Assembly (NCBI GenBank): GCA_963768055.1
Contig: CAVYGN010000001.1
Coordinates: 1,344,001 to 1,408,000, forward strand
DNA from: an uncultured Spirochaetota bacterium
GTDB lineage: Bacteria > Spirochaetota > Brevinematia > Brevinematales > JAOACQ01
Reading direction: 5' to 3'
DNA length: 64,000 bases
A program made the position numbers and the translations under genes. Positions 1 through 64,000 of the stretch are shown here, in pieces. How positions within the stretch are numbered: position 1 is the first letter of the stretch; each line of letters starts with the position of its first letter. A model generated the notes under the pieces. The model was given only the letters and a program-made list of their open reading frames with translations, made no database searches and was not told where the DNA came from.

Positions 1-11
1 AATACACCGAA

Positions 12-386
12 ATGTTTACAATGATCACCTGCGAACTTGCTGAAAACAGCATAAAATACGGGGATTTTAAAAATAATATCAATAAAATTGAAATCAACGT
101 CAAGATCATAGATAAAAGAATCTATATTTTAGTGAAGAACCCTGTAGGGGAATTTGCAAAGCCTTATCTCACGGAGCTTGATAAAACGATACAATGGGTG
201 CGGGGTTTCCAGGACCCTTATGAGGCGTACATAGAAAGATTGAAGGAAATCTCAATGGAACCGTTCGATAACAATAAAAGCGGCCTCGGGTTAGTAAGAA
301 TTTCTTATGAAGGGCGCGCGACATTAGACTTCTTCATTAATGAAGAAAAAATATTGAACGTCTCCGCCGTTTCATTAATTAAGTAA
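12..386 (+). CDS. SiaB-like / HATPase_c anti-sigma-type protein kinase (may start upstream of the window)
   Basis: N-box-like ELAENSIKYG and G-box-like SGLGLVRISYEG motifs; directly followed by a STAS/SiaC-like gene. Confidence 0.6.
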   Translation: MFTMITCELAENSIKYGDFKNNINKIEINVKIIDKRIYILVKNPVGEFAKPYLTELDKTIQWVRGFQDPYEAYIERLKEISMEPFDNNKSGLGLVRISYEGRATLDFFINEEKILNVSAVSLIK

Positions 387-405
387 TTGATTTTGGGGGA
401 ATTAT

Positions 406-780
406 ATGAGTTCGACAAACGAAACATTCACCAATGCCCAGCTACAGCTCGAAAGGTCTGAAGAAGGGAATTCCATTATCCTGCGCCTGCTCGGTAAGAG
501 CATTTTACGCAATCCCAATGAATTTATAATGCCTGTCCTGCTGGAAACCGTCACGAAGGCGGCGGAGCAAAAAAAACGATTAATTATCGATTTCAGCGAC
601 CTGGTTTATATGAACTCTTCCACCCTTTCCCCCTTTATAAAAATCCTGGAGAAAATCAGGATAGGCGATGGAGAGATCACATTGCTGTATAAAAAGGCAT
701 TGAAATGGCAGGATATATCGTTCTCGGCTCTGGTAATTTTTCAAACTAATGATAAAAGAATAGAGATCAAGGGGGTTTAA
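406..780 (+). CDS. SiaC (DUF1987)/STAS-like phosphoacceptor protein
   Basis: 124 aa; GKSILRNP and IDFSDLVYMNSSTL resemble the SiaC/anti-anti-sigma phosphorylation loop; RBS GGGGGA upstream. Confidence 0.6.
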   Translation: MSSTNETFTNAQLQLERSEEGNSIILRLLGKSILRNPNEFIMPVLLETVTKAAEQKKRLIIDFSDLVYMNSSTLSPFIKILEKIRIGDGEITLLYKKALKWQDISFSALVIFQTNDKRIEIKGV

Positions 781-781
781 A

Positions 782-2176
782 GTGGAAAATATTCCTAAAA
801 TATTTTCCGGTTTCCTTACTACAAAATCTGAAAAAGTTGAGATAGAAGCCCGATATGCGACTAAATATTCGGTTTTAATAGTTCTTAAGGAAAATATTAA
901 TATTGAAGAAATCGTTAATCTTGAACTGCAGGTTGAAAACAATCTTGTGCCGATAGGGCCATGCAGGATAATAATGGCAACAGAAAACAAGGGAAAAGTA
1001 TTCCATATTCTGCCTTCAACAAATATCCACAATTTTGAGAAACTTTTCTACCGCTCGAAGATAGAGAACCTTGAAGCGGATTCCTTGAGCCTGCCTCTAA
1101 TGATAGATTATAAAAATAAAATCAAGACCGAGTTTAAAGAATATGTTACAAATCTCACTTACGACCTCAGTATTTATACTTATTTACTGGGCCGGATGGA
1201 TATAGCTTCCAGAGACGAACCGGCCGAAGTAAAAAATTATATTCAGCAGGTCCTCATAAACGGAATGGGGGCTAACCTAAGGGTCTATCTTGAAAATTCA
1301 TTGTGGTCCCTTGAACAGATTGTTAAAAATTTCAGCGATGAAGAACATGAGCACCATGGTTTTTATTTCCGAAGGCAGCTCTGGTTCATGCTCCTCCAGG
1401 CCCCTATAATGGCAAGATCGAACCTTAAACCTCGAGGTTATAACGGGGATTCCGAGATGATGAGAATGATCTATCAAAACGATTACCTGGGTAACACGAC
1501 ATTCGGAAAAATACTTCATAAATTCTCTATGGATCAGCCCGCCGCCCAGTCGGTCCGCAACAGAAGGACTGAAATAGTAAAAAAGTATTATTCCGTCAGG
1601 CAAAACATTAAGGTCAATCCGGATGAAAAAATACGCATATTAACAGTCGCATGCGGTCCGGCGGTTGAAATAAGGGACATTTTAAAGTCAAAGGAAGATT
1701 GCGAGAGCCTGCATTTTTCCCTGCTCGACCAGGATGAAAAGGCCTTATCCGAAGCCGTTTCTTTAATCAATGTGGTTGAAAGGTCTTTTTTAACGAAAGT
1801 GTCCCTGGATATAATAAAAGAATCGGTCAGAATTATGCTCATTAATCCGGATTTTATAAACAGGTGGGGCAGTTTTCATTTTATCTATTCTATGGGCTTG
1901 TTCGATTATTTAACCGCCCCTGTTGCTTCCGCCGTCTTAAAAAAGTTATACGAATTGCTGACCCCTGGAGGCGAGATGGTGATAGGAAACCTGAATCCTT
2001 CAAACCCCAGCCGGCGTTTTATGGAATACTGGCATGACTGGAAAATTATATACCGGACTGAGGATGAGTTTTTAGAACTGGCGAATGAGATTCAAGGCGG
2101 GGAATGCAATATCGAATTTGATGAAACAAAAATACAAATGCTCTTATGCATCAAAAAAGGGAAATCAAATGAGTAA
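782..2176 (+). CDS. Class I SAM-dependent methyltransferase, PhcB-like (3-OH fatty acid methyl ester signal synthase family)
   Basis: KPRGYNGDSEMM, PAAQSVRNR, motif I ILTVACGPA, LLDQD, YSMGLFDYL and LTPGGEMVIGN; 464 aa. Confidence 0.65.
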   Translation: MENIPKIFSGFLTTKSEKVEIEARYATKYSVLIVLKENINIEEIVNLELQVENNLVPIGPCRIIMATENKGKVFHILPSTNIHNFEKLFYRSKIENLEADSLSLPLMIDYKNKIKTEFKEYVTNLTYDLSIYTYLLGRMDIASRDEPAEVKNYIQQVLINGMGANLRVYLENSLWSLEQIVKNFSDEEHEHHGFYFRRQLWFMLLQAPIMARSNLKPRGYNGDSEMMRMIYQNDYLGNTTFGKILHKFSMDQPAAQSVRNRRTEIVKKYYSVRQNIKVNPDEKIRILTVACGPAVEIRDILKSKEDCESLHFSLLDQDEKALSEAVSLINVVERSFLTKVSLDIIKESVRIMLINPDFINRWGSFHFIYSMGLFDYLTAPVASAVLKKLYELLTPGGEMVIGNLNPSNPSRRFMEYWHDWKIIYRTEDEFLELANEIQGGECNIEFDETKIQMLLCIKKGKSNE

Positions 2177-3629
2177 TGGTAAAATCAAATTGAATTTACG
2201 GCGTTTTTTCTCCGACAGCCGCATCGAGCAACTGTCTTTAGAGGCGATTGAATCGGGCGATTTTCATTCCTACCAGACGGTCATAATGCATGACTGGCTC
2301 CAGACGCTTACAGCCCTGGCGGTCGTTCTTGTCCCCGCTTTCTTTCTGCTTGACGTCTTCATGATGCCTGAGAGCAGCTTCCTGCCTTTATTTGCCTTAT
2401 ACAGGGGCATTTCGGCTTTACTGGTAATAATCCAGGTGATTATAATTCGCAATACAAGGCCCGGACGCCTTTCATACTTTCATGGTTATTTTATTACCCT
2501 TCAGATAGGATTTATAATCAGCTTAATGACAAATAATCTGGGGGGATTCGACTCAAGCTATTATGCCGGCTTGAATCTAGTCATTATAGGGGTAAATTTA
2601 TTGATGCCCTGGAAAGCCTACCATACCGGAATAAATTCCCTGATAATATTATTGATGTATATTTCAATAAATCTCCTGTCGCCCCACGTTTTTTCTACCC
2701 ATTACCTAATCAATAATCTATCCTTCCTTGTTTCGACTTCTATTTTAGCGATCAGCATCAATTTTGTCCGTTATATTCTCATTAAGAAAGAATTCAACCT
2801 CCTCGTCGAATTAAAAAAGGCTAAAGACGCTCTATGGAGCGAGATCGAACTCGCGAAAAGAATTCAAATGGCGCTGCTTCCTCAGCTTAAACAGCTTACA
2901 GGTTTTCATGTAGCCGATATCATGATCCCGGCAAAAGATGTGGGCGGCGATTATTACGATATTATAGAAACCGAACGCGGCCAGAGATGGGTGGCGATCG
3001 GAGACGTTGCGGGACATGGCGTGGATTCGGGTCTTATAATGATGATGGCCCAGACGACGATAATGACACTGATCAAAGGGAACCGGGCCATGAAAATAAC
3101 GGATATACTTAACGAAACCAATAATGTTTTAAGAGAGGATATCTCCAGGCTCGGTTCGAATCATTATATGACCCTTATGCTGTTGAACCTTGAAGACAAT
3201 AAAATAACTGTTGCGGGCCATCATCAGGATCTTTTATTATATCATGCCAGAGAAAATAAAATCGAGGTGATCGAAACCAATGGAACATGGCTTGGAATTA
3301 CCGATAATATAAGCGGCTATATGGAAATAAAAACTTTCAATATAAAAGAAGGCGATACTATACTTTTATTCACGGACGGGGCTACGGAAAGAATAAATGA
3401 AAACGGTGAAATGTACGGCCAGGAAAGGCTTATGGAAACATTCTGCAAATACGCCCCCCTGCCGGTTGAAAAAACGCTTGAACTCCTTCTTTCAGATATT
3501 CAGTCGTTTCAGATAGACCAGGAAGACGATATTACCCTTATTATATTAAAAAAGGAAACTTCCGGGGATGACAAAGCCAACCGGATGAGCATAAAAAAGA
3601 AACGGCCGGCTCGAAAAAGTCATAAATAA
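2169..3629 (+). CDS. Membrane sensor fused to a SpoIIE/PP2C Ser/Thr phosphatase (SiaA/RsbU-like)
   Basis: About six TM helices including GGFDSSYYAGLNLV, then a coiled coil and PP2C motifs VGGDYYD, IGDVAGHG, FTDG and DDIT; ATG at 2169 overlaps the upstream stop. Confidence 0.8.
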   Translation: MSNGKIKLNLRRFFSDSRIEQLSLEAIESGDFHSYQTVIMHDWLQTLTALAVVLVPAFFLLDVFMMPESSFLPLFALYRGISALLVIIQVIIIRNTRPGRLSYFHGYFITLQIGFIISLMTNNLGGFDSSYYAGLNLVIIGVNLLMPWKAYHTGINSLIILLMYISINLLSPHVFSTHYLINNLSFLVSTSILAISINFVRYILIKKEFNLLVELKKAKDALWSEIELAKRIQMALLPQLKQLTGFHVADIMIPAKDVGGDYYDIIETERGQRWVAIGDVAGHGVDSGLIMMMAQTTIMTLIKGNRAMKITDILNETNNVLREDISRLGSNHYMTLMLLNLEDNKITVAGHHQDLLLYHARENKIEVIETNGTWLGITDNISGYMEIKTFNIKEGDTILLFTDGATERINENGEMYGQERLMETFCKYAPLPVEKTLELLLSDIQSFQIDQEDDITLIILKKETSGDDKANRMSIKKKRPARKSHK

Positions 3630-3691
3630 ATGGAGGTGTCACGCATGACCAGTACTACTTGCGATCCTTTCGACCAGACAAAAGAGGTTTT

Positions 3692-4099
3692 ATGAATATC
3701 TTTGAAGCGATAAGGGATGAAAGCATAGAAAAGGTAAAAGAAGCGATAGAAAACGGAGCTGACATCAACGAAAAAGATCCCGACGGCATGTCGGTATTAA
3801 TGAAAATAATCGATTCAAATAATTTCGATAACCGCATTGAAGCCGTAAAACTGCTGATAGACAAGGGTGTTTTAATTAATGAAAAGAATCCGCTTGGGTG
3901 GACTGCCCTGGCTTTCGCTTCGAAAAACAATCTGCTGGAGATCGCCGAGCTGCTGATCATTAGCGGAGCCGATGTGAAAGCAAACGGTATTTATAACGGG
4001 GACGAGGGAAGCATTACCGGCAATATAGCGTTTCTCTGCGCCATTTATAACAGGAACGATGAAATGAAAAAACTGCTTAGCGATCATGGAGCAAAATAA
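3692..4099 (+). CDS. Ankyrin repeat protein
   Basis: GADIN..D..GMSVL and GWTALAFA...LIISGADV repeats; RBS AGAGG before ATG 3692. Confidence 0.8.
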   Translation: MNIFEAIRDESIEKVKEAIENGADINEKDPDGMSVLMKIIDSNNFDNRIEAVKLLIDKGVLINEKNPLGWTALAFASKNNLLEIAELLIISGADVKANGIYNGDEGSITGNIAFLCAIYNRNDEMKKLLSDHGAK

Positions 4100-4322
4100 A
4101 ATTCTTACAATCCCTATTCCATCGGTGAAATAATCAGATTGACACAAAAAAAAGAGCTTGTTCTTGCAGAAAATAATTTAATTAACTATAATATTACCGT
4201 TATTTATAGCAAATACGCTTTAGCATCATGATTTGACGAAAAATATTTCAATCGGACAAAAATTAAATAAATAGTAATTAATAAATGATTTTGTTGAAGG
4301 GGGTTGTATATAAAAAAGGGGG

Positions 4323-5585
4323 ATGTTTCCTATGTCGTTAAAGCAGATCATACCGTTCCTTATCCTAGGGCTTTTCTTCAGTTGCGGCCCCAGTAAAAGC
4401 GATACTGTTTTAAACAGTCTGACCAACAAGGACAAAGCCACGATATTGAACAAAAAAGGCGTATCGATGTACAAAACTATGGTGGATAACGGCGACCTGA
4501 AAAGCGCGCCGGACGTGAAAAACATTTTCCAGCAGGCGCTGGAATTTGATCCGAAGAACAGCGACTCGCTTTCGTATATTGCAAAAGTAGATAAGTTTGT
4601 CAGCAGTTTCATCGACAAATATATCAACGCCGCTAAAGCAAATATGAACAAGAAGAAAAGAACGGATGCCGACGATTACGCTCTTTGCACCACTCTTCAA
4701 AAAGCAGGGACAATAGATCCGAACAACAAGGATTTAATCGTCTTAAAGGATAGTTCAAAAGATATCCGTGAAAAATTCGCGAAAAAAATGCAGTCTTCCG
4801 GAGACGCCGCCCTTACCGCCTCGAAAACTTCAAAAAACAAGGATGCCCAGGAAAAGCAGGTGTTCAAGGCTATTCAGTTTTATAATATGGGCCTGGCCGC
4901 CTCCACCGGGCAGGATTCGTCTCTTAATTCCAAAAAGTCCGAAGCCGTGGGCATTATTTCAACCAAAATCGATTCCATGTTAAGCGATGCAAGAGCTCTG
5001 GTAAACTCTAAAAAATACAAGGACGCGGATGCGCTCGCCAGGAAAATCGTTCCCTACAATCTTGCCGCCGACCATAAATATGACGACCAGATAAAAAAAC
5101 TTCAATACGATATCAATTTTGCTTGGGCAGGCCAGCTTTTCGATTCCGGAAAGCTGGATGCCGCTTCCGATAAAATAGATGCGGCTGTACGCTACAACAA
5201 AACGGACGAGGCTGTCGCCCTCCAGGCCAAGATTCAGGAAAAAAAGGATAAAGCGGATATCGCCGCCTCCTTCCCCGCATGGGTGGAAAATATCGACGAA
5301 CTCATATCCCGGATGGATTTTTATACCGCTACGCAGAAAATCAATTATATAGAGGCCAGGTTAAAGGACGAGCCGAGAAAGGCGCAGCTTGAGGCAAGGA
5401 AAAAAAGGATGCTTGGCCAGGTTGAAACTCTTTATAAAACGGCAGTCGATAATTTCGTTAATGAGAATTATGACGATGCCGTTAGCCAGTTCCAAGGCGT
5501 TCTGGCGGTCTCGCCGGGTTATAAGGATTCCGACAATTACCTGCAGGAAGCCAAATCCAAGGAAAAGATCCTGAAATCTTATTAA
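4323..5585 (+). CDS. TPR-like helical lipoprotein
   Basis: Signal peptide with lipobox FFSC; TPR-like segments ALEFDPKN and VLAVSPGYKDS. Confidence 0.6.
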   Translation: MFPMSLKQIIPFLILGLFFSCGPSKSDTVLNSLTNKDKATILNKKGVSMYKTMVDNGDLKSAPDVKNIFQQALEFDPKNSDSLSYIAKVDKFVSSFIDKYINAAKANMNKKKRTDADDYALCTTLQKAGTIDPNNKDLIVLKDSSKDIREKFAKKMQSSGDAALTASKTSKNKDAQEKQVFKAIQFYNMGLAASTGQDSSLNSKKSEAVGIISTKIDSMLSDARALVNSKKYKDADALARKIVPYNLAADHKYDDQIKKLQYDINFAWAGQLFDSGKLDAASDKIDAAVRYNKTDEAVALQAKIQEKKDKADIAASFPAWVENIDELISRMDFYTATQKINYIEARLKDEPRKAQLEARKKRMLGQVETLYKTAVDNFVNENYDDAVSQFQGVLAVSPGYKDSDNYLQEAKSKEKILKSY

Positions 5586-5597
5586 AGGAAGATATAT

Positions 5598-7757
5598 ATG
5601 TCTGAAAAACAACAAATCTGGTTATTCCTTATATTAGATATAACTGTTTATACCATTTTAATAATCTGGCTGTTTCTGCCTCTTATTTTCCCGGCTTCAC
5701 CAATAAAACTTCAACTGATGAAACTTACATCTAACCCCATCATGTTTAAGGAAGCGACAGGACTTTCAGGTTTGGCCTTTTATTACGCGTCGTTTCTCAT
5801 TTATCTTATTCCTTTAGCGTTAATATATAAAATATTCTCGATCTTTTTAAAGGAAAAATATCAGGTCTTTTTCAATCCTTTCAATTATTTCTCGTTTCTG
5901 ATCAATTTTATCCTTTCGGGGCTGGTCCTTGCTTACATTGTCATTTTTATTATGAACAACGCGGGCAGTCTCCAATATTTGAAAACATTCGATATTTTTA
6001 CGGATATTATCATTGCCGTATTGATTGCTTTCAGCATTCTTCAGCCCTTCCACACGATCGATAAATTCAGGGGGTTATCGGCTTCTTACCGCAAATACCT
6101 GGAATTGACGCTTGCATACTCCGATAAGAAAGACAGCAGAGAGCTTCCCAAACAAATGAACGGAGTCGGAATTCTGCCTAAACTCTTCGTATCTTTTATC
6201 GTAGCAATCGCAATGATCATTATTTTCTTAAGCGTTATCCTTTTAGCCGGTTTCAAGAACACCATCCAGGAATCCGTAATAGCGACCGGTTCGATGCTTG
6301 CGGACCAGAGCGTAAGTTATATCAAGGATAATCTCAGCAAGGAAAAATTGTTCTTTATCAATTCCTACCTTAAAAAGGAGGCGATAAAAAACAAGGATTC
6401 GGCGCTGGCCTTCGATTCCCTGTCCTGGTATAACGAGGATCCTAAACTGGGCAAGTACAATATTAAGCTTTCCACCGATGACAGGCTCGTCGGAAAAGAG
6501 ATATCCCCGGAATATGAGTCGATTGAAGATCCTACGCCGAGTTATGATAAAATCAGCCAGACTTTCAACATCGTTGCGCCGATAAAAGTGAGCACCAAAA
6601 AAATCGGGTTTTCCGTCGTGCAATACAAGGAATCTGAAATATATAAAACATATTATAAAACCCAGCTGAGTGTCGCATTTTTTGCACTAATGATTATTTA
6701 TCTCGCGGTGATAATGGTCTATTTTATCGGAAGCAACATCGTCCTGCCGATAATACTTCTGCAGTACGGGGTAAAAAGGATAGGATCGACTCTTTCCGCT
6801 ATGATTAGAGGTACGGAAAAGGTCCAGGTTGCGGCCCTTCAATATGATAACCAGGTAAAAACCAAAGACGAGATACAGGCATTATCCTATGAGGTCAACA
6901 GCATGGTAACGGTCATAAAAGGAATCATTCCGTATATTTCAGCCTCGACGCTCCAGCATTCGGACAGGGGAGAAATAACATCCGTGATCAAGCATCTCAC
7001 TTTCCTTTTTACAGATATCCGAGGTTTCACGAGCATGAGCGAAGGCAAATCCCCTGATGAAGTCGTCCAGATCCTTAATCATTATCTCGACCTGCAGACA
7101 CAGATCATACTTGACAACTTCGGCGACATAGATAAATTTGTCGGCGATGAGGTGATGGCGGTTTTCGACGGGGAAGAAAAGGAAAAAAATGCCGCAAAGG
7201 CATGCCTGGCTATCATCCTGGCTATGCAGGAGGAAAAGGAAAAAAGGGAGGCGGAAAAACTGCCCGTTGTAGATATCGGCATCGGCATCAATTCGGGCGA
7301 AGCGGTCTTCGGAAGCATGGGGGCTCGCGAAAGAATGGACTTTACCTGCATCGGCGACAATGTCAATCTGGCGGCCAGGCTCGAAGGGGCTAACAAAGCC
7401 TATAAATCCAAGTGCCTTGTAACGGAAAGCGTTTATATAAAGATAAAAGACGATTTTCTGTGCCGCGAGATCGATTTTATGACCGTCAAAGGCAAGAAGG
7501 AGCCTGTAAGGATTTTTGAAATTCTCCATGAAACAGGCGCTCACGATAAAAAATACGGGGAATTAATAGAACATTTTGAAAAGGGGCTGCGGCTCTATCG
7601 CGAGGCTAAATGGGACGAGGCTCTTTCGGTCTTCAAGAACCTGATTACTAAATACCAGGACGGCCCGAGCACCGTATTTTCTGACCGCTGCCTTATTTTC
7701 AAGAAAAACCCGCCGCCTGCGGATTGGGACGGGGTCTTCAGCCTGGAAACAAAATAA
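5598..7757 (+). CDS. Membrane class III adenylate/guanylate cyclase with HAMP-like linker and C-terminal TPR-like tail
   Basis: FLFTDIRGFT, DKFVGDEVMAVF, GDNVNLAARLE and VKGK motifs; several TM helices; PPADWDGV terminus. Confidence 0.9.
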   Translation: MSEKQQIWLFLILDITVYTILIIWLFLPLIFPASPIKLQLMKLTSNPIMFKEATGLSGLAFYYASFLIYLIPLALIYKIFSIFLKEKYQVFFNPFNYFSFLINFILSGLVLAYIVIFIMNNAGSLQYLKTFDIFTDIIIAVLIAFSILQPFHTIDKFRGLSASYRKYLELTLAYSDKKDSRELPKQMNGVGILPKLFVSFIVAIAMIIIFLSVILLAGFKNTIQESVIATGSMLADQSVSYIKDNLSKEKLFFINSYLKKEAIKNKDSALAFDSLSWYNEDPKLGKYNIKLSTDDRLVGKEISPEYESIEDPTPSYDKISQTFNIVAPIKVSTKKIGFSVVQYKESEIYKTYYKTQLSVAFFALMIIYLAVIMVYFIGSNIVLPIILLQYGVKRIGSTLSAMIRGTEKVQVAALQYDNQVKTKDEIQALSYEVNSMVTVIKGIIPYISASTLQHSDRGEITSVIKHLTFLFTDIRGFTSMSEGKSPDEVVQILNHYLDLQTQIILDNFGDIDKFVGDEVMAVFDGEEKEKNAAKACLAIILAMQEEKEKREAEKLPVVDIGIGINSGEAVFGSMGARERMDFTCIGDNVNLAARLEGANKAYKSKCLVTESVYIKIKDDFLCREIDFMTVKGKKEPVRIFEILHETGAHDKKYGELIEHFEKGLRLYREAKWDEALSVFKNLITKYQDGPSTVFSDRCLIFKKNPPPADWDGVFSLETK

Positions 7758-7765
7758 GATTCAAT

Positions 7766-7876
7766 TTAATCCGCCTCGACTTTGACGACCCCCTCTTTTT
7801 TCAGGGCTTCTTCGATCGTGTTTTCACAGTGATGGCATGTCATTCCCTCGATTTTAAAAATCTTACGGATATTCAT
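7766..7876 (-). pseudogene. Truncated CopZ-like heavy-metal-associated (HMA) protein, 36 aa
   Basis: Manual translation MNIRKIFKIEGMTCHHCENTIEEALKKEGVVKVEAD*, with GMTCxxC motif and RBS AAGGAG; about half the length of an HMA domain. Confidence 0.7.
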
Positions 7877-7879
7877 TAA

Positions 7880-8060
7880 TTAACTCCTTTTTTCATAATT
7901 TTTACCGAGTTTAATTCTCTTAGGCGAGAGAGAATTGGTTACAACCCTCAAAAACAAAACTTCCGTTCTGGTTAAGAGTGGCTCCAATAACTGCGGAACC
8001 TGTCTTTTCTCGACAGGTATGCTTTCACCAGTCACCACGATTTCATCGAAAGATTTGACC
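7880..8060 (-). pseudogene. Fragmented remnant of a P1B-type (CopA-like) ATPase
   Basis: Pieces in different frames: DEIVVTGESIPVEK, GSAVIGATLNQNGSFVF and VVTNSLSPKRIKL. Confidence 0.65.
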
Positions 8061-8102
8061 AGCCGAGCCGATCAAGTTTAATATTATAAGAGGATAATTA
8101 AG

Positions 8103-9311
8103 ATGAATAACGTTAAACGGCTTATATTGCTTATTTCAATAATGGCCGGAGTATCTGTTACGGTTACAGTTTTAACCGTATTCATTCTTTATAACGCATC
8201 TTTGAACGAAGATAAAAAAAGCTTGTGGGAACTTGCCGTCAGCCAGGCTTATCTGATAGAATCCATGTTGTTTTTTCTTATTGTTCCGGGAGCTTTTCTC
8301 TTCATGAAAATCACGAACCCTATGATAAGAAAAATTAATGATACAAATATAATGCTTGAAGATGAGATTGAAAAGCGAAAAGGCACACAGGAAGAGCTTG
8401 ATAAAACCCTTTCCGAATTAAGGCGTTCGAATAAGGACCTTGAACAGTTCGCCTACATCGCTTCGCATGACCTCCAGGAACCGATGAGAATGGTCTCAAG
8501 CTATACGAAACTGCTATCGGACAGGTACAGGGGAAAACTCGATAACGACACAAAGCAATTTATGGATTTTGCAATAGACGGCGCAAACAGGATGCAGGAA
8601 CTCATGAGCGGCCTCCTGACATATTCAAGGGTTGAAACAAGGAATCGCGTTCTTGTCAAAATCGACTGCAATAATATCATGGATCAGGTAAAAAAGAACC
8701 TCGCCATTATGATAGAAGAATCGAACGCTGAAATCTCCTCCGGGGACCTTCCGGAAATCTACTATGACGGCGTACAGCTTTTGCAGCTTTTGCAGAACCT
8801 TATATGCAACGCGATAAAATACCATAGCAGCGAACCTCCGAAAGTATATGTATCGGCAATTGAAGGAAATAATGAATGGACATTCTCAGTGAGGGACAAC
8901 GGGATAGGAATAGACCCCCGGCATTTCGAAAAAATATTCATAATTTTCCAGAGGCTTCACAGGCAGGATGAATACCAGGGAACAGGGATCGGCCTTTCAA
9001 TATGCAAAAAGATTGCTGAACGCTTCGGCGGGCGCATCTGGGTTGAATCTGAGCCCGGTAAAGGTTCGATATTCTATTTTACTATTCCAAAAGTAAACGC
9101 TGCTGAAATCATTCCTCCGCCTCCGGATGTTTTAAAAATGCTATATGATATGTCGAAAAGATGCGATATCACGGGCATCAGAAAATATATAGAAAAGAAT
9201 GAATCCGCCAACCCTGAATTTCTGCCCTTTTTCTCAATTCTGAAACCTCTTGCAAAAAATATCGATTTTAAACAAATTCAGGAATTGATCTCAAGATATT
9301 TTCAACGATGA
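8103..9311 (+). CDS. Sensor histidine kinase (HisKA + HATPase_c)
   Basis: H-box FAYIASHDLQEP, N-box NLICNAIKY, DNGIGID, GTGIGLSIC and GSIFYFTIP. Confidence 0.9.
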   Translation: MNNVKRLILLISIMAGVSVTVTVLTVFILYNASLNEDKKSLWELAVSQAYLIESMLFFLIVPGAFLFMKITNPMIRKINDTNIMLEDEIEKRKGTQEELDKTLSELRRSNKDLEQFAYIASHDLQEPMRMVSSYTKLLSDRYRGKLDNDTKQFMDFAIDGANRMQELMSGLLTYSRVETRNRVLVKIDCNNIMDQVKKNLAIMIEESNAEISSGDLPEIYYDGVQLLQLLQNLICNAIKYHSSEPPKVYVSAIEGNNEWTFSVRDNGIGIDPRHFEKIFIIFQRLHRQDEYQGTGIGLSICKKIAERFGGRIWVESEPGKGSIFYFTIPKVNAAEIIPPPPDVLKMLYDMSKRCDITGIRKYIEKNESANPEFLPFFSILKPLAKNIDFKQIQELISRYFQR

Positions 9312-9364
9312 AGCCGCCCATAAAATCCATTTTCACTATGGCGGCGGTTATTTCTCCGCTCACA

Positions 9365-10360
9365 TCAGTGTATAAGATTTTTAATTAAAACATAGAAAAC
9401 GGCGGATAATCCGGCTGAACATGGCATCGTTAATATCCAGGCCCATCCGATTTTCCCGGCAACCTGCCACCTCACAGCCGTAAAACGGTGAAGGGTGCCG
9501 ATACCCATTATCGACCCCGTAATTGTCTGCGTGGTGCTGACCGGGATCCCGAGAAGCGTCGAGGTAAAAAGGGATATAGCGGCGCCCACTTCTGCGCAAA
9601 AGCCGTCGACGGGGCGGAGCTTCACGACTTTCTGCCCCATTGTTTTAACGATCCTCCATCCTCCGAATAATGTGCCCAGGCTTATGGAAAGGTTGCAGAC
9701 AATGACTATCCACAATGGAATGTAGAATTTTCCGCCCAGCATGCCGGCGCTGAAAAGAAGCCCGGCAATTATTCCCATTGTTTTTTGCGCGTCATTGCCT
9801 CCATGCCCGATACTGTAAAGTGCCGCTGAAAACAGCTGTCCTCTGCGGAAAAAATTATCGACCTTCAGAGGATTCGTTTTTCTGAAAATCCAATAAACCA
9901 CTATACCTATTACTATTCCCATTACCATACCGAAAACAGGAGAGATGAATATGAATATTACTGTTTTTATTATTCCCCCCCATATAAGCGGGTGAAACGA
10001 ACCTGTTTTTATAACCGCCGAGCCGATCAAACTTCCAATCAGCGCATGAGAAGAACTTGACGGTATCCCCATATACCATGTTATGAGGTTCCAGATGATC
10101 GCTCCAAGAAGAGTGGCGAAGACAAGATTAGAGTCGACGATCGAAATGTCGATAATACCCTTGCCTATAGTGCCTGCTACGCTTACCCCGAAAAAAAGAA
10201 AAGCTATAAAATTAAAAACAGCCGCCCAGATGACGGCATACTTCGGGGATAAGACCCTTGTCGAAACAATTGTGGCTACCGAATTGGCGGAATCATGAAA
10301 CCCGTTAATGAAATCAAAGACAAGGGCCAGGCACACAAGAAACAAAACATAGAATTCCAT
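9365..10360 (-). CDS. pit: Inorganic phosphate transporter, PiT family
   Basis: NGFHDSANSVAT and HGGNDAQK signatures; multi-TM. Confidence 0.9.
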   Translation of the reverse strand: MEFYVLFLVCLALVFDFINGFHDSANSVATIVSTRVLSPKYAVIWAAVFNFIAFLFFGVSVAGTIGKGIIDISIVDSNLVFATLLGAIIWNLITWYMGIPSSSSHALIGSLIGSAVIKTGSFHPLIWGGIIKTVIFIFISPVFGMVMGIVIGIVVYWIFRKTNPLKVDNFFRRGQLFSAALYSIGHGGNDAQKTMGIIAGLLFSAGMLGGKFYIPLWIVIVCNLSISLGTLFGGWRIVKTMGQKVVKLRPVDGFCAEVGAAISLFTSTLLGIPVSTTQTITGSIMGIGTLHRFTAVRWQVAGKIGWAWILTMPCSAGLSAVFYVLIKNLIH

Positions 10361-10362
10361 TA

Positions 10363-10989
10363 CTATCCCTGCTTAACAAGTATAGTCTCGATAACATTCG
10401 CCACGTCTTCGCATATGTCGAGGACAGTTTCCATTCCTTCGAATATCTCTTTCGATTTAATAAAAAATATCGGTTCCGGATTGCTATCCAGCAGTTTGCC
10501 GACAAGAGCGTCTTTCAACTGGTCTCCAAGATTTTCAAGCTTGTTGACCTCGATGCAGCTATCCATAATCGGCCTCACATTTTTCGGCTTTCTCAGGCAG
10601 TTCAACCCCTTTTCTATTGCCGTTATCGCCTGTTCGATATATTCGGCAAAAAGCATGAGGCTCGGGTCGATTTCATTAATCTTGTAAAGATTTATCCTTT
10701 TTGATATGGAATATATCATATCGACAATATTATCAAGTTCCTGAGCAAGCTGGTGTATGTCTTCCCTGTCAAAAGGCGTTATAAAGGTACGGTTAAGAAG
10801 CTCTATGATATCATGGGTATTCACATCGCATTCGTGCTCAAAATCATGCATTTTGAGCACGCTGACGTCGTTAAAATTACTGTTCCCGATCTGCTCTTTG
10901 AAATAAATCGATGCGTTGTAAATTGCTTTTGCCTGCTTATCGAAAAGGTCGAAAAACTTTTCTTCCTTAGGAAAGAACCCGAAAGCCAT
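10363..10989 (-). CDS. DUF47 / PhoU-like phosphate transport regulator
   Basis: EHECD and TFITPFDREDI motifs; directly upstream of pit. Confidence 0.9.
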   Translation of the reverse strand: MAFGFFPKEEKFFDLFDKQAKAIYNASIYFKEQIGNSNFNDVSVLKMHDFEHECDVNTHDIIELLNRTFITPFDREDIHQLAQELDNIVDMIYSISKRINLYKINEIDPSLMLFAEYIEQAITAIEKGLNCLRKPKNVRPIMDSCIEVNKLENLGDQLKDALVGKLLDSNPEPIFFIKSKEIFEGMETVLDICEDVANVIETILVKQG

Positions 10990-11243
10990 AATATTCCCTC
11001 ACAGGATAAATTTCATTAAGACCTAATATATTAAAAAGGCCCCGCTAAATCTTCAACAATCCGATCGAAAGACTTTGATGAAGTTTCATTTTTTCACCCT
11101 CCGGGTGAACCTTAGTTATTTAACGGATTCAGGTATTGCTTTATTCTACATAATTTTACACATGTTGACATTTATAAAAAAATAAAATAATATATATTGA
11201 TTTCCGGGTATTGAGGGTTTTATCCTTTATAAGGAGAAATAGT

Positions 11244-12692
11244 ATGGTCGGAAAAATTACTCTGGGTGTTTTACTTGGCGCTTTAGTCTTATGTTATGCC
11301 GGTTGTGCCGGGAGCGGGGCAGGCAAACCTGAAAATTCAAAGAAGAACCTGAACCTTGCTTTGAATAAAAAAGCCGTAGCCTCCTCCTTCGAATCGGCGA
11401 ACCAGTACAGCGACAACAAAGACCTTGTCGCCGCTAATGCCGTGGATGGAGACCCTACAACCCGCTGGGGTTCGGATTGGAGACGTGATCATGATCCGAA
11501 CGTCGCCTGGATATACGTCGACCTCGGCGCCAGCATGCCCTTCCGGGAAGTTAAAATCAAATGGGAACCTTCAAAAGCCCTTGATTATAATATTGAAACT
11601 TCGGACGACGCCAAAGCCTGGACTGTCGTTAAAGCAGTGACCGGCAATGTTTCCGCGGATAACGATATAATCCTGGATAAGCCAGTTACAGCCCGTTATG
11701 TTAAGATAAATTGCATAAAGCGTTCAACGCAGTACGGGTATTCGATATATGAAATCGGGATTTACCTTGAAAAAAATAGCGGGGAAGCTTTCGGACAGGT
11801 TCAAATTTCTCAAAGTCAAGTAAAATATAAGAACGGGAAATTTTTAGGCAATGTCCTCGATATGGGTTCTACACCGCTTAAATTCGGCGCTTACTGGAAC
11901 CAGGTAACCCCGGAAAATAAGGGGAAATGGGGCGAGGTCGAAGCCAGCCCGAATAATTACCTCTGGGACTATGTTGACAACGCTTATAATTATGCAAAAT
12001 CGAGCGGCATTCTTTTCAAGATGCATAATCTTATCTGGGGGCAGCAGCAGCCTGCATGGATCTATTCACTTTCAGCCACCAATCAAACTCTTGCGATAAT
12101 AGCCTGGATCTCGAATGTCGGCGCGAGATATTCCAATATGGATTTCATCGATGTCGTTAACGAACCCATCAATACGCCTCCCGCATATGACAGTGCTATG
12201 GGCGGAAGCGGTTCGACAGGCTGGGACTGGGTCGTCTTTGCTTACAGGCAGGCAAGGAAGTATTGCAAGGGAAAACTGCTTATCAATGAGTACAACGTTG
12301 AAAACAACATCTCCGCATGCGCCAGATATACAAACATAATAACGATCCTTAAATCAAGTAATTTGATTGATGGAATAGGAATTGAGTGCCATAACTTCAG
12401 CCTCGGCGGCGATTTAACAAGCACATTATCCAATTGTCTGGGCATGATGGCGGCTACCGGCCTGCCTATCTATGTTTCGGAGATGGACCTGAGCGGCGCT
12501 ACAGACGATTTCCAGCTGTCGCTATACAAGACATATTTCCCAATTTTGTGGAATTACAAGGACATAAAGGGCATTACCCTGTGGGGATATGTTCAGGGCA
12601 AGATGTGGGAAAAAGACGAGTGGCTTATGTCTCCCGAAGGATCGGAACGCCCCGCTCTTACCTGGATTACGAATTACGCAATGACCGAATAG
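11244..12692 (+). CDS. GH10 endo-1,4-beta-xylanase lipoprotein with N-terminal CBM32 (F5/8 type C)
   Basis: Lipobox YAGC; NLALNKKAVASS..AVDGD..TRW; GH10 motifs VTPENKGKW, HNLIW, DVVNEP and IYVSEMD; RBS AAGGAG. Confidence 0.85.
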   Translation: MVGKITLGVLLGALVLCYAGCAGSGAGKPENSKKNLNLALNKKAVASSFESANQYSDNKDLVAANAVDGDPTTRWGSDWRRDHDPNVAWIYVDLGASMPFREVKIKWEPSKALDYNIETSDDAKAWTVVKAVTGNVSADNDIILDKPVTARYVKINCIKRSTQYGYSIYEIGIYLEKNSGEAFGQVQISQSQVKYKNGKFLGNVLDMGSTPLKFGAYWNQVTPENKGKWGEVEASPNNYLWDYVDNAYNYAKSSGILFKMHNLIWGQQQPAWIYSLSATNQTLAIIAWISNVGARYSNMDFIDVVNEPINTPPAYDSAMGGSGSTGWDWVVFAYRQARKYCKGKLLINEYNVENNISACARYTNIITILKSSNLIDGIGIECHNFSLGGDLTSTLSNCLGMMAATGLPIYVSEMDLSGATDDFQLSLYKTYFPILWNYKDIKGITLWGYVQGKMWEKDEWLMSPEGSERPALTWITNYAMTE

Positions 12693-12702
12693 TATCTTTT
12701 AA

Positions 12703-12730
12703 AAGTATTTGGGGCTAGCTGGAGTCGAAC
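12703..12730. repeat. 28-bp direct repeat of the tRNA-Arg 3' end (att site)
   Basis: AAGTATTTGGGGCTAGCTGGAGTCGAAC is identical to 25790-25817. Confidence 0.9.
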
Positions 12731-12756
12731 AAATTTACGCCAGGAAACCTGTTAGG

Positions 12757-13668
12757 CTATCCCTTTAGCGCCCCTTCAATTACTTTCGTTATGATCAGTC
12801 TGGATGTCAGAATAAAGACTATCAAAAGCGGCAGTACGGCAATTACCGTCGCCACCATCGAGTCTCCCTCGAATGTGTTCATGGTCTTCAGTGTCGTCAG
12901 CGCGACTGGCATGGTATAAGTTTTTCCAGAGGAAAATATAACAAGCGGCGCCAGGTAACTGTTCCAGCTTCCCAGGAAGGTGATGATCCCGAATGAACCG
13001 ATCACCGGGGCGATCAGCGGGAATACTATCTGCCAGTATATCGAAAACTCGTTTCCGCCGTCGACCCTGGCGGCGTCGACCAGGTCGATCGGTATGGACG
13101 CCTGGATGAACTGCCGCATCATGAATATCCCGAACGCGTTAGCTATGCCGGGTACATATATCGCTTTCGCGGTGTTTATCCACCCGAACGCCCTCATCAT
13201 TAAGTAGTAAGGGACAAGGCCTAAAAGGGGTGGTATCATAAGTGAAAAAAGCATAAAACCGAACATCGCATTCTTGCCCTTGAAATTATACATTGCAAAC
13301 CCGTATCCCCCGAGGGAGCAGAAAAATATCGAAAGGAGCGTGACCATGGAAGCTATATACACGCTGTTCCACATGTTTCTCCAGTAAGGGGTTTTAGAAA
13401 GAAGAATATGGTAATTGGCCAGGAATTGATCAACAAAGTTATGGCCTATTGTCATAGGGGGCGGATATACGAATATTTTGTCCCTCGAAAGCCCCGATAC
13501 GACAATCATATACCAGAAGGGGAAGAAGGTAATTAACGCCCAGATGATAAGCGGAAGGTACAATATGAAATATTTAAGGATTACCGTGACAGGATTCGGT
13601 TTAACCTTCAGGCTGAATCCCTTATCCTTCGCTAAAACCCTTGCCTCTATAGTATTTTTATCAGCCAT
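12757..13668 (-). CDS. Carbohydrate ABC transporter permease (MalG-like)
   Basis: EAA-type loop DLVDAARVDGG; FLGSWNSYL; C-terminal GALKG. Confidence 0.9.
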   Translation of the reverse strand: MADKNTIEARVLAKDKGFSLKVKPNPVTVILKYFILYLPLIIWALITFFPFWYMIVVSGLSRDKIFVYPPPMTIGHNFVDQFLANYHILLSKTPYWRNMWNSVYIASMVTLLSIFFCSLGGYGFAMYNFKGKNAMFGFMLFSLMIPPLLGLVPYYLMMRAFGWINTAKAIYVPGIANAFGIFMMRQFIQASIPIDLVDAARVDGGNEFSIYWQIVFPLIAPVIGSFGIITFLGSWNSYLAPLVIFSSGKTYTMPVALTTLKTMNTFEGDSMVATVIAVLPLLIVFILTSRLIITKVIEGALKG

Positions 13669-13686
13669 AATTAATTAACTCCTTTG

Positions 13687-14718
13687 TTATTTTTCAGTTA
13701 AAAATCTATTGTTGATCACCGAAAGGATTGCCATCAATGCGAACATGATGTATGACAGGGCTGCGCCTGAGCCGAAGCTCCTGTACATGAAGGCCTGTTG
13801 GTAAAGATATACTGCCATAGTGACTCCCTGGTTATAAAAAACAGCGGTCGCTTGAGGATTGGCGCCTCCAAGCAGGGCCATAGGCACGTCGAAAAGCTGA
13901 ACCTGGCCGATTATGGTAAGCGTTGTTGCAAAAAAGATTATAGGCCTTAAAAGAGGAAGAGTGATCCTGAAAAATACCTGCCACCAGCTTGCTCCGTCAA
14001 TCCTGGCTGCTTCGTAAAGATTATCCGGTATCGCCTGAAGGCCTGCAAGGTAGATGATGGAATTCCATCCGGTCCATTGCCAGATGGAAACCAGGGAGAC
14101 GCTTAACCAGGTGAAGGATTTCAGCCAGAATACCGGGTGCTCGATGGGAAAGAGATTATGGGGACCGACAATCTTGATATCGTCAAGAAACTGTAAGAAC
14201 CCGTTCAATATTCCTGTCCTTTCGCTGTAGAATACGCTGAAGATAACACTTACCGCGATAGCCGATGTTATGTAAGGCATGAAAAGGACGCCCCTGAAGA
14301 AATCCTTGAATTTAACAAATCCCTGGTTCAAAATAAAAGCGAAGAACAGGGCGATTGCATGCTGGGGAAGCGCTGTAAAAATGGCTATGCCGAAGGTGTT
14401 GACGAAGGATGTCCAGAAAAGGCTGTCTTTCGGAGCCATGTAGATCAGGTGAAAATTCTTGGCCTGGTCGTACCAGAATACATGAAATTCGTCGAAGCCG
14501 ACCAGGTTTATATAATTTGTCAATCCTACAAAGGTCATAGGCTGGTTGCCGACGCCGTTCCACCGGGATATGCTTAATATAAATGAATATATAACCGGAA
14601 ATGTCGAGAAGATCAGGAATGATATAAAAAAAGGAGCAATAAAGACGTAAGGTGTCGCTTTTCTGGAGAATGCGCTCCAGCCGCCGCTTCTAAGAACAGC
14701 CTGGTTTTTCTGTGCCAT
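13687..14718 (-). CDS. Carbohydrate ABC transporter permease (MalF-like)
   Basis: LYEAARIDGAS EAA loop; FVGLTNY. Confidence 0.9.
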   Translation of the reverse strand: MAQKNQAVLRSGGWSAFSRKATPYVFIAPFFISFLIFSTFPVIYSFILSISRWNGVGNQPMTFVGLTNYINLVGFDEFHVFWYDQAKNFHLIYMAPKDSLFWTSFVNTFGIAIFTALPQHAIALFFAFILNQGFVKFKDFFRGVLFMPYITSAIAVSVIFSVFYSERTGILNGFLQFLDDIKIVGPHNLFPIEHPVFWLKSFTWLSVSLVSIWQWTGWNSIIYLAGLQAIPDNLYEAARIDGASWWQVFFRITLPLLRPIIFFATTLTIIGQVQLFDVPMALLGGANPQATAVFYNQGVTMAVYLYQQAFMYRSFGSGAALSYIMFALMAILSVINNRFLTEK

Positions 14719-14746
14719 TTTAATGTCCTCCGAGTAAATATTAAAG

Positions 14747-14777
14747 GAGGTTTGCGGGTTTTAAGCCCGCAAACCTC
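14747..14777. terminator. Stem-loop between the solute-binding and permease genes
   Basis: GAGGTTTGCGGG-N7-CCCGCAAACCTC perfect 12-bp inverted repeat. Confidence 0.6.
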
Positions 14778-14801
14778 AGGTGAATATTATTCAAACCAAA
14801 A

Positions 14802-16106
14802 TTACTGGCTCATCTTTGTAGTGAGATCTTTCTGCGCTGTTGCAAGAGCGGTATTAAGATCTTTCTTGCCGTCAAGGTAATCATACACAGCCGAAGCTAT
14901 TACACCGGCAGCTATGCTGTCCTTGGGATTGACGTATACTTCGGGAATGGCCTTTGCAACTTCGATCCAGATCAATTTGGCTTTCTGTCCGCCCAGGAAG
15001 CTTACGCCGGTTGACATCGAAGGGTCGGTCCATGAAGGTTTATAAGAAGGAAAATCATGAGCCTTGTCGAAAGCTGCGAGCTGCGATTTTACCTGGGTTG
15101 CAGCAAATTTGATAAATTCCCAGGCTGCGGATTTGTTGACGTCGGGTATCTGCGAGGGTATTGTAAGGAAGGTTCCGCCGTCGGACATCATCATGGGTTT
15201 CTCGCCTTTTGCCAAAGCAGGCAGCAGTCCTATCCTGTAATTGCCCTTCTGGTCAGGGGCCCACTGCTCTTCAAGATAAGACGTAGTCCATGCTCCTCCG
15301 GGTATGAAAGCGGCTGTCCCTGAAGCCCACATTGCGAACCATTCGTTGGACCAGTCGTTTAGTTTCGCGTCAAGGCCGGCGTCTCTGAATTTTTTGGCCC
15401 ACATAAATGCGTTCCTGATCCTGGGAGTGTCAAGGGCCGGCTGGCCGGATTTATCGAAATATCTCTGTTTATCGGAGAAGAAGATCATTTTGAATATTAG
15501 ATATGCATGAGAAACGAGCCAGTGATCGACTTTACCGTCTTTTTGAGAATCAAATGTAAGTTTTTTACCCGCGTTTAAAAGATCATCCATTGTCTTGATG
15601 CTTTTTTCATAATTGATCTTTTTCAGGTCCCATGTCGGTTTATAAAGAAACGCTGTTGCAGGCCCGATATCGACCGGGAAGGCGAACAGTTCCGTAGGGC
15701 TGGTGGAACCCTGCGCCCAGCTGTAACCAGGTTCATCCTTTTTAAATTCGCCGGCATTATAGGGGGCTTTTAGAAGGTTATCAAAACCTCCGCCCGCGCC
15801 CAGTTCCGATACATAAACGTAATCGATAGCTGCGACGTCCGGGGCTCCCTGGCCTGCAGCTATTACAGTAATAAGGTTGTTATGATGGTCATTATACCCA
15901 AGTTTCTTGATCTCGACGGAGATATTGGGGTATTTAGCCTGGAAATCCGGTAAAAATGCCGAAAAAGCGACATCGAGCTGGGGGAAAACGGCTACTACTA
16001 TGCTGACTTTCTCGTTGTTATACGGTTTTGGCGCCGTATAAGAAACACTAATGGAAGAAAGTATAGCAGCCAGAGTAAACACTGCTAAAAGACTGAATTT
16101 TATCAT
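14802..16106 (-). CDS. ABC sugar extracellular solute-binding protein
   Basis: Signal peptide; FQAKYPNISVE and AAGQGAPDV; RBS GGAGAGG; adjacent to permeases. Confidence 0.9.
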   Translation of the reverse strand: MIKFSLLAVFTLAAILSSISVSYTAPKPYNNEKVSIVVAVFPQLDVAFSAFLPDFQAKYPNISVEIKKLGYNDHHNNLITVIAAGQGAPDVAAIDYVYVSELGAGGGFDNLLKAPYNAGEFKKDEPGYSWAQGSTSPTELFAFPVDIGPATAFLYKPTWDLKKINYEKSIKTMDDLLNAGKKLTFDSQKDGKVDHWLVSHAYLIFKMIFFSDKQRYFDKSGQPALDTPRIRNAFMWAKKFRDAGLDAKLNDWSNEWFAMWASGTAAFIPGGAWTTSYLEEQWAPDQKGNYRIGLLPALAKGEKPMMMSDGGTFLTIPSQIPDVNKSAAWEFIKFAATQVKSQLAAFDKAHDFPSYKPSWTDPSMSTGVSFLGGQKAKLIWIEVAKAIPEVYVNPKDSIAAGVIASAVYDYLDGKKDLNTALATAQKDLTTKMSQ

Positions 16107-16323
16107 ATTACCTCTCCTCATATAAATTTTCAAACTTTATTCAAACACTGCATTATGCGGTAAAAACCGGTTTAAGTTTAAACCCTATTATAATGATCCT
16201 CCTGTCATATTATCCAAATTTTCCTTTTTAGCCCGTCGGCCATTGCCAATCTATTCTGTTCGATCTCAAAGCCAAAAATACTGAATAAACAGTTCTCTAA
16301 CTTGACCAATTATCTTTATTACT

Positions 16324-16974
16324 TTACTGCGCTTTCAATACGACGACATTGTCTATGGTAACCGATTTTGTGGAAAGACCAACGTTGAAATCCAACCGGG
16401 CTTTGTCATCCGTATAAGTGGGCATGGTAAATGTAAAGGAATAGGTTTTCATTTCTTTTGTCAGATTGAAAATCTGATCGCCTGAATACGCCATCCAGGG
16501 GGGGCCCACAAGGCCGATCCTGCAAACAATAGTCCTGGGCTCTTCAGCGCTGGCGTCAAAACTAACCGTGTATGTTTTCCCTTTTTCTATCAGTAGCGGC
16601 AGCTGTGATAACTGAACTCCATAAGTCTGATTTCCGGGCGAAAATATCTTGACCTTGCAGCCTTCATTAACAATGTCGGCTTCACCATTGCCGTTCGCAC
16701 CGACAAGTACATGCCAATAGCCGATGTTCGAGAGATCCTCGATCAGACTCATTGAAACCCTGTCGTAGTTGGGAAATTTCTTGATTTCACTCAAATCAAA
16801 AGTCCCGTTTTTAATGAGATTACCCTTAATCTCACTACTCGCAACCACTTTTTTCGCAGGTTTATCCGACTTTACAGCACCGTCTTTCATGGTTGATCCG
16901 GTACACGCGGCGTATAAACTGATCGCCAGGATAACTGATACCATCAAACCTAAGTTCTTGAATGTCTTCATCAT
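16324..16974 (-). CDS. CBM4/9 carbohydrate-binding lipoprotein
   Basis: Lipobox YAAC; NLIKNGTF, GKTYTVSFDA and IDNV. Confidence 0.75.
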   Translation of the reverse strand: MMKTFKNLGLMVSVILAISLYAACTGSTMKDGAVKSDKPAKKVVASSEIKGNLIKNGTFDLSEIKKFPNYDRVSMSLIEDLSNIGYWHVLVGANGNGEADIVNEGCKVKIFSPGNQTYGVQLSQLPLLIEKGKTYTVSFDASAEEPRTIVCRIGLVGPPWMAYSGDQIFNLTKEMKTYSFTFTMPTYTDDKARLDFNVGLSTKSVTIDNVVVLKAQ

Positions 16975-17280
16975 ATCCTCCTAAATATAAATTTGTATTT
17001 CAATAATATAGCTTTATTCGGAATTTTTCCCCCTACTCCGACAAAGATCTTGAGTCATCTTATCTTACCGAGGATAATAACAAATAACTCTTGCAATACC
17101 GCAAACACATCAAAATCCATTGTAAGCCGTGATTTCGACTTTCACCCATAGGTGCCCCTACATATTCTTTTACTTATAATGAATTATACCATCTGGGAAA
17201 TACGGGATAAATGTTGTACAATCAAGCCCGGCATAACGCCGGGCATTATTTCAATTTTTATAGGAGGCTGTTATTTACGA

Positions 17281-18729
17281 TTATTTTTTCACCACTTTGA
17301 CAGAATAATTAGAGATTATAGTTTCTCCGGAGCCGATAGCTACCTCTGTCCCGAGTTCAACAGTACAGACATAATCCTTCGGGTCAATAATCTTCTTATC
17401 AAAGAGGTATTTGAAGTAGGGGGTAAAGTCGAATCCGGACGATTTGTTTATCTTTGTCCTGGGCAGAAAAGCGGCATAAATCCAGTAATGGTCTGAACCC
17501 CCGGCGGTCGGGTAAAGATAAAAATCAAAAGTTGTACCGTTGGCGTTTATTGAACCCACAGGGGACATACCCCAGGGAATGTTGTTTGTACTGTCCAGCC
17601 ATACCATGATCTCGCAGGTAATATCTTTGGATGTGAATTTTGAAGGGGAACTGGTGTTGGAGATAACCCAGAGATCGTATGCTATGTCATAACTCAAGTA
17701 GTTAGAAACAGGCGCCTCTGTCTGGGAAATATCAAATGTCGAAATTATTTTTTTATCTCCTGCCCTGAAAGGGAATTCCTTCGGGTGGTCTGCCGAAGGC
17801 GCCCATGGGCTGTCGCCGACAGATATCTCGGGGTATGTCAGTGTAGTGGTAGTATTGACATTATTCCAATACCATGCCCAGCCGAAGAAGTATGCTCCGT
17901 TTGTTCCTTCATAGATATACTGGTAGTGCGGATCGGGAGCAACGCTTATATTCCATCCATTATTCTGGACAGTGTACCGGCCAGAGACCTTAAAAGACGC
18001 GTTATTGACATACGAGAAATTTGTGACACCTGTGGGAAGTACGGGGGGGGCAAGTGTAATGTTTGATGCAGAAGCGGATGAAGCCGAGGTGTCCGCAACA
18101 AGCGCTTCGGGCTTTGGGCCTACGCTTTCCATTACAGATGGCCTGGTAATATAAACTGTTGTTTTATCTTTACCTACGCTGATCTCAAAACGGGCGTTCG
18201 GATCGGTACCGGCAGCTATGAAAGTGTAGGAATATGTCTTCCAATCCGTTGTTATGTCGATGTGTTTTTCGGATGAGTAAGCGGTCCAGGGAGCTCCAAC
18301 TTTGCTGATTTTTGAGACTATAGATCTGGGTGCATCAGCCTTCAAGTCAAAAGAAACCGTATACTTTTTACCCAGTTTCATATTGATGGGAATCTGAAGG
18401 AGTTGAATTGCATAGACTTCTTTTCCGGGGTTTGATATTTCTATTTTAACAATGCCATTATCCACAGAGCATTCCGCTGCTCCGCCAGCTCCACCGCCTC
18501 CTACCATCAACTGCCAGTAACCATTCTTTGCAACATCATTAATAAGTTCCTGGGTTGGGCTGTCGTAATGACTGTACTTTTTAATAGTTTTCATCTGGAA
18601 ATTACAATTCTTGAGTAACTCTAATCCCAGATTTTCACTTTTTGTCTCACAAGAAGAAAATAAAGTCATACCTGCGAGAATCATTAAAACAACCAGAAAA
18701 TTAACCATTTTCATAATTTCATCCTCCAT
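17281..18729 (-). CDS. CBM4/9 + GH12-like endoglucanase lipoprotein
   Basis: Lipobox FSSC; CBM4-like N-terminus; Ser/Ala linker; GH12-like DIAYDLW, EIMVWL and ELGTE. Confidence 0.7.
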   Translation of the reverse strand: MEDEIMKMVNFLVVLMILAGMTLFSSCETKSENLGLELLKNCNFQMKTIKKYSHYDSPTQELINDVAKNGYWQLMVGGGGAGGAAECSVDNGIVKIEISNPGKEVYAIQLLQIPINMKLGKKYTVSFDLKADAPRSIVSKISKVGAPWTAYSSEKHIDITTDWKTYSYTFIAAGTDPNARFEISVGKDKTTVYITRPSVMESVGPKPEALVADTSASSASASNITLAPPVLPTGVTNFSYVNNASFKVSGRYTVQNNGWNISVAPDPHYQYIYEGTNGAYFFGWAWYWNNVNTTTTLTYPEISVGDSPWAPSADHPKEFPFRAGDKKIISTFDISQTEAPVSNYLSYDIAYDLWVISNTSSPSKFTSKDITCEIMVWLDSTNNIPWGMSPVGSINANGTTFDFYLYPTAGGSDHYWIYAAFLPRTKINKSSGFDFTPYFKYLFDKKIIDPKDYVCTVELGTEVAIGSGETIISNYSVKVVKK

Positions 18730-18796
18730 AATAATTTTCCTTATGAAAAGGAACTGTTTTATTATAAGACTAAAGAGGATACAATTGAAGAGCCAT

Positions 18797-18830
18797 GAGT
18801 ATGGATTTTAGACAATCCCCAGGTATGGTA
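18797..18830 (-). promoter_or_regulatory. Candidate activator operator, copy 1 (upstream of the CBM4-GH12 gene)
   Basis: GTATGGATTTTAGACAATCCCCAGGTATGG; AGACAA lies 49 bp from a minus-strand TATAAT (18761-18766). Confidence 0.6.
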
Positions 18831-18833
18831 TGT

Positions 18834-21320
18834 TTATTTCTGTCTGCCGGAAAAATTGCCGAGTAAAGAAAAGACGAAAGACTGGTATCCCAGGCTCTCG
18901 AGTTGGTAATTTTCCAGGAATTGGATCATTCCCACCTTATTGTTCGCGCCGATTTTGCTATAAATAAGACTCATGTGGCCTTTAACGGTGCTTTCAGTAA
19001 TGAAGAGCTGTTCTGCTATTTCTTTGATTTTTTTTCCCTGTAGGGTGAGCAGCATTACTTCTTCCTCACGCCTGGTGATATGATACTTTTGATAAAATTC
19101 AGGGTCGGGATAAATGGCTGATATCATCAGGGGTTTTACATCTATAGCATTCCAGCGAAAACCTTCAAATTCTCCGGATTCATTGTTTATAGGCGCTATA
19201 TGGATGAGCATGGTAGTGGCCACAGCGTTTTTAACCCTGATACGGAATTCGCCGCGGGCAGCTTTACCTGTCTCTTTTACAGAATCAAGGGCCGTTTTCA
19301 TACGGGCCCTGTCTTCTTCCACAATAAAGTCTAATGAATTATGGGTTTCTAATGAATCCTTCAATATCAATGTATCATAACCGGACTGGTTTAAAAAACA
19401 CACATTATTGGCCGGATCAGTTTCCAGTATGATCGTAGGCAGGAAAAGGGCCATATCCCGGAAACGGGACTCGCTTGCCCTTAAGGCGTCTATAGCCGTT
19501 TTCATCTTCTCCTCAGCCTCTCGGCGTTTCTGGAAAAGCTGGGATGTGTACATGGCTATGCTGAACTGTTCACGCAAGGTATCGAATAATATTTCATCCA
19601 GTCCGTTGATCTCCATAGCGATATAGCCGTACTGGATTTCCCTTATAAATAAAGCCATGAAAACAAGCTGGTACCTCTTGTCTTTTTCTATCAATCCTTC
19701 GGGAAGAATTTCATTTACCTGGAAAACCAGGCCGCCTGAGGGCAAAACTTTCCTGCCGTTTTCATCATAGGCTAACTTGATAATACCATCCACAGGAAGT
19801 CGAATATCATTTTCTGAAGCCGTGAAAGGTTCCCTGTATTCCACGATAAACACACGGACCAGGCCGAACCTCGGCAGGTTTTCTGCCAGGGAATCAATCC
19901 ATTTTCCGGGATTCGGTTCCGAATGAATTGATAGGATGATATTCCTGAGTTCAAAGAGGTAATCCAAAATAGTCCGCAGGCGAATTTCCTCTCTCCTGAT
20001 ACCCCATTGCGCGCTTATTCCCTGGGCATTCTGAAAAATATCCTCGGCGAATGACCGCAATTTCGGATCTGTGATCAATCCCAAGATATTAATTCGAAGA
20101 ATGGACAGGATTTTCTGCCATGATTGTATCGAATTCGGCCATTGGGCCGGACGGATCAGGATTTCATTTAAAATAAATAAAAATATGGCTGGTGTTTTCC
20201 TGGACTTAAAATCCAGAAAAAGTGAATCAATCAGCGAATTGATGCTGGATATAATTGTATTATAATAAGCGGATGGAGGTTTGACTTCCTGCAGTATTTC
20301 GGCAGTTATACTTTCACGGATTGCCTTTATATTATTTTCAAACCGGATAACTTCTTGTTTGCGGTTTCGGCTTTTCTCAAGGATCCCGTCCTGGCTGTTC
20401 GATTGAAACGGGATTCCGGCGGCCTGAAAAGGCAGATGAAAACAGCCACAGGATTCCCGGATAACGAATCCGGGTTTGATTATTGTCCTTTTAGGCGGGA
20501 CGATTCCATTTAAAATGTTTTCAAGTATTTCGCAAGCCTTGTATGCCTGTTCCTCAATCGGCTGATGTATTGTTGTTAGAGGAGGGTTCATCATCCGGGC
20601 GTCGCTTATATCATCAAATCCTGTAAGGGCAATGTCCTTGGGAATATTGATATCCAGTTCAGAGAAGCTGCGGTTTACAGCATAGGCCATATCATCGTTG
20701 GCGCAAACCAGCGCCTCAAAAGGGATTTTGTTTTTTAAAATATTCCTTGCCACTTCTTCGCCGGACCTGTAGCTGAAATCCCCCTGGTATATCAGTTCCG
20801 GCGGGACAGGAAGATCATGTCTTTCCATGGCCTTTAGATAGCCCTTATAGCGTTCTTCAGCCTCATAATTGGATTTGTTGCCTTTCAGGAAGGCTATCCA
20901 CTTATAGCCATGCGTGTCGATCAAATGGCTTACCAGCTCTTCCATAGCGGATCTGTTTTCGGAGAAAACTCCCGGAATACCCGGTATTTCTTTTGCAATT
21001 GAAACCAGCGGCAAAGGCTCAAACATGCTGCAAATGGCTTTCAATTCATCTGTCTGTATATAATTGCCGATTATCCCTGAAGCGATGATTAGACCGTCCA
21101 ATTTTCCCGAATCAGCTAGGCGGTAGACCGTGTTATACTGCTCGTCCGAGGGGACCGGCGAATTGTAAGAACGGCCGGAAAACACGAGGAGGTTGATATC
21201 ATGGCTGTTTGAATATTCTTTAAAGCCTTCAAGGAGAAGAATCTGATACCTGCCCTCAATCTGGTTGATTAAAACGCCAAAAGTTTTTCTTTTATTTTGG
21301 AAATTGCCAGGCTTTAACAT
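18834..21320 (-). CDS. Transcriptional regulator: LacI-type sugar-binding domain + PAS + C-terminal LuxR HTH
   Basis: LVCANDDMA, GFDDI, PPLTTIHQP and VIRESCGC; PAS-like segment; ITRREEEV..IAEQLFITESTVKGH. Confidence 0.85.
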   Translation of the reverse strand: MLKPGNFQNKRKTFGVLINQIEGRYQILLLEGFKEYSNSHDINLLVFSGRSYNSPVPSDEQYNTVYRLADSGKLDGLIIASGIIGNYIQTDELKAICSMFEPLPLVSIAKEIPGIPGVFSENRSAMEELVSHLIDTHGYKWIAFLKGNKSNYEAEERYKGYLKAMERHDLPVPPELIYQGDFSYRSGEEVARNILKNKIPFEALVCANDDMAYAVNRSFSELDINIPKDIALTGFDDISDARMMNPPLTTIHQPIEEQAYKACEILENILNGIVPPKRTIIKPGFVIRESCGCFHLPFQAAGIPFQSNSQDGILEKSRNRKQEVIRFENNIKAIRESITAEILQEVKPPSAYYNTIISSINSLIDSLFLDFKSRKTPAIFLFILNEILIRPAQWPNSIQSWQKILSILRINILGLITDPKLRSFAEDIFQNAQGISAQWGIRREEIRLRTILDYLFELRNIILSIHSEPNPGKWIDSLAENLPRFGLVRVFIVEYREPFTASENDIRLPVDGIIKLAYDENGRKVLPSGGLVFQVNEILPEGLIEKDKRYQLVFMALFIREIQYGYIAMEINGLDEILFDTLREQFSIAMYTSQLFQKRREAEEKMKTAIDALRASESRFRDMALFLPTIILETDPANNVCFLNQSGYDTLILKDSLETHNSLDFIVEEDRARMKTALDSVKETGKAARGEFRIRVKNAVATTMLIHIAPINNESGEFEGFRWNAIDVKPLMISAIYPDPEFYQKYHITRREEEVMLLTLQGKKIKEIAEQLFITESTVKGHMSLIYSKIGANNKVGMIQFLENYQLESLGYQSFVFSLLGNFSGRQK

Positions 21321-21417
21321 AAGAAAGCGGACCCTTAACCCGGATTATACATTCTGAAAACATTTATAAACTATTATAATCATTTATTTTTATTTGAGCA
21401 ACTTATTCCAGTACTTT

Positions 21418-21453
21418 GGGTATGGGTAAAAAGACAAACCCCAGGTATCGGAT
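21418..21453 (-). promoter_or_regulatory. Candidate operator, copy 2 (upstream of the regulator gene)
   Basis: GTATGGGTAAAAAGACAAACCCCAGGTATCG; AGACAA lies 59 bp from a minus-strand TATAAT (21373-21378). Confidence 0.55.
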
Positions 21454-21545
21454 TCCAATATTCCTTGAATAATCAAAGCCTGTTCATCATTCTCTTTCGT
21501 TATATAAGGTATAAAAGTTAATTCGGGTTCGTCGCTAAGGAGATT

Positions 21546-22475
21546 TTATCCTTTGATCCCTCCGGAGAGACCTTCGATGAAATATCTCTGGAAGATCAGG
21601 AAAATAAGAATCGGTATGAGAGAAAACAGGAACCCTGTTGCCATGATAAGGTCAGGAACCTTATCGATACTGTTTGCATTCAGGGCGGCAACTGCTATAG
21701 GTATGGTGTAAAGGCTGTTATTGTCAAGCATAATTATAGGAATTATAAAATCATTCCATACCCCCCTGAACTGGAAGATAGAAAGAGCCGCCAGAGCCGG
21801 GGTTGATAACGGAAGGATTATATTCCACCATATCTTGAGATTGCTGGCGCCGTCAATCTTGGCCGATTCAATCAGGGAATATGGAAGCTTAATATAGAAC
21901 TGCCTCATGAGAAATACCCCTACGGCTGATACTCCGCCTGGCAAGATCAGGCCAAGCATATTGTTTCTAAGATGCAAAGTTAGCATGAGCTTATAATACG
22001 GCGAAAGCATTGTAACCGTCGGAAGCATAAAACTAAGAAGTATGAAGTAAAAAAAGAAATCTTTATACGGGAACTTCAGGAAAGCAAATGAGTACGCACA
22101 AAGAGAGCACAGGAGGAGAGTCAATACTGTCGTACCTATGGCGATTATGATGGAATTCATGAAAGATAAACCCAGGTTAATCCCATGCGGCGCAGTAAAT
22201 ACATTAATAAAATTCTGCAGGCTATAACTTCCGAAGTGGGGCCAACCCCTGGTGAATTCCATGAAGCGCGGCGGTATATTGAACATCTCGATTTTGGGAC
22301 GTAAGGAACAGTCTGCAAGCCAGACAATAGGATATAAAAAAAGCAGAGAGAAAAGGAACAAAACGGCCAATCCTATAATATTCCCGGTACTTAACCTTAT
22401 GTGTTTCTTATTCGAGTTTACTATCGCTCTTTCAAGTGAAAATTCCGGAGTATTTTTCATATTATTATTATCCAT
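21546..22475 (-). CDS. Carbohydrate ABC transporter permease (MalG-like)
   Basis: LIESAKIDGAS; WNDF; FQRYFIEGLSGGIKG. Confidence 0.9.
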   Translation of the reverse strand: MDNNNMKNTPEFSLERAIVNSNKKHIRLSTGNIIGLAVLFLFSLLFLYPIVWLADCSLRPKIEMFNIPPRFMEFTRGWPHFGSYSLQNFINVFTAPHGINLGLSFMNSIIIAIGTTVLTLLLCSLCAYSFAFLKFPYKDFFFYFILLSFMLPTVTMLSPYYKLMLTLHLRNNMLGLILPGGVSAVGVFLMRQFYIKLPYSLIESAKIDGASNLKIWWNIILPLSTPALAALSIFQFRGVWNDFIIPIIMLDNNSLYTIPIAVAALNANSIDKVPDLIMATGFLFSLIPILIFLIFQRYFIEGLSGGIKG

Positions 22476-22478
22476 AAA

Positions 22479-23471
22479 TTATTCCTCCTCGCGGCTTGAA
22501 CCAAGCCCGAGAAGTCTTACCTGTATAAGGTTTATAACAACTATAAAAGCAAAAACAAACCAGCCTGCTGCGGATGCCATACCAATCCTTGCCGGGGTAG
22601 TGTCAAAAGCCAAAAAGTAAATATAAGGCATGAAAGCCCTTGCCGAATTAGCAGGCCCGAATATACCGACACCGGCAGGAAATATAACATATATTATATC
22701 AAAAACCAGGAGGCCCCCGACCATTTGTGTCATCAGCACAAAAGCAAGAGCCGGCCTCATCAGGGGTAAAGTTATATTAAGAAGGACCTGAGACGGTCTG
22801 GCTCCATCAATCCTCGCGGCCTCGTAAAGATTTGGATCGATGGTCTGCAGCTGGGAGAGGAAATAGACCATGTGATAACCGGTCCATTGCCAGAAAGATA
22901 CGATAATCAGTATCGGGATAACGAGGTTCTTCTCCTGTCCCCAGGATATAGGTATTAAAAGGTGTGTATCGGGGTTGACCTTTAATATTCCAAGAAGGCC
23001 AAGAAAATAGTTAATAATACCCTGATCGGGATTAAAAAATTGGCCTAATATCCATGCCGCTATTACTGAACTTATTATGCATGGTATAAAAAAGGCCGTC
23101 CTTATTGCAGACTGTAGCTTTTTATATGGTATACTATTGAGAATAAAAGCCAGAACGAATGCAACCGGGATCTGTGTAACAAGGCAACCTAATTCGAATT
23201 TGAAAGTGATAATTGCCGAATTAAATAAATCGCCACCTGAAATCAGGTCTTTCCAGATTTGCACATAATTTCCAAAACCAATAAATTTCGGAGTATTGAT
23301 GGCGCTTGCATCAGTCAGTGAGAGGTAAAATCCCGAGATAAACACATACAGCTGGAAGACAATAACACCGATCATGAACGGGGCAATAAAGATAAAGCCG
23401 TCAAGACCTTCGCGGAAATCCTTTTTCAGAAAGATATTATCTTTTCCTTTACCGGTCAAGGCATTTTCCAT
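22479..23471 (-). CDS. Carbohydrate ABC transporter permease (MalF-like)
   Basis: LYEAARIDGA; FIGFGNY; start placed at the ATG following GGAG. Confidence 0.88.
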   Translation of the reverse strand: MENALTGKGKDNIFLKKDFREGLDGFIFIAPFMIGVIVFQLYVFISGFYLSLTDASAINTPKFIGFGNYVQIWKDLISGGDLFNSAIITFKFELGCLVTQIPVAFVLAFILNSIPYKKLQSAIRTAFFIPCIISSVIAAWILGQFFNPDQGIINYFLGLLGILKVNPDTHLLIPISWGQEKNLVIPILIIVSFWQWTGYHMVYFLSQLQTIDPNLYEAARIDGARPSQVLLNITLPLMRPALAFVLMTQMVGGLLVFDIIYVIFPAGVGIFGPANSARAFMPYIYFLAFDTTPARIGMASAAGWFVFAFIVVINLIQVRLLGLGSSREEE

Positions 23472-23527
23472 TAAAAAGCTCCTAATACACAAATTTATAG
23501 CCTAATTAAAGATAAATTAGTGTTTAT

Positions 23528-24874
23528 TTACAATACCCTGTTTGACCTTATAACAGCAGAATAATATTTCCCGCTTAATTTGACGGTCCTTGCCAGGTTA
23601 GAGTAATTAACCCTGACAATGCCGAACCGCTTGGTAAAGCCCCAGGCCCATTCAAAATTATCCATAAGGCTCCATACAAAATATCCTTTAAGATTTATGC
23701 CGTCCCGGATTGCCCTTGAACACATTTCAAGGTGTGCTCTGAGATACTCAACCCTGTCGATATCAAGAACTTCGCCGTTATCTGTCTCAACATCATCACA
23801 TGCCATCCCGTTTTCAGATATGTACATGGGAATTTCAGGGAAATATTCCTTTGAATGCTTCAATATATAATACAGAGATTTGGGAGAAACTTCCCAGCCC
23901 AAATCCGACCTCGGATAGCTTTTTGGCATGGGAATTATTTCATATCCGGCTTCGTTATTGCCGGCTCGTACAGGATCGCCGCAATAGACATTGTAGCTTA
24001 TAAAATCGAGCTTCTGGCCGATCAATTTCATTTCTTCATCTGTATGATCCGCCATATTTTCCCCTTCGAAATCTGAAAATATTTTATCGTATTTCCCGGT
24101 CATAAGGGGAAATAGTATCTGCTTGTTCCTGTCCCGGAACGCCTTCGATGCTGCCTCAATATTCTCCCCGGATTCATAAACAGGCCATGCATGGAAGGGA
24201 ATATCGATAAGCCCGATTGATATTTTGTTTTTATTTGAAGCCCTGATTGCACTCACTGCCAAACCATGGCCCAGCAGGGCGTTATGTATAGTCTGGTTCA
24301 AGATTTTCCTGGGCTCGATTTTACCAGGTGCATGCCTATCGTAGGCATGTGCAAGCACTGTAAAGCAGGGGATCTCGTTCATTGTCGCCCATAATTTTAT
24401 CCTGTCGGATAGTTTTTCAGTAATAAGGGCCGAATAATCAGCAAAAATTTTTGAAACATCCTTGTTTCTCCACCCGCCGTATTTATCCTCGAGGGCTTGG
24501 GGCATATCCCAATGATAGAGGGTAGCAAGCGGTTCAATCCCGGCTTTCAGAAGTTCATCTGTAAGTCTGCTGTAAAAATCAATACCTTTTAAATTCAAAG
24601 AGCCTTCGCCTTCAGGAAAGATCCTGGGCCATGCAATAGAAAACCTGTATGAATTTAAGCCGATATCCTTCATCAGGGATACATCTTCCCTGTAAAGGTG
24701 GTAATGGTCGCAAGCCCTGTCACCGGTATCGTTGTTCAATGTCTTGCCGGGTCTCCTGGCGAAAGTGTCCCATACCGACATACCCCTTCCGTCTTTATTA
24801 TAAGCGCCTTCGATCTGGTAGGCAGAAGTTGCAGCCCCCCACAAAAAATCCCCGGGGAAAGTGAAAGAGCTCAT
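23528..24874 (-). CDS. GH1 beta-glucosidase
   Basis: FPGDFLWGAATSAYQIEG, TMNEI, YISENG and WSLMDNFEW. Confidence 0.95.
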   Translation of the reverse strand: MSSFTFPGDFLWGAATSAYQIEGAYNKDGRGMSVWDTFARRPGKTLNNDTGDRACDHYHLYREDVSLMKDIGLNSYRFSIAWPRIFPEGEGSLNLKGIDFYSRLTDELLKAGIEPLATLYHWDMPQALEDKYGGWRNKDVSKIFADYSALITEKLSDRIKLWATMNEIPCFTVLAHAYDRHAPGKIEPRKILNQTIHNALLGHGLAVSAIRASNKNKISIGLIDIPFHAWPVYESGENIEAASKAFRDRNKQILFPLMTGKYDKIFSDFEGENMADHTDEEMKLIGQKLDFISYNVYCGDPVRAGNNEAGYEIIPMPKSYPRSDLGWEVSPKSLYYILKHSKEYFPEIPMYISENGMACDDVETDNGEVLDIDRVEYLRAHLEMCSRAIRDGINLKGYFVWSLMDNFEWAWGFTKRFGIVRVNYSNLARTVKLSGKYYSAVIRSNRVL

Positions 24875-25041
24875 AATATCTCCTAGATGTACCGGCAGTG
24901 CGGATCAGGTGCAACACTAATATTCCATCCATTGTTCATCCTTTTCATGTTGACCATCCTAAATATATATGATTAATATGATTATTTTTGATCAGAACAG
25001 GTTTTATTATAAAACAGGTGAAGATCCGTTTAAAGAACCGG

Positions 25042-25075
25042 GAGGATGGATTTCAGACAAACCTTAGGTATGGAT
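25042..25075 (-). promoter_or_regulatory. Candidate operator, copy 3 (upstream of the GH1-permease operon)
   Basis: GGATGGATTTCAGACAAACCTTAGGTATGG; AGACAA lies 49 bp from a minus-strand TATAAT (25006-25011). Confidence 0.6.
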
Positions 25076-25234
25076 TTTGATAGAAGCCGCCGATAAAATT
25101 ATTTCTGCTTTCCTGAAAAATTATTGAGCAGAGAAAAGGCCACCTTTCCCAAAAAGCATGTATTTAGAATCATCCCTTTTGAGAATGAAATTATTCAAAA
25201 TGAATTTATATATAGGGGTGGCATAAAGGAGCCT

Positions 25235-25650
25235 CTACACATCTGCGTAAGTGTTTCTGTCCTCATCAGTCAAACTCTCGTCCTCCCAGTTCCTGGAAAG
25301 CCAGTTGTCAAACTCGGCATCATTGTATAATGTCAGATTCATGCCGGTACCTCCTCTTTTTTCTGTTCTCTCAGGTAATTTAGGATTTTGAATGCTTCGG
25401 GTAATGTAAGCTGCATAAAATGCCCTTTTCCCTCATGCATTACAAGATCATTGACATAGCCCACATTATTGCCGCAGAGGTCAAGCACCTGGCTGTAAAG
25501 TTGTTTTAAGGCCTTTGCGTCAGCTTCATACTGAATTTCCTGTTTGGTTTTTGCTGCTCTTGTGGATTTGGGTTTTTCTTCAACTGGAATGCGCTTTCAT
25601 CATCACTTTCAGCGGTCTATCCATCCAGCATATCTTCAGCCGGTTTACTG
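25235..25650 (-). pseudogene. Decayed phage-like gene fragments next to the tRNA
   Basis: A start-less frame IPVEEKPKSTRAAK...YLREQKKEEVPA* overlaps (ATGA) a 35-aa ORF MNLTLYNDAEFDNWLSRNWEDE... that has RBS GAGGAGG. Confidence 0.4.
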
Positions 25651-25796
25651 CTTTTTGTCCGGAGAGAGAATTTGATAGTTTCATTACCAATATTTGAAAC
25701 GAGCATAATAAAACACTGATTTTGATTTCACTAATCCCATACTTGCTATAACATACCGGTTCTGCAATTAGCTTATTTGCTTATGTGGTAAGTATT

Positions 25797-25870
<74 letters not shown>

Positions 25871-25945
25871 GATACCTGCCCGGTCCGATATTTTAATTTG
25901 GCTTCCATGTAAAGTCAAATTCGTTCCACCCGGGATATTCTCCGC

Positions 25946-26884
25946 CTAGCTTATATAAACGGTTTCTTCAATAAACCATTTATAAACCCTGACCATTCCC
26001 CAGGGCAGATAAAATCCGAGGGTTATAATCGTGAGCAAAACCTGCCCCCAGATCAGGAGAAAACCGCTTCCGGCTTTCCCCTTGAATTCAAAATGCCCTT
26101 TTGTTTGGCCGTTTCCCTGTATTTGAGTTAGTGAAGCGAAATAACTGTAAATCCTGACAAATGCGGCAGGCCAGTAAATGAAAACGGTTATTAAAGTCAG
26201 GAGGGCCTGCCCGAGCATGAAACCGACGGAGGGCCAGAATTCCGTATTCCACCTTGTGTTCAGGCCGTTCCAGGAGGTGTTGTCGAACATCCACTGGTAA
26301 ATCTTATACATAAACGGTATGAAAAGGATCTGTGAAAGGACCTGGTTAAAAACCCTGTAATTAACGGCCGTTGAATATTCCCTGAAAAACGCGCTTAAAG
26401 CGGCAATTATTACTACAGGAATATAAAAAGCCCAGAGCATGGTTACGAAGAGTTTGCCGCCATTGCCGTTAAATTCCGGCCTCTTTCCATCGTATTCGAT
26501 ATTTGTTAAAATATAATTCATGATCCTCCTGATATACCATGGCATATAAATCGTAAGCGTTATAATTGTCAAAAAAATACCGAGAAGGTTCATTCCGATA
26601 AAGGAGGGGATGTTCCCATGAAAGGAGAACTGTTTATTATCAAAAGCGATATTATTGATAAACTTGCGGTAAAAAGGTATCACCCAGCCAATTATAGCCA
26701 GTATAACAATAACGAATACCCCCGCTGCAGGGATGATGACCGAAACGCCGGGTGTATTGCCCTCAACTGTGTTTACACCGATATAAGCCGCGAGGCAGAT
26801 CATGGCGGCAATTATGACGTAAACAAAGAGAAAAAGCAGGAACCAGCCCTTCCCGGTCAGAGAGAATTTGAAAGTTTTCTGCAT
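25946..26884 (-). CDS. DUF898 / YjgN-family inner membrane protein
   Basis: Repeated LTIITLxIYxPW motifs, each preceded by F.F.G. Confidence 0.8.
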   Translation of the reverse strand: MQKTFKFSLTGKGWFLLFLFVYVIIAAMICLAAYIGVNTVEGNTPGVSVIIPAAGVFVIVILAIIGWVIPFYRKFINNIAFDNKQFSFHGNIPSFIGMNLLGIFLTIITLTIYMPWYIRRIMNYILTNIEYDGKRPEFNGNGGKLFVTMLWAFYIPVVIIAALSAFFREYSTAVNYRVFNQVLSQILFIPFMYKIYQWMFDNTSWNGLNTRWNTEFWPSVGFMLGQALLTLITVFIYWPAAFVRIYSYFASLTQIQGNGQTKGHFEFKGKAGSGFLLIWGQVLLTIITLGFYLPWGMVRVYKWFIEETVYIS

Positions 26885-27024
26885 ATCGCACCTCCTTTGT
26901 TTGAAACATTATATTATCACAAAATTGCGGATTGGTAAAATTATTTATTCCCAAAATAGGCGGCCGGCCCCGATTTGTCTTTTTCATCCATTTATATTAT
27001 AATTTGTGATGAACCTGGGGGAGA

Positions 27025-27957
27025 ATGATGAAGTTAAACACATGGCTCAATAACGAATTGCCTGCTGTAGCCAATAAGCTCGAGAAATTGAGCATTCAAA
27101 ATGTAACGAACGAAAACACCATCGGGTTCGCGGGCAAGGAATCGGTATATAGAATTATCAGGGAACTTAGAGGGGCGCTGTTTCCCGGGGCGTACGACGA
27201 ACAGCTTTTCGATAAGACCAGGCTGAATATACTGGTCGGGAACCTCCTTAGAGAGGCTGCGATCGATCTTTCGTATATTATAGAAAAGACTTTCGTTTAC
27301 TACTGCGAGAAGGGGCTCTGTGACGATTGCGACTGCAAGGAAAAGGCCGGAGAGATTACCATAGAGCTTCTTGATAATCTTCCGGCCATAAGGAACGACC
27401 TCCAGAAAGACATAATCGCGGCCTATAACGGAGACCCTGCCGCAAAGCTGGAAGAGGAGATTATTTTAAGCTACCCTTCCATAGAAGCCTTAAGTATATA
27501 TCGCATCGCGCATTTTCTGTGCGTAAAAGACGTGCCGGTCATTCCCAGAATAATGTCGGAGTACGCACACCAGAAAACAGGGATCGATATTCATCCGGGT
27601 GCAAAGATCGGTTCCTCCTTTTTTGTAGATCATGGAACAGGCACCGTGATCGGCGAAACCTGCACAATCGGGAATAATGTCAAGCTTTACCAGGGTGTAA
27701 CCCTCGGCGCAAAAAGTTTTCCCCTTGATGAAAACGGGCATCCTGTAAAGAACCTCAAGAGGCATCCGGATATTGAAGACAACGTGGTAATCTACTCCGG
27801 GGCGACAATACTCGGCGGAGATACGAGGATCGGGCATGACTCTGTCATCGGCGGCAATGTCTGGCTGACACACTCGGTCCCGCCCTATACTACCGTTTAT
27901 AACGCCCAGCCGACCCCGCTTATCAAGCAGAAGAAACACTTTAAAGTGTCGGCTTAA
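27025..27957 (+). CDS. cysE: Serine O-acetyltransferase (long EpsC-type)
   Basis: AAYNGDPAA, TGIDIHPGA, FVDHGTGTVIGET, YQGVTLG and KRHP. Confidence 0.9.
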   Translation: MMKLNTWLNNELPAVANKLEKLSIQNVTNENTIGFAGKESVYRIIRELRGALFPGAYDEQLFDKTRLNILVGNLLREAAIDLSYIIEKTFVYYCEKGLCDDCDCKEKAGEITIELLDNLPAIRNDLQKDIIAAYNGDPAAKLEEEIILSYPSIEALSIYRIAHFLCVKDVPVIPRIMSEYAHQKTGIDIHPGAKIGSSFFVDHGTGTVIGETCTIGNNVKLYQGVTLGAKSFPLDENGHPVKNLKRHPDIEDNVVIYSGATILGGDTRIGHDSVIGGNVWLTHSVPPYTTVYNAQPTPLIKQKKHFKVSA

Positions 27958-27985
27958 TATCGCTTCAAAGGAAACAACCGGTCAA

Positions 27986-28040
27986 AATCACAGATTCCAC
28001 AGAAAACACTGATTAGTTTTTTTAAAATCAGTGAAATCTT
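27986..28040. repeat. Left member of an inverted-repeat pair (10-bp-periodic CACAGAT-type REP-like element)
   Basis: 27986-28013 matches the reverse complement of 39502-39529 at 23/28 positions. Confidence 0.65.
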
Positions 28041-28093
28041 GTTATAATTTTATTTTATTATTTATACCTATGCAGTTGATTCATGTAAATTTA

Positions 28094-28402
28094 TTAATTT
28101 AATACTTGTTCTATTAAATGTTCCTTTAGTATTTTAAAAAATTCATTATATTTAACTTGCCAATCTTCATCTGAAATTATTTTTCTATTTCCAAAATCAT
28201 CATATTCCTCATGCTCTGTAATCCAATAATCAACTATTTTCTCAATTTCAGGATTATTTAATTTCCCTTCTTTTTTTAAATTTTTTATTTGATCCATATT
28301 TAGAAATATTCCTAAATCATTGATTACACCCCATACTTCGTATTTCATTTCTTTGGAGTTAGTTTCAATTTTAATTACAACAATTAAAGTTATAATTGCA
28401 TG
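28094..28402 (-). pseudogene. Probable 3' half of the AT-rich gene split by the integrative element
   Basis: Frame stays open from the att core (28402) to the stop at 28094; internal ATG at 28348. Confidence 0.5.
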
Positions 28403-28538
28403 TTATTTCATTGTTTTGAATAACTCATTAAATGATAACAAATTATAAACTTAAGGTTCTGAATAGTAACATATCAGTAACATATTTATTAAAATAATGG
28501 GAAAAATGTAAGAATTTTAGTTTTCTGATTCGATAATA

Positions 28539-28796
28539 TTATTGTTTTTCTTCAAGCCGTTTTTCAAAGTCGTCAAAAAAAGTATGCAGTGAAATATTCA
28601 AAGCCTGGCAGATGTTTTTTAATTCAATGAAATCAATTCTTCTAATAAAAGTTTCATATTTACTTACATAAGGCTGATCTGCTTTTAAAAGTCTTGCAAA
28701 ATCACCTTGTGTAATTCCTTTTGATTCTCTATAATCTTTAAGCAGATTAATAAAGATTCTATACTCATTATTGTAAATTGATTTTTGGTACTTCAT
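28539..28796 (-). CDS. XRE-family HTH transcriptional regulator
   Basis: RESKGITQGDFA..DQPYVSKYE..RRID. Confidence 0.85.
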   Translation of the reverse strand: MKYQKSIYNNEYRIFINLLKDYRESKGITQGDFARLLKADQPYVSKYETFIRRIDFIELKNICQALNISLHTFFDDFEKRLEEKQ

Positions 28797-28908
28797 AAAA
28801 ATCCTGTAATTAATAAATGAATCGATAATTATATAAAAACTTTACTAAAATACGATATTCGTATAATATTATTTAAATTTATATTTTTATTGATTAGGGG
28901 GGCACTTT

Positions 28909-29295
28909 ATGAAAAAAGTAATGCTTTCAATCCTTTTTATCGCCTGTGTTCTTTTGGGTATTTTCGGCTTACTACTTTTCATTATTGGTATTACTCAGGG
29001 GGGCAATATTGCATCAATTTTAGTGGTATTTTTGCTTACAATCGGTTTCGTAATAGGGGCCATCTTTTCTTTCCGGGCCAGTGCTTTCTTTAAACCGAAA
29101 ACAGAAATAAAAGCACAAAGTGTTTCTGAAAATCAAGCAGATTCTTTGGAAAAACTTGAGGCTCAAAAAAAAGCTCAGGCAGAAGAAAAAGAAAAACTTG
29201 AAGCTGAAAAGGCGGCAAAAAAACAAGCCAGTAAAGAAAAATGGGCAACTATGAGGTCTACTTTTATAGAAATAATGATTTTGTATATGGCTTAA
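28909..29295 (+). CDS. Membrane protein (2 TM + charged coiled coil)
   Basis: Two hydrophobic helices, then an E/K/A-rich tail; RBS GGGGG. Confidence 0.6.
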   Translation: MKKVMLSILFIACVLLGIFGLLLFIIGITQGGNIASILVVFLLTIGFVIGAIFSFRASAFFKPKTEIKAQSVSENQADSLEKLEAQKKAQAEEKEKLEAEKAAKKQASKEKWATMRSTFIEIMILYMA

Positions 29296-29501
29296 GACAT
29301 GCAGAAATGATTTGTCCTCATTGTCAAACTAAGGGTCAAGTTTTTACAAAGTCAGTAAAACGGAAAAAGGGTGTTAGCGGTGGAAAAGCTGTGGGGGCAA
29401 TCTTAACAGGTGGGTTATCTATATTAGCAACTGGATTATCTCGTAAGGAAGGATTAACTCAAGCTCATTGCAAGAATTGTCAAGCGACTTGGGATTTTTA
29501 A
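29241..29501 (+). CDS. Zn-ribbon / glycine-rich membrane hypothetical protein (possibly the frameshifted C-terminus of the previous ORF)
   Basis: CPHC...HCKNC flanking GGKAVGAILTGGLSILATG. Confidence 0.55.
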   Translation: MGNYEVYFYRNNDFVYGLRHAEMICPHCQTKGQVFTKSVKRKKGVSGGKAVGAILTGGLSILATGLSRKEGLTQAHCKNCQATWDF

Positions 29502-29529
29502 ATATTAAAAGAAAGCCTTAATTAAGGCG

Positions 29530-30087
29530 GTGATTATGCAAAAATTATTTTTTCCTTTACTGATAATTATATCTTTTATTTTTAATTCATTCCTTAATGC
29601 TGTAGAATTGCCAAATGATCTAAAGGTTTCCCATACTGTAGATTCAACCGGGACAATTGAAATAGCCTTTTCCCCAAAGGGCGGTATTACTCAAATGATA
29701 GTAAAGGAATTAGAATCCGCGACAAATAGCATTGAAGTCCAGGCTTATACATTTACCAGCGCCCCTATTGCTAAAGCACTTATTGACGCTCAAAAACGCG
29801 GTGTTAATGTCCGCGTCATTTTGGATAAATCACAGGAAAGAGAAAAGTTTTCCCCGGTTACTCTGCTAACTAATGCCGGAATAAAGGTTCATATAGACAG
29901 GGATTTTTCAATAGCACATAGCAAGATTATGATTATCGATGATTTGAACTTTATAACAGGATCGTTTAACTTTTCAAAAGCCGCCGAATATTCTAATGCT
30001 GAAAATTGCCTGATTATCCGGGGAAATAAAAAGCTTGTTGATCTTTATAAAATAAATTGGAATTGGCGCTGGAATAATACGCGATAG
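29530..30087 (+). CDS. Secreted phospholipase D-family nuclease (Nuc-like, single HKD)
   Basis: Signal peptide; FSPKGG, QAYTFTS, HSKIMIID..ITGSFNFS and NAEN. Confidence 0.85.
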   Translation: MIMQKLFFPLLIIISFIFNSFLNAVELPNDLKVSHTVDSTGTIEIAFSPKGGITQMIVKELESATNSIEVQAYTFTSAPIAKALIDAQKRGVNVRVILDKSQEREKFSPVTLLTNAGIKVHIDRDFSIAHSKIMIIDDLNFITGSFNFSKAAEYSNAENCLIIRGNKKLVDLYKINWNWRWNNTR

Positions 30088-30638
30088 CGAAATTAATTTA
30101 AGAGAGAAAATAAACCTTATCTTAAAACGGAGGTAAATTATGAAAGCAAGTTTTGTTGTTATGCTTTTTAGAATTTTGTTTGCAATTGGCTTTATGGCTC
30201 TTTCTGTTAGTTGTGGATCATCTGGTAATATTACACAAGCAAAAACAAAATGGGAACGGGAAGGATTGAAAGGAAAAGTTAAAGAATATACTATTGTTTC
30301 TTATAATGTTGAACAAAAGTATGGAGAAGATGTTAAAAAGTTATCTGATAAATGGGTATCTAAATACGATGACAATGGAAATCTCCTTGAACAGTTAACG
30401 TATGATGAAAATGGGACTTTATCAGATAAATCTATATATCAATATAAGTATGACGTAAACAGTAATCAGATTGAACAAGACATGTATAATGCTACCAGGG
30501 TATTAATAGAGAAAGTAAATTATGATACCAAAGGAAATGCCATTAAAGAAATTTTTAATGATGGTAGCGGCTCTACATCTACTTATGATGATAATGGAAA
30601 TAAGATTGCAGAAGTTAGTTATGATACCAATGGAAATG

Positions 30639-32234
30639 CCCCGTGTGTTAGGATAGTTGTCGCCTAAAATATTAGGAGACAAAAAATGAATAGTCAAATT
30701 CGTTCAGAGGAATTCAGGAAATCTATCGTTCAAAAGATGTGTATGCCAGGAGGAAAAACAGTATCTGAACTGAGCCAGGAAATAGGAGTATGTGAACAAA
30801 CCCTTTACAACTGGAGGAAAATGATCCAGAATAATGTATCCAGAGGATTCCAGGATAGAAGCCCGAGAGGCTGGAAATTATCTGATAAATATCAGGCGGT
30901 AGTAGACGCAGCAAGCCAATCGGGAGAAGAGTTAGGACAGTGGTCGAGAAAAAATGGTCTCCAGTCGACTCATATCGAACTCTGGAAACAGGAGTGTTTA
31001 TCAGTGATATCTAATAACTCATACAGAGAAGAAAACAAGGGTTTGAAAGCAAAAATCATAGAGTTAGAAAAAGAAATTAACCGTAAGGATAAAACTATAG
31101 CCGAGGTTACTTCTCTGCTGGTGCTTAAAAAAAAACTGAACAAGCTGTTCGGGATCGAGGAAGATTAACTCCATTGGATATACGCATAGATATCTGTGCC
31201 TTGATTAATGAGGCTGTTACGACAGGGGCCAGCAGGGATAAGGCTTGTGAAGAATCTGGCTATGATATAAGGACCATACAGCGCTGGAATAAAAATCTTG
31301 AGGGAGACAGAAGAAAATTGAGAAATGTAATGCCTTCAAATGCCCTGTCGGCCGAAGAAAGGGAGGAGATCATCTCCTGCTGTTGCAGCGAGAGATTTAG
31401 AGATATGACGCCGAATGAAATAGTGCCCATGCTGGCAGAGGAAGGTCGGTATATAGCATCAGAATCATCTTTTTACCGCGTTTTAAAGGACAATGATTTG
31501 CTGCACCATAGATACGAAACGAAGCCGAAAACGGCAAGGAAAACGCCAAGAGAACTGGAAGCGACGGGTCCTAATCAGGTATGGAGTTGGGATATTACAT
31601 ATATATCCAGTCATATAAAAGGTAAGTATTTCTACCTCTATATGATCGAAGATGTCTGGAGCCGTAAGATAGTCGGCTGGAAAATGCACGAGGAGGAAAG
31701 CTCTGATCATGCCGCAAGAATGGTGGCAGAGATCGGAGAAACCATTGATTTGAAAGGCTTGTATTTACATTCTGATAATGGTTCTCCTATGAAAGGGGCT
31801 ACGATGTTAGCGACCTTGCAGAGGTTACAGGTTATGCCGTCGTTTTCAAGGCCGAGTGTAAGTAACGATAACCCTTACTCAGAATCATTGTTTAAAACAT
31901 TGAAATATAATGTGAAATACCCAGGCAATTTCGAGACAATGGAATCGGTAGAAATATGGATGCAAAATTTTGTAGACTGGTATAATAATAAACATCTTCA
32001 TTCAGGGATCGGATATGTCACACCAGCACAGAGACATGAAGGTAAAGATAAGGCGATACTCCTGAAGAGAGCGGAAACTTATGCGGCTGCAAAAAGCAGA
32101 CATCCTGAAAGATGGTCAGGAGAATCTAAAAAATGGGAACGGATAGAATCGGTATTTTTAAACCCGAGTAAGACTAACAAGGAATCGTTGGTTGCGGCGT
32201 AAAATAAAAGCGACAACTCCCTTGACAAAAACCG
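30639..32234 (+). mobile_element. IS3-family insertion sequence, copy 1 (1596 bp)
   Basis: Imperfect TIRs sharing AGTTGTCGC; 5-bp target duplication AAATG; orfA/orfB. Confidence 0.92.
30686..32202 (+). CDS. IS3 transposase OrfA/OrfB (probable -1 frameshift at A9, 31127-31135)
   Basis: OrfA HTH; OrfB DDE motifs WSWDITY, HSDNG and SESLFKTLK; TTA AAA AAA AAA slippery run; the -1 frame is open into OrfB. Confidence 0.9.
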
Positions 32235-32871
32235 AAATGTAGCAAATAGTAACACATATAAATATGACGATAAAGGAACAGAAATCGAAAACTCCGCCTA
32301 TTCTGCAAATGGCGAATTGTCTTATAAAATAAAATATGAACCCACTTATGATGACAAGGAAAATGTGATTGAGCGTGACGATTATAATGCAGATGGCAGT
32401 TTAGCGAATAAAACAAAATTTAAATACGATGATAATGGCAATGCAATTGAGGCAGCTACTTATGAAGCCGATAAGATGAAATATTTTACGAAATATAATT
32501 ACACTTATTATAAATGAGCTTTTTTGAGATATAAAACTCTTGAAATGGTTAATATACGGCCTTAAAATAAAATGGGTTAATGATTAAATATAGACAAGGC
32601 ATTAAAACCGGCCTGTAATTGACCCGCCTGGAGCTGTCCAGCGGGATCGCGCATGCTTAAAAAATTCTCCCTTTTATAGACTCCAAAAACTCCGTTAATA
32701 CCCCGAATGTTTTATGTTACTTTTAGCAAGGTTTCTGGAGTTTTGCAAGAGGTTTAGAAAGGTTTTACTATGGTTTTCCACAGTTTATTTGAGCTTTAAT
32801 GAGCTTTTTCAAAGTTTATTAATGCTTTCCCCCTGCTTTGTGTTTGCTTTTCTCTTTTTTGTTTATAAGAT

Positions 32872-33330
32872 TTATGAGCCTTCCGGCGTTTTCCCGGCCA
32901 TTATTCTAAAATTATTAATACCCGTTAATATTTCCCTTGTTCTTTTTTCAGCTTCCCCATCCCCTTTTATTTTTTCCTCAAAAAAGTCCCAAAACTCTTT
33001 TTCTAAGTCTTCTTTTGACATATCAGAATATTTATTTTTATTTTCAATGGTTATACTTTCCGGGGCGCGTCCTAACAGCCTATCAGTAATAACAGAAATT
33101 TGACCTTTTTGCATTACATCAATTAATGACTTTTCCAGTAGTAAAGTTTCCGGGTCAATTTTCATTGATTCCGCTTGTTTAATTGTCAGGCCAATTACTT
33201 TATTAAAGGCTTCGATTATTTCAGATGTTTCAAATTCTTTAACAGCCCTGAGTGTCTTTGACAGACGGGGCCGTCCGGCTTTATTTATATCCTGGGGGCG
33301 CTTATCAAGTCCATTTGTCGGTTTTCTCAT
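32872..33330 (-). CDS. TerS-like / DUF5681-like phage protein, paralogue 2
   Basis: INKAGRP near the N-terminus and DRLLGRAPE; aligns with the upstream paralogue. Confidence 0.5.
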   Translation of the reverse strand: MRKPTNGLDKRPQDINKAGRPRLSKTLRAVKEFETSEIIEAFNKVIGLTIKQAESMKIDPETLLLEKSLIDVMQKGQISVITDRLLGRAPESITIENKNKYSDMSKEDLEKEFWDFFEEKIKGDGEAEKRTREILTGINNFRIMAGKTPEGS

Positions 33331-33378
33331 AGTTTTTTACCTCTTAAATCTTTGTTTTTTCTTTGTAAAAACAATGAA

Positions 33379-33771
33379 TTAAAATCTTTTGACTGTTATT
33401 TTCTGGAGACATTCATAATAGATTTTCTTTATTTCTTCTTCACTCATTCCTGTAGTGTCAATTATTTCAACATCGTCAGCAGTATTTAAATTGACCGTTT
33501 CCGGGCATTTGCCTAAAATCCTATCAATGACCGGCTCAAATCTTCCGATTAACATATTTTTTATTATTGCATATTCAACTAAGGTACAGGAAGAATTTTC
33601 GATCCATTCTTTAGCCTCGAAAACTTTCATTGATACTATTTTTGAAAATGTCAGTAATATTTCTTGTGTTGAATATTCCTTTATTGCCTTAATTTCTTTT
33701 GAGAGCGGTGGTCTGCCTTTTCTATTAATGTTTTCTGGCCTGTTTTGAAATTGTCCATTTTCTTTACTCAT
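33379..33771 (-). CDS. TerS-like / DUF5681-like phage protein, paralogue 1
   Basis: GQF..RPENINRKGRP and DRILGKCPE. Confidence 0.5.
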   Translation of the reverse strand: MSKENGQFQNRPENINRKGRPPLSKEIKAIKEYSTQEILLTFSKIVSMKVFEAKEWIENSSCTLVEYAIIKNMLIGRFEPVIDRILGKCPETVNLNTADDVEIIDTTGMSEEEIKKIYYECLQKITVKRF

Positions 33772-33820
33772 ATTAAATTACCTTAATTTTATATTCAAAA
33801 AGTCCTGTTTTTGTCCAGTT

Positions 33821-34729
33821 CTAAAGGTTGTTGCAAACTGATTGATTAACTTTATCATTAAGCTCATGAATGATTTCCGATGCTTCTGTAAAATTATCAT
33901 TATTCGATAGTGATAATATTTTCTGCCTCAGTTTGTAAATATATTGTCTTGAATATTGTTTTCTATAGGGTTCAATCATTTTATTAACTTCCTGAAAACC
34001 TCCTATTGATTGAATACCAATCAATGCCAATTGATTAATAAAATTTTTTATATCTTCCATAGCTACCTCCGGGTTAATTATAATCCTTTTAATTTTTGGA
34101 ATCCGATTATAATAATCTTTCCAAAGATTAATTGCTCTGTTAAAAAAAGATTCTGAATAAAGATTTTCGGCTTTTACTTCGGGCATTTGCATAGCTTTTT
34201 TTACTCTCCCGTGTAACTGTAACTCATATCTTAAAAGATTATGACCTTGATATTTTTCTGGAATACCTTGATTTTTGTCTATCATTTCAGCGGTTTTATC
34301 ATATAGCTTTATGCCTTTATTTTTTTGAGTATAATACTTTGATTGATTCATTACAGTTGTCGTTTTAAAATAACTCATATTATCACTTAAAAAATATAGA
34401 TACTTGCTTACAGGATAATCCATAATAAATGTTTTTGCTGTTTCAAAGCCATAAACATGAAATTTCTTAACTTCGATTGATAGTTCATCACTTATTTTTT
34501 CGATAGCTCTTTGTGTGTCCTGCCGGGTAAATGGTTCAATATTATTGCCATGCAGATGTTTTGCTAAACTTCCGTTAATAGAAATTTTATAAGCATCTTG
34601 CCATACTTTCAAATTTCCGATATTACCTTTAAAAAATGGAAATCCGGCTTCATTAAATGTTTGTGTTAGTTCTGATAATCTATTTTGAACCGGTTCATTA
34701 GTGTACAATCTCATAAAGACTGAATCATA
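33821..34729 (-). CDS. Phage/plasmid replication protein, gene II/X-like (rolling-circle type)
   Basis: MYDSV start after GAGG; SINGSLAKHLHGNN, IKLYDKTAE and NLLRYELQ. Confidence 0.7.
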   Translation of the reverse strand, partial: YDSVFMRLYTNEPVQNRLSELTQTFNEAGFPFFKGNIGNLKVWQDAYKISINGSLAKHLHGNNIEPFTRQDTQRAIEKISDELSIEVKKFHVYGFETAKTFIMDYPVSKYLYFLSDNMSYFKTTTVMNQSKYYTQKNKGIKLYDKTAEMIDKNQGIPEKYQGHNLLRYELQLHGRVKKAMQMPEVKAENLYSESFFNRAINLWKDYYNRIPKIKRIIINPEVAMEDIKNFINQLALIGIQSIGGFQEVNKMIEPYRKQYSRQYIYKLRQKILSLSNNDNFTEASEIIHELNDKVNQSVCNNL

Positions 34730-34778
34730 CATTTTAACCTCTAAAATGTAACCAAAAACAGTTACAAGATACACTTTA

Positions 34779-35222
34779 TTAATTAAGCATTTTAATCTTT
34801 ATAGCCGTCCGTTTTAAATCCCGAATTTCATTTTCAAATTCACCGTCAATAAAAAGATTAAACAAGGCTATAACATTTTTCTTTTTCCCTTTGGCAATGA
34901 AAAGCTCAATTTCGTTTTCTTGAATAATCATAAGCAGTGCGTCCATTGTATCCCGGCAATCGCCATAACCAAAATCAGGCTTATTTAAATTAGGGATGTA
35001 AATGCTTGAAATATTATTTCCGGCCTGAGTTATTGTTTTATCTGATTTTCTGAGCTTTTCTTTTACACAATAAGAATCGTTTAAGTAGATAACAATATCA
35101 GGCGATCTCTTTAGGGGTTTATGTAAAGGTTCATATTCATTACAATATTCGATTAAATCAAGCCTTGTTTTGCTTTCAATTCCCGGTAGTTTTTTAAAGT
35201 GGTAATATGAATCTAAAATCAT
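34779..35222 (-). CDS. Hypothetical protein of the integrative element
   Basis: 147-aa ORF overlapping the xis stop (ATGA); FGYGD..TMDALL motif. Confidence 0.6.
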   Translation of the reverse strand: MILDSYYHFKKLPGIESKTRLDLIEYCNEYEPLHKPLKRSPDIVIYLNDSYCVKEKLRKSDKTITQAGNNISSIYIPNLNKPDFGYGDCRDTMDALLMIIQENEIELFIAKGKKKNVIALFNLFIDGEFENEIRDLKRTAIKIKMLN

Positions 35223-35509
35223 AAAACAGCCTCATTTTTGGTAATGTGGTCAATTGCTTTCTCGTTAATATTTTGGTTTGATTCTATCCGATTCCTTAAT
35301 AGCCAGGTGTCTAAGTCCTGTTTAGTAAAATAAATCATTTTACCGTTTGGTTTGTAGTGGGGTATATCACCTTTAAATGTAAGTTTATACATATAGCTTT
35401 TACTTAATCCGGTGTATTGACAGGCTTCGAGGAAAGTTAAAGGTTTCTCTTTTTGGTCTTTAAGAATATTTTCGATCCGGGTAAGTTGGTCTTGAATTTG
35501 TTTTTCCAT
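35219..35509 (-). CDS. Excisionase / HTH_17 DNA-binding protein
   Basis: LTFLEACQYTGLSKSYMYKLT..IPHYKPNGKMIYF...LDTWL. Confidence 0.85.
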   Translation of the reverse strand: MEKQIQDQLTRIENILKDQKEKPLTFLEACQYTGLSKSYMYKLTFKGDIPHYKPNGKMIYFTKQDLDTWLLRNRIESNQNINEKAIDHITKNEAVL

Positions 35510-36348
35510 TTTACATTTCTCCAATGAACAAATTTAAATAGATAATAAAGTCTATTCATTGGATATATTGTAAAAAATAAATTAGGTTTTGTAATACGTT
35601 ATGAAGTCGTTAATTAGTCGTTATTTTCAACTGAAAATTCATCAACTTCTTGAATCATATCATTTATGGGTTTAAAAGAAGGGTCTTTTCGTATTTCTTT
35701 TGTCGTGAAAGTTTTACCTGTAGAATCGTTTCTGTCAACTGTAAGCTTTGATCGTATTCTTGACATTATCGAAGTAAGATCATTTATTTCATATTCTTTG
35801 TTTTTATCTCTATCATAAAAAACTTTTACAATAAAAGAGCATATATGTTTTAAATCACTTTCTTCTATTTTCCCCATTTCTTTTAATCTAATAAACATAA
35901 ACAAAAGTTGATCTATTTTTCCATACCAATTGAGCTTTCTTATTTTTTCCGGAATATCAGTTTCTTGATCTATATTATTGTATGGATTAACACTTTTTTG
36001 ACTGTTCAATAAAGCATTAATTCTTTCTATTTCAATTTCAGTTCTGTTAATCGAGTTCTGAAAATACGTTAATTCCAATTTAATGCTTTCGAGAGTTTCT
36101 TGGGGCACATCCCAAAGTAATAGTAATTCGTTGTCTGTTTTAGCATGTTTAAGCATAGGTAAAATTTCTTTGAAAAATATCAATTTATCTTCATTTTTAG
36201 TGAATAATTTATCAGACATTTTTTTTAGTTTATCAAAATCATTTGTTAATCGGATATGTTCTAATTTTTCGACTTGATCTCCAAAATATTCTAACATCGT
36301 GCCTTGATATTCAAAAGAGTTTAAATTTCCTAATGGTCTTTTGGCATT

Positions 36349-37944
36349 CCCCGTGTGTTAGGATAGTTGTCGCCTAAAATATTAGGAGACAAAAAATGAA
36401 TAGTCAAATTCGTTCAGAGGAATTCAGGAAATCTATCGTTCAAAAGATGTGTATGCCAGGAGGAAAAACAGTATCTGAACTGAGCCAGGAAATAGGAGTA
36501 TGTGAACAAACCCTTTACAACTGGAGGAAAATGATCCAGAATAATGTATCCAGAGGATTCCAGGATAGAAGCCCGAGAGGCTGGAAATTATCTGATAAAT
36601 ATCAGGCGGTAGTAGACGCAGCAAGCCAATCGGGAGAAGAGTTAGGACAGTGGTTGAGAAAAAATGGTCTCCAGTCGACTCATATCGAACTCTGGAAACA
36701 GGAGTGTTTATCAGTGATATCTAATAACTCATACAGAGAAGAAAACAAGGGTTTGAAAGCAAAAATCATAGAGTTAGAAAAAGAAATTAACCGTAAGGAT
36801 AAAACTATAGCCGAGGTTACTTCTCTGCTGGTGCTTAAAAAAAAACTGAACAAGCTGTTCGGGATCGAGGAAGATTAACTCCATTGGATATACGCATAGA
36901 TATCTGTGCCTTGATTAATGAGGCTGTTACGACAGGGGCCAGCAGGGATAAGGCTTGTGAAGAATCTGGCTATGATATAAGGACCATACAGCGCTGGAAT
37001 AAAAATCTTGAGGGAGACAGAAGAAAATTGAGAAATGTAATGCCTTCAAATGCCCTGTCGGCCGAAGAAAGGGAGGAGATCATCTCCTGCTGTTGCAGCG
37101 AGAGATTTAGAGATATGACGCCGAATGAAATAGTGCCCATGCTGGCAGAGGAAGGTCGGTATATAGCATCAGAATCATCTTTTTACCGCGTTTTAAAGGA
37201 CAATGATTTGCTGCACCATAGATACGAAACGAAGCCGAAAACGGCAAGGAAAACGCCAAGAGAACTGGAAGCGACGGGTCCTAATCAGGTATGGAGTTGG
37301 GATATTACATATATATCCAGTCATATAAAAGGTAAGTATTTCTACCTCTATATGATCGAAGATGTCTGGAGCCGTAAGATAGTCGGCTGGAAAATGCACG
37401 AGGAGGAAAGCTCTGATCATGCCGCAAGAATGGTGGCAGAGATCGGAGAAACCATTGATTTGAAAGGCTTGTATTTACATTCTGATAATGGTTCTCCTAT
37501 GAAAGGGGCTACGATGTTAGCGACCTTGCAGAGGTTACAGGTTATGCCGTCGTTTTCAAGGCCGAGTGTAAGTAACGATAACCCTTACTCAGAATCATTG
37601 TTTAAAACATTGAAATATAATGTGAAATACCCAGGCAATTTCGAGACAATGGAATCGGTAGAAATATGGATGCAAAATTTTGTAGACTGGTATAATAATA
37701 AACATCTTCATTCAGGGATCGGATATGTCACACCAGCACAGAGACATGAAGGTAAAGATAAGGCGATACTCCTGAAGAGAGCGGAAACTTATGCGGCTGC
37801 AAAAAGCAGACATCCTGAAAGATGGTCAGGAGAATCTAAAAAATGGGAACGGATAGAATCGGTATTTTTAAACCCGAGTAAGACTAACAAGGAATCGTTG
37901 GTTGCGGCGTAAAATAAAAGCGACAACTCCCTTGACAAAAACCG
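36349..37944 (+). mobile_element. IS3-family insertion sequence, copy 2 (1596 bp)
   Basis: Same ends as copy 1; 4-bp target duplication CATT; OrfA differs by S/L (30945 C vs 36655 T). Confidence 0.92.
36396..37912 (+). CDS. IS3 transposase OrfA/OrfB
   Basis: OrfB identical to copy 1 in the ORF track. Confidence 0.9.
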
Positions 37945-38117
37945 CATTGGGTATCATTTATGAAACCTCTTTTTGATCTTTGCTTTTTTATGTTTTTTCT
38001 TTTCCCTTTTTTGTTTTGGTCATTCTGGGCGGCTTTATCAATGTCCGATTAATAAATCACTATAAAGCGATATTCAAAAGCTCATAGCAGGGCAAAACGA
38101 CATTAAATTAACCTTTT

Positions 38118-39167
38118 TTAAGCCTGTTTTGTATCAAGTTCAATTTCTGGAATCAGGTTGACTGCCTCTCTCAATTTTTCATTAACGATCTTTGCATAAA
38201 TTTGAGTAGTTGAAAGGTCTCTATGCCCCAATAGTTTTGATACAGTATAAAGGTCAACTCCATTACTAAGGGCAACGGTAGCAAAACTATGACGGGCTGT
38301 GTGAAATGTTACCGCTTTTTCTATTCCGGCATTTTTAACCCATCTCTTTAATTGCTGTCTGATTGTTTCGGACTGTTTTAATTCAAAAATCTTGTCATCT
38401 TTATTTATGTGGACTATATTAGAATCCTTATTTTCCAGGATTTTCAAAGCCATATCTGAAAGGGGTAAATATTCAATTCGTTTAGTTTTTTTCTGCCTGA
38501 ATTGAATCTTATCACCCTGAATATCGGAGTAGGTTAAATTTCTTACATCGCTGATTCTAAGTCCGGTATAGCAGGAAAACAGGAAAGCCTTTTTTGTTTC
38601 CTGATCGATACAGTTTGCTTTTGCCATTTGTTGAATTTCATCAAGGGTTAAGTAACTCTTTTCAACTTCCGTCATTTTTATCCTGCCGATATATTTACAA
38701 GGATTTTCTGCAATGAGCTTTTCTTTGACCGCTTTATTCAGGGCATTGTTAATATAAATAAAATAGTTTCCGGCAGTGTTCTTCGATACCCTTGTCAATA
38801 AATAATTTTGAAACGATATAAGCCAGTTTTCATTAATGGCATTTATCTTGATACCGTTTGAAAAGGCTTTCAGATGATTTAAGACATTTTTCCAATGACA
38901 GCTTTTGCCCGTTATTTGTTGAAAGTAAGTAATAAAATTTGTCTTACTCTTAAAAGCCGGGATCATGCCATATTGATTATTATTAAGTTCAATTTCTCTT
39001 TTGGCTCTGATCGAATCGGCAAGCCTCATATTTTCTTTATTGACTTCTCTGTCTTTGTCCAGGTATAAATTTAGGAACTCATATTTTCTTTGGCCGTTAT
39101 AGTAAATATCAAGGTAAAGAGAAATTCTGTTATCATTGAGCTTTTTTTCTCGGAGTTTAACACTCAT
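38118..39167 (-). CDS. Tyrosine site-specific integrase (arm-binding + SAM-like + catalytic; Bacteroidota NBU/Tn4555-like N-terminus)
   Basis: SLYLDIYYNGQRKYEFL; TGLRISD, HTARHSFAT and LLGHRDLSTTQIYA. Confidence 0.92.
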   Translation of the reverse strand: MSVKLREKKLNDNRISLYLDIYYNGQRKYEFLNLYLDKDREVNKENMRLADSIRAKREIELNNNQYGMIPAFKSKTNFITYFQQITGKSCHWKNVLNHLKAFSNGIKINAINENWLISFQNYLLTRVSKNTAGNYFIYINNALNKAVKEKLIAENPCKYIGRIKMTEVEKSYLTLDEIQQMAKANCIDQETKKAFLFSCYTGLRISDVRNLTYSDIQGDKIQFRQKKTKRIEYLPLSDMALKILENKDSNIVHINKDDKIFELKQSETIRQQLKRWVKNAGIEKAVTFHTARHSFATVALSNGVDLYTVSKLLGHRDLSTTQIYAKIVNEKLREAVNLIPEIELDTKQA

Positions 39168-39282
39168 TTTATTACCTCGTTTTTGTTACTTTGTTTCTCG
39201 AATCTTGTAGTAACATTATAGTAACAAAATATGAGAAAATCAAGGAAAATATCAGAAAGAATAATATTGATTATTTCATTGT

Positions 39283-39400
39283 AATTATATGATATATATT
39301 GCTTTTGATTTCTTATTTTTTCTTGTGTTTTATGGCATGAAAAAATTGCCACAATGAATGCTAAGATTCCTGTAATAGCGGATATCATTTCCCAATTCAT
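39283..39400 (-). pseudogene. Probable 5' half of the gene split by the integrative element
   Basis: RBS GGAGG, then MNWEMISAITGILAFIVAIFSC...; the frame runs into the att core at 39271-39282. Confidence 0.5.
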
Positions 39401-39484
39401 AAATTACCTCCAATGTTGTATATAAATATATAATAAGTTCCTTTAATATTTAAAATTAAAAAATAAATCGTTTTTAATATTTTA

Positions 39485-39529
39485 TGGATTTCACAGAATA
39501 TATCAGTGTAATCTGTGTCATCTGTGGTT
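39485..39529. repeat. Right member of the inverted-repeat pair (CACAGAT-type)
   Basis: ATCAGTGTAATCTGTGTCATCTGTGGTT, inverted relative to 27986-28013. Confidence 0.65.
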
Positions 39530-39536
39530 ACAACAC

Positions 39537-39995
39537 CTACATTACAAGGTCTATGATAAGCCCTTTAATGCCGTTAATAAGTTTAAGGTAGGAAAGCCTG
39601 TTCTTCTCGTTTGAAAGGATCATCCGGGCCAGGTCCGAAAGCTTTTCATCGATAGATTCAACCGTTTTATAGAGATTCTGTTTTGTAAAACCTTTTCTTG
39701 AAACAGTTTCACGAACTTCAAGGTTTTCCATTAGAGCCGAGATAAAAGATTTAATATGCTTTTTATAAACATTAAAATTTTCAGGCGTGGGATTTCGAGA
39801 CAAATTCTCACCGAATTCCGAAATGAGTTCGGCCATTTTCCTGAAATCGTCGAAACCGGTATAATCGAATTCAGCCTCGATTTCTTCGCCTGATGAGAGT
39901 TTAAGGCTGTCGGAAAACCCCTCATCCTGTTTGACAACTGAAGAGTCTTTTTTCAGGGAATGCCTGGCCGGAGTATGCCCCGATTCTATCCTCAC
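39537..39995 (-). CDS. YaaR / DUF327 family protein
   Basis: I...GENL..NPT..N...YK..IKSF; IDEKL..L; IKGLIIDL. Confidence 0.75.
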   Translation of the reverse strand: MRIESGHTPARHSLKKDSSVVKQDEGFSDSLKLSSGEEIEAEFDYTGFDDFRKMAELISEFGENLSRNPTPENFNVYKKHIKSFISALMENLEVRETVSRKGFTKQNLYKTVESIDEKLSDLARMILSNEKNRLSYLKLINGIKGLIIDLVM

Positions 39996-40372
39996 GGGTT
40001 AACCTCACCCTGGTTCCGGATTGTCACCGAACTTGAATCTGTTTCCCATAGCCTGATTTCATACAGCTCGTAATTTTCGCCGTGCAGAGGGTTTTCAAGG
40101 GTTTTCCAGATCCAGCCCGCGATGTTTTCAGCGGTCGAAAGCTTTACAGTATCGTTTAAAAATGAATGATCGAGCTTATCTATCACCAGTTCCATGACCC
40201 TCGCTTTAAGAAAACCGAAATCCATCAGCATTCCTGTTTCCGTATCAGACTGGCCTGACAAAGTAACGAGAAGCCTGTAAGAATGGCCATGGAGCTTTTC
40301 GCATTTTCCCCTGTAATTGATGAGGTTATGCGCTGCGTCGAATTTGAACTCCTGGGATAAAAAAAGCTTCAT
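39992..40372 (-). CDS. queD: 6-carboxytetrahydropterin synthase
   Basis: FDAAH, CEKLHGHSY, LDHSFLN, STAENIA and LWET; start uncertain. Confidence 0.9.
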   Translation of the reverse strand: MKLFLSQEFKFDAAHNLINYRGKCEKLHGHSYRLLVTLSGQSDTETGMLMDFGFLKARVMELVIDKLDHSFLNDTVKLSTAENIAGWIWKTLENPLHGENYELYEIRLWETDSSSVTIRNQGEVNP

Positions 40373-40552
40373 AAAAATATGATAATTGCTGTATTTCATT
40401 TTGTCAAAAAGGAAGTGTCATAACAAAAACCGAAAAGTATTTGACTGCAAATTTCGAAAATTTTCTTCCCGGTTCTACAATCACCTAAACTAAAATCGAT
40501 CTAATTGCTAAAAACAGGTTTTCAAAATATAATATTCGCCTCAGAGGCGAAA

Positions 40553-43500
40553 ATGTCGGAATTCATCCACCTCCACAACCACTCCCATTATAGTATCCTT
40601 GACGGAATATCAAAAGTCAAAGAGCTTGTTGCAAAGACTGCTGAGTTCCGCCAGACGGCCGTGGCATTGACCGATCACGGAAACATGTTCGGCGTAATGG
40701 AATTTAATAAAGAATGCATGGACCGGGGCGTTCAGCCGGTTTTCGGGGCCGAGCTTTATATAGCACCCAAAAGCAGGTTTGAAAAAATTAAGGATGAAAA
40801 ATATTATCATATCATCCTTCTGGCGCATGATTACGAAGGGTACAAAAACCTGATCTGTCTGACATCCCTGGGCTACCTCGAGGGGTTTTATTCAAAACCG
40901 AGGATCGACAGGGAACTCCTGCTTGAGCATAGCAAGGGCCTTGTTGTCCTTACCGCATGTTTAAGCGGAGAAATTCCGCGCCTTATCCTTGGCGGAAGGG
41001 AAAAAGAGATTTATGAAACGATCGATTGGTATCTGGACCTTTTCGGAAAAGAAAATTTTTATCTTGAAGTGCAGAATCATAACATGCCGGAAGAAATTAC
41101 CGTAACAAAAAAAATGATTGAAATTTCAGAAAAAACCGGCATCGGACTGGCCGCAACCAACGATTCGCACTATATCGGACGGGACGATTCAAAGCTCCAG
41201 GAAATCGCTTTCGCTATCCGCGACAAAAAAACCCTGAAAGATGAAAGCCGCTATAGATTTCCCAATAATGAATTTTACTATAAATCACCCGATGAAATGC
41301 AAGCCCTGTTTGGAGACATTCCTGAAGCGGTAAAAAACACCAAAAAAATCGCCGAGATGTGCTCTTTCAAACTGGAATTCACAAAACACCTTCCTGTGTA
41401 TTCCCTGCCTCGCGGTGAAACAGTCGAGGGCGCCCTCGAAAGGTTAAGCAGAGAGGGCCTGAATAAGCGTTTTAAAAATTCGGTGCCTCCACCTTATTCC
41501 GAAAGATTCGAAATGGAACTTGACCTGATTAAAAAAATGGGATTTTCAAATTATTTCCTCATTGTTTCAGATTTTGTAAGGTTCGCGAAGGACAAAGGGG
41601 TCCTCGTGGGCCCGGGCAGGGGATCGGCAGCCGGTTCTCTGATATCTTACTCCCTGTCTATTACCGATGTCGATCCAATTAAATATGATCTTTTGTTCGA
41701 ACGTTTTCTCAATCCCGAACGCATCTCGATGCCCGATATAGACGTTGATTTTCAGGACGACAGGAGGGACGAGGTCAAGGAATATATAAGAACAAAATAC
41801 GGTTATGACAAAACGGCCGATATTATAACATTCGGATTTCTTAAATCCCGGGCGTCATTAAAAGACGTCGGCAGAGTAATGGAAATACCCCTTGAAAAAG
41901 TCAACAAATTAACGAAGCTCATTGATAATAAAACGGCTAATGAACCGCTCATCGGAGTAATCGGTAAAATTCCCGAATTGAAAAAAATCCTTCAAGATGG
42001 TAATCCGGAGGAGAAAAAATGGATCGAATTTTCATCAAAGCTTGACGGAACAATAAGGAATATTGGAACTCATGCGTCAGGGCTGATCATATCCGATACA
42101 CCTCTGACAGAAATTGTTCCTTTATATAAAGATAAGTCGAGCGGCCTGATTTCGACCCAGTATGAAGGCGATTACCTTGAAAAGAACGGCCTTTTAAAAA
42201 TGGATATCCTCGGGTTGTCTAACCTCACGATGGTTAGGGACACATTATCCAGAATAAAAAAAAACCATAATATTAAGGTAGATCTTTCAGTAATTCCCCT
42301 GGATGACGGTGATGTCTTTAAGCTTTTCCAGCGAGGGGAAACCATGGGTATTTTTCAATTTGAATCGGCCGGTATGACGGATTACATGAAAAAGCTCAAA
42401 CCGAGTTCAATTGACGACCTTATTGCAATGAATGCACTTTACCGTCCCGGCCCAATGGATAATATTCCTTCATTCATTGCAAGAAAACAAGGGATTGAGG
42501 AGATCGATTGTTTTCATCAACGCCTCGAACCGATCCTCAAAAGTACGTACGGCGTCATTGTTTACCAGGAACAGGTTATGCAGATAGCCCAGGTACTTGC
42601 CGGTTTTTCATTAGCAAAAGCCGACTGGGTCAGAAAGATCATGGCAAAAAAAGAAATAAGCGAAATTGATAAATTAAGGCCGGAATGGATCGAAGGTTCT
42701 CTAAAAAATGGATTTTCAAAGGAACTTGCCGAGAGGCTATTCGAAACACTAATCCCCTTCTCTAAATACGCATTCAATAAATCGCATGCGGCCGCTTACG
42801 CAATTCTAGCCTATCAGATAGCCTACCTGAAGGCGCATTACAAACTGGAATTCATCGCATCTCTTTTGACGCAGAATATGACCAGTTCGGATAATATCAG
42901 GCAATATTCCCAGGAGGCATCCGCCGGCGGAATAAAAATCCTTGCGCCGGATATCAATAAAAGCTTCTGGGATTTCAGGGAGTCTGAAAGGGAGGGAGAA
43001 AAGGCAATAATATTCGGCCTTGGTGCCATCAAGGGTCTGGGGGACGGTATTTCACACGCGATTATTGATGAAAGGGAAATAGGCGGGGATTTTACTTCAT
43101 TTGATGACTTTATAAGCAGAACTATCAGGTATGATGAATTTAAAAAATCAGCCGTTGAAATACTTATAAAGGCCGGATTTTTCGACTGTTTTTACCGCCC
43201 TGAAAAAAACCTCCTCGAAAAAGCTGTTCTTCTCCACAACCTGGATTCCTATATCCAGCAGGTAGAAAAAAACCTGAAGGATAAAAAGGAGGGCAGGCTC
43301 AATCTCTTCGGAGATGCACGTAGCGTGGGACATATCGAAACCCAAAGCAATGTTGAACCCCTGACTCTTAAAGATGACTTCGACAACGAGGTCTCGCTCT
43401 TCGGCTTTTACCTTAGCGGCAAACTGTTTCAATACCACAAAATACAATACGGCACAATATCCCACTGTTCCGCGGACCTGGTTTCAAGGCTTAAACCCGG

Positions 43501-44011
43501 AACCTATTTCCTCCTTTGCGGTTTCATTAATGACCTTGTTATAAAGACGGGAAACAACAACAAAAGTTATGCAATCTTCACCCTTGATAACGGAATAGGC
43601 AATTTTAAAATATATCTTTTTTCAGAAAAATACATCATGTTTAAAGATTTCCTTATCCGGCACAACTTCATAATGATGAAATGCACTGTCGCAGAAGGCA
43701 AGGGCGGGAACATTCTGGAAGTATCGGGCATCAAGCCCATAGAATCGCTTCCCCAGGAAAGATTCACGGAGCTCCATATCTGTCTCGAAAGTATGGATAA
43801 CAAAGATAATACCGGCCAATCCCTCCTTTCTTTAAAAAAAATCGCGGAAGATCCTGCCTCACAGGGTATGATAAGGATAATATTCCATATAGTCGGCGAC
43901 AAAGAACGCGAGGTGATCCATGCTTCGGACAGATTCAGGGTTAAATATTCAAACGCTCTCATGAGGGAAATCGCCGGTTTGCCGGGCATGCTCGGCTACT
44001 GGCTTTATTAA
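40553..44011 (+). CDS. dnaE: DNA polymerase III alpha subunit
   Basis: FIHLHNHSHYSILDG, GPGRGSAAGS, MPDIDVDF and YAFNKSHAAAY. Confidence 0.97.
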   Translation: MSEFIHLHNHSHYSILDGISKVKELVAKTAEFRQTAVALTDHGNMFGVMEFNKECMDRGVQPVFGAELYIAPKSRFEKIKDEKYYHIILLAHDYEGYKNLICLTSLGYLEGFYSKPRIDRELLLEHSKGLVVLTACLSGEIPRLILGGREKEIYETIDWYLDLFGKENFYLEVQNHNMPEEITVTKKMIEISEKTGIGLAATNDSHYIGRDDSKLQEIAFAIRDKKTLKDESRYRFPNNEFYYKSPDEMQALFGDIPEAVKNTKKIAEMCSFKLEFTKHLPVYSLPRGETVEGALERLSREGLNKRFKNSVPPPYSERFEMELDLIKKMGFSNYFLIVSDFVRFAKDKGVLVGPGRGSAAGSLISYSLSITDVDPIKYDLLFERFLNPERISMPDIDVDFQDDRRDEVKEYIRTKYGYDKTADIITFGFLKSRASLKDVGRVMEIPLEKVNKLTKLIDNKTANEPLIGVIGKIPELKKILQDGNPEEKKWIEFSSKLDGTIRNIGTHASGLIISDTPLTEIVPLYKDKSSGLISTQYEGDYLEKNGLLKMDILGLSNLTMVRDTLSRIKKNHNIKVDLSVIPLDDGDVFKLFQRGETMGIFQFESAGMTDYMKKLKPSSIDDLIAMNALYRPGPMDNIPSFIARKQGIEEIDCFHQRLEPILKSTYGVIVYQEQVMQIAQVLAGFSLAKADWVRKIMAKKEISEIDKLRPEWIEGSLKNGFSKELAERLFETLIPFSKYAFNKSHAAAYAILAYQIAYLKAHYKLEFIASLLTQNMTSSDNIRQYSQEASAGGIKILAPDINKSFWDFRESEREGEKAIIFGLGAIKGLGDGISHAIIDEREIGGDFTSFDDFISRTIRYDEFKKSAVEILIKAGFFDCFYRPEKNLLEKAVLLHNLDSYIQQVEKNLKDKKEGRLNLFGDARSVGHIETQSNVEPLTLKDDFDNEVSLFGFYLSGKLFQYHKIQYGTISHCSADLVSRLKPGTYFLLCGFINDLVIKTGNNNKSYAIFTLDNGIGNFKIYLFSEKYIMFKDFLIRHNFIMMKCTVAEGKGGNILEVSGIKPIESLPQERFTELHICLESMDNKDNTGQSLLSLKKIAEDPASQGMIRIIFHIVGDKEREVIHASDRFRVKYSNALMREIAGLPGMLGYWLY

Positions 44012-44067
44012 AAAAAACAGAAGGGTGGAAATAAAGTTTATAGAAAACCCGCAATAACAGCGCTTAG

Positions 44068-44097
44068 TTGACAATTATTTAATATTTTAGGTATAAT
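44068..44097 (+). promoter_or_regulatory. sigma70-type promoter of the SDR gene
   Basis: TTGACA-N18-TATAAT. Confidence 0.6.
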
Positions 44098-44155
44098 ATC
44101 ATCGGTTATTCCTGTCGTATAAAAAACATTAAAAAAACAATAAGGAGAATTTTTT

Positions 44156-45025
44156 ATGTCTAAAAAACAGGAGAAGTCGTTTTTTTCAGGTAAGAAAGTT
44201 GTTATTACAGGCGGATCGAGCGGAATAGGACTGGCCGCAGCTAAAAGGTTTGCTCAATCTGGAGCCGATATCTGGCTTATTGCCCGGGATCAGAAAAAGC
44301 TTGAAAAAGCCAAATCAGACCTTGATTCATTCAAGTCATCCATGAGTCAAAAAATTGGAATTTCGTCAGCCGACGTTTCAGATGAAAAATCTGCGCTAAA
44401 GGCTTATAAAGAAGCAAAGGATGCTTTAGGAATTCCCGATATTATTATCAACTCTGCCGGTATATCCCGCCCTGGATATTTCCAGGAACTTACCGCCAAT
44501 TTGTTCCGCAGCCAGATGGATATCAACTTCTTCGGCACACTCAATATAATATTGGCCGCAATAAATGATTTTATAAAACGCGGGTCCGGGCATATAGTCA
44601 ATATTTCCTCAATAGCAGGTTATATCGGCGTTTTCGGATATACGGCTTACGGGGCAACCAAATATGCCGTAAGAGGATTCACCGATACTCTCAAGGCGGA
44701 GATGAAGCCGCATGGCATAAAAGTCAGCATCGTTTTTCCGCCCGATACAGATACTCCTCAGCTTGCTTACGAAGATCAGTTCAAGCCTTATGAAACAAAA
44801 GTAATAAATGGTACCGCCGGGCTTACTTCTCCAGACAGGGTCGCCGGAGATATAGTAAAAGGCATTATGAAAAACCGTTATATGATATTTACAGGTTTCG
44901 ACGGGAAATTCTTATTCTGGCTTAGCGGAAAACTGGGCAAACTGCTTTACCCGATGATGGATATGATGGTAAAAGACGCTATAAATAAAAAAAATAAGGC
45001 TGAGGCTAAAAAAGTAAAGGCCTAG
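44156..45025 (+). CDS. SDR oxidoreductase, 3-ketodihydrosphingosine reductase (KDSR)-like
   Basis: ITGGSSGIG, YGATK and PPDTDTP. Confidence 0.8.
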   Translation: MSKKQEKSFFSGKKVVITGGSSGIGLAAAKRFAQSGADIWLIARDQKKLEKAKSDLDSFKSSMSQKIGISSADVSDEKSALKAYKEAKDALGIPDIIINSAGISRPGYFQELTANLFRSQMDINFFGTLNIILAAINDFIKRGSGHIVNISSIAGYIGVFGYTAYGATKYAVRGFTDTLKAEMKPHGIKVSIVFPPDTDTPQLAYEDQFKPYETKVINGTAGLTSPDRVAGDIVKGIMKNRYMIFTGFDGKFLFWLSGKLGKLLYPMMDMMVKDAINKKNKAEAKKVKA

Positions 45026-45027
45026 AA

Positions 45028-46041
45028 CTAGAAAAGGTTTAATTCTCCATCTTTCACAGGATATCCCATATGTTCGTATGATATATTCGACGCCATTCTT
45101 CCTCGGGGTCCCCTGTTGATAAATCCCTGCTGGATGAGATAAGGTTCATATACGTCTTCGATAGTATCGACCTCTTCGCTTACAGCGGCGGCGATCGCTG
45201 AAACGCCTACCGGCCCGCCCTTGTAATTTTCTATAATGACTTTGAGGATCTTTCTGTCCATGGCGTCAAGACCCCTTCCATCGACTTCGAGCTTTTTCAG
45301 CGCAAAATCGGCAAACTCAATGTCTATAATATCCCGGCCTTTAACAAGGGCGAAATCACTTACCCTTTTCAATAACCTGTTGGCTATTCTGGGAGTTCCC
45401 CTTGCTCTTTTAGCGATCTCGCTTATACCCTCGGGGTTGATCTTTATCTCAAGAAGATTAGAACTCCTGGAAAGTATCTTTTTTAAACTCTCAGGATCGT
45501 AATAATCAAGTCTTTCAATTATTCCGAAACGTGAACGCAAAGGCCCCGTAATAACTCCTATCCTTGTCGTAGCGCCGATAAGAGTAAAATGGGGCAGTGT
45601 AATCCTGAGGGTTCTCGCCCCGGTTCCCTCTCCGATAATTATATCAACCTTAAAGTCTTCCATCGCAGAGTAAAGGATCTCTTCGAGGATCTTTTTCAAA
45701 CGATGGATTTCATCGATGAACAGTATATCCCCTTCCTCAAGATTGGTCAGGATGGCCATAAGGTCTCCCTGTTTTTCAAGCGCATTAGCCGTGGTCATCT
45801 TGATTGTCTTGCCAAGTTCATTCGAAATAATTTTTGCCAGGGTCGTTTTTCCCAGGCCCGGAGGACCGTAAAGAATAGTATGGTCAAGAGAAGTTTTCCT
45901 GATTTTTGCAGCTTCTACGAATACTTTTATATTTTCCTTAACCTTATCCTGACCGACAAAATCTTCGAAATTTCGCGGCCTTAAAGGTTCATCTATATCC
46001 CCTTTCAAAAAATCCGCTGTAGTAATTTTCTCTTCGATCAT
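45028..46041 (-). CDS. ruvB: Holliday junction branch migration helicase RuvB
   Basis: LRPRNFEDFVGQ, GPPGLGKTT, FIDEIHRL and RGTPRIANRLL; RBS GGAGG before ATG 46041. Confidence 0.97.
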   Translation of the reverse strand: MIEEKITTADFLKGDIDEPLRPRNFEDFVGQDKVKENIKVFVEAAKIRKTSLDHTILYGPPGLGKTTLAKIISNELGKTIKMTTANALEKQGDLMAILTNLEEGDILFIDEIHRLKKILEEILYSAMEDFKVDIIIGEGTGARTLRITLPHFTLIGATTRIGVITGPLRSRFGIIERLDYYDPESLKKILSRSSNLLEIKINPEGISEIAKRARGTPRIANRLLKRVSDFALVKGRDIIDIEFADFALKKLEVDGRGLDAMDRKILKVIIENYKGGPVGVSAIAAAVSEEVDTIEDVYEPYLIQQGFINRGPRGRMASNISYEHMGYPVKDGELNLF

Positions 46042-46105
46042 GAACCCTCCGGATCGATCACCTTTTTCTTCCCAACGGGTATAAACACACCATAGGACAA
46101 TGTTG

Positions 46106-46268
46106 CCTGGTGCCAGTCCCCAGAACAGGTGCATTTATACTTGCGTATAAACGCAAGCACTATTTTGCTGCCCCGGAGGGCTTGTCCCCGAAAGGGGGGC
46201 AGTTCTTAGAAGAGCCCTAAATTGTTAACGCAAAGAGCTTGTCCTAAGGGCAATATTTAGAACTGCTC
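46106..46268. repeat. Partial structured MITE-like repeat (homologue of 52754-52960) plus a mini-TIR remnant
   Basis: CCAGTCCCCAGxACAGGTGCATTTATACTTGCGTATAAACGCAAGCACTA...GGGGGGCAGTTxTTAGAAGxGCCC is shared with 52838-52960. Confidence 0.85.
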
Positions 46269-46416
46269 TTTATTATAAATGAAAACGGTTGTTTTAACAA
46301 TAAGTTTGGAGATCATTTCAATCTATTATTCCATAAAATAATTTGACTAAATCTATAATGTAAAATAAAATATTCCTTTGATAAGTAAATATTGAAACTA
46401 AGAAAGGGAGGATATA

Positions 46417-46710
46417 GTGCCTATCATCAAATCCGCTAAGAAAAGGGTCCGTCAGGAGGCTAAAAGACGGGACAGGAACAGGGCCTTGAAGACTTATATG
46501 AAAAACCTTCAAAAGAAAACCATTAATTTATTAACCTCTGCTGAAGTCAAGAAAGATGATTTAACAACCGCCTTGAATTTTTATAAATCTCAGATTGACA
46601 AAGCATGGTCAAAAGGAATTTTTAAAAAAAACAAATCTTCCCGCCTGAAATCCAGGATTGACAGATTGGTCTACAAAAAGGCGCAAACGGAAAACAAACA
46701 GGAGGCATAA
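46417..46710 (+). CDS. rpsT: 30S ribosomal protein S20
   Basis: PIIKSAKKRVRQ; IDKA..KGIFKKNKSSRLKSR. Confidence 0.93.
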   Translation: MPIIKSAKKRVRQEAKRRDRNRALKTYMKNLQKKTINLLTSAEVKKDDLTTALNFYKSQIDKAWSKGIFKKNKSSRLKSRIDRLVYKKAQTENKQEA

Positions 46711-46711
46711 A

Positions 46712-47029
46712 ATGGGTAGAAGCAAGATGACAAAATCAGATATCGTGGATACCGTTTTTGAAGATTCGGAAGTAAAAGAATATGGAATGTCCAGAAAAGA
46801 GGTAGCCGTCGTAATTGTAAAATTTATTGAAAAATTAAGGGAATCGATTGAAAATTTGAATCAAAATGATAGAATAGAACTTAGAGGCTTCGGTACTTTT
46901 GGTATTAAAAAAAGAAAGGCCCGAATAGCAAGAAATCCGAAAACCGGGGAAGAAGTTAAAGTACCCGAAAGAAAGTCCCCTTTCTTTAAAGCGGGAAGGG
47001 AAATGAAACAAACAATAATGAACAGCTGA
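46712..47029 (+). CDS. HU/IHF family DNA-binding protein
   Basis: IELRGFGTF, RKARIARNPKTGE and PFFKAG. Confidence 0.93.
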   Translation: MGRSKMTKSDIVDTVFEDSEVKEYGMSRKEVAVVIVKFIEKLRESIENLNQNDRIELRGFGTFGIKKRKARIARNPKTGEEVKVPERKSPFFKAGREMKQTIMNS

Positions 47030-47030
47030 A

Positions 47031-47066
47031 AAATAACCCCGCCCCTTAGGGCGGGGTTATTTTTTT
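47031..47066 (+). terminator. Rho-independent terminator
   Basis: AAATAACCCCGCCC-CTTA-GGGCGGGGTTATTT followed by a T run. Confidence 0.85.
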
Positions 47067-47087
47067 GAACGAAAGAAAATCACTTTA

Positions 47088-47193
47088 GGGCGCTTTTAAT
47101 CCTTCGGCCCTACAGGCACCTTCGGCCCTTCGCACCTGTCCCGGGGCAGAAACAGGTTAAAATGGGGCCATTCAAGATATATTAGAATTGCCC
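47088..47193. mobile_element. MITE-like element with GGGCRNTTYTAA TIRs
   Basis: GGGCGCTTTTAAT...ATTAGAATTGCCC flanked by TTA; inverted homologue at 48435-48538. Confidence 0.7.
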
Positions 47194-47255
47194 TTATTCA
47201 AGTGTTATAAAGAAGTTACCGATAAATATTTAAAAACAATGAGTTAAGAGATAAT

Positions 47256-48434
47256 ATGATAACCGAGGAATTGTTAAAAGAAGAAAAGGAAATAACGAAA
47301 ATAGTAGCTATCATGTGTGCGAACGGAGCCACGGGATTATTGTCAGATAGAGACAATAAATTCAACGTAAGGTTCCGTGAAATTAGAAACGGCCAGGTTG
47401 TTTTTTCAAAAATTGAATCAAACAAACCCGATCTGAATTTCGAATCATATAATATGAGGCCGCTTGAAGCGGAGATAACCCTCGGAGCAAGCGTTTACCT
47501 TTTCACTGCCGTTCCAATGGGGCCAAAAAGCATATCAATACCTGAAATTATAAAATCGCATCCTAAACGTAAAACAGTCCGCATTAAAATCAGCAGTAAT
47601 CCATTCATTCAAAATATGTACTCCCTTGTTTCGGTTAAGGTCGTAGATCCCACCATTCAGGATGAAGAACTCTCACGAAAAATACACTTGATTATGAACA
47701 CAATCGAAAGCACCCTGGTAAGATCTGAAAACTACGATATAGCTAAAATATCGCTTTTTGACGGGACCGAAAAAAGCACTATTATTAAACTGCTCAAAAA
47801 ATTTCAGAAGCCTTTTGTCGTCTTCGATACGAAGAATCTATCCCAAAAGGAAGATACAGTCCTGACTTATGAAAATTTCGTGAAAACCCTTAGTGAAGAG
47901 GGTTCAAACTTTAACGAAATTCTATCTCAACTTGACAAGATCAAGGAATTTTACCAGAAAAACCTGATTAAAAGCGAGGCGATAGTTCCCCTTGTTTTTG
48001 AAGAGGAAGTTATAGGACAGATTAAAGTTGTTTCACTTAAAGACCTGATCAGTAAGCCCAATGTGATACGTCTGAATAATCTTGCAGTAAACGCAGTCGA
48101 TAATCTTTTTACTAAATGCGCATTTGAAATCGTTTCAAAATCTCCTCAAGCGATCATAGACATGGGCATAAGCGGGGCAAAATTAATAGTTTCTGAAGCT
48201 GATTTTTACAAGTATATAAGACTGATGAAGCGGATCTATCTTCAACTATATTTTCCGGATAAAACGGTCATTAAAACAATGTCGACGATAGTCAACCTTT
48301 ATGAAGATACGTCGGAATCTTACAAACAGATCGGAGTTAAATTTTCAGCCAATATGGATTGGAAAGACAAGAATAAACTCGATGAATTCATTCAAAGCGT
48401 TATAAGGCTCCAGAACTCCGAATACATAGCTTAA
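47256..48434 (+). CDS. DUF1577-like protein with PilZ-type motifs and a GAF-like middle
   Basis: RKTVR (RxxxR) and DMGISG (D/NxSxxG-like) motifs; IGVKF C-terminus. Confidence 0.55.
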   Translation: MITEELLKEEKEITKIVAIMCANGATGLLSDRDNKFNVRFREIRNGQVVFSKIESNKPDLNFESYNMRPLEAEITLGASVYLFTAVPMGPKSISIPEIIKSHPKRKTVRIKISSNPFIQNMYSLVSVKVVDPTIQDEELSRKIHLIMNTIESTLVRSENYDIAKISLFDGTEKSTIIKLLKKFQKPFVVFDTKNLSQKEDTVLTYENFVKTLSEEGSNFNEILSQLDKIKEFYQKNLIKSEAIVPLVFEEEVIGQIKVVSLKDLISKPNVIRLNNLAVNAVDNLFTKCAFEIVSKSPQAIIDMGISGAKLIVSEADFYKYIRLMKRIYLQLYFPDKTVIKTMSTIVNLYEDTSESYKQIGVKFSANMDWKDKNKLDEFIQSVIRLQNSEYIA

Positions 48435-48538
48435 GGGCAGTTCTAATATCTCAAGAATATTGCCATTCATTATAGCATGTTTCTGCTTAACTCTATAGGG
48501 CGCTTCCTATCCGAAGAGCCGAAGGATTAGAAGCGCTC
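48435..48538. mobile_element. MITE-like element with TTAA target duplication
   Basis: TTAA|GGGCAGTTCTAAT...ATTAGAAGCGCTC|TTAA. Confidence 0.75.
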
Positions 48539-49552
48539 TTAAGGATTATCCCTTTTTCTCTTTTCTATAGCAGGCAGCTTCTGGTATTCCCATACAGCCT
48601 TATTATGTTCCTCGAGAGTTTTTGAAAAATAATGAGTTCCGTCTGGTTTAGCTACGAAATAAAGATAATCAACATCAGCCGGATATATGGCCGCTAAAAT
48701 TGATGTTTTGTCGGGGTTAGCGATGGGGCCTGGAGGCAATCCGTAATATTTATAGGTGTTATAATGGGAATCTATCCCGAAGTCGCCATAATGAATCTCA
48801 CCCTCGTATTTACCGGCAAGCATCAGTGCATATATAAGCGTGGGATCAGCCTGGAGCATCATACCTTTTTTTAACCGGTTATAATAAACACCGGAAATGA
48901 TCGGCTTTTCATATTCAAATTTTGCTTCCTTCTCAACTATAGAAGCTATGATCAGTACTTTTTTTAATGTAAGCCCTTTTTTTTTGATCTCTTCCAATAT
49001 ATTCCGGTCTATAACATGATTAAACTGCTCCAGGAATAAAGGAACTATCCTGTCGCTTCCAAACCCGATAGGAATAAAATAAGTTTCAGGGTAAATAAGA
49101 CCTTCTACTGATTTTAAACTGCCGAGGTTATATTGCATTAGATAGGCGGAATTGCTGCATTCCCTAAGAAAATCGGCTGAAGCAACCAGGTTCTTTTCAG
49201 AAAGAAGGTCGGCTATTTGAAACATATTAAAGCCTTCAGGAATGGTTATCTTGACCGAATATGTCTGTCCCTCGGTGAATTTGACTATAAGGTCGGAATA
49301 GCTTTCACCCTTTCTGATTTGGTAAATCCCGAATTTAAAATCCCTGTCATGCCTCATAAGTTTCGCGATTATCTGGAAACGGAGCGGATTTTTTATTATA
49401 TTTTCATGCTTGAGATCTTTAGCAATCTGCTGTATCGATTCACCCTTTTTTATTTCAAAAGTAGCATCATTTTGGTTTACCGTTACATCTGCGCAGGCCG
49501 CAAACAGTATCAGGACGATCAGAAATAAGACCGGGCGAAATATTTGTTTCAC
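48539..49552 (-). CDS. mltG: Endolytic transglycosylase MltG
   Basis: TIPEG, EGLIYPETY, ASIVEKE, LQADPT, YNTY..GLPPGPIANP and LYFVA. Confidence 0.95.
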   Translation of the reverse strand: MKQIFRPVLFLIVLILFAACADVTVNQNDATFEIKKGESIQQIAKDLKHENIIKNPLRFQIIAKLMRHDRDFKFGIYQIRKGESYSDLIVKFTEGQTYSVKITIPEGFNMFQIADLLSEKNLVASADFLRECSNSAYLMQYNLGSLKSVEGLIYPETYFIPIGFGSDRIVPLFLEQFNHVIDRNILEEIKKKGLTLKKVLIIASIVEKEAKFEYEKPIISGVYYNRLKKGMMLQADPTLIYALMLAGKYEGEIHYGDFGIDSHYNTYKYYGLPPGPIANPDKTSILAAIYPADVDYLYFVAKPDGTHYFSKTLEEHNKAVWEYQKLPAIEKRKRDNP

Positions 49553-49559
49553 TGCTCCT

Positions 49560-49895
49560 TTATCTGGAGTTCATATGTTTTTTACATTTATCAGCGTAGG
49601 GTATGATTTCAAGCCTTTCTTCCTCGATTTCTTCTCCGCAAACCGTGCATCTGCCGAAGTTATTGTCCTTTATCCTCTGGATCGCCCTTCTTATATCTTC
49701 TATGATTCTTTTTTGAGAACTGGATAGTCCTTCGCTTACAGTAGCGGAACTGAAAGCCTCAGCCCTGTCCACCAGATCGCCGTCTATCTCAAAAGGGTTT
49801 TCTTCCTCGCTCGTTTCGCTTTTTATATTTTCGAGCATTTCATTTTCCATTTTAATAAGCTTCTTCCCGAAATAATCCATCCTGTTCTGATTCAT
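49560..49895 (-). CDS. DksA/TraR family C4 zinc-finger protein
   Basis: DLVDRA tip; FGRCTVCGEEIEEERLEIIPYA..C..H. Confidence 0.88.
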   Translation of the reverse strand: MNQNRMDYFGKKLIKMENEMLENIKSETSEEENPFEIDGDLVDRAEAFSSATVSEGLSSSQKRIIEDIRRAIQRIKDNNFGRCTVCGEEIEEERLEIIPYADKCKKHMNSR

Positions 49896-49910
49896 ACGCT
49901 ACCCCGCTTA

Positions 49911-50153
49911 TTATTTCTCTATTATCTGCACGGATTTGTGACCTTTTCTCTCGAAAAATTTAACGAAACCTTCTTTAGTAGCGAAAATTGTATGGTCTTT
50001 TCCAAGACCTGTATTGAGACCGTTATGAAATTTTGTCCCTCTCTGCCTTACTATGATGTTTCCAGCTTTTACTTGCTCACCGTCATATTTTTTTACTCCC
50101 AGCCTCTTTGAATGGCTCTCTCTTCCGTTTTTCGCTGTACTTGAACCCGCCAT
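49911..50153 (-). CDS. rpmA: 50S ribosomal protein L27
   Basis: [23 protein letters not shown] and [16 protein letters not shown] before ATG 50153. Confidence 0.95.
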
Positions 50154-50463
50154 TGCCGTCCTCCATTTCAATTCTGATATTTCCGGGATATTGATTTTCT
50201 ATGGTTTTAAGACTCAAAACCAATGATTTATATAATAGCAGTTCCCCCGGTGAATAATTTCTAATTTTTACCGTTAATTTTCCCGGCATCTCATCTTCTT
50301 CAATATCGGCGCCGCAAAGCTCCTTCTCGCTTAAAAGCCAGCTCTGGATAAGCACTGAAATAGAAGCACAAACAATATCCGACCCTTTTTTATCAAAAAG
50401 GGCATGTCCTCCGGCCTTCACTTCAATATGATTCATGTCATTTTTTAAGATGACGGTAATCAT
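50083..50463 (-). CDS. prp: Ribosomal-processing cysteine protease Prp (DUF464)
   Basis: GHA...GSDIVCAS catalytic motif; located between rplU and rpmA. Confidence 0.88.
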
Positions 50464-50469
50464 TTCGTC

Positions 50470-50835
50470 CTATGCCTGGGTTTCTTCGATTTTCTTTTCA
50501 GCTTTAACTTTCTTCTCTTTATCCAAATTGATGCCGGTAATCTGAATCTTAGTATATTGCTGGCGGTGTCCGGTCTTTTTCCTATAGCTCGCTTTTTGCT
50601 TGTATTTAAAAACAATAAGCTTTTCGCCCTTTTTTACCGGCTCGATAACCTTGCCTTCTACATGAATATCTTTTAAGTAGGGTTTTCCTATTAATACATC
50701 ATTATCAGTTCTGTATAGGGTGACAGTATCGAATTTCAGCTTTTCTCCTTCACCGGCCTGAAGTTTATCGACATAAAGCTCGCTTCCGTTTTCTATTTGA
50801 TAAAGCCTTTTACTTATTTCGACTATTGCATACAT
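50470..50835 (-). CDS. rplU: 50S ribosomal protein L21
   Basis: MYAIVE; KGEKLIVFKYK...GHRQQYT. Confidence 0.95.
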   Translation of the reverse strand: MYAIVEISKRLYQIENGSELYVDKLQAGEGEKLKFDTVTLYRTDNDVLIGKPYLKDIHVEGKVIEPVKKGEKLIVFKYKQKASYRKKTGHRQQYTKIQITGINLDKEKKVKAEKKIEETQA

Positions 50836-50989
50836 ATTTATTCTCCTTTTATTCCGCCGGTTTAAATCATGGCATAATTTATATGAATCAAAAATTCAGG
50901 TTATTATGTTAACCCCTTGCAGATGATTTGTCAAATTAAAAATTGGTCTTTTTTTGTCGGGAAGATGGAACTTAGTCTTTATCTTCGCT

Positions 50990-52006
50990 TCACTGAACTA
51001 TCAGGCGGGCTTTTAAATTTCCGTTTTTATATAAAAGCTGAAGAATCTTTACAATATCGTTCCCGGTAAATCCGGTCTGATTTAAACTGTCAACAAGGTC
51101 CTGCACTGTAGCCGTACCTTTTAACAGTTTGACGCTTCCTTCGGTTTTCTGTTGTGAAATATTTCCGTTTTGACTGGAACCTATCTCCAGTTTCATACCT
51201 CCGTAAGAAACAGCCGAATCAGAAAGTATGACATTGCCTCCGGAGATAAGTATCCCGTTTTTAGAGTCGATCAGGACGCTTGGTTCTTCCTCGATATCTG
51301 CGCTAAGTTTGAAAATATCATCGATAAAATTGTTTACTTCAAGGTTCTGCGGTACTTTAACTTTTATCCTGTTAAAAGATATCTCCCTGACGGCATCAGG
51401 ATATTTCTGTTTGATCGCATCGACAGATTTATTAACGGCATTATAGCCGAGCGATTCCTGAACAATAAAGGTAATAACATTATTAGTATCAAGAATAATA
51501 TTATCAATTCGCTTTTGCATAATTGCGCCCAGGGGAACGTATCCCATGATACCCTTAGAGAACCTGTCGGTCATAACACTGCCTTCAGCAATAGCATAGA
51601 TATCATTATCTCCGCCCATAAGAGGCGTAATAATAAGTTCTCCTCCTTCAAGGGATTTGGCGTCGTAAATCGATGAAACTTTTACATCAATCCTCGATCC
51701 CTGTTGTGAAAAAGGAGTGATTGTCGCGCTAACAAGGACGACCGCCGAGTTTTTTGGTTTGATTTTGTCAGAATTTATTTTAAAACCAAAATTGTTGGCA
51801 ATTCTCGATATGATCTCTTTTGTCTGTGTCCCGCTGTCGCTGTCGCCGGTACCTTTTAAACCGACAACGACGCCATAGCCCAGTAAAGGGTTTTCCTGAA
51901 ATCCTTCAATTCTCAATATATTTCTCAGATTAACAGTCGATGCGCGCAAAGTACCTGCAATGCTGAACAGGGAAACAACCATTATAAAAGAATAAAATAT
52001 TTTCAC
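50990..52006 (-). CDS. flgI: Flagellar P-ring protein FlgI
   Basis: N.LLGYGVVVGLKGTGD, DVKVSSIYDAKSLEGG and GNLKARLIV. Confidence 0.85.
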   Translation of the reverse strand: MKIFYSFIMVVSLFSIAGTLRASTVNLRNILRIEGFQENPLLGYGVVVGLKGTGDSDSGTQTKEIISRIANNFGFKINSDKIKPKNSAVVLVSATITPFSQQGSRIDVKVSSIYDAKSLEGGELIITPLMGGDNDIYAIAEGSVMTDRFSKGIMGYVPLGAIMQKRIDNIILDTNNVITFIVQESLGYNAVNKSVDAIKQKYPDAVREISFNRIKVKVPQNLEVNNFIDDIFKLSADIEEEPSVLIDSKNGILISGGNVILSDSAVSYGGMKLEIGSSQNGNISQQKTEGSVKLLKGTATVQDLVDSLNQTGFTGNDIVKILQLLYKNGNLKARLIVQ

Positions 52007-52725
52007 AGCGGCTCCTTTATTTTGACCTTGAATACTCTCCCGCTCCTATTATTTTCGACAAGACATGTACTGTCCTCAAGTTTTCTGATTATTCTTACTT
52101 TCATTTTAATCGATATATTCCCTTTACTGAATACAAGGTCCGCATTCCCCATGTCTAAATTTTCTATATACTGTGAATCATTTTTTTCTGTATTATTTTC
52201 CGGCAGCTTTGCAGGTTCCGGATCGGAGGGCCTTTCCAGTCCGATATCAAAAACCTCGTTTGTTGCAAATCCGGTATCTCCTCTGAAAAACACATAATCT
52301 ATAATAAGTGTCAATATATTTGAAGATACTTCATTCGATATTTTCAGGACCTTAAATTTCTCCGGCAGGTCAAATTTCTTGAAGAATTTTACAACAAATT
52401 GCCCCTTTAAGGCACCCGAAATATATTGATTAATCTCGTCAACGGATGATAAGGTATCAAGCCTGATAACATAAGTTCCTGCGCCTATCAATACCAAATC
52501 ACCAGCCCCTCCCCTGTCCATCAGGCCATGGATCTCGGCATTCGAAAAAAAACAGTTTGTCAGCACCGATACAGAACCCTTTGCATCTGTTTCCCTTCCT
52601 ACAAGATCGTTTATAGTAATCGAATCCTTTCTTGTATAAACATAATCCTTTAAAATAATCTGGTTTATTTCTCCGGAAATGAATGAAGTAAATAAAAAAA
52701 TCGGTAAAATAAATATCTTGCGCAT
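52003..52725 (-). CDS. Secreted hypothetical protein, possibly a divergent FlgA (P-ring chaperone)
   Basis: Signal peptide; overlaps the flgI start; C-terminal VENNRSGRVF resembles the FlgA V.N..S.K pattern. Confidence 0.4.
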   Translation of the reverse strand: MRKIFILPIFLFTSFISGEINQIILKDYVYTRKDSITINDLVGRETDAKGSVSVLTNCFFSNAEIHGLMDRGGAGDLVLIGAGTYVIRLDTLSSVDEINQYISGALKGQFVVKFFKKFDLPEKFKVLKISNEVSSNILTLIIDYVFFRGDTGFATNEVFDIGLERPSDPEPAKLPENNTEKNDSQYIENLDMGNADLVFSKGNISIKMKVRIIRKLEDSTCLVENNRSGRVFKVKIKEPL

Positions 52726-52753
52726 AGATTCTCCCTAAAGTGTATTATTATAA

Positions 52754-52960
52754 GGGCGGTTCCAAAAACTAGATTTTTAAAAAATAATTGTAATAATGAA
52801 TCTAATAATTCCGCCCAATGGGCCCTGGTGCCTGGACTGGCGCCAGTCCCCAGGACAGGTGCATTTATACTTGCGTATAAACGCAAGCACTACCTTGCTG
52901 CCCCAAAGGGCCGTAGCAAAGCGAAGGTCCCCGTAAGGGGGGCAGTTATTAGAAGCGCCC
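52754..52960. mobile_element. 207-bp structured MITE-like element, ATAA target duplication
   Basis: ATAA|GGGCGGTTCCAA...TTAGAAGCGCCC|ATAA; internal hairpins; partial copy at 46.1 kb. Confidence 0.75.
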
Positions 52961-53016
52961 ATAAATAAATATCGGAATATGTTTATATATTTAAAGGAAT
53001 ATTTGCACAATTATAA

Positions 53017-53031
53017 TGCACATTATGTGCA
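53017..53031. promoter_or_regulatory. NtrC-type enhancer (UAS) palindrome
   Basis: TGCAC-ATTAT-GTGCA about 120 bp upstream of the predicted sigma54 start; extra TGCAC half-site at 53004. Confidence 0.6.
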
Positions 53032-53119
53032 TAATGAACTGTACACATTATCGAGCAAATATATTTTTAATGCTTTATTTCGTTATATTAAAAATAGTTA
53101 ATTAATTATTCTTTTATTA

Positions 53120-53135
53120 TGGCACATTAATTGCA
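53120..53135 (+). promoter_or_regulatory. sigma54 (RpoN) -24/-12 promoter
   Basis: TGGCAC-ATTAA-TTGCA, an exact match to TGGCAC-N5-TTGCW. Confidence 0.8.
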
Positions 53136-53145
53136 TAGTAATGTA

Positions 53146-53215
53146 AAAGCCCCCTTAAAATACATTTTTTTGAAACCCTCTCCAACCCCCGGAGGGGGTT
53201 TCTCTATTTAGGGGC
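53146..53215 (+). ncRNA. Candidate sigma54-dependent small RNA with C-rich loop
   Basis: No + strand ORF downstream; 12-bp stem GAAACCCTCTCC/GGAGGGGGTTTC with loop AACCCCC, followed by TCTATTT. Confidence 0.55.
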
Positions 53216-53263
53216 CGGCCAGATCTGCATATTGTCTTATATTCGGCGGGAAAAGTAGAGGGG

Positions 53264-53860
53264 TTATATCTTTAAAAAAAGATATAAATAATATGAAAAA
53301 TTCCTGCTCTCCGAGTGGCTGATCAAAAGATTGTAAGATACGCCTTTTTTCTCAATAAGCATAAAATCGCCGACCGTTTTGATCTCGAAATGATTGAGAA
53401 CCTCTGTAAAAATTTTCCCTTCAATGTCTCTTTCAATTAATTCTAGGGCTTTCCTGTTGGCAAAAATAGTTTTTTTAAAATGATTTGTTATAACCAGAGG
53501 GTGTTCCAAATCCTCGATTACTCCAAGAATTTTAAAATGCGGCATGTATTCGTCGAAAAAAAAATGGCATTGAAATTCTTCAAAAGAAATGATCCTCAAG
53601 AGGCTTCCCGCCTTATCAATTACAGGAACCTGAAGATTTTTGTTTGAATTATTCCTGAACAGAGTTTGAGATAGCTGGGAAACTTTTATCATACTTATGT
53701 TCTCATAGAGAGAAAAACTTTCCTCCATTATTCCGATTTCAATGTCCCTCTTCAGGACGACGCCGAGGTAGTCATTGTCCTCGAAAACAATGATTCCATG
53801 GGCCGCAGGAGCATGAAAAAATAATTTCATCAGGCTCTTTGCCATTTCGATTTCCATCAT
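53264..53860 (-). CDS. Hypothetical protein (CBS-like N-terminus, PAS-like C-terminus)
   Basis: YLGVVLKRDI and VPVIDKAG..LRIIS; PLVITN....IFANRKA. Confidence 0.5.
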   Translation of the reverse strand: MMEIEMAKSLMKLFFHAPAAHGIIVFEDNDYLGVVLKRDIEIGIMEESFSLYENISMIKVSQLSQTLFRNNSNKNLQVPVIDKAGSLLRIISFEEFQCHFFFDEYMPHFKILGVIEDLEHPLVITNHFKKTIFANRKALELIERDIEGKIFTEVLNHFEIKTVGDFMLIEKKGVSYNLLISHSESRNFSYYLYLFLKI

Positions 53861-53869
53861 AATTCCCGA

Positions 53870-54793
53870 TCATTTTTCATTGCTGAAATCCAGTATTTTC
53901 TCCAGGTCAGGAGCATCGATAAATATCAGTTCATTTTTACCAGGGATATAACCCGGCCAGCTTCCGCCGGAAAGTTTATCCCCTATCATAAGATTATCTG
54001 ATGTATGGAATGCTCCGGCGATTTTGATATTAAATAAGGGCCTCAGCAAGGCGTATCTGCCGAGAACCTTGCTATTCACGGGACCGTCATAAAAAGAACC
54101 GGCTCGCAGGGCATATAAAGACAAGAGCTTATCTTTTAAAATTTTCAAACCCCCATTTCCGCTTAGCCAGGGTTTTGAACCCCTTTTAATTATCTCAATA
54201 GAAACAATGTCCTGAAAAGGAACGGTAAAAATATCCCTGCCCCTGAAATCGCTGCCGGGCCTCTCCAGGTTTTTCAACTTATAGTTATAAACGAGGTAAA
54301 CAGTTCCCGGACTGCTATCAATTGAGGCATAGGACATACTGCCGACGGTGGTCCCTGAACCCACATCAAGTTCCCTTAAGCTTGAATCCGATAGTTTTAC
54401 TTTAAGAACGAGGACCGGATTGTCAAGCCCGTATTCATGCAGTTTTTCTTTATCTATATTCGTGATAAAACTTTCGCTTACCAGCCCCTGAAGATCATTT
54501 AAAACAACCCTGACAGCCTCATCGTCCGCTTCTACGGCCGCTGGTTTTATCAATACAAAACGGTTGGAAATGAGTTCGAGTTCTATAAGGGAAGTATTCG
54601 TCCCGCTTCTGTAGAAAATCGATAATGATACTACATCCTCCCTGACCAGCCCTGCGAAGAGACTCACCCTTCCCGACTTTTCATTTTTTTTTTCCCTGGG
54701 CAGGACATTGAAAAAATAGTATGACGCAGCGAATGCCAGTATCAATACCAGGGCAGCAGTATTAAAGAGGGATCGTTCAACGCTTCTTTTCAT
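53870..54793 (-). CDS. DUF4340 domain membrane-anchored protein
   Basis: N-terminal TM; repeated L.EYGLDNP...L.VG and Y.L.RP patterns. Confidence 0.7.
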   Translation of the reverse strand: MKRSVERSLFNTAALVLILAFAASYYFFNVLPREKKNEKSGRVSLFAGLVREDVVSLSIFYRSGTNTSLIELELISNRFVLIKPAAVEADDEAVRVVLNDLQGLVSESFITNIDKEKLHEYGLDNPVLVLKVKLSDSSLRELDVGSGTTVGSMSYASIDSSPGTVYLVYNYKLKNLERPGSDFRGRDIFTVPFQDIVSIEIIKRGSKPWLSGNGGLKILKDKLLSLYALRAGSFYDGPVNSKVLGRYALLRPLFNIKIAGAFHTSDNLMIGDKLSGGSWPGYIPGKNELIFIDAPDLEKILDFSNEK

Positions 54794-54847
54794 ATGAAAG
54801 ATTTTATCATAGAAAGCCGAAAAATGGAAAATAGTACTCTAAAGGTA

Positions 54848-54940
54848 TCTGCTAAGCCACGCGAATGAGAAGGGAGAATAGAAGTTAAGAATAATGAATC
54901 AGAGCCTTTAATTGATTGGACTTAGCGTGACTTCGCGGAA
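54848..54940. repeat. REP-like imperfect inverted repeat (family B, copy 1)
   Basis: TCTGCTAAGCCACGCGAA...CTTAGCGTGACTTCGCGGAA; homologue at 62119-62168. Confidence 0.55.
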
Positions 54941-55026
54941 GATCGATAAGCAAATATTATAAAAATGGAAATTTCAGTGTTTTCCCTATATAATTTCCCC
55001 TACTTTATTTAATTTAAGGATCTGGT

Positions 55027-57102
55027 ATGGCTGAAAGCGTTTTATTAGAGATCGGCGTCGAGGAAATTCCCCATGAAATAATCAGCTCAGCAATGGAACA
55101 ATTAAAAGCTAAGAGTATTGAAAAATTTGAAAAAGAGGGTGTGATTTACAGGGAATTATCCGTTTACGGGACACCCAGGCGCCTTTCTTTAATTATAAGC
55201 GGGGTGGAAGAAAAAACACCTGAAGCAATATCCGAAAAAAAAGGGCCTTCAGTAAAAGCATCTTTTGATGAGGCCGGAAAGCCCACAAAAGCGCTGCTTG
55301 GTTTTCTGGGATCCTTTAAAGCCCGTCTTGATGATATTGAAAAGAAAGAAATATCCGGAAGTATCTATGTGACCCTTAAAATTAAAGAGGGCGGCCTCGA
55401 AACACTTTCGATTTTTCCCGAAATTCTAAAGAGTATAATACTTTCTCTTACCTTCCCTAAGTCAATGAAATGGGGAAGCGGGGAAGGGGGACTGCGTTTC
55501 GTCAGGCCGGTAAGGTGGATCCTGGCCCTTTACGGAGATGAAATAATAAAATTTTCAATTAACGGCATCGAGAGCTGCAATGTCACCTACGGCCATAGGT
55601 TCCTTACTAACGGTAAAGGCTTTAATATAAAACATCCCGATAAATATATCGGGCAGTTAAGGGATAAATTTGTTATTGTTGATGTGAATGAAAGAAAATC
55701 CAGGATAATGGAACAGGTTGAAAATGAATCCGGCAAACTAAAAGCAAAACCAGTACTCGACGATGAACTGCTTGATACCCTTGTCCAGCTTACAGAATAC
55801 CCATACTCTGCCGCAGGCGAGTTCGAAGAGGAATTTCTTAAACTTCCTAAAGAGGTTCTCATTTCTGAAATGATAGATCATCAAAAATATATCCCGCTTT
55901 TAAACAAGGAAAATGACCTCATTAATAAGTTCCTGATTACTACGAATATGCCGGTTTCCGGAATTATAATTCATGGAAATGAAAGGGTCATCAAAGCACG
56001 TTTCTCCGACGGAAAATTCTTCTTCGACGAGGACAGGAAAATACGGCTGGATGAATATCTTCCAAGGCTCGCTGAAGTTTTATTTGGAAAAGGGCTCGGC
56101 ACACTCTCCGAAAAGACTGATAGGCTCCAATCTATAACCTCAGAACTTTCAAATATGATAGGCTACGGGAATTATCTTGAAAACGCTCTTAGAACAGCCC
56201 TTCTCTGCAAAGCGGACCTTGTGACAAGCATGGTTTATGAATTTCCCGAATTACAGGGTATTATAGGTTATTATTACGCCCTTGCTTCGATGGAAAACAT
56301 CGATACCGCGATTTCTATAAAGGAACATTACTTGCCGAAATTCAGCGGCGACAGCCTGCCGTCACTGCCGGAGGGGATCCTGGTATCCCTGGCCGACCGT
56401 ATAGACAACCTTTTCGCATTATACTCGAGGGGTAATTTTGTCAGCGGCTCAAAAGACCCTTATGGTCTCCGCCGGCAGACTCTCGGCATTATAAGGATAT
56501 TGATTGAAAAAAAATTACACCTTGAAATAGGTGTCCTGTTTAAAAAATTACTGCCTCTATACGAGGGTTTCCTCACAATCAAAAAAGATGAATTTTCAGA
56601 AAAAATCAACGATTTTCTTACGAGCCGGGTTAAAACGGTCTTAAAAGAATATGGCTTTTCCTATGATGAAATCGAGGCGGGCATCAGCGGCTATGTTTCC
56701 GACTTATACGACGCTTACAAGAGACTCGAGGCGATCCATAGCGCCAGGAAATCGGATAATTTTATCAATCTTGCGATCGCCTTCAAAAGGGTTAAAAATA
56801 TTATAAAAGGCCATAAAGCCGGCGATTTAAATAATGGCCTTCTTAAGGAGGAGGCTGAAAAGGAACTTCATTCGATTCTTGTACAAAGCCGGAAAACCTT
56901 CCTTGAAACCCTTTCAAAGGGCGATTATCCGCAGTGCATATCGATCCTGACCTCTTTCAGGCCGGCGGTTGACAGGTTTTTCGATAAGGTACTTGTCATG
57001 GATAAAGATAAAGACTTGCAGAATAACAGGATAGCCTTGCTATCGCAAATCGACGAATTGTTCATGAAGATCATTGACTTTGAAAAGATCGTTGTTGAAT
57101 AA
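55027..57102 (+). CDS. glyS: Glycine-tRNA ligase beta subunit
   Basis: LLEIGVEEIP, TPRRL, KADLVTSMVYEFPELQG, GSKDPYGLRR and FFDKVLVM. Confidence 0.96.
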   Translation: MAESVLLEIGVEEIPHEIISSAMEQLKAKSIEKFEKEGVIYRELSVYGTPRRLSLIISGVEEKTPEAISEKKGPSVKASFDEAGKPTKALLGFLGSFKARLDDIEKKEISGSIYVTLKIKEGGLETLSIFPEILKSIILSLTFPKSMKWGSGEGGLRFVRPVRWILALYGDEIIKFSINGIESCNVTYGHRFLTNGKGFNIKHPDKYIGQLRDKFVIVDVNERKSRIMEQVENESGKLKAKPVLDDELLDTLVQLTEYPYSAAGEFEEEFLKLPKEVLISEMIDHQKYIPLLNKENDLINKFLITTNMPVSGIIIHGNERVIKARFSDGKFFFDEDRKIRLDEYLPRLAEVLFGKGLGTLSEKTDRLQSITSELSNMIGYGNYLENALRTALLCKADLVTSMVYEFPELQGIIGYYYALASMENIDTAISIKEHYLPKFSGDSLPSLPEGILVSLADRIDNLFALYSRGNFVSGSKDPYGLRRQTLGIIRILIEKKLHLEIGVLFKKLLPLYEGFLTIKKDEFSEKINDFLTSRVKTVLKEYGFSYDEIEAGISGYVSDLYDAYKRLEAIHSARKSDNFINLAIAFKRVKNIIKGHKAGDLNNGLLKEEAEKELHSILVQSRKTFLETLSKGDYPQCISILTSFRPAVDRFFDKVLVMDKDKDLQNNRIALLSQIDELFMKIIDFEKIVVE

Positions 57103-57232
57103 ACTGTTCATCCCGTATACTGTCCCGGCCCCTTTCTACGCCCCTTATCTTTAGAAATGAAAAGAGAAAACGGCGATGATTTTATTTTTTCATGATTTAA
57201 GATTATAATATTTACGTCCGGAGGAAACACAA

Positions 57233-57880
57233 ATGGACGTAATCATAATTATTGCGGTAGGCGCCGCTTCTTACCTTCTGGGTTCAATCCCTTTCGGCCT
57301 TATATATTCCCTGGCGAGGGGGGTGGATATCAGGAAGGTCGGATCCAAAAATATAGGGGCTACTAATGTAAGCAGGCAATTCGGCTTCGCGCTCGGCTTT
57401 GTCCCGGTTTTTCTGCTGGACCTTGCTAAGGGCGCTGTTCCGGTTTATCTTGCGGGATCGCTTTTTCATACCGGGATCGGCCGGGATGGCATTATAGTCA
57501 TCGCAGGCATTATGGCTCTTATCGGGCATATATTTCCTGTTTATATCGGCTTCAAGGGAGGAAAGGGAGTGGCTACCGCCCTGGGCGTTTTCATCCTCAT
57601 AGCGCCTTATGAAGCGGCTATATGTGCCGGTGTTTTTTTAATAGTGCTTTTCCTGATGCGTCTGCTTACGATTTCTGCCGAACCGGGGCCGTTTTTTAAA
57701 GGCCTCCAAAAGAGATTGGGCCTTGCATCAAGTTCTGCCGCAGTTGCTTTTCCGATAACAACCGTACTTCTCGAACCATCCCGCACAATTATAGTCGTTA
57801 TTTCTATAATCGTGGCGCTTCTTCTTATCTTTCAGCATCGTTCGAACCTCATTAAAATCCTTAAAGGAGATCATTCGTAA
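57233..57880 (+). CDS. plsY: Glycerol-3-phosphate acyltransferase PlsY
   Basis: YLLGSIP, GSKNIGATN, GHIFP..FKGGKGVAT and HRSN. Confidence 0.95.
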   Translation: MDVIIIIAVGAASYLLGSIPFGLIYSLARGVDIRKVGSKNIGATNVSRQFGFALGFVPVFLLDLAKGAVPVYLAGSLFHTGIGRDGIIVIAGIMALIGHIFPVYIGFKGGKGVATALGVFILIAPYEAAICAGVFLIVLFLMRLLTISAEPGPFFKGLQKRLGLASSSAAVAFPITTVLLEPSRTIIVVISIIVALLLIFQHRSNLIKILKGDHS

Positions 57881-57881
57881 A

Positions 57882-59336
57882 ATGAATAATGAAATTACAA
57901 AACTCAACCTGAAAGAGTTGTCCGGCGCCTTATCATCGAAAAGGCTTTCGTCGGTGGAAATAACGAAAGAATATTTAAAGGCAATTGAAGAAGATGCCGG
58001 GCATAATAAACCTTTAAACCCTTATATCCGTGTTCTCGCCGATTTCGCTCTAGAATCGGCGAAAAAAGCCGACAAAAGAATAGCCGAAGGTTCGCATTCA
58101 GAGCTCACAGGCATTCCCATCGCAATCAAGGATAATATGAATATCAAAGGCTTCCCGACAACCTGCGCATCGAAGATCCTTAAAGGATACATAGCCAGCT
58201 ACAACTCGACGGTAATTGATAAGCTCGTAACAGAGAACGGTATGGTAGTTCTTGGAAAAACAAATATGGACGAGTTTGCAATGGGGTCCTCAACTGAAAC
58301 TTCATATTACGGCATCACCCGTAACCCCTGCGACAGGGACAGGATCCCCGGAGGATCTTCAGGCGGCTCCGCTGCCGCTGTAGCCGGTTTTCTTGCGCCT
58401 GCAGCGCTGGGAAGCGATACGGGAGGATCTATCCGCCAGCCTGCCTGCCTTTGCGGCGTTGTAGGGCTTAAACCGACATATGGACTTGTATCGAGATACG
58501 GACTCGTTGCTTTCGCATCTTCACTCGACCAGATCGGGCCGATCACACGCACTGTGGAAGATTCCGCGGCCCTGCTGGGCCGGCTGGCATGCCATGATGA
58601 GAAAGACTCGACCAGTCTCGAACTCCCCGTTCATGATTATCACCCGAGGCCTGAAGTAAGCGGACTCAAAATCGGTATACCGAAAGAGTTTTTTATTAGC
58701 GGATTGGAAGCCGAGGTTGCCGATAATGTAAAAAAAACCTGTCTCGAACTTGAAAAGCTCGGGGCTGAAATCGTTGAAATCAGCCTTCCTCATTCCGATT
58801 ACGCGGTACCGACATATTATATCGTTGCCACTGCCGAAGCCAGCTCGAACCTGGAACGCTACGACGGCATTAAATATGGACTCCGAGCCGATTCAAGCAG
58901 CCTCTCTGAGCTGTATAGGAAAACCAGGAGCATGGGTTTTGGCGAAGAGGTTAAAAGAAGGATAATGCTCGGTACTTATGTTTTATCGGCGGGTTATTAT
59001 GACGCTTATTATTTGAAGGCCCTGAAAGTCCGTTCCCTTATACGGGAGGATTTTGAAAAAGCCTTTACAAAAGTAGATTACATACTGGGCCCAACCTCAC
59101 CCACACCCGCTTTCAAGATCGGTGAGAAGATAAACGATCCTATCTCTATGTATTTATCCGATATTTATACAATTTCACTTAATCTGGCTGGACTGCCCGG
59201 CATTTCAGTTCCGAGCGGCCTGACAAAAAACGGTTTGCCGCTGGGCGTTCAGGTGATCGGAAAGCTCCTGGATGAAAAGGGAATCCTGAATGTCGCTTCA
59301 GCAATAGAATTAACGGTAAAAGGGGATAATAAATGA
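57882..59336 (+). CDS. gatA: Asp/Glu-tRNA amidotransferase subunit A
   Basis: [31 protein letters not shown] and [19 protein letters not shown]. Confidence 0.96.
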
Positions 59337-60379
59337 AAAAGGCTTTGATCACCGGGATAAACGGGCAGGACGGATCGTTCCTTTCAGAATTTTTAATTAA
59401 GCAAAACTATGAAGTGCATGGAATAATCAGGAGGAGTTCGTATTTCAATTTAGGCCGGATCGAGCACCTCTACATTGACGAGCTTATCAAAGATATTCAC
59501 AAGGACAGAAAGCTCAAACTCCATTACGGCGATTTAACCGATTCGAGTAATCTCATACGCCTGATAAAACAGATAGAACCGGATGAAATTTATAATCTTG
59601 CGGCGCAATCGCATGTCAAAGTATCTTTTGAAATGCCGGAGTATACCGCCGAAGTCGACGGTGTCGGCACTCTAAGGCTTCTCGAAGCGGTCAGACTGCT
59701 TGGATTTGAGAAGAAAACCAGGATATATCAGGCCTCGACATCGGAACTTTATGGGCTGGTCCAGGAAACACCCCAGAAAGAAACTACCCCTTTCTATCCG
59801 AGAAGCCCATACGGCGTAGCCAAGCTTTACGGATACTGGATTACGAAGAACTATCGCGAAGCTTACGGATTATATGCCTGCAACGGGATACTTTTTAACC
59901 ATGAATCCGAAAGGAGGGGTGAATCATTCGTGACCAGGAAAATAACGCTGGCAGCGGCCAGGATTTATAAAGGAAAACAGGAAAAGCTTTACCTGGGCAA
60001 TCTTGATGCCAAGCGTGACTGGGGATATGCAAAAGATTACGTGGAATGCATGTGGCTGATGCTGCAGCAGCCCGGTCCCGAAGACTATGTAATAGCTACC
60101 GGAGAAACCCATACGGTAAGAGAATTTGCGGCAAAGGCCTTTCTTGAGGCCGGCATAGAGATCGAATGGAACGGCAGCGGAATTCAAGAGAAGGGCCTGG
60201 ATAAAAAAACCGGTAAAATCCTGATAGAAATAGATCCCCTGTATTTTCGGCCTACCGAAGTTGATCTTCTATTGGGAGATCCGACCAAGGCCAGGGAAAA
60301 ATTAGGATGGAACCCTACCCGTACTTCGTTTAACGATCTTATCAATTTAATGGTCAGATACGATATGGAACATGTTTAA
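59333..60379 (+). CDS. gmd: GDP-mannose 4,6-dehydratase
   Basis: [28 protein letters not shown] and FNHES. Confidence 0.97.
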
Positions 60380-62140
60380 ATGGTTGTAACGGCATTAATC
60401 TGGACATATCAATTCATAATAAGCTCCCTGGCGGGATTTATGGTTTTACGCCTGTTCAACCCGTCAGGGGAAAATGAAAACAGGCCGGTTGCTTTACCAA
60501 TCGTAATTTTTATAGGGCTTGCCGTAATCGGCACAATATCGTCATGGCTATCGATTTTAATCAGTATCTCGCTTGCTGCTAATATCGCCATCTGGTTCTT
60601 TTGCCTGGTCTACGCCTTTATCGACAGGAACTTCCTCGGAAAAGTCGTTAAAGAAGCTTTCAATGCATTAAAAGGCCTTCCCCCTATCGTTATTGCATCG
60701 GTAGCAGTCCTGATAATAATGATTCTCATTGAAACAAGCTTTTACATGCCTAAAAATTATGACACCGCCCTTTATCATGCCCAGGCGATACGATGGATAG
60801 AAGGCTTTCCCGCAATACCCGGGCTTGGAAATCTCCATATGAGGTTTGCCTATAACAGCAGCTGGTTCCCCCTCAGCGCCTTTTTTAGTATGAAATTCCT
60901 TTCAGGGATTTCTTTTCATTGCCTTAACGGTTTTATCCTTGTAATTTCAGTTTTGTATTTTTCAGGCGGCAGTTCTCAGCTTATTGCCGGAAAAAACAGC
61001 AGGTCATCATGGCTCTCACTCCTTCTGCTCCCTTTTTCTATTGCGCTATATCTTAATTTTTCATCCTCGCCCGGAACGGATACCCCCGCGACGCTTTTTA
61101 TATGGGTCATATCGGTGCTTTTCCTTGAATATTCCGAGAATCATGAAAAAGCTTCGATATTCCCGATAATCCTTCTTTCCGCATATACGCTTACAGTTAA
61201 ATTGGCGGCCCTTCCGATAGCATTGATTTCCCTGTACTTTATTGTTTTATTTTTCGCCAAAGGGGTCGGCAAAAAGATACCGTTGATATATTGTCTCGCT
61301 TTTATTATTATTTTATTGCCATGGTTTATAAGGAATTATATTATTTCCGGTTACCTGGTATATCCTGTTGTGTCAACGGGTTTTATCCCTTCAGACTGGA
61401 AAATGCCTCCCTCCATTCTGGCGGCAGATACGGCTGGAATAAGGGAATGGTCTTTCACCAGGCCGCCGGGAATGCCACTGTTCATATATTTATATGACTG
61501 GCTCTCCCGCCTGAGACCGGTATTTAAGGCTGTTTTTTTCCCTGCAATATCGGTTTTCGCGATATCAGCCTTTTATATTATCTATCGCTCTATAAAAAAG
61601 CGAGAATGTATTGTAAAATTCAACGGTTTAATGGACCCGGGACTGATTCTCTTATATACCTCTATCGCAGGAGTAATTTTTTTATTTCTCAGCGCACCCG
61701 ATTTCAGATACGGGGCCTCATTTTTTCTTCTTATTCCTCTGTATATCAGCGCAACAGCAATAAAATTATTCTTCCTCGGCAAAAACACGTCATCCCCTGC
61801 TTTTATCGTTCTGCTTTTATTTATCCTGGTTACGCCTTTATATGAGGCTTTTTTATTCAACCGTTATTTTCAACAATCCAGGGATGTCCCCATGTACACA
61901 CCTGAAGAACCGCGGGTATTAACCGGAAGACTTATTCTTCCGGCACCTTATTTTTATAAACCGGAGAATACACTCCCCAATATTTTGAAACCCGATTTCA
62001 TCATATATTCTGTAAAGGGTTGGGAAAGATGCTGGTATTATCCGTTCCCGGCGGTTCCGGTAATTTATAAGGGATTAACAATGCGGGGTAAGGATTTCAG
62101 GGATGGGTTTAAAATAGTTTCCGCTAAGCCGCGCGAATAA
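60380..62140 (+). CDS. Polytopic membrane protein, LIC_10190-like (putative GT-C fold)
   Basis: YDTALYHAQAIRW..PGLGNLH.RFAYNSSWF; RNYIISGYLVYP; APDFRY. Confidence 0.65.
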   Translation: MVVTALIWTYQFIISSLAGFMVLRLFNPSGENENRPVALPIVIFIGLAVIGTISSWLSILISISLAANIAIWFFCLVYAFIDRNFLGKVVKEAFNALKGLPPIVIASVAVLIIMILIETSFYMPKNYDTALYHAQAIRWIEGFPAIPGLGNLHMRFAYNSSWFPLSAFFSMKFLSGISFHCLNGFILVISVLYFSGGSSQLIAGKNSRSSWLSLLLLPFSIALYLNFSSSPGTDTPATLFIWVISVLFLEYSENHEKASIFPIILLSAYTLTVKLAALPIALISLYFIVLFFAKGVGKKIPLIYCLAFIIILLPWFIRNYIISGYLVYPVVSTGFIPSDWKMPPSILAADTAGIREWSFTRPPGMPLFIYLYDWLSRLRPVFKAVFFPAISVFAISAFYIIYRSIKKRECIVKFNGLMDPGLILLYTSIAGVIFLFLSAPDFRYGASFFLLIPLYISATAIKLFFLGKNTSSPAFIVLLLFILVTPLYEAFLFNRYFQQSRDVPMYTPEEPRVLTGRLILPAPYFYKPENTLPNILKPDFIIYSVKGWERCWYYPFPAVPVIYKGLTMRGKDFRDGFKIVSAKPRE

Positions 62141-62168
62141 ACAAGACCTTTGCCACAGCTTCGCGGAA
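62119..62168. repeat. REP-like imperfect inverted repeat (family B, copy 2)
   Basis: TTCCGCTAAGCCGCGCGAA...GCTTCGCGGAA; overlaps the last codons of the upstream CDS. Confidence 0.5.
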
Positions 62169-62264
62169 ATGGTTTATTTAGTTTTTATTGTTTCTTATTT
62201 TTGGATTTTTAAGTATTTTCACATATAATAATTGGATTTATAAAATTAAAGTGAAGGGAATACG

Positions 62265-63326
62265 ATGCAGAAGGGTTCTAAAATATACCTCGCCGGTCAT
62301 ACGGGCCTTGTCGGTTCCGCAATTTTAAGGAAGCTTAAAAAAGAAGGCTTCGATAATTTGATTTACAGAACACTGGAAGAATTGGACCTGACGGAACAGG
62401 CGGCCGTATCATCATTTTTTGAAAAGGAAAAACCCGAATACGTTTTCCTTGCGGCAGCCAAGGTCGGCGGAATATACGCCAATAATATTTATCCTGCAGA
62501 ATTTATCTATCAGAATATAATGATCGAATCGAATGTAATTAATTCATCCTATCTTAACAAGGTCAAAAAGCTTTTGTTCCTGGGGAGTTCCTGCATCTAT
62601 CCCAGGCTTTGTCCCCAGCCGATAAAAGAAGAATATCTGTTGACAGGACTCCTCGAACCTACTAATGAGGCCTATGCGGTAGCTAAAATCGCAGGTCTTG
62701 AAATGTGCAGGTTTTATAAAAGACAGTACGGGGCACATTTTATTTCAGCCATGCCTACCAATCTTTATGGATATAATGACAATTTCGACCTTGAGAAATC
62801 CCACGTTCTTCCCGCGATCATTCGCAAAATGCACCTGGGGAAATCTCTCGCATGCGGCGATTGGGATGGGATAAGGAATGATTTCAACAGCAAACCTATC
62901 GAAGGTGTGGACGGAAACGCCGTCAATGACAAAATCCTTGAAAAACTTTTAAAATACGGCATCAGGAAAACTTCTTCAACCGTTGAAATAACACTCTGGG
63001 GTACGGGGAAACAAAAACGCGAATTTCTTTTCATAGACGACCTCGCCGAAGCCTTATTTTATCTAATGGAAAATTATGAAGATGAAACGCATATTAATAT
63101 CGGGACCGGTGAAGATATCGAGATAGCGGAAATAGCAAAACTTATAGCCGGAATTGTAGGTTTTAAAGGCAATATCATTTATGATCTGACAAAACCGGAT
63201 GGAACGCCCCAGAAGCTGCTCGATGTCAGCCTTCTGCATAAATCCGGATGGAAGCACAGGATTACGCTGGAAGAAGGGATCAAATTGACATATGACTGGT
63301 ATATAAAAAATAATAAATCTCATTAA
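62265..63326 (+). CDS. fcl: GDP-L-fucose synthase
   Basis: AGHTGLVGSA, LAAAKVGGI, LGSSCIYP, MPTNLYG and KPDGTP. Confidence 0.96.
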   Translation: MQKGSKIYLAGHTGLVGSAILRKLKKEGFDNLIYRTLEELDLTEQAAVSSFFEKEKPEYVFLAAAKVGGIYANNIYPAEFIYQNIMIESNVINSSYLNKVKKLLFLGSSCIYPRLCPQPIKEEYLLTGLLEPTNEAYAVAKIAGLEMCRFYKRQYGAHFISAMPTNLYGYNDNFDLEKSHVLPAIIRKMHLGKSLACGDWDGIRNDFNSKPIEGVDGNAVNDKILEKLLKYGIRKTSSTVEITLWGTGKQKREFLFIDDLAEALFYLMENYEDETHINIGTGEDIEIAEIAKLIAGIVGFKGNIIYDLTKPDGTPQKLLDVSLLHKSGWKHRITLEEGIKLTYDWYIKNNKSH

Positions 63327-63340
63327 ATTCAGGATAATTC

Positions 63341-63928
63341 ATGTATTATTCCATTTCGGGCAGGGTAGCTTTTAAGGATGACAACACCGTTGTTGTAGAA
63401 ACAGGCGGCGTAGGTTATGAAATTTTAGTTCCTCGTACCGTATCAAGAAAACTGCCTGAACCGGGCGGGAATGCTATCCTTTATACCCGATTGATTGTGC
63501 GTGAAAACGAAATATACCTTGTCGGTTTTACTGCCCTTGAGGACAGGCGGCTTTTTGAAAGCTTGCTTACAGTATCAGGAATTGGGCCCAGGCACGGCCT
63601 GAAAATACTTTCGGATCTTTCATCTGCCGAAATACGCAATGCCATAATATCAGGAAGTGAAACGGAGCTTTCAAAAATAAAAGGGATCGGAGCAAAAACC
63701 GCTTCCCGGATCATACTCGAACTTAAGGACAAGATAAAAAAACTTCAGGCGGGGGAGGGGGAAATCGCAGTATCCGACAGAAAAAAAACCGAGGTCCTTA
63801 TGGCGCTGCGCGTACTTGGTTATACTGATTACGAATCCAGGCGCGCTCTTGATACAGCGTTCGGAAATCCGGTTATCGGTAATATGGAAGTCGAGGATAT
63901 AATTAAAAGCATACTTTCCAATATGTGA
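63341..63928 (+). CDS. ruvA: Holliday junction DNA-binding protein RuvA
   Basis: GGVGYEI, LLTVSGIGP, IKGIGAKTASRIILELK and ALRVLGY. Confidence 0.95.
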   Translation: MYYSISGRVAFKDDNTVVVETGGVGYEILVPRTVSRKLPEPGGNAILYTRLIVRENEIYLVGFTALEDRRLFESLLTVSGIGPRHGLKILSDLSSAEIRNAIISGSETELSKIKGIGAKTASRIILELKDKIKKLQAGEGEIAVSDRKKTEVLMALRVLGYTDYESRRALDTAFGNPVIGNMEVEDIIKSILSNM

Positions 63929-64000
63929 AAATTTTATTACCACCCTGTCAGCTTTTTAATCAGGCTCTTAAATGCAAGGAAAAAATCCTTAGGCGTTTTA

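Follow-up and report, generated by a model that had tools for sequence, protein, structure and literature searches.

A small integrative element with a rolling-circle initiator and two phage-type small genes in an uncultured spirochaete, a candidate satellite of tailed phages

Judged by its genes, the right-hand part (about 32.5-39.5 kb) of a low-GC island in the genome of an uncultured Spirochaetota bacterium appears to be one copy of a family of small integrative elements, present in Bacteroidota and Spirochaetota. Its minus strand carries, in this order, a tyrosine integrase (int), an ORF of 227 aa, an HTH_17 excisionase-type gene (xis), an ORF of 147 aa (orf147), a PF05144 initiator (Rep) and two small ORFs. 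The best reading, which we hold tentatively and at somewhat less than an even chance, is that of a minimal satellite of tailed phages, akin to PICMI and VEIMEs, that would replicate by rolling circle.

The island and its integrase end

A GC scan of the window (the whole stretch of 64,000 nucleotides that was analysed) sets the island (0.24-0.36) apart from its flanks (0.41-0.44), and convergent chromosomal genes border it on either side. Taken by parts, GC amounts to 0.307 in the core, 0.301 in the left arm, 0.415 in the insertion sequences (IS) and 0.420 in the remaining window; at 0.30-0.31 vs 0.42, the island is foreign to the chromosome. Its features are the following (left arm assigned from Pfam, PHROGs and NCBIfam):

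28094..30638, resuming at 32240-32517 past IS copy 1, mixed strands: left arm
within 28094..30638, minus strand: ORF of 84 aa
28539-28796, minus strand: XRE regulator (HTH_3)
within 28094..30638: membrane protein, 128 aa
within 28094..30638: Zn-ribbon protein, 86 aa
29530-30087: PLD-family Nuc-like nuclease with signal peptide
30140-30638, plus strand: YD-repeat lipoprotein, split by IS copy 1
30639-32234, plus strand: IS3-family copy 1, target duplication AAATG
32518..32871: non-coding stretch past small ORF B, GC-rich hairpin at about 32620-32645
32872..33330, minus strand: small ORF B, 152 aa, good ribosome-binding site, paralogue of small ORF A
33379..33771, minus strand: small ORF A, 130 aa, ribosome-binding site present, distant DUF5681 relative by profile
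33821..34732, minus strand: predicted rolling-circle initiator Rep, 303 aa (PF05144 Phage_CRI)
34779..35222, minus strand: conserved core protein orf147, 147 aa, with homologues in related loci
35219..35524, minus strand: excisionase-type HTH_17 protein (Xis), 101 aa (PF12728, 1.3e-11; TIGR01764 excisionase, 3.3e-11)
35614..36297, minus strand: ORF of 227 aa in the variable post-integrase position, no family assignment
36349-37944, plus strand: IS3-family copy 2, separating int from the 227-aa ORF, target duplication CATT
38118..39167, minus strand: Bacteroidota-type tyrosine integrase, 349 aa (Pfam, PHROG)
39164..39400, minus strand: small hydrophobic ORF, 78 aa (ORF list, sequence)

The scans (20 ORFs against Pfam and 14 each against PHROGs, NCBIfam and PADLOC) returned no capsid, tail, large terminase (TerL), relaxase or conjugation family, in agreement with the initial annotation. 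Two flanking NCBIfam matches whose names we take to be Leptospira-derived, and the Spirochaetota MAG that holds the closest relative, are the two pointers to the spirochaete host first proposed. Both IS copies are 1596 bp long, lie at an offset of 5710 and differ at one internal position; copy 2 encodes orfA (160 aa) and orfB (342 aa), HTH_Tnp_1 and rve/rve_3 having been identified by a scan of copy 1 and assigned to copy 2 via near-identity. Each copy has a target duplication of its own, and the two inserted independently and recently. Since copy 2 separates int from the remaining core, this copy of the element may be crippled.

The size of ~7.7 kb first given for the element once both IS copies are removed is arithmetically correct (10880 - 3192 = 7688 bp). 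The boundaries that had been drawn at a 12-bp att repeat could not be upheld: the 12-mer TTATTTCATTGT is found at 28403-28414 and 39271-39282 (and, with one mismatch, also at 3196 and 33371), and local alignment of the island edges is no better than that of shuffles, which reached the observed score in 32/200 (direct) and 22/200 (inverted) cases. Moreover, the right-hand copy falls within the ORF at 39164-39400, and the left-hand copy would put a low-GC ORF (28094-28348) outside the element. Because relatives with defined ends stop just past their post-Rep ORF, the core element should end within 32518..32871, a candidate att, origin or pac site. This stretch has no repeat in common with the int-proximal end (score reached by 196/300 shuffles) and no Rfam match; neither a helper phage nor a pac site, an origin or an att site could be assigned to the element. 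The left arm, in which the lipoprotein reading frame remains open beyond IS copy 1, has no counterpart in relatives with defined ends. Its regulator and envelope/nuclease genes are present as initially described, and their membership in the element is doubtful: they may be cargo or a separate islet.

The integrase proved to be of Bacteroidota style, as had been proposed, both in architecture (Phage_integrase, 6.4e-30; Phage_int_SAM_5, 2.1e-15; Arm-DNA-bind_5, 1.9e-10; phrog_1 integrase, 2.5e-55) and in its 28-41% identity to the integrases of 9 of 12 related loci, all nine from Bacteroidota MAGs. The 78-aa ORF, which has the ribosome-binding site GGAGG and shares the bases ATGA with the start of int, is translationally coupled to int; it matches no family in Pfam, PHROGs or NCBIfam. 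The genes and order initially reported for this arm stand, apart from the RteC-like label of the 227-aa ORF: Pfam was empty even at E<=10, as were PHROG, NCBIfam and PADLOC, and an RteC identity is thus unsupported. By blastp, this ORF weakly matches the post-integrase ORFs of two related loci: L009, at E 4e-6 with 25% across 151 aa, and L010, at E 5e-4. Xis homologues are present in all 12 related loci (identity 40-79%), and blastp homologues of orf147 in nine, always between xis and Rep; orf147 itself matched no family in Pfam (also relaxed), PHROGs or NCBIfam, its best Atlas score (0.84) being uninformative.

Two small genes with distant DUF5681 kinship

Small ORFs A and B (29% identity across 123 aa, E 7e-23) look like real genes, with ribosome-binding sites present. 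They had been described as two TerS-like genes, a description that survives in part. Neither gave a direct DUF5681 or terminase match (Pfam, also relaxed, PHROGs, NCBIfam); by profile transitivity only, both appear to be distant DUF5681 relatives. The A1 profile search returned 185 representatives at E<=1e-3, and PF18932 (DUF5681) occurs in 44 of the 83 aligned sequences from the small-ORF profile search, the nearest relatives being P0002 and P0018-P0025. The predicted model of small ORF A is all-helical (pLDDT 87.6); against BFVD its best four matches are DUF5681 proteins (E 2e-3 to 4e-3), and against the PDB nothing was found at E<=1e-3 (best E 2.2), no solved small terminase included. In these comparisons viruses supplied the overwhelming majority of relatives.

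In a tblastn search with P0079, which is a bona fide member of PF18932 (E 2.6e-10), three phage records matched, and in all three the match is a small ORF adjoining the gene before the portal, annotated as TerL in two of them. The A4 profile scores these three pre-TerL proteins at 46, 37 and 32 bits, and profiles built from window-type sequences alone give them just 3-15 bits. In PAK_P3-like phages, genes labelled DUF5681 in RefSeq open the TerL-bearing strand, with TerL about 1.6-3 kb downstream. By this synteny, immediately upstream of TerL in three of three phage records, DUF5681-type genes hold the small-terminase position in tailed phages, and small ORF A is a candidate small-terminase-like DNA-recognition protein. 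The PHROG families matched by DUF5681 relatives have no function annotation, and a literature search, in which a single paper named DUF5681, found no experimental work on it.

The initiator, its relatives and competing readings

Rep matches PF05144 Phage_CRI (E 5.7e-10; 39.7 bits, gathering score 21.7) and shows no PF02486 match at E<=0.1, which confirms the gene II/X type first assigned to it. Its ATG at 34732 is preceded by the ribosome-binding site GAGG (an alternative GTG at 34774 would give 317 aa). All 15 Rep homologues contain PF05144. In alignment A2 (15 sequences) D3, Y144-x-K146 and R168-x-E170 do not vary and E149 is nearly invariant; in alignment A3 (six sequences) R70-x-D72 and E149 are invariant. 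With the catalytic motif scheme taken from the accessible part of PMC5714925, Rep appears to be a tyrosine nickase of the Phage_CRI/Rep_trans superfamily with intact catalytic motifs.

Nickases of this superfamily double as replication initiators and relaxases, and the MOB_T relaxases of Tn916/ICEBs1-type elements have the catalytic motif set in common with Phage_CRI and with Rep (PMC5714925, same part). An integrative mobilizable element could be imagined on this basis, in which Rep would be a relaxase nicking oriT, a conjugative co-resident would supply coupling protein and pore, and the small post-Rep proteins would be relaxosome accessory DNA-binding factors; int and xis beside a single nickase, the lack of structural genes and an integrase type frequent in Bacteroidota mobile elements are all compatible with it. 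We consider this unlikely, as Rep matches PF05144 alone, neither the element nor the 128 ORFs around its 12 relatives hold a coupling protein, an FtsK/TcpA-like gene or a known Mob family, the 34 flanking ORFs scanned contain no conjugation genes, and the relatives of the small ORFs come overwhelmingly from viruses and adjoin TerL. From the MOB_T systems, as described in that part of PMC5714925, the element differs by the missing PF02486 match and coupling protein, as well as by phylum.

The related loci (11 from Bacteroidota and one, the closest relative L001, from a Spirochaetota MAG) have a common core order of int, variable ORF, xis, orf147 and Rep, although not every gene was detected everywhere. 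The core measures 4.1-4.5 kb, as do the units that clear flanking direct repeats delimit in three of the 12, and apart from this copy the int/Xis/Rep type is seen mostly in Bacteroidota. Hence, of the int-xis-Rep-TerS synteny, the int-xis-Rep core recurs; the DUF5681-type pair is missing from 12/12 loci, and its linkage to that core is therefore not conserved. In six relatives the post-Rep ORF encodes instead an HTH plus long-helix protein, unrelated to the pair. All six match phrog_2538 'terminase small subunit' (E 8e-5 to 0.03; top match in four), L010 also matching phrog_309 (4e-5) and L001 phrog_4102 (7e-4); these matches are weak and mostly cover the HTH, and in a fold search 2ao9 and Sf6 TerS came top, but at E 0.15-0.75. 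Downstream of Rep, a TerS-like gene is missing from at least five relatives (L002, L003, L006, the P. distasonis locus and L011, the last doubtful). In elements that are otherwise homologous, the same slot is filled by two families unrelated to each other and each linked to packaging genes.

It also seems improbable to us that the element is an integrative rolling-circle replicon with no dedicated transfer, i.e. an excisable, self-amplifying plasmid-like element made of Int/Xis and Rep, with the DUF5681-type pair and left arm as incidental phage-derived cargo, or this copy an IS-riddled remnant. The confinement of the pair to this copy, the relatives devoid of a recognisable TerS-like gene, the absence of an integrase within 10 kb in L001 and the two IS insertions, one of them between int and core, would fit; a 4-5 kb element whose gene order has been kept across two phyla and 12 loci, with Rep identities of only 27-52%, argues for effective horizontal spread, and the post-Rep slot is occupied in most complete relatives.

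We think it very unlikely that the element is a reduced filamentous (inovirus-type) phage or a satellite of one, whose single-stranded circles, made by Rep, a helper inovirus would coat and extrude: PF05144 is the gene II/Cri family, and TLCphi/RS1 of Vibrio cholerae are likewise small integrative satellites without morphogenesis genes whose sole replication function is a Cri/gene II-family initiator, rolling-circle replication of TLCphi depending on Cri (PMC6744903, accessible part), but these make use of XerCD at dif and of inovirus helpers, while our element has its own tyrosine integrase, Xis and tailed-phage-type small ORFs (left without a role here), a tblastn search of 50,697 phage records brought no match to Rep, and the main text of PMC6813254, as far as available, calls inoviruses in Spirochaetes uncertain and does not name Bacteroidetes.

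A putative satellite of tailed phages

If the element is a satellite of tailed phages, Int and Xis would excise a circle, Rep would nick a putative origin and drive rolling-circle amplification, and the post-Rep genes (two distant DUF5681 paralogues here, the unrelated HTH protein in six relatives) would recognise element DNA and recruit the large terminase of a tailed helper phage, so that multimers of a roughly 5 kb unit could be packaged by headful in helper capsids. PICIs and SaPIs (int, regulator, xis, replication gene, terS), in which the satellite small terminase redirects helper packaging, have the same gene logic; they span 10-15 kb, replicate with primase-helicases and often remodel capsids, whereas this core is 4-5 kb long, its initiator is a rolling-circle nickase and its small ORFs are candidate TerS.

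PICMI and VEIMEs are documented minimal satellites that are packaged as concatemers after rolling-circle-like replication (bioRxiv 10.1101/2023.07.18.549517; PMC9618062; both in their accessible parts). PICMI of Vibrionaceae (about 6 kb, six genes) are, like our element, small and devoid of capsid genes, and combine an integrase, to which a small gene is tightly linked downstream or by overlap, with a small regulator of the HTH type, a single replication gene and small ORFs; they are reported to replicate in rolling-circle fashion and to enter full-size helper capsids as 8-mer concatemers (same preprint, as accessed). Their core comprises a primase and AlpA, they integrate at fis, and in the accessible part of the preprint the authors report no terS; the element, predicted from its genes, has a PF05144 nickase, an HTH_17 regulator and Bacteroidota/Spirochaetota hosts. 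VEIMEs of marine bacteria, similarly small, integrase-bearing and capsid-less, were found as concatemers in virions, and some of their modules contain terminase-small-subunit homologues, excisionases and plasmid-type replication initiators, Flavobacteria being among the hosts; VEIMEs were defined from particles and our family from genomes, and gene content was compared by description (PMC9618062, accessible part).

In such a satellite of the PICMI/VEIME kind, a rolling-circle Rep would take the place of a primase. The initial proposal of a new satellite type with a rolling-circle Rep persists as our tentative first choice, though this Rep family in a satellite is not unprecedented, TLCphi using Cri (PMC6744903, accessible part). 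Should the reading be true, the two small phage-type genes may let the element travel in phage particles.

Composition and boundaries of the island

The genes discussed here lie in a segment (27958-39536) bounded by two convergent chromosomal genes, inside which the GC content falls from 0.41-0.44 to 0.24-0.36 (right-hand core 0.307, left arm 0.301, insertion sequences 0.415, remaining window 0.420). The features needed for its description are as follows.

End 27957, + strand: hexapeptide acyltransferase gene, left flank of the island
29241-29501: zinc-ribbon ORF of 86 aa, adjoining the PLD nuclease; matches seven PHROG families without an assigned function
29530-30087: PLD-family nuclease with an N-terminal signal-like segment; PLDc_2 (1.6e-25) and phrog_12711 (7e-46; phage family, function unassigned)
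30639-32234: first IS3-family copy (IS#1)
35614-36297: ORF of 227 aa
36349-37944: second IS3-family copy (IS#2)
39164-39400, - strand: hydrophobic ORF of 78 aa with a strong GGAGG ribosome-binding site; ATGA overlap with the start of the integrase gene (int)
End 39537, - strand: DUF327 gene, right flank of the island, followed by a PTPS (6-pyruvoyl-tetrahydropterin synthase) family gene and dnaE

The flanks consist of ordinary chromosomal genes, and no phage/prophage or conjugation family was found among the matches of 34 flanking ORFs. These matches include a LIC_10190 family membrane protein (60380-62140), an LvrA-like histidine kinase (8103-9311) and the flagellar P-ring protein FlgI (50990-52006), the first two bearing names that we take to be Leptospira-derived, a weak hint, and the only one, at the host lineage. 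Within the island, searches against Pfam, PHROGs, NCBIfam and PADLOC recovered no capsid, tail, large terminase (TerL), relaxase or coupling protein gene, in agreement with the initial annotation, which had described a satellite-like integrative element devoid of such genes.

By analogy with the related loci described below, the window core should extend from just past the 78-aa ORF to just past the second of two small ORFs that follow Rep (~32.5-39.5 kb), which amounts to ~5 kb without IS#2. The ends had been placed at the two copies of a 12-mer (28403..39282); both copies are present at these positions, and their interpretation as an att repeat proved not significant. Copies with one mismatch also occur at 3196 and 33371, and the right-hand copy falls within the int-coupled 78-aa ORF. 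In local alignments of the island edges, the observed score was reached by 32 of 200 shuffles in direct and by 22 of 200 in inverted orientation, and for an alternative inner left end by 196 of 300. No att, origin or pac site was found for the window element. An Rfam search of 27900-39700 detected neither tRNAs nor other families at E <= 1 (the sole tRNA gene of the window lies 2.1 kb left of the island), and the promoter and terminator scans remained at shuffle level.

The pattern CACAGATT...ACACTGAT was seen just twice in the window, at 27989-28013 (+) and 39502-39517 (-), in inverted orientation at both edges of the low-GC island. As the pattern was derived from those two sites its count constitutes no test, and the corresponding edge alignment did not rise above shuffles; the two sites may be the halves of a bidirectional terminator, divided by the insertion, that lay between the convergent host genes.

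The two IS3-family copies (1596 bp each, differing at one position) are host-like in GC content and are both situated inside the 11.5 kb foreign island. Each is bordered by a target duplication of its own (AAATG for IS#1, CATT for IS#2), which indicates independent insertions rather than a composite transposon. IS#1 interrupts the gene of a YD-repeat lipoprotein, the frame of which is still open beyond the insertion, and IS#2 is positioned between int and the remaining core. The left arm comprises an 84-aa ORF, an XRE regulator (at the far end of the island), a membrane protein, the zinc-ribbon protein, the PLD nuclease and the YD-repeat lipoprotein. A PADLOC scan detected no complete defence system, and its matches linked the PLD nuclease to DrmC (generic) and the regulator to XRE-type HTH models, with two further marginal single-protein matches. 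Among the relatives with defined ends, none has an equivalent of this XRE/nuclease arm, which may be cargo or a neighbouring islet.

Core genes and related loci

The core genes are encoded on the minus strand, from the 78-aa ORF and int through to the two small ORFs behind Rep. The tyrosine integrase is composed of Arm-DNA-bind_5, SAM_5 and Phage_integrase domains. The 227-aa ORF had been called 'RteC-like'; it matched no Pfam family even at E <= 10, and none in PHROGs, NCBIfam or PADLOC, so that the label is unsupported. It is followed by an HTH_17 excisionase-type protein (Pfam, NCBIfam; hereafter Xis), which together with Int makes up the integrase and excision/regulatory module by which PICIs are recognised. 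The next ORF (orf147; 147 aa) has no family match, and an Atlas search with it was uninformative.

The assignment of Rep to the gene II/X type held (PF05144 match of 39.7 bits against a gathering score of 21.7, E 5.7e-10), and PF05144 is present in all 15 Rep homologues. Translation likely starts at the ATG at 34732, behind a GAGG, giving a protein of 303 aa. In the alignment of 15 Reps (A2), D3, Y144-x-K146 and R168-x-E170 are invariant and E149 nearly so, while R70-x-D72 and E149 are invariant in a six-sequence subset (A3). These residues correspond to motifs N', I, III and IV of the Rep_trans/Phage_CRI superfamily, the Rep_trans motifs being given, in the accessible part of PMC5714925, as an N' Asp, RxD, YxKxxE and (L/W)xRxE, found also in Phage_CRI proteins. 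Given this conservation of the catalytic motifs, Rep is very probably an active tyrosine nickase. A PDB sequence search with the A2 profile returned nothing relevant, and the element encodes no primase or helicase domain, its replication gene being the PF05144 nickase.

As the Rep_trans superfamily supplies both replication initiators and relaxases (PMC5714925, same part), sequence alone cannot decide the role of Rep, and the element might be a mobilizable one in which Rep acts as the relaxase. We consider this unlikely: the window Rep has no match to PF02486 (MOB_T) at E <= 0.1 and the 12 related Reps have none at E <= 1e-4, and no coupling protein (FtsK/TcpA-like) was found in the element or in the 128 ORFs scanned around its relatives.

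Those relatives stem from a scan of one genome per species (the window's genome not being among the representatives), which yielded 12 loci with Reps of 28-52% identity (tblastn best segment), 11 in Bacteroidota MAGs and one, the closest (L001), in a Spirochaetota MAG. The loci were analysed by ORF calling, Pfam searches on 128 neighbouring ORFs and blastp. One gene order recurs: int leads, with a variable ORF beginning a few bases behind it, and then come an HTH_17 gene, an orf147 homologue and Rep; one more small ORF usually closes the series before the host genes resume. All 12 loci have a Xis homologue, 9 have an orf147 homologue (blastp) and 9 an integrase; of those lacking an integrase, L004 and L010 are cut by contig ends, and in L001 there is no integrase within 10 kb. 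Direct repeats at the flanks delimit units of 4.4 kb (L006), 4.5 kb (L003) and 4.1 kb (L012), and in most loci the elements lie below the GC content of their flanks. L006 is flanked by a 60-nt repeat plus a shorter one (6739-6762 / 11359-11382) that looks like a duplicated tRNA 3' end. Three relatives are located directly downstream of mnmE (L008:5418-6800, L009:2682-4070, L011:5465-6853). Taken together, the mnmE-adjacent copies and the tRNA-like repeat of L006 indicate that members of the family use different, specific integration sites.

In four Chitinophagales/Bacteroidia relatives Rep is bracketed by a direct repeat of 37-48 nt (81-93% identical), with one copy ending where Rep begins and the second situated shortly ahead of the post-Rep ORF:

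L007: 3485-3525 and 4462-4502
L008: 9852-9898 and 10837-10883
L009: 7202-7249 and 8183-8230
L012: 9858-9894 and 10842-10878

It might act as a promoter/operator shared by both genes, or it may be an origin that was duplicated; no similar repeat was found in the window or in L001.

A distant int-X-HTH-Rep variant was seen in Parabacteroides distasonis (L021; NZ_OY725790.1 52327-60472), on a record typed as a 277 kb non-mobilizable plasmid. There, Rep is followed by eight further small hypothetical ORFs (several membrane-like), and neither an orf147 homologue nor a TerS-like match was detected. In a limited search of the open-access literature no description of an int-xis-PF05144 element family was found, and the VEIME/SatelliteFinder datasets could already contain it.

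Small genes in the slot after Rep

The two small ORFs of the window (A and B; 130 and 152 aa), both with good ribosome-binding sites, are paralogous, with 29% of 123 aligned residues identical (E 7e-23). The initial annotation had taken them as TerS/DUF5681-like, of which the kinship with DUF5681 stands, through profiles and transitively, and a direct match to DUF5681 or to a terminase does not. Neither ORF matched any Pfam, PHROG or NCBIfam family (terminases included), PF18932 (DUF5681) was not reached even at E <= 10, and their closest relatives (P0018-P0024) had no PF18932 match at E <= 1. A word-indexed search yielded, besides the window protein itself, a single relative (63% identity). 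With a three-sequence profile (A1), 185 proteins were retrieved from 1.84 billion representatives at E <= 1e-3 (9 at <= 1e-10 and 3 at <= 1e-30), the matches listed being small proteins aligned over most of their length (~90-120 residues). From these an alignment of 83 sequences was built, consisting of the two ORFs and 81 of the relatives P0002-P0100 (P0026, P0046 and P0088 were omitted as short/partial); P0101-P0166 and a further 35 of the 185 matches lie outside it. PF18932 was matched by 44 of the 83 sequences, and the profile made from them (A4) retrieved 409 proteins, among the best 120 of which 112 match PF18932 and all source-given names read 'hypothetical protein'. Searched against the PDB, A4 found nothing relevant. 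The AlphaFold model of ORF A is all-helical (pLDDT 87.6) and has no PDB match at E <= 1e-3 (Foldseek; best E 2.2); the four BFVD models that match it best belong to DUF5681 proteins from uncultured tailed phages (E 1.9e-3 to 4.4e-3), and most of its neighbours in the Atlas are viral clusters, including one of DUF5681. As judged from these profile searches, ORFs A and B are distant members of the DUF5681 family by transitive homology only.

A connection of this family with phage packaging genes emerged from P0079, a relative that belongs to PF18932 (E 2.6e-10) and that had three tblastn matches in 50,697 phage records. All three are small ORFs overlapping the start of the gene before portal (Bacteroides phage Versailles, ctMEh928 and Acetobacter phiAX1), and this gene is annotated as TerL in two of them (Versailles, ctMEh928). 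The three small proteins score 46, 37 and 32 bits with A4, and 3-15 bits with profiles of window-type sequences alone. In PAK_P3-like Pseudomonas phages, reached by a weak match of the relative P0086 (42 records, E 0.07, N-terminal 38 residues only), a gene labelled DUF5681 in RefSeq opens the strand with TerL ~1.6-3 kb downstream. No tblastn match in the phage collection was obtained for small ORF A or for its relatives P0036, P0054, P0169, P0270 and P0053. The position immediately upstream of TerL in tailed phages is a property of relatives and not of the window ORFs themselves. The PHROG families matched by DUF5681 relatives carry no function, and no experimental statement on DUF5681 function was found in the open-access literature searched, where a single paper names the family.

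The label 'DUF5681' is also attached to gp88 of Salmonella phage STGO-35-1 (L014:2437-2856) in the accessible part of its published description. This gene and its homologues (present in 302 phage records) stand directly before TerL in all four phage records inspected, in one of which the protein is annotated as 'terminase small subunit'. All four proteins fail to match PF18932 of the current Pfam at E <= 1, and hhalign against A4 gave a probability of 1%; on these grounds the route was dropped as evidence.

The expected int-xis-Rep-TerS/DUF5681 synteny was absent from all 12 relatives, an hmmsearch with A4 over 647 ORFs matching the two window ORFs only. In six of them (L001, L007, L008, L009, L010 and L012) the slot after Rep is occupied by a conserved 136-147-aa protein, predicted to consist of an N-terminal HTH followed by two helices, the first 45 residues long (pLDDT 70). 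All six match phrog_2538 'terminase small subunit' (E 8e-5 to 0.03), which is the best match in four, the best ones elsewhere being phrog_309 (L010; 4e-5) and phrog_4102 (L001; 7e-4). A PDB fold search with this HTH protein gave no significant match (phage protein 2ao9 at E 0.15 and the Sf6 small terminase at E 0.5-0.75, amid TetR-like regulators), and a PDB sequence search with the profile of the family (A5) found nothing relevant. By hhalign, the HTH family shows no relationship to the DUF5681 group (probability 5%). A third kind of post-Rep ORF (L011:10958-11269; 103 aa), belonging to neither small-ORF family, has an FSSTNQP-type N-terminal motif with a weak resemblance to proteins encoded ahead of TerL in Salmonella and Bacteroides phages (blastp E 0.002-0.003 over 12 residues). 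Nothing recognisable follows Rep in L002, L003, L006 or the P. distasonis locus.

Two unrelated small-protein families, each linked to the tailed-phage packaging module, therefore share one position in homologous elements, and this constitutes the main argument for a satellite. The main arguments against it are the weakness of each link and the existence of elements without such a gene. A transfer-less or decayed integrative replicon, to which the DUF5681 pair would be mere cargo, is the other reading to be set beside these observations, and we regard it as improbable.

A candidate satellite of tailed phages

We tentatively read the window element as a minimal tailed-phage satellite, giving this somewhat less than an even chance. 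Excision by Int and Xis would be followed by rolling-circle amplification through Rep, and the proteins encoded after Rep would guide the terminase of a helper phage to multimers of the element; a search for the helper itself found none. A more far-reaching proposition, which we hold to be doubtful, is that the loci represent an undescribed Bacteroidota and Spirochaetota family of 4-5 kb tailed-phage satellites, defined by a Phage_CRI/Rep_trans nickase and by an exchangeable 'small terminase cassette' after Rep, with DUF5681 as a small-terminase family. In such elements the rolling-circle nickase would yield the concatemers needed for headful packaging, and exchange of the cassette (of the HTH type in Chitinophagales and one spirochaete, a duplicated DUF5681 in the window) would retarget the element to different helper phages.

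Parts of this scheme have counterparts in known systems. In the available text on PICMI (bioRxiv 10.1101/2023.07.18.549517), this satellite is a 6.1 kb element of six genes that is packaged as 8-mers and whose core genes are int, alpA and prim, inserted at the end of fis. Packaging of a small satellite as multimers, reported there, is what we infer for the window element, and the 78-aa ORF overlapping int is reminiscent of a PICMI gene that overlaps the integrase and is required for excision. The window element differs in having no primase, in its HTH_17 regulator (no AlpA was detected) and in its site at the acyltransferase/DUF327 junction; from PICIs it differs by the absence of the primase-helicase (pri-rep) module. 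VEIMEs, as presented in the accessible portion of PMC9618062, were found as concatemers, and some of their modules contain terminase-small-subunit homologues and plasmid-type initiators, features that match the mechanism proposed here.

A filamentous-phage satellite like TLCphi appears very improbable, for although a Cri/gene II-family Rep as sole replication function and the lack of morphogenesis genes recall TLCphi/RS1 (available part of PMC6744903), the element carries a tyrosine integrase and Xis of its own as opposed to Xer-dependent insertion at dif, and the occurrence of inoviruses in Spirochaetes is described as uncertain in the part of PMC6813254 at hand. Satellites with a Cri-family Rep do, for their part, have a precedent in TLCphi (PMC6744903, same part). 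The remaining probability falls to readings not yet thought of.

Should the reading as a tailed-phage satellite fail, a conserved family of integrative rolling-circle elements is still defined, and the DUF5681 pair and the XRE/nuclease arm would be accessories of this one copy. If it is true, phage satellites would extend to Bacteroidota and Spirochaetota in the form of a very small and easily recognised module (int, xis, PF05144 Rep and small-terminase cassette), rolling-circle initiators would be tied directly to concatemer packaging, and DUF5681, a widespread phage family without an assigned function, would gain a testable role as small terminase.

Follow-up and report, generated by a model that had tools for sequence, protein, structure and literature searches.

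A conserved candidate gene for a sigma-54-dependent small RNA with a C-rich core in Brevinematales spirochetes

The Qrr1-5 RNAs of Vibrio, which are under the control of LuxO and sigma-54, are short, terminated, trans-acting small RNAs (sRNAs) with upstream activator sites and a conserved unpaired seed. Enhancer-dependent sRNA genes are also represented by Pseudomonas NrsZ (NtrC/sigma-54) and by enterobacterial GlmY/GlmZ (GlrR/sigma-54). Both Vibrio quorum sensing and GlmY/GlmZ control follow the logic of a pathway in which an activator is dedicated to sRNA genes. Campylobacter CJnc230 (FlmR) is a sigma-54-dependent flagellar sRNA that is processed from the 3′ end of a flagellar mRNA. Staphylococcus RsaE/Bacillus RoxS, Xanthomonas sX13, and Helicobacter RepG are Hfq-independent, and their exposed C-runs pair with G-rich or Shine-Dalgarno sites; these RNAs are not known to be sigma-54-dependent. 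Brevinematales is a barely cultured order of spirochetes for which a literature search found no described regulatory RNA. The search found no work joining Brevinematales and small RNA, and a phrase search on sigma-54- or RpoN-dependent sRNAs found enterobacterial literature only. Here I describe a locus in a 64,000-nucleotide stretch (the window) of the genome of an uncultured member of this order, in which an enhancer, a sigma-54 promoter, and a short C-rich RNA are predicted to form one gene.

Elements of the locus

The locus lies in the gap between two ORFs, 52003-52725 and 53264-53860, which are both on the minus strand. From left to right, the gap contains a GC-rich stretch (52743-52972), a cluster of half-sites, an AT-rich spacer, a sigma-54 promoter, a C-rich core, and a hairpin. 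The promoter, an exact match to the -24/-12 word TGGCAC-N5-TTGCA (TGGCACATTAATTGCA), is located at 53120-53135 on the plus strand, just as a preliminary description of the locus had read it. The rpoN gene, on which that description had made the promoter depend, is present in the genome together with seven strong enhancer-binding proteins. The enhancer (UAS, 53004-53046) was recognized from its half-sites, from their dyad, and from its retention upstream of the promoter in 23/23 genomes. The half-sites are TGCAC at 53004-53008, TGCAC at 53017-53021, and GTGCA at 53027-53031, followed by a degenerate GTACA at 53041-53045, and the cluster lies about 75-115 bp upstream of the promoter in this genome. 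The dyad TGCACATTATGTGCA at 53017-53031 is the TGCAC-N5-GTGCA palindrome of the preliminary description, although it starts 103 bp rather than about 120 bp 5′ of the promoter. The AT-rich spacer that had been noticed between the dyad and the promoter was also seen (53048-53119), and 53047-53119 is presumably the region that would be looped.

Downstream of the promoter, there are AAAAGCCCCCTTAAAATACAT, a T-run, and a 12-bp hairpin. The predicted RNA is about 64 nt in length (53146-53209, plus strand); its start is set by the spacing from the -12 GC and its end by the U-tail of the terminator. Thus, the start at about 53146, the 12-bp stem, and the AACCCCC loop that had been proposed were retained, while the proposed length of 65-70 nt was slightly reduced. 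The 5′ part carries an unpaired C-rich core, GCCCCCUUAAAAUACAU (53149-53165), which its invariance and the minimum-energy folds make a candidate seed. The terminator hairpin (53172-53202), supported by a terminator scan and by covariation, pairs the arms 53172-53183 and 53191-53202 in a 12-bp stem with one G-U pair; its loop AACCCCC (53184-53190) is a second C-run, and the tail TCTATTT occupies 53203-53209. An outer pairing, also suggested earlier, is present in this genome, but it is not conserved: its 3′ G-run lies beyond the U-tail and is missing in most relatives. The predicted RNA contains no ORF, and no plus-strand gene follows it, so the promoter is indeed an orphan between minus-strand neighbours.

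An Rfam scan of the window gave no family at the gathering score except a tRNA, and the RNA is uncatalogued as had been supposed. In 52600-53400, Qrr was absent among 18 matches up to E = 10 and NrsZ gave no match. The best sub-threshold match in this region was the nematode SmY RNA (29.6 bits versus a cut-off of 39), which was taken as chance.

In the window alone, the promoter and dyad motifs are not beyond chance. With at most one mismatch, the promoter word had at least one match in 41 of 100 shuffles, and the dyad was found in 33 of 100. The exact promoter word has three copies in the 3.69-Mb genome, where about 2-3 are expected by my own base-composition estimate. The other two exact copies and about ten weaker matches lie 27-75 nt upstream of genes that have a ribosome-binding site, which indicates that the organism clearly uses such promoters. 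Half-site clusters are found at ten places in the genome, and only the one at 53004-53046 adjoins a sigma-54 motif. What raises the unit above chance is the co-occurrence of the promoter, the half-sites, and the C-rich core in 23/23 genomes of five families, as described below.

Conservation and modular forms in Brevinematales

I surveyed 43 genomes of the class, of which 23 belong to five families (f1 to f5) and 20 to two others (f6 and f7); the genome of the window (G000) belongs to f1. All 23 genomes of f1 to f5 have the whole unit of promoter, half-sites, and C-rich 5′ core. TGGCAY-N5-TTGC lies 11-17 nt before the C-rich core (25 nt in two genomes), and one to five TGCAC/GTGCA half-sites per genome lie 66-149 bp 5′ of the promoter. 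A blastn search with 52968-53210 gave matches in 11/11 other f1 genomes, the most distant of which span only 53146-53209, exactly the predicted RNA. In an alignment of 12 f1 genomes, TGGCA-N6-TTGC, AAAGCCCCCTT(A)AAATA, and the hairpin are kept amid variable flanks, and the spacer is conserved in length and not in sequence.

A covariance model (R1) matched 53145-53213 in this genome at 86.3 bits. The next best match, at 22 bits, lacks the promoter and the core and is an ordinary terminator. R1 gave one match per genome in f1 (12/12 with G000), f4 (4/4), f5 (4/4), and f2 (1/1). Sibling units of promoter plus hairpin had been envisaged in this genome and in its relatives; they were found in the relatives, one copy in each R1-matched genome, while no paralogue was found in G000 with R1, a promoter-plus-C5 pattern, or the words of module 1 (see below). 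The search for the unit in f6 and f7 was negative in all 20 genomes; this result rests on two models plus one pattern for three genomes and means 'not found', not 'absent'. Weak R1 matches in three f6 genomes (31-35 bits) lack the promoter and the core and are ordinary terminators. The rpoN gene is present in 43/43 genomes of the class, including f6 and f7.

A pattern scan over one genome per species (185,579 species) gave 14 matches. Twelve of them come from records of Brevinematales, Brevinematia, or Spirochaetota and have the promoter, among them the complete genome CP053071.1 of the isolate 'Brevinematales bacterium NS'; the remaining two lack the promoter and were taken as chance. In a scan of metagenomes, 13 of 15 matches have the same build. 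Since an isolate genome carries the gene, bench tests are feasible.

The terminator stem covaries. In an alignment of 15 sequences, 96.7% of the hairpin cells are paired and 7 of the 12 pairs are changed on both sides; the covariation score was reached by 0/500 shuffles, and slid controls of the alignment were only 39-67% paired. The stem of f4 has almost no letters in common with that of this genome, yet 12 bp and a loop NACCCCC are kept. In other genera, a clean U7-type tail lies directly 3′ of the hairpin. GCCCCCTT(A)AAATA is invariant in the same alignment, and GCCCCCUU(A)AAAUA is identical in 21/21 genomes that have module 2. In the minimum-energy folds of seven forms from five families, the core and the C-runs are unpaired. 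Judging from these alignments and folds, it is chiefly the unpaired GCCCCCUUAAA(A)UA on the 5′ side that is conserved, more than the loop, whose C-run is missing from the long forms of two families (f5 and f2). As far as sequences can tell, this conservation shows that the unit is a gene, encoding a single-copy, uncatalogued sRNA. I consider it highly probable that 53146-53209 is a real sigma-54-dependent sRNA gene. The unit thus provides an sRNA gene that is precisely bounded and open to testing, and for which a start, a terminator, a seed, and an enhancer are predicted.

The RNA has several modular forms. In f1 and f4, it consists of module 2 alone. In f3 (2/2 genomes), the same promoter and enhancer precede module 1 alone, a different C-rich 5′ module; this RNA was found by a promoter-plus-C-run pattern and ends in the hairpin CCUCCUC-GAAA-GAGGAGG followed by U7. 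In f5 and f2, modules 1 and 2 are present together in an RNA of 131-140 nt, which begins with ACACCCCCCAAUAU and continues with two hairpins, the core, and a terminator with a non-C-rich loop; the promoter is 92-97 nt upstream of the module-2 core. Module 1 consists of ACACCCCCCAAUA and two hairpins. A model made from it (R2) matched f3, f2, and f5 in 7/7 genomes at 71-90 bits, and it gave no match in f1, f4, or f7 and only partial matches of 23-24 bits in f6. The arms of the hairpin ACCUCCUC-GNAA-GAGGAGGU are invariant, with no covariation, in 7/7 genomes of f5, f2, and f3 (L062, L063, L130, L131). One arm of this hairpin is an anti-Shine-Dalgarno-like word and the other is a perfect Shine-Dalgarno word, and the hairpin doubles as the terminator in f3.

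It might be, and I offer this tentatively, that the conserved unit is a regulatory slot, an enhancer and a sigma-54 promoter beside the flgA-like and flgI genes, retained in all five families, in which the RNA body has been exchanged or fused. The RNA bodies would then have nothing in common but a 5′ C5-6 run surrounded by A and U. If so, the locus would clearly exemplify, in nature, the turnover of seed modules in a bacterial riboregulator. A dedicated pathway from activator to sRNA, shared across the order, would also be indicated, in which each genome uses one enhancer type at a single promoter to tune G-rich ribosome-binding sites, possibly those of motility or envelope genes. The modular forms across the families provide a natural experiment on the evolution of sRNA seeds behind a fixed promoter.

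Possible mode of action, activator, and gene neighbourhood

How may this RNA be made and act? An enhancer-binding protein at the TGCAC/GTGCA half-sites (53004-53046) would loop over the AT-rich spacer and turn on the sigma-54 RNA polymerase at TGGCAC-N5-TTGCA (53120-53135). Transcription would begin at about 53146 and stop at the intrinsic terminator (53172-53209). The RNA would expose the invariant unpaired 5′ stretch AAAGCCCCCUUAAAAUACAU and, in the terminator loop, another C5 run. Most likely, it would be trans-acting and Hfq-independent, its C-runs pairing with G-rich, Shine-Dalgarno-like stretches of mRNAs and blocking their translation. In this genome, with a completeness of 94.75%, Hfq was not found, and CsrA is present. 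I am slightly inclined to believe that the sRNA works by antisense pairing of its C-runs. The full explanation, an sRNA gene driven by sigma-54 and an enhancer, pairing in trans through its C-runs, and responding to a signal other than that of amtB, also seems to have a little better than an even chance.

Targets were searched with RNAduplex by comparing the 5′ region of the RNA with 11,875 start-codon windows from a crude ORF catalogue of my own. The best site belongs to a 428-aa CBM_4_9 lipoprotein, with 16/17 complementary bases and -26.1 kcal/mol, and complementarity was also found at the HD-GYP gene downstream of the lipoprotein gene and at pta. In a shuffle control with a 21-nt seed (real best -24.9 kcal/mol), in which GCCCCC was fixed and the tail was shuffled, 6 of 80 seeds were equal or better; the best single-genome target prediction failed this control. 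The lipoprotein site is not kept: the orthologue in G004, 73% identical, lacks it, and it was not found in the orthologues and paralogues checked. The starts of the activator, fliA, rpoN, flgA-like, and sigma-factor genes showed no strong complementarity to the RNA; the best among the activator, sigma, and flgA-like starts is EBP-C (-16.4 kcal/mol), which is not conserved. The exact 11-mer complement of module 1 had seven matches in five genomes, five of which are the RNA gene itself (antisense strand).

As a side observation, the CBM_4_9 lipoprotein gene, a member of a 17-member family, adjoins the HD-GYP-type HD-domain gene at G000:C1 ~1022891-1025650 on the minus strand (L070 3892-6651). 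Both genes have ribosome-binding sites of an AU-rich-plus-G5-6 type that are complementary to the RNA core, and the start of the HD-domain gene appears to be coupled to a 5-codon upstream ORF.

The invariant stretch of 14-19 nt exceeds the need of a simple anti-Shine-Dalgarno seed, which leaves room for a protein or another partner. Thus, the RNA might be a protein-binding decoy whose invariant, C-rich, AU-flanked sites titrate an RNA-binding protein instead of acting by antisense, in the manner of CsrB/RsmZ for CsrA and CrcZ for Hfq. A dimeric binder would be suited by the two C-runs that most forms carry (the f3 form has one), and the core is invariant even though the neighbouring protein is only 25-28% identical across the families. 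The target search gave no significant or conserved mRNA, and the non-covarying arms of ACCUCCUC-GNAA-GAGGAGGU in f2, f3, and f5 hint at sequence-specific recognition. However, a C-rich-specific RNA-binding protein is neither known nor was identified in this analysis. CsrA binds GGA motifs, which are unexposed in the RNA, and a sponge would be expected to have more than one or two sites. Moreover, where bacteria without Hfq have short terminated sRNAs with exposed C-runs, these runs typically serve as antisense seeds. I regard the decoy, the main rival reading, as unlikely, and antisense pairing of the C-runs remains the preferred reading.

The preliminary description had also supposed that the RNA is nitrogen-regulated. 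An NtrC-driven sRNA like Pseudomonas NrsZ would agree with the half-sites, which I take to resemble the enterobacterial NtrC consensus, and with the presence of sigma-54-driven nitrogen genes in the genome. These are amtB (above the NCBIfam cut-off) and the gene of an amino-acid-permease/PII fusion, the sigma-54 promoters of which have a common 17-bp dyad, TGATTAATAWTTAATCA. This dyad differs from the TGCAC cluster and is found, genome-wide, only at G000:C2:1508795 (amtB) and G000:C1:98990 (the fusion). Conversely, the TGCAC cluster is found at neither of these promoters nor at any other sigma-54 promoter of the genome. Since the two nitrogen genes use a different enhancer dyad, nitrogen control is unsupported, and the inducing signal of the RNA is, to judge from these dyads, not that of amtB. 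A variant of TGATTAATAWTTAATCA lies just before the start of a GAF-GAF activator gene in two genomes (G000 and G012), so this activator is likely to be the nitrogen regulator, with autoregulation. None of the five activators scanned reaches an NCBIfam equivalog cut-off, that of NtrC included, and the lack of an Rfam match to NrsZ points the same way. An NtrC-driven RNA is thus quite improbable. As the genome uses the TGCAC cluster at a single promoter, one activator, not that of amtB, and one enhancer type seem to have this RNA as their sole output.

Which activator could this be? Four activator orthogroups (A to D) are shared by the five RNA-bearing genomes that were compared, each from a different family of f1 to f5. 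The group A activator is found in all 23 carriers, f3 included, and weakly in f7. The one f6 genome examined, G016, in which the RNA was not detected, has a single activator. No activator gene adjoins the RNA gene in the neighbourhoods inspected.

Some further features of the sigma-54 network of this genome were observed. Sigma-54 promoters precede two sigma-70-family genes (G000:C1:778595 and G000:C2:712622), the best NCBIfam matches of which are of the RpoS/RpoD type and below the cut-offs; this arrangement recalls the RpoN-to-RpoS cascade of Borrelia. Five sigma-54 promoters have a common GATATATCA...TGAT box; they belong to two TonB-receptor-like genes, a gene of an outer-membrane-like protein, one of the two sigma genes just named, and a gene near activator 5. 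At G000:C2:657717-663327 (L153), fliA is followed by hpf (sigma-54 modulation/hibernation factor), hprK, ptsH, a HAMP histidine kinase, and a group-B REC-type sigma-54 activator; this PTS-linked order recalls the rpoN-operon neighbours of proteobacteria. At G000:C1:1003237-1008699, a frame of 1820 aa, read by eye from the translation with the activator domain alone scored, joins an N-terminal Ser/Thr-kinase-like part and long repeat/GAF-like parts to a sigma-54 activator module.

The divergent neighbour of the RNA gene is a flgA-like gene of 240 aa (52003-52725, minus strand), which lies outside the RNA. The protein has no Pfam or NCBIfam match; the gene end overlaps the start of flgI (50990-52006), and FlgI was identified by Pfam. 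The RNA gene is back-to-back with the flgA-like gene in 19/23 genomes, and flgI is next where seen. Homologues of the 240-aa protein are encoded divergently beside the RNA in f5 (E 1e-14), f2 (1e-13), and f3 (1e-15) at 25-28% identity, and in f3 the homologue is followed by flgI. In the f1 genera, ORFs of similar size occupy the same divergent position, as judged by size and position in the relatives listed. The f4 genomes have other neighbours, with no flgA-like/flgI linkage. The fixed position beside the flgA-like/flgI operon suggests, by synteny only, a motility or envelope circuit.

The GC-rich stretch 52743-52972 is a composite, structured, dispersed repeat of which dozens of full or partial copies occur in G000 and in f1 and f5 relatives. 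It has a MITE/REP-like look, is inserted between the flgA-like gene and the enhancer, and is unrelated to the RNA. On the minus strand, CCGATAT (52969-52975) with TAAA 14 nt upstream (~52990-52993) faces the flgA-like gene, and a TATCG[G/A/T] box just outside the enhancer is kept, by eye, in about 16 of the 19 flgA-linked genomes. The CCGATAT box presumably resembles the sigma-28 -10 element, and the genome does have fliA. The loose motif has 107 matches genome-wide, with no clear one in the three flagellin upstream regions; since the motif is so common, the sigma-28 reading stays a lead.

Finally, it is barely conceivable that there is no independent RNA, the hairpin being the terminator of 53264-53860, as the preliminary description had considered, or the unit being a leader or attenuator with a chance promoter match: the hairpin does lie 62 nt past the stop codon of that minus-strand gene and the promoter word is not beyond chance in the window alone, but what follows the hairpin on the minus strand is A7 and no U-run, the terminator scan reports it on the plus strand only, a clean U7 tail follows it in other genera, the promoter is retained in 23/23 genomes, and the genes downstream of the RNA differ in identity and strand between genomes while the unit is kept, which excludes both a leader or attenuator and a terminator only for the convergent gene.

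Comparison with known sRNA systems

The locus has a -24 GG/-12 GC promoter in a genome with rpoN, upstream sites in a genome with activators, and a terminated non-coding unit. With these traits, the RNA belongs to a class already known, that of sRNAs driven by sigma-54 and an enhancer and equipped with a C-rich seed; its modular history is unusual and its regulatory function presumed. It resembles Qrr1-5 in being a terminated sRNA gene with a sigma-54 promoter, upstream sites, and a conserved unpaired seed, and probably also in acting in trans. In contrast to Qrr1-5, it has no Rfam match, is single-copy, and has no adjoining activator gene; moreover, Qrr needs Hfq, which was not found in this genome. 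Like NrsZ and GlmY/GlmZ, it is very probably encoded by an enhancer-dependent sRNA gene, but it has no Rfam match, is far shorter, and lacks repeated processing modules, and its enhancer, unlike what would be expected of an NrsZ-type gene, differs from that at the nitrogen genes of the genome. With RsaE/RoxS, sX13, and RepG, it has in common C-runs in unpaired regions or in the terminator loop, which are unpaired in the folds of this RNA, although it is not homologous to them, as judged by the lack of an Rfam match. With CJnc230, it would share sigma-54 dependence, and it is likewise physically linked to flagellar genes. Unlike CJnc230, it has its own promoter and enhancer and is divergent from the flgA-like and flgI genes, a synteny that may reflect a flagellar role.
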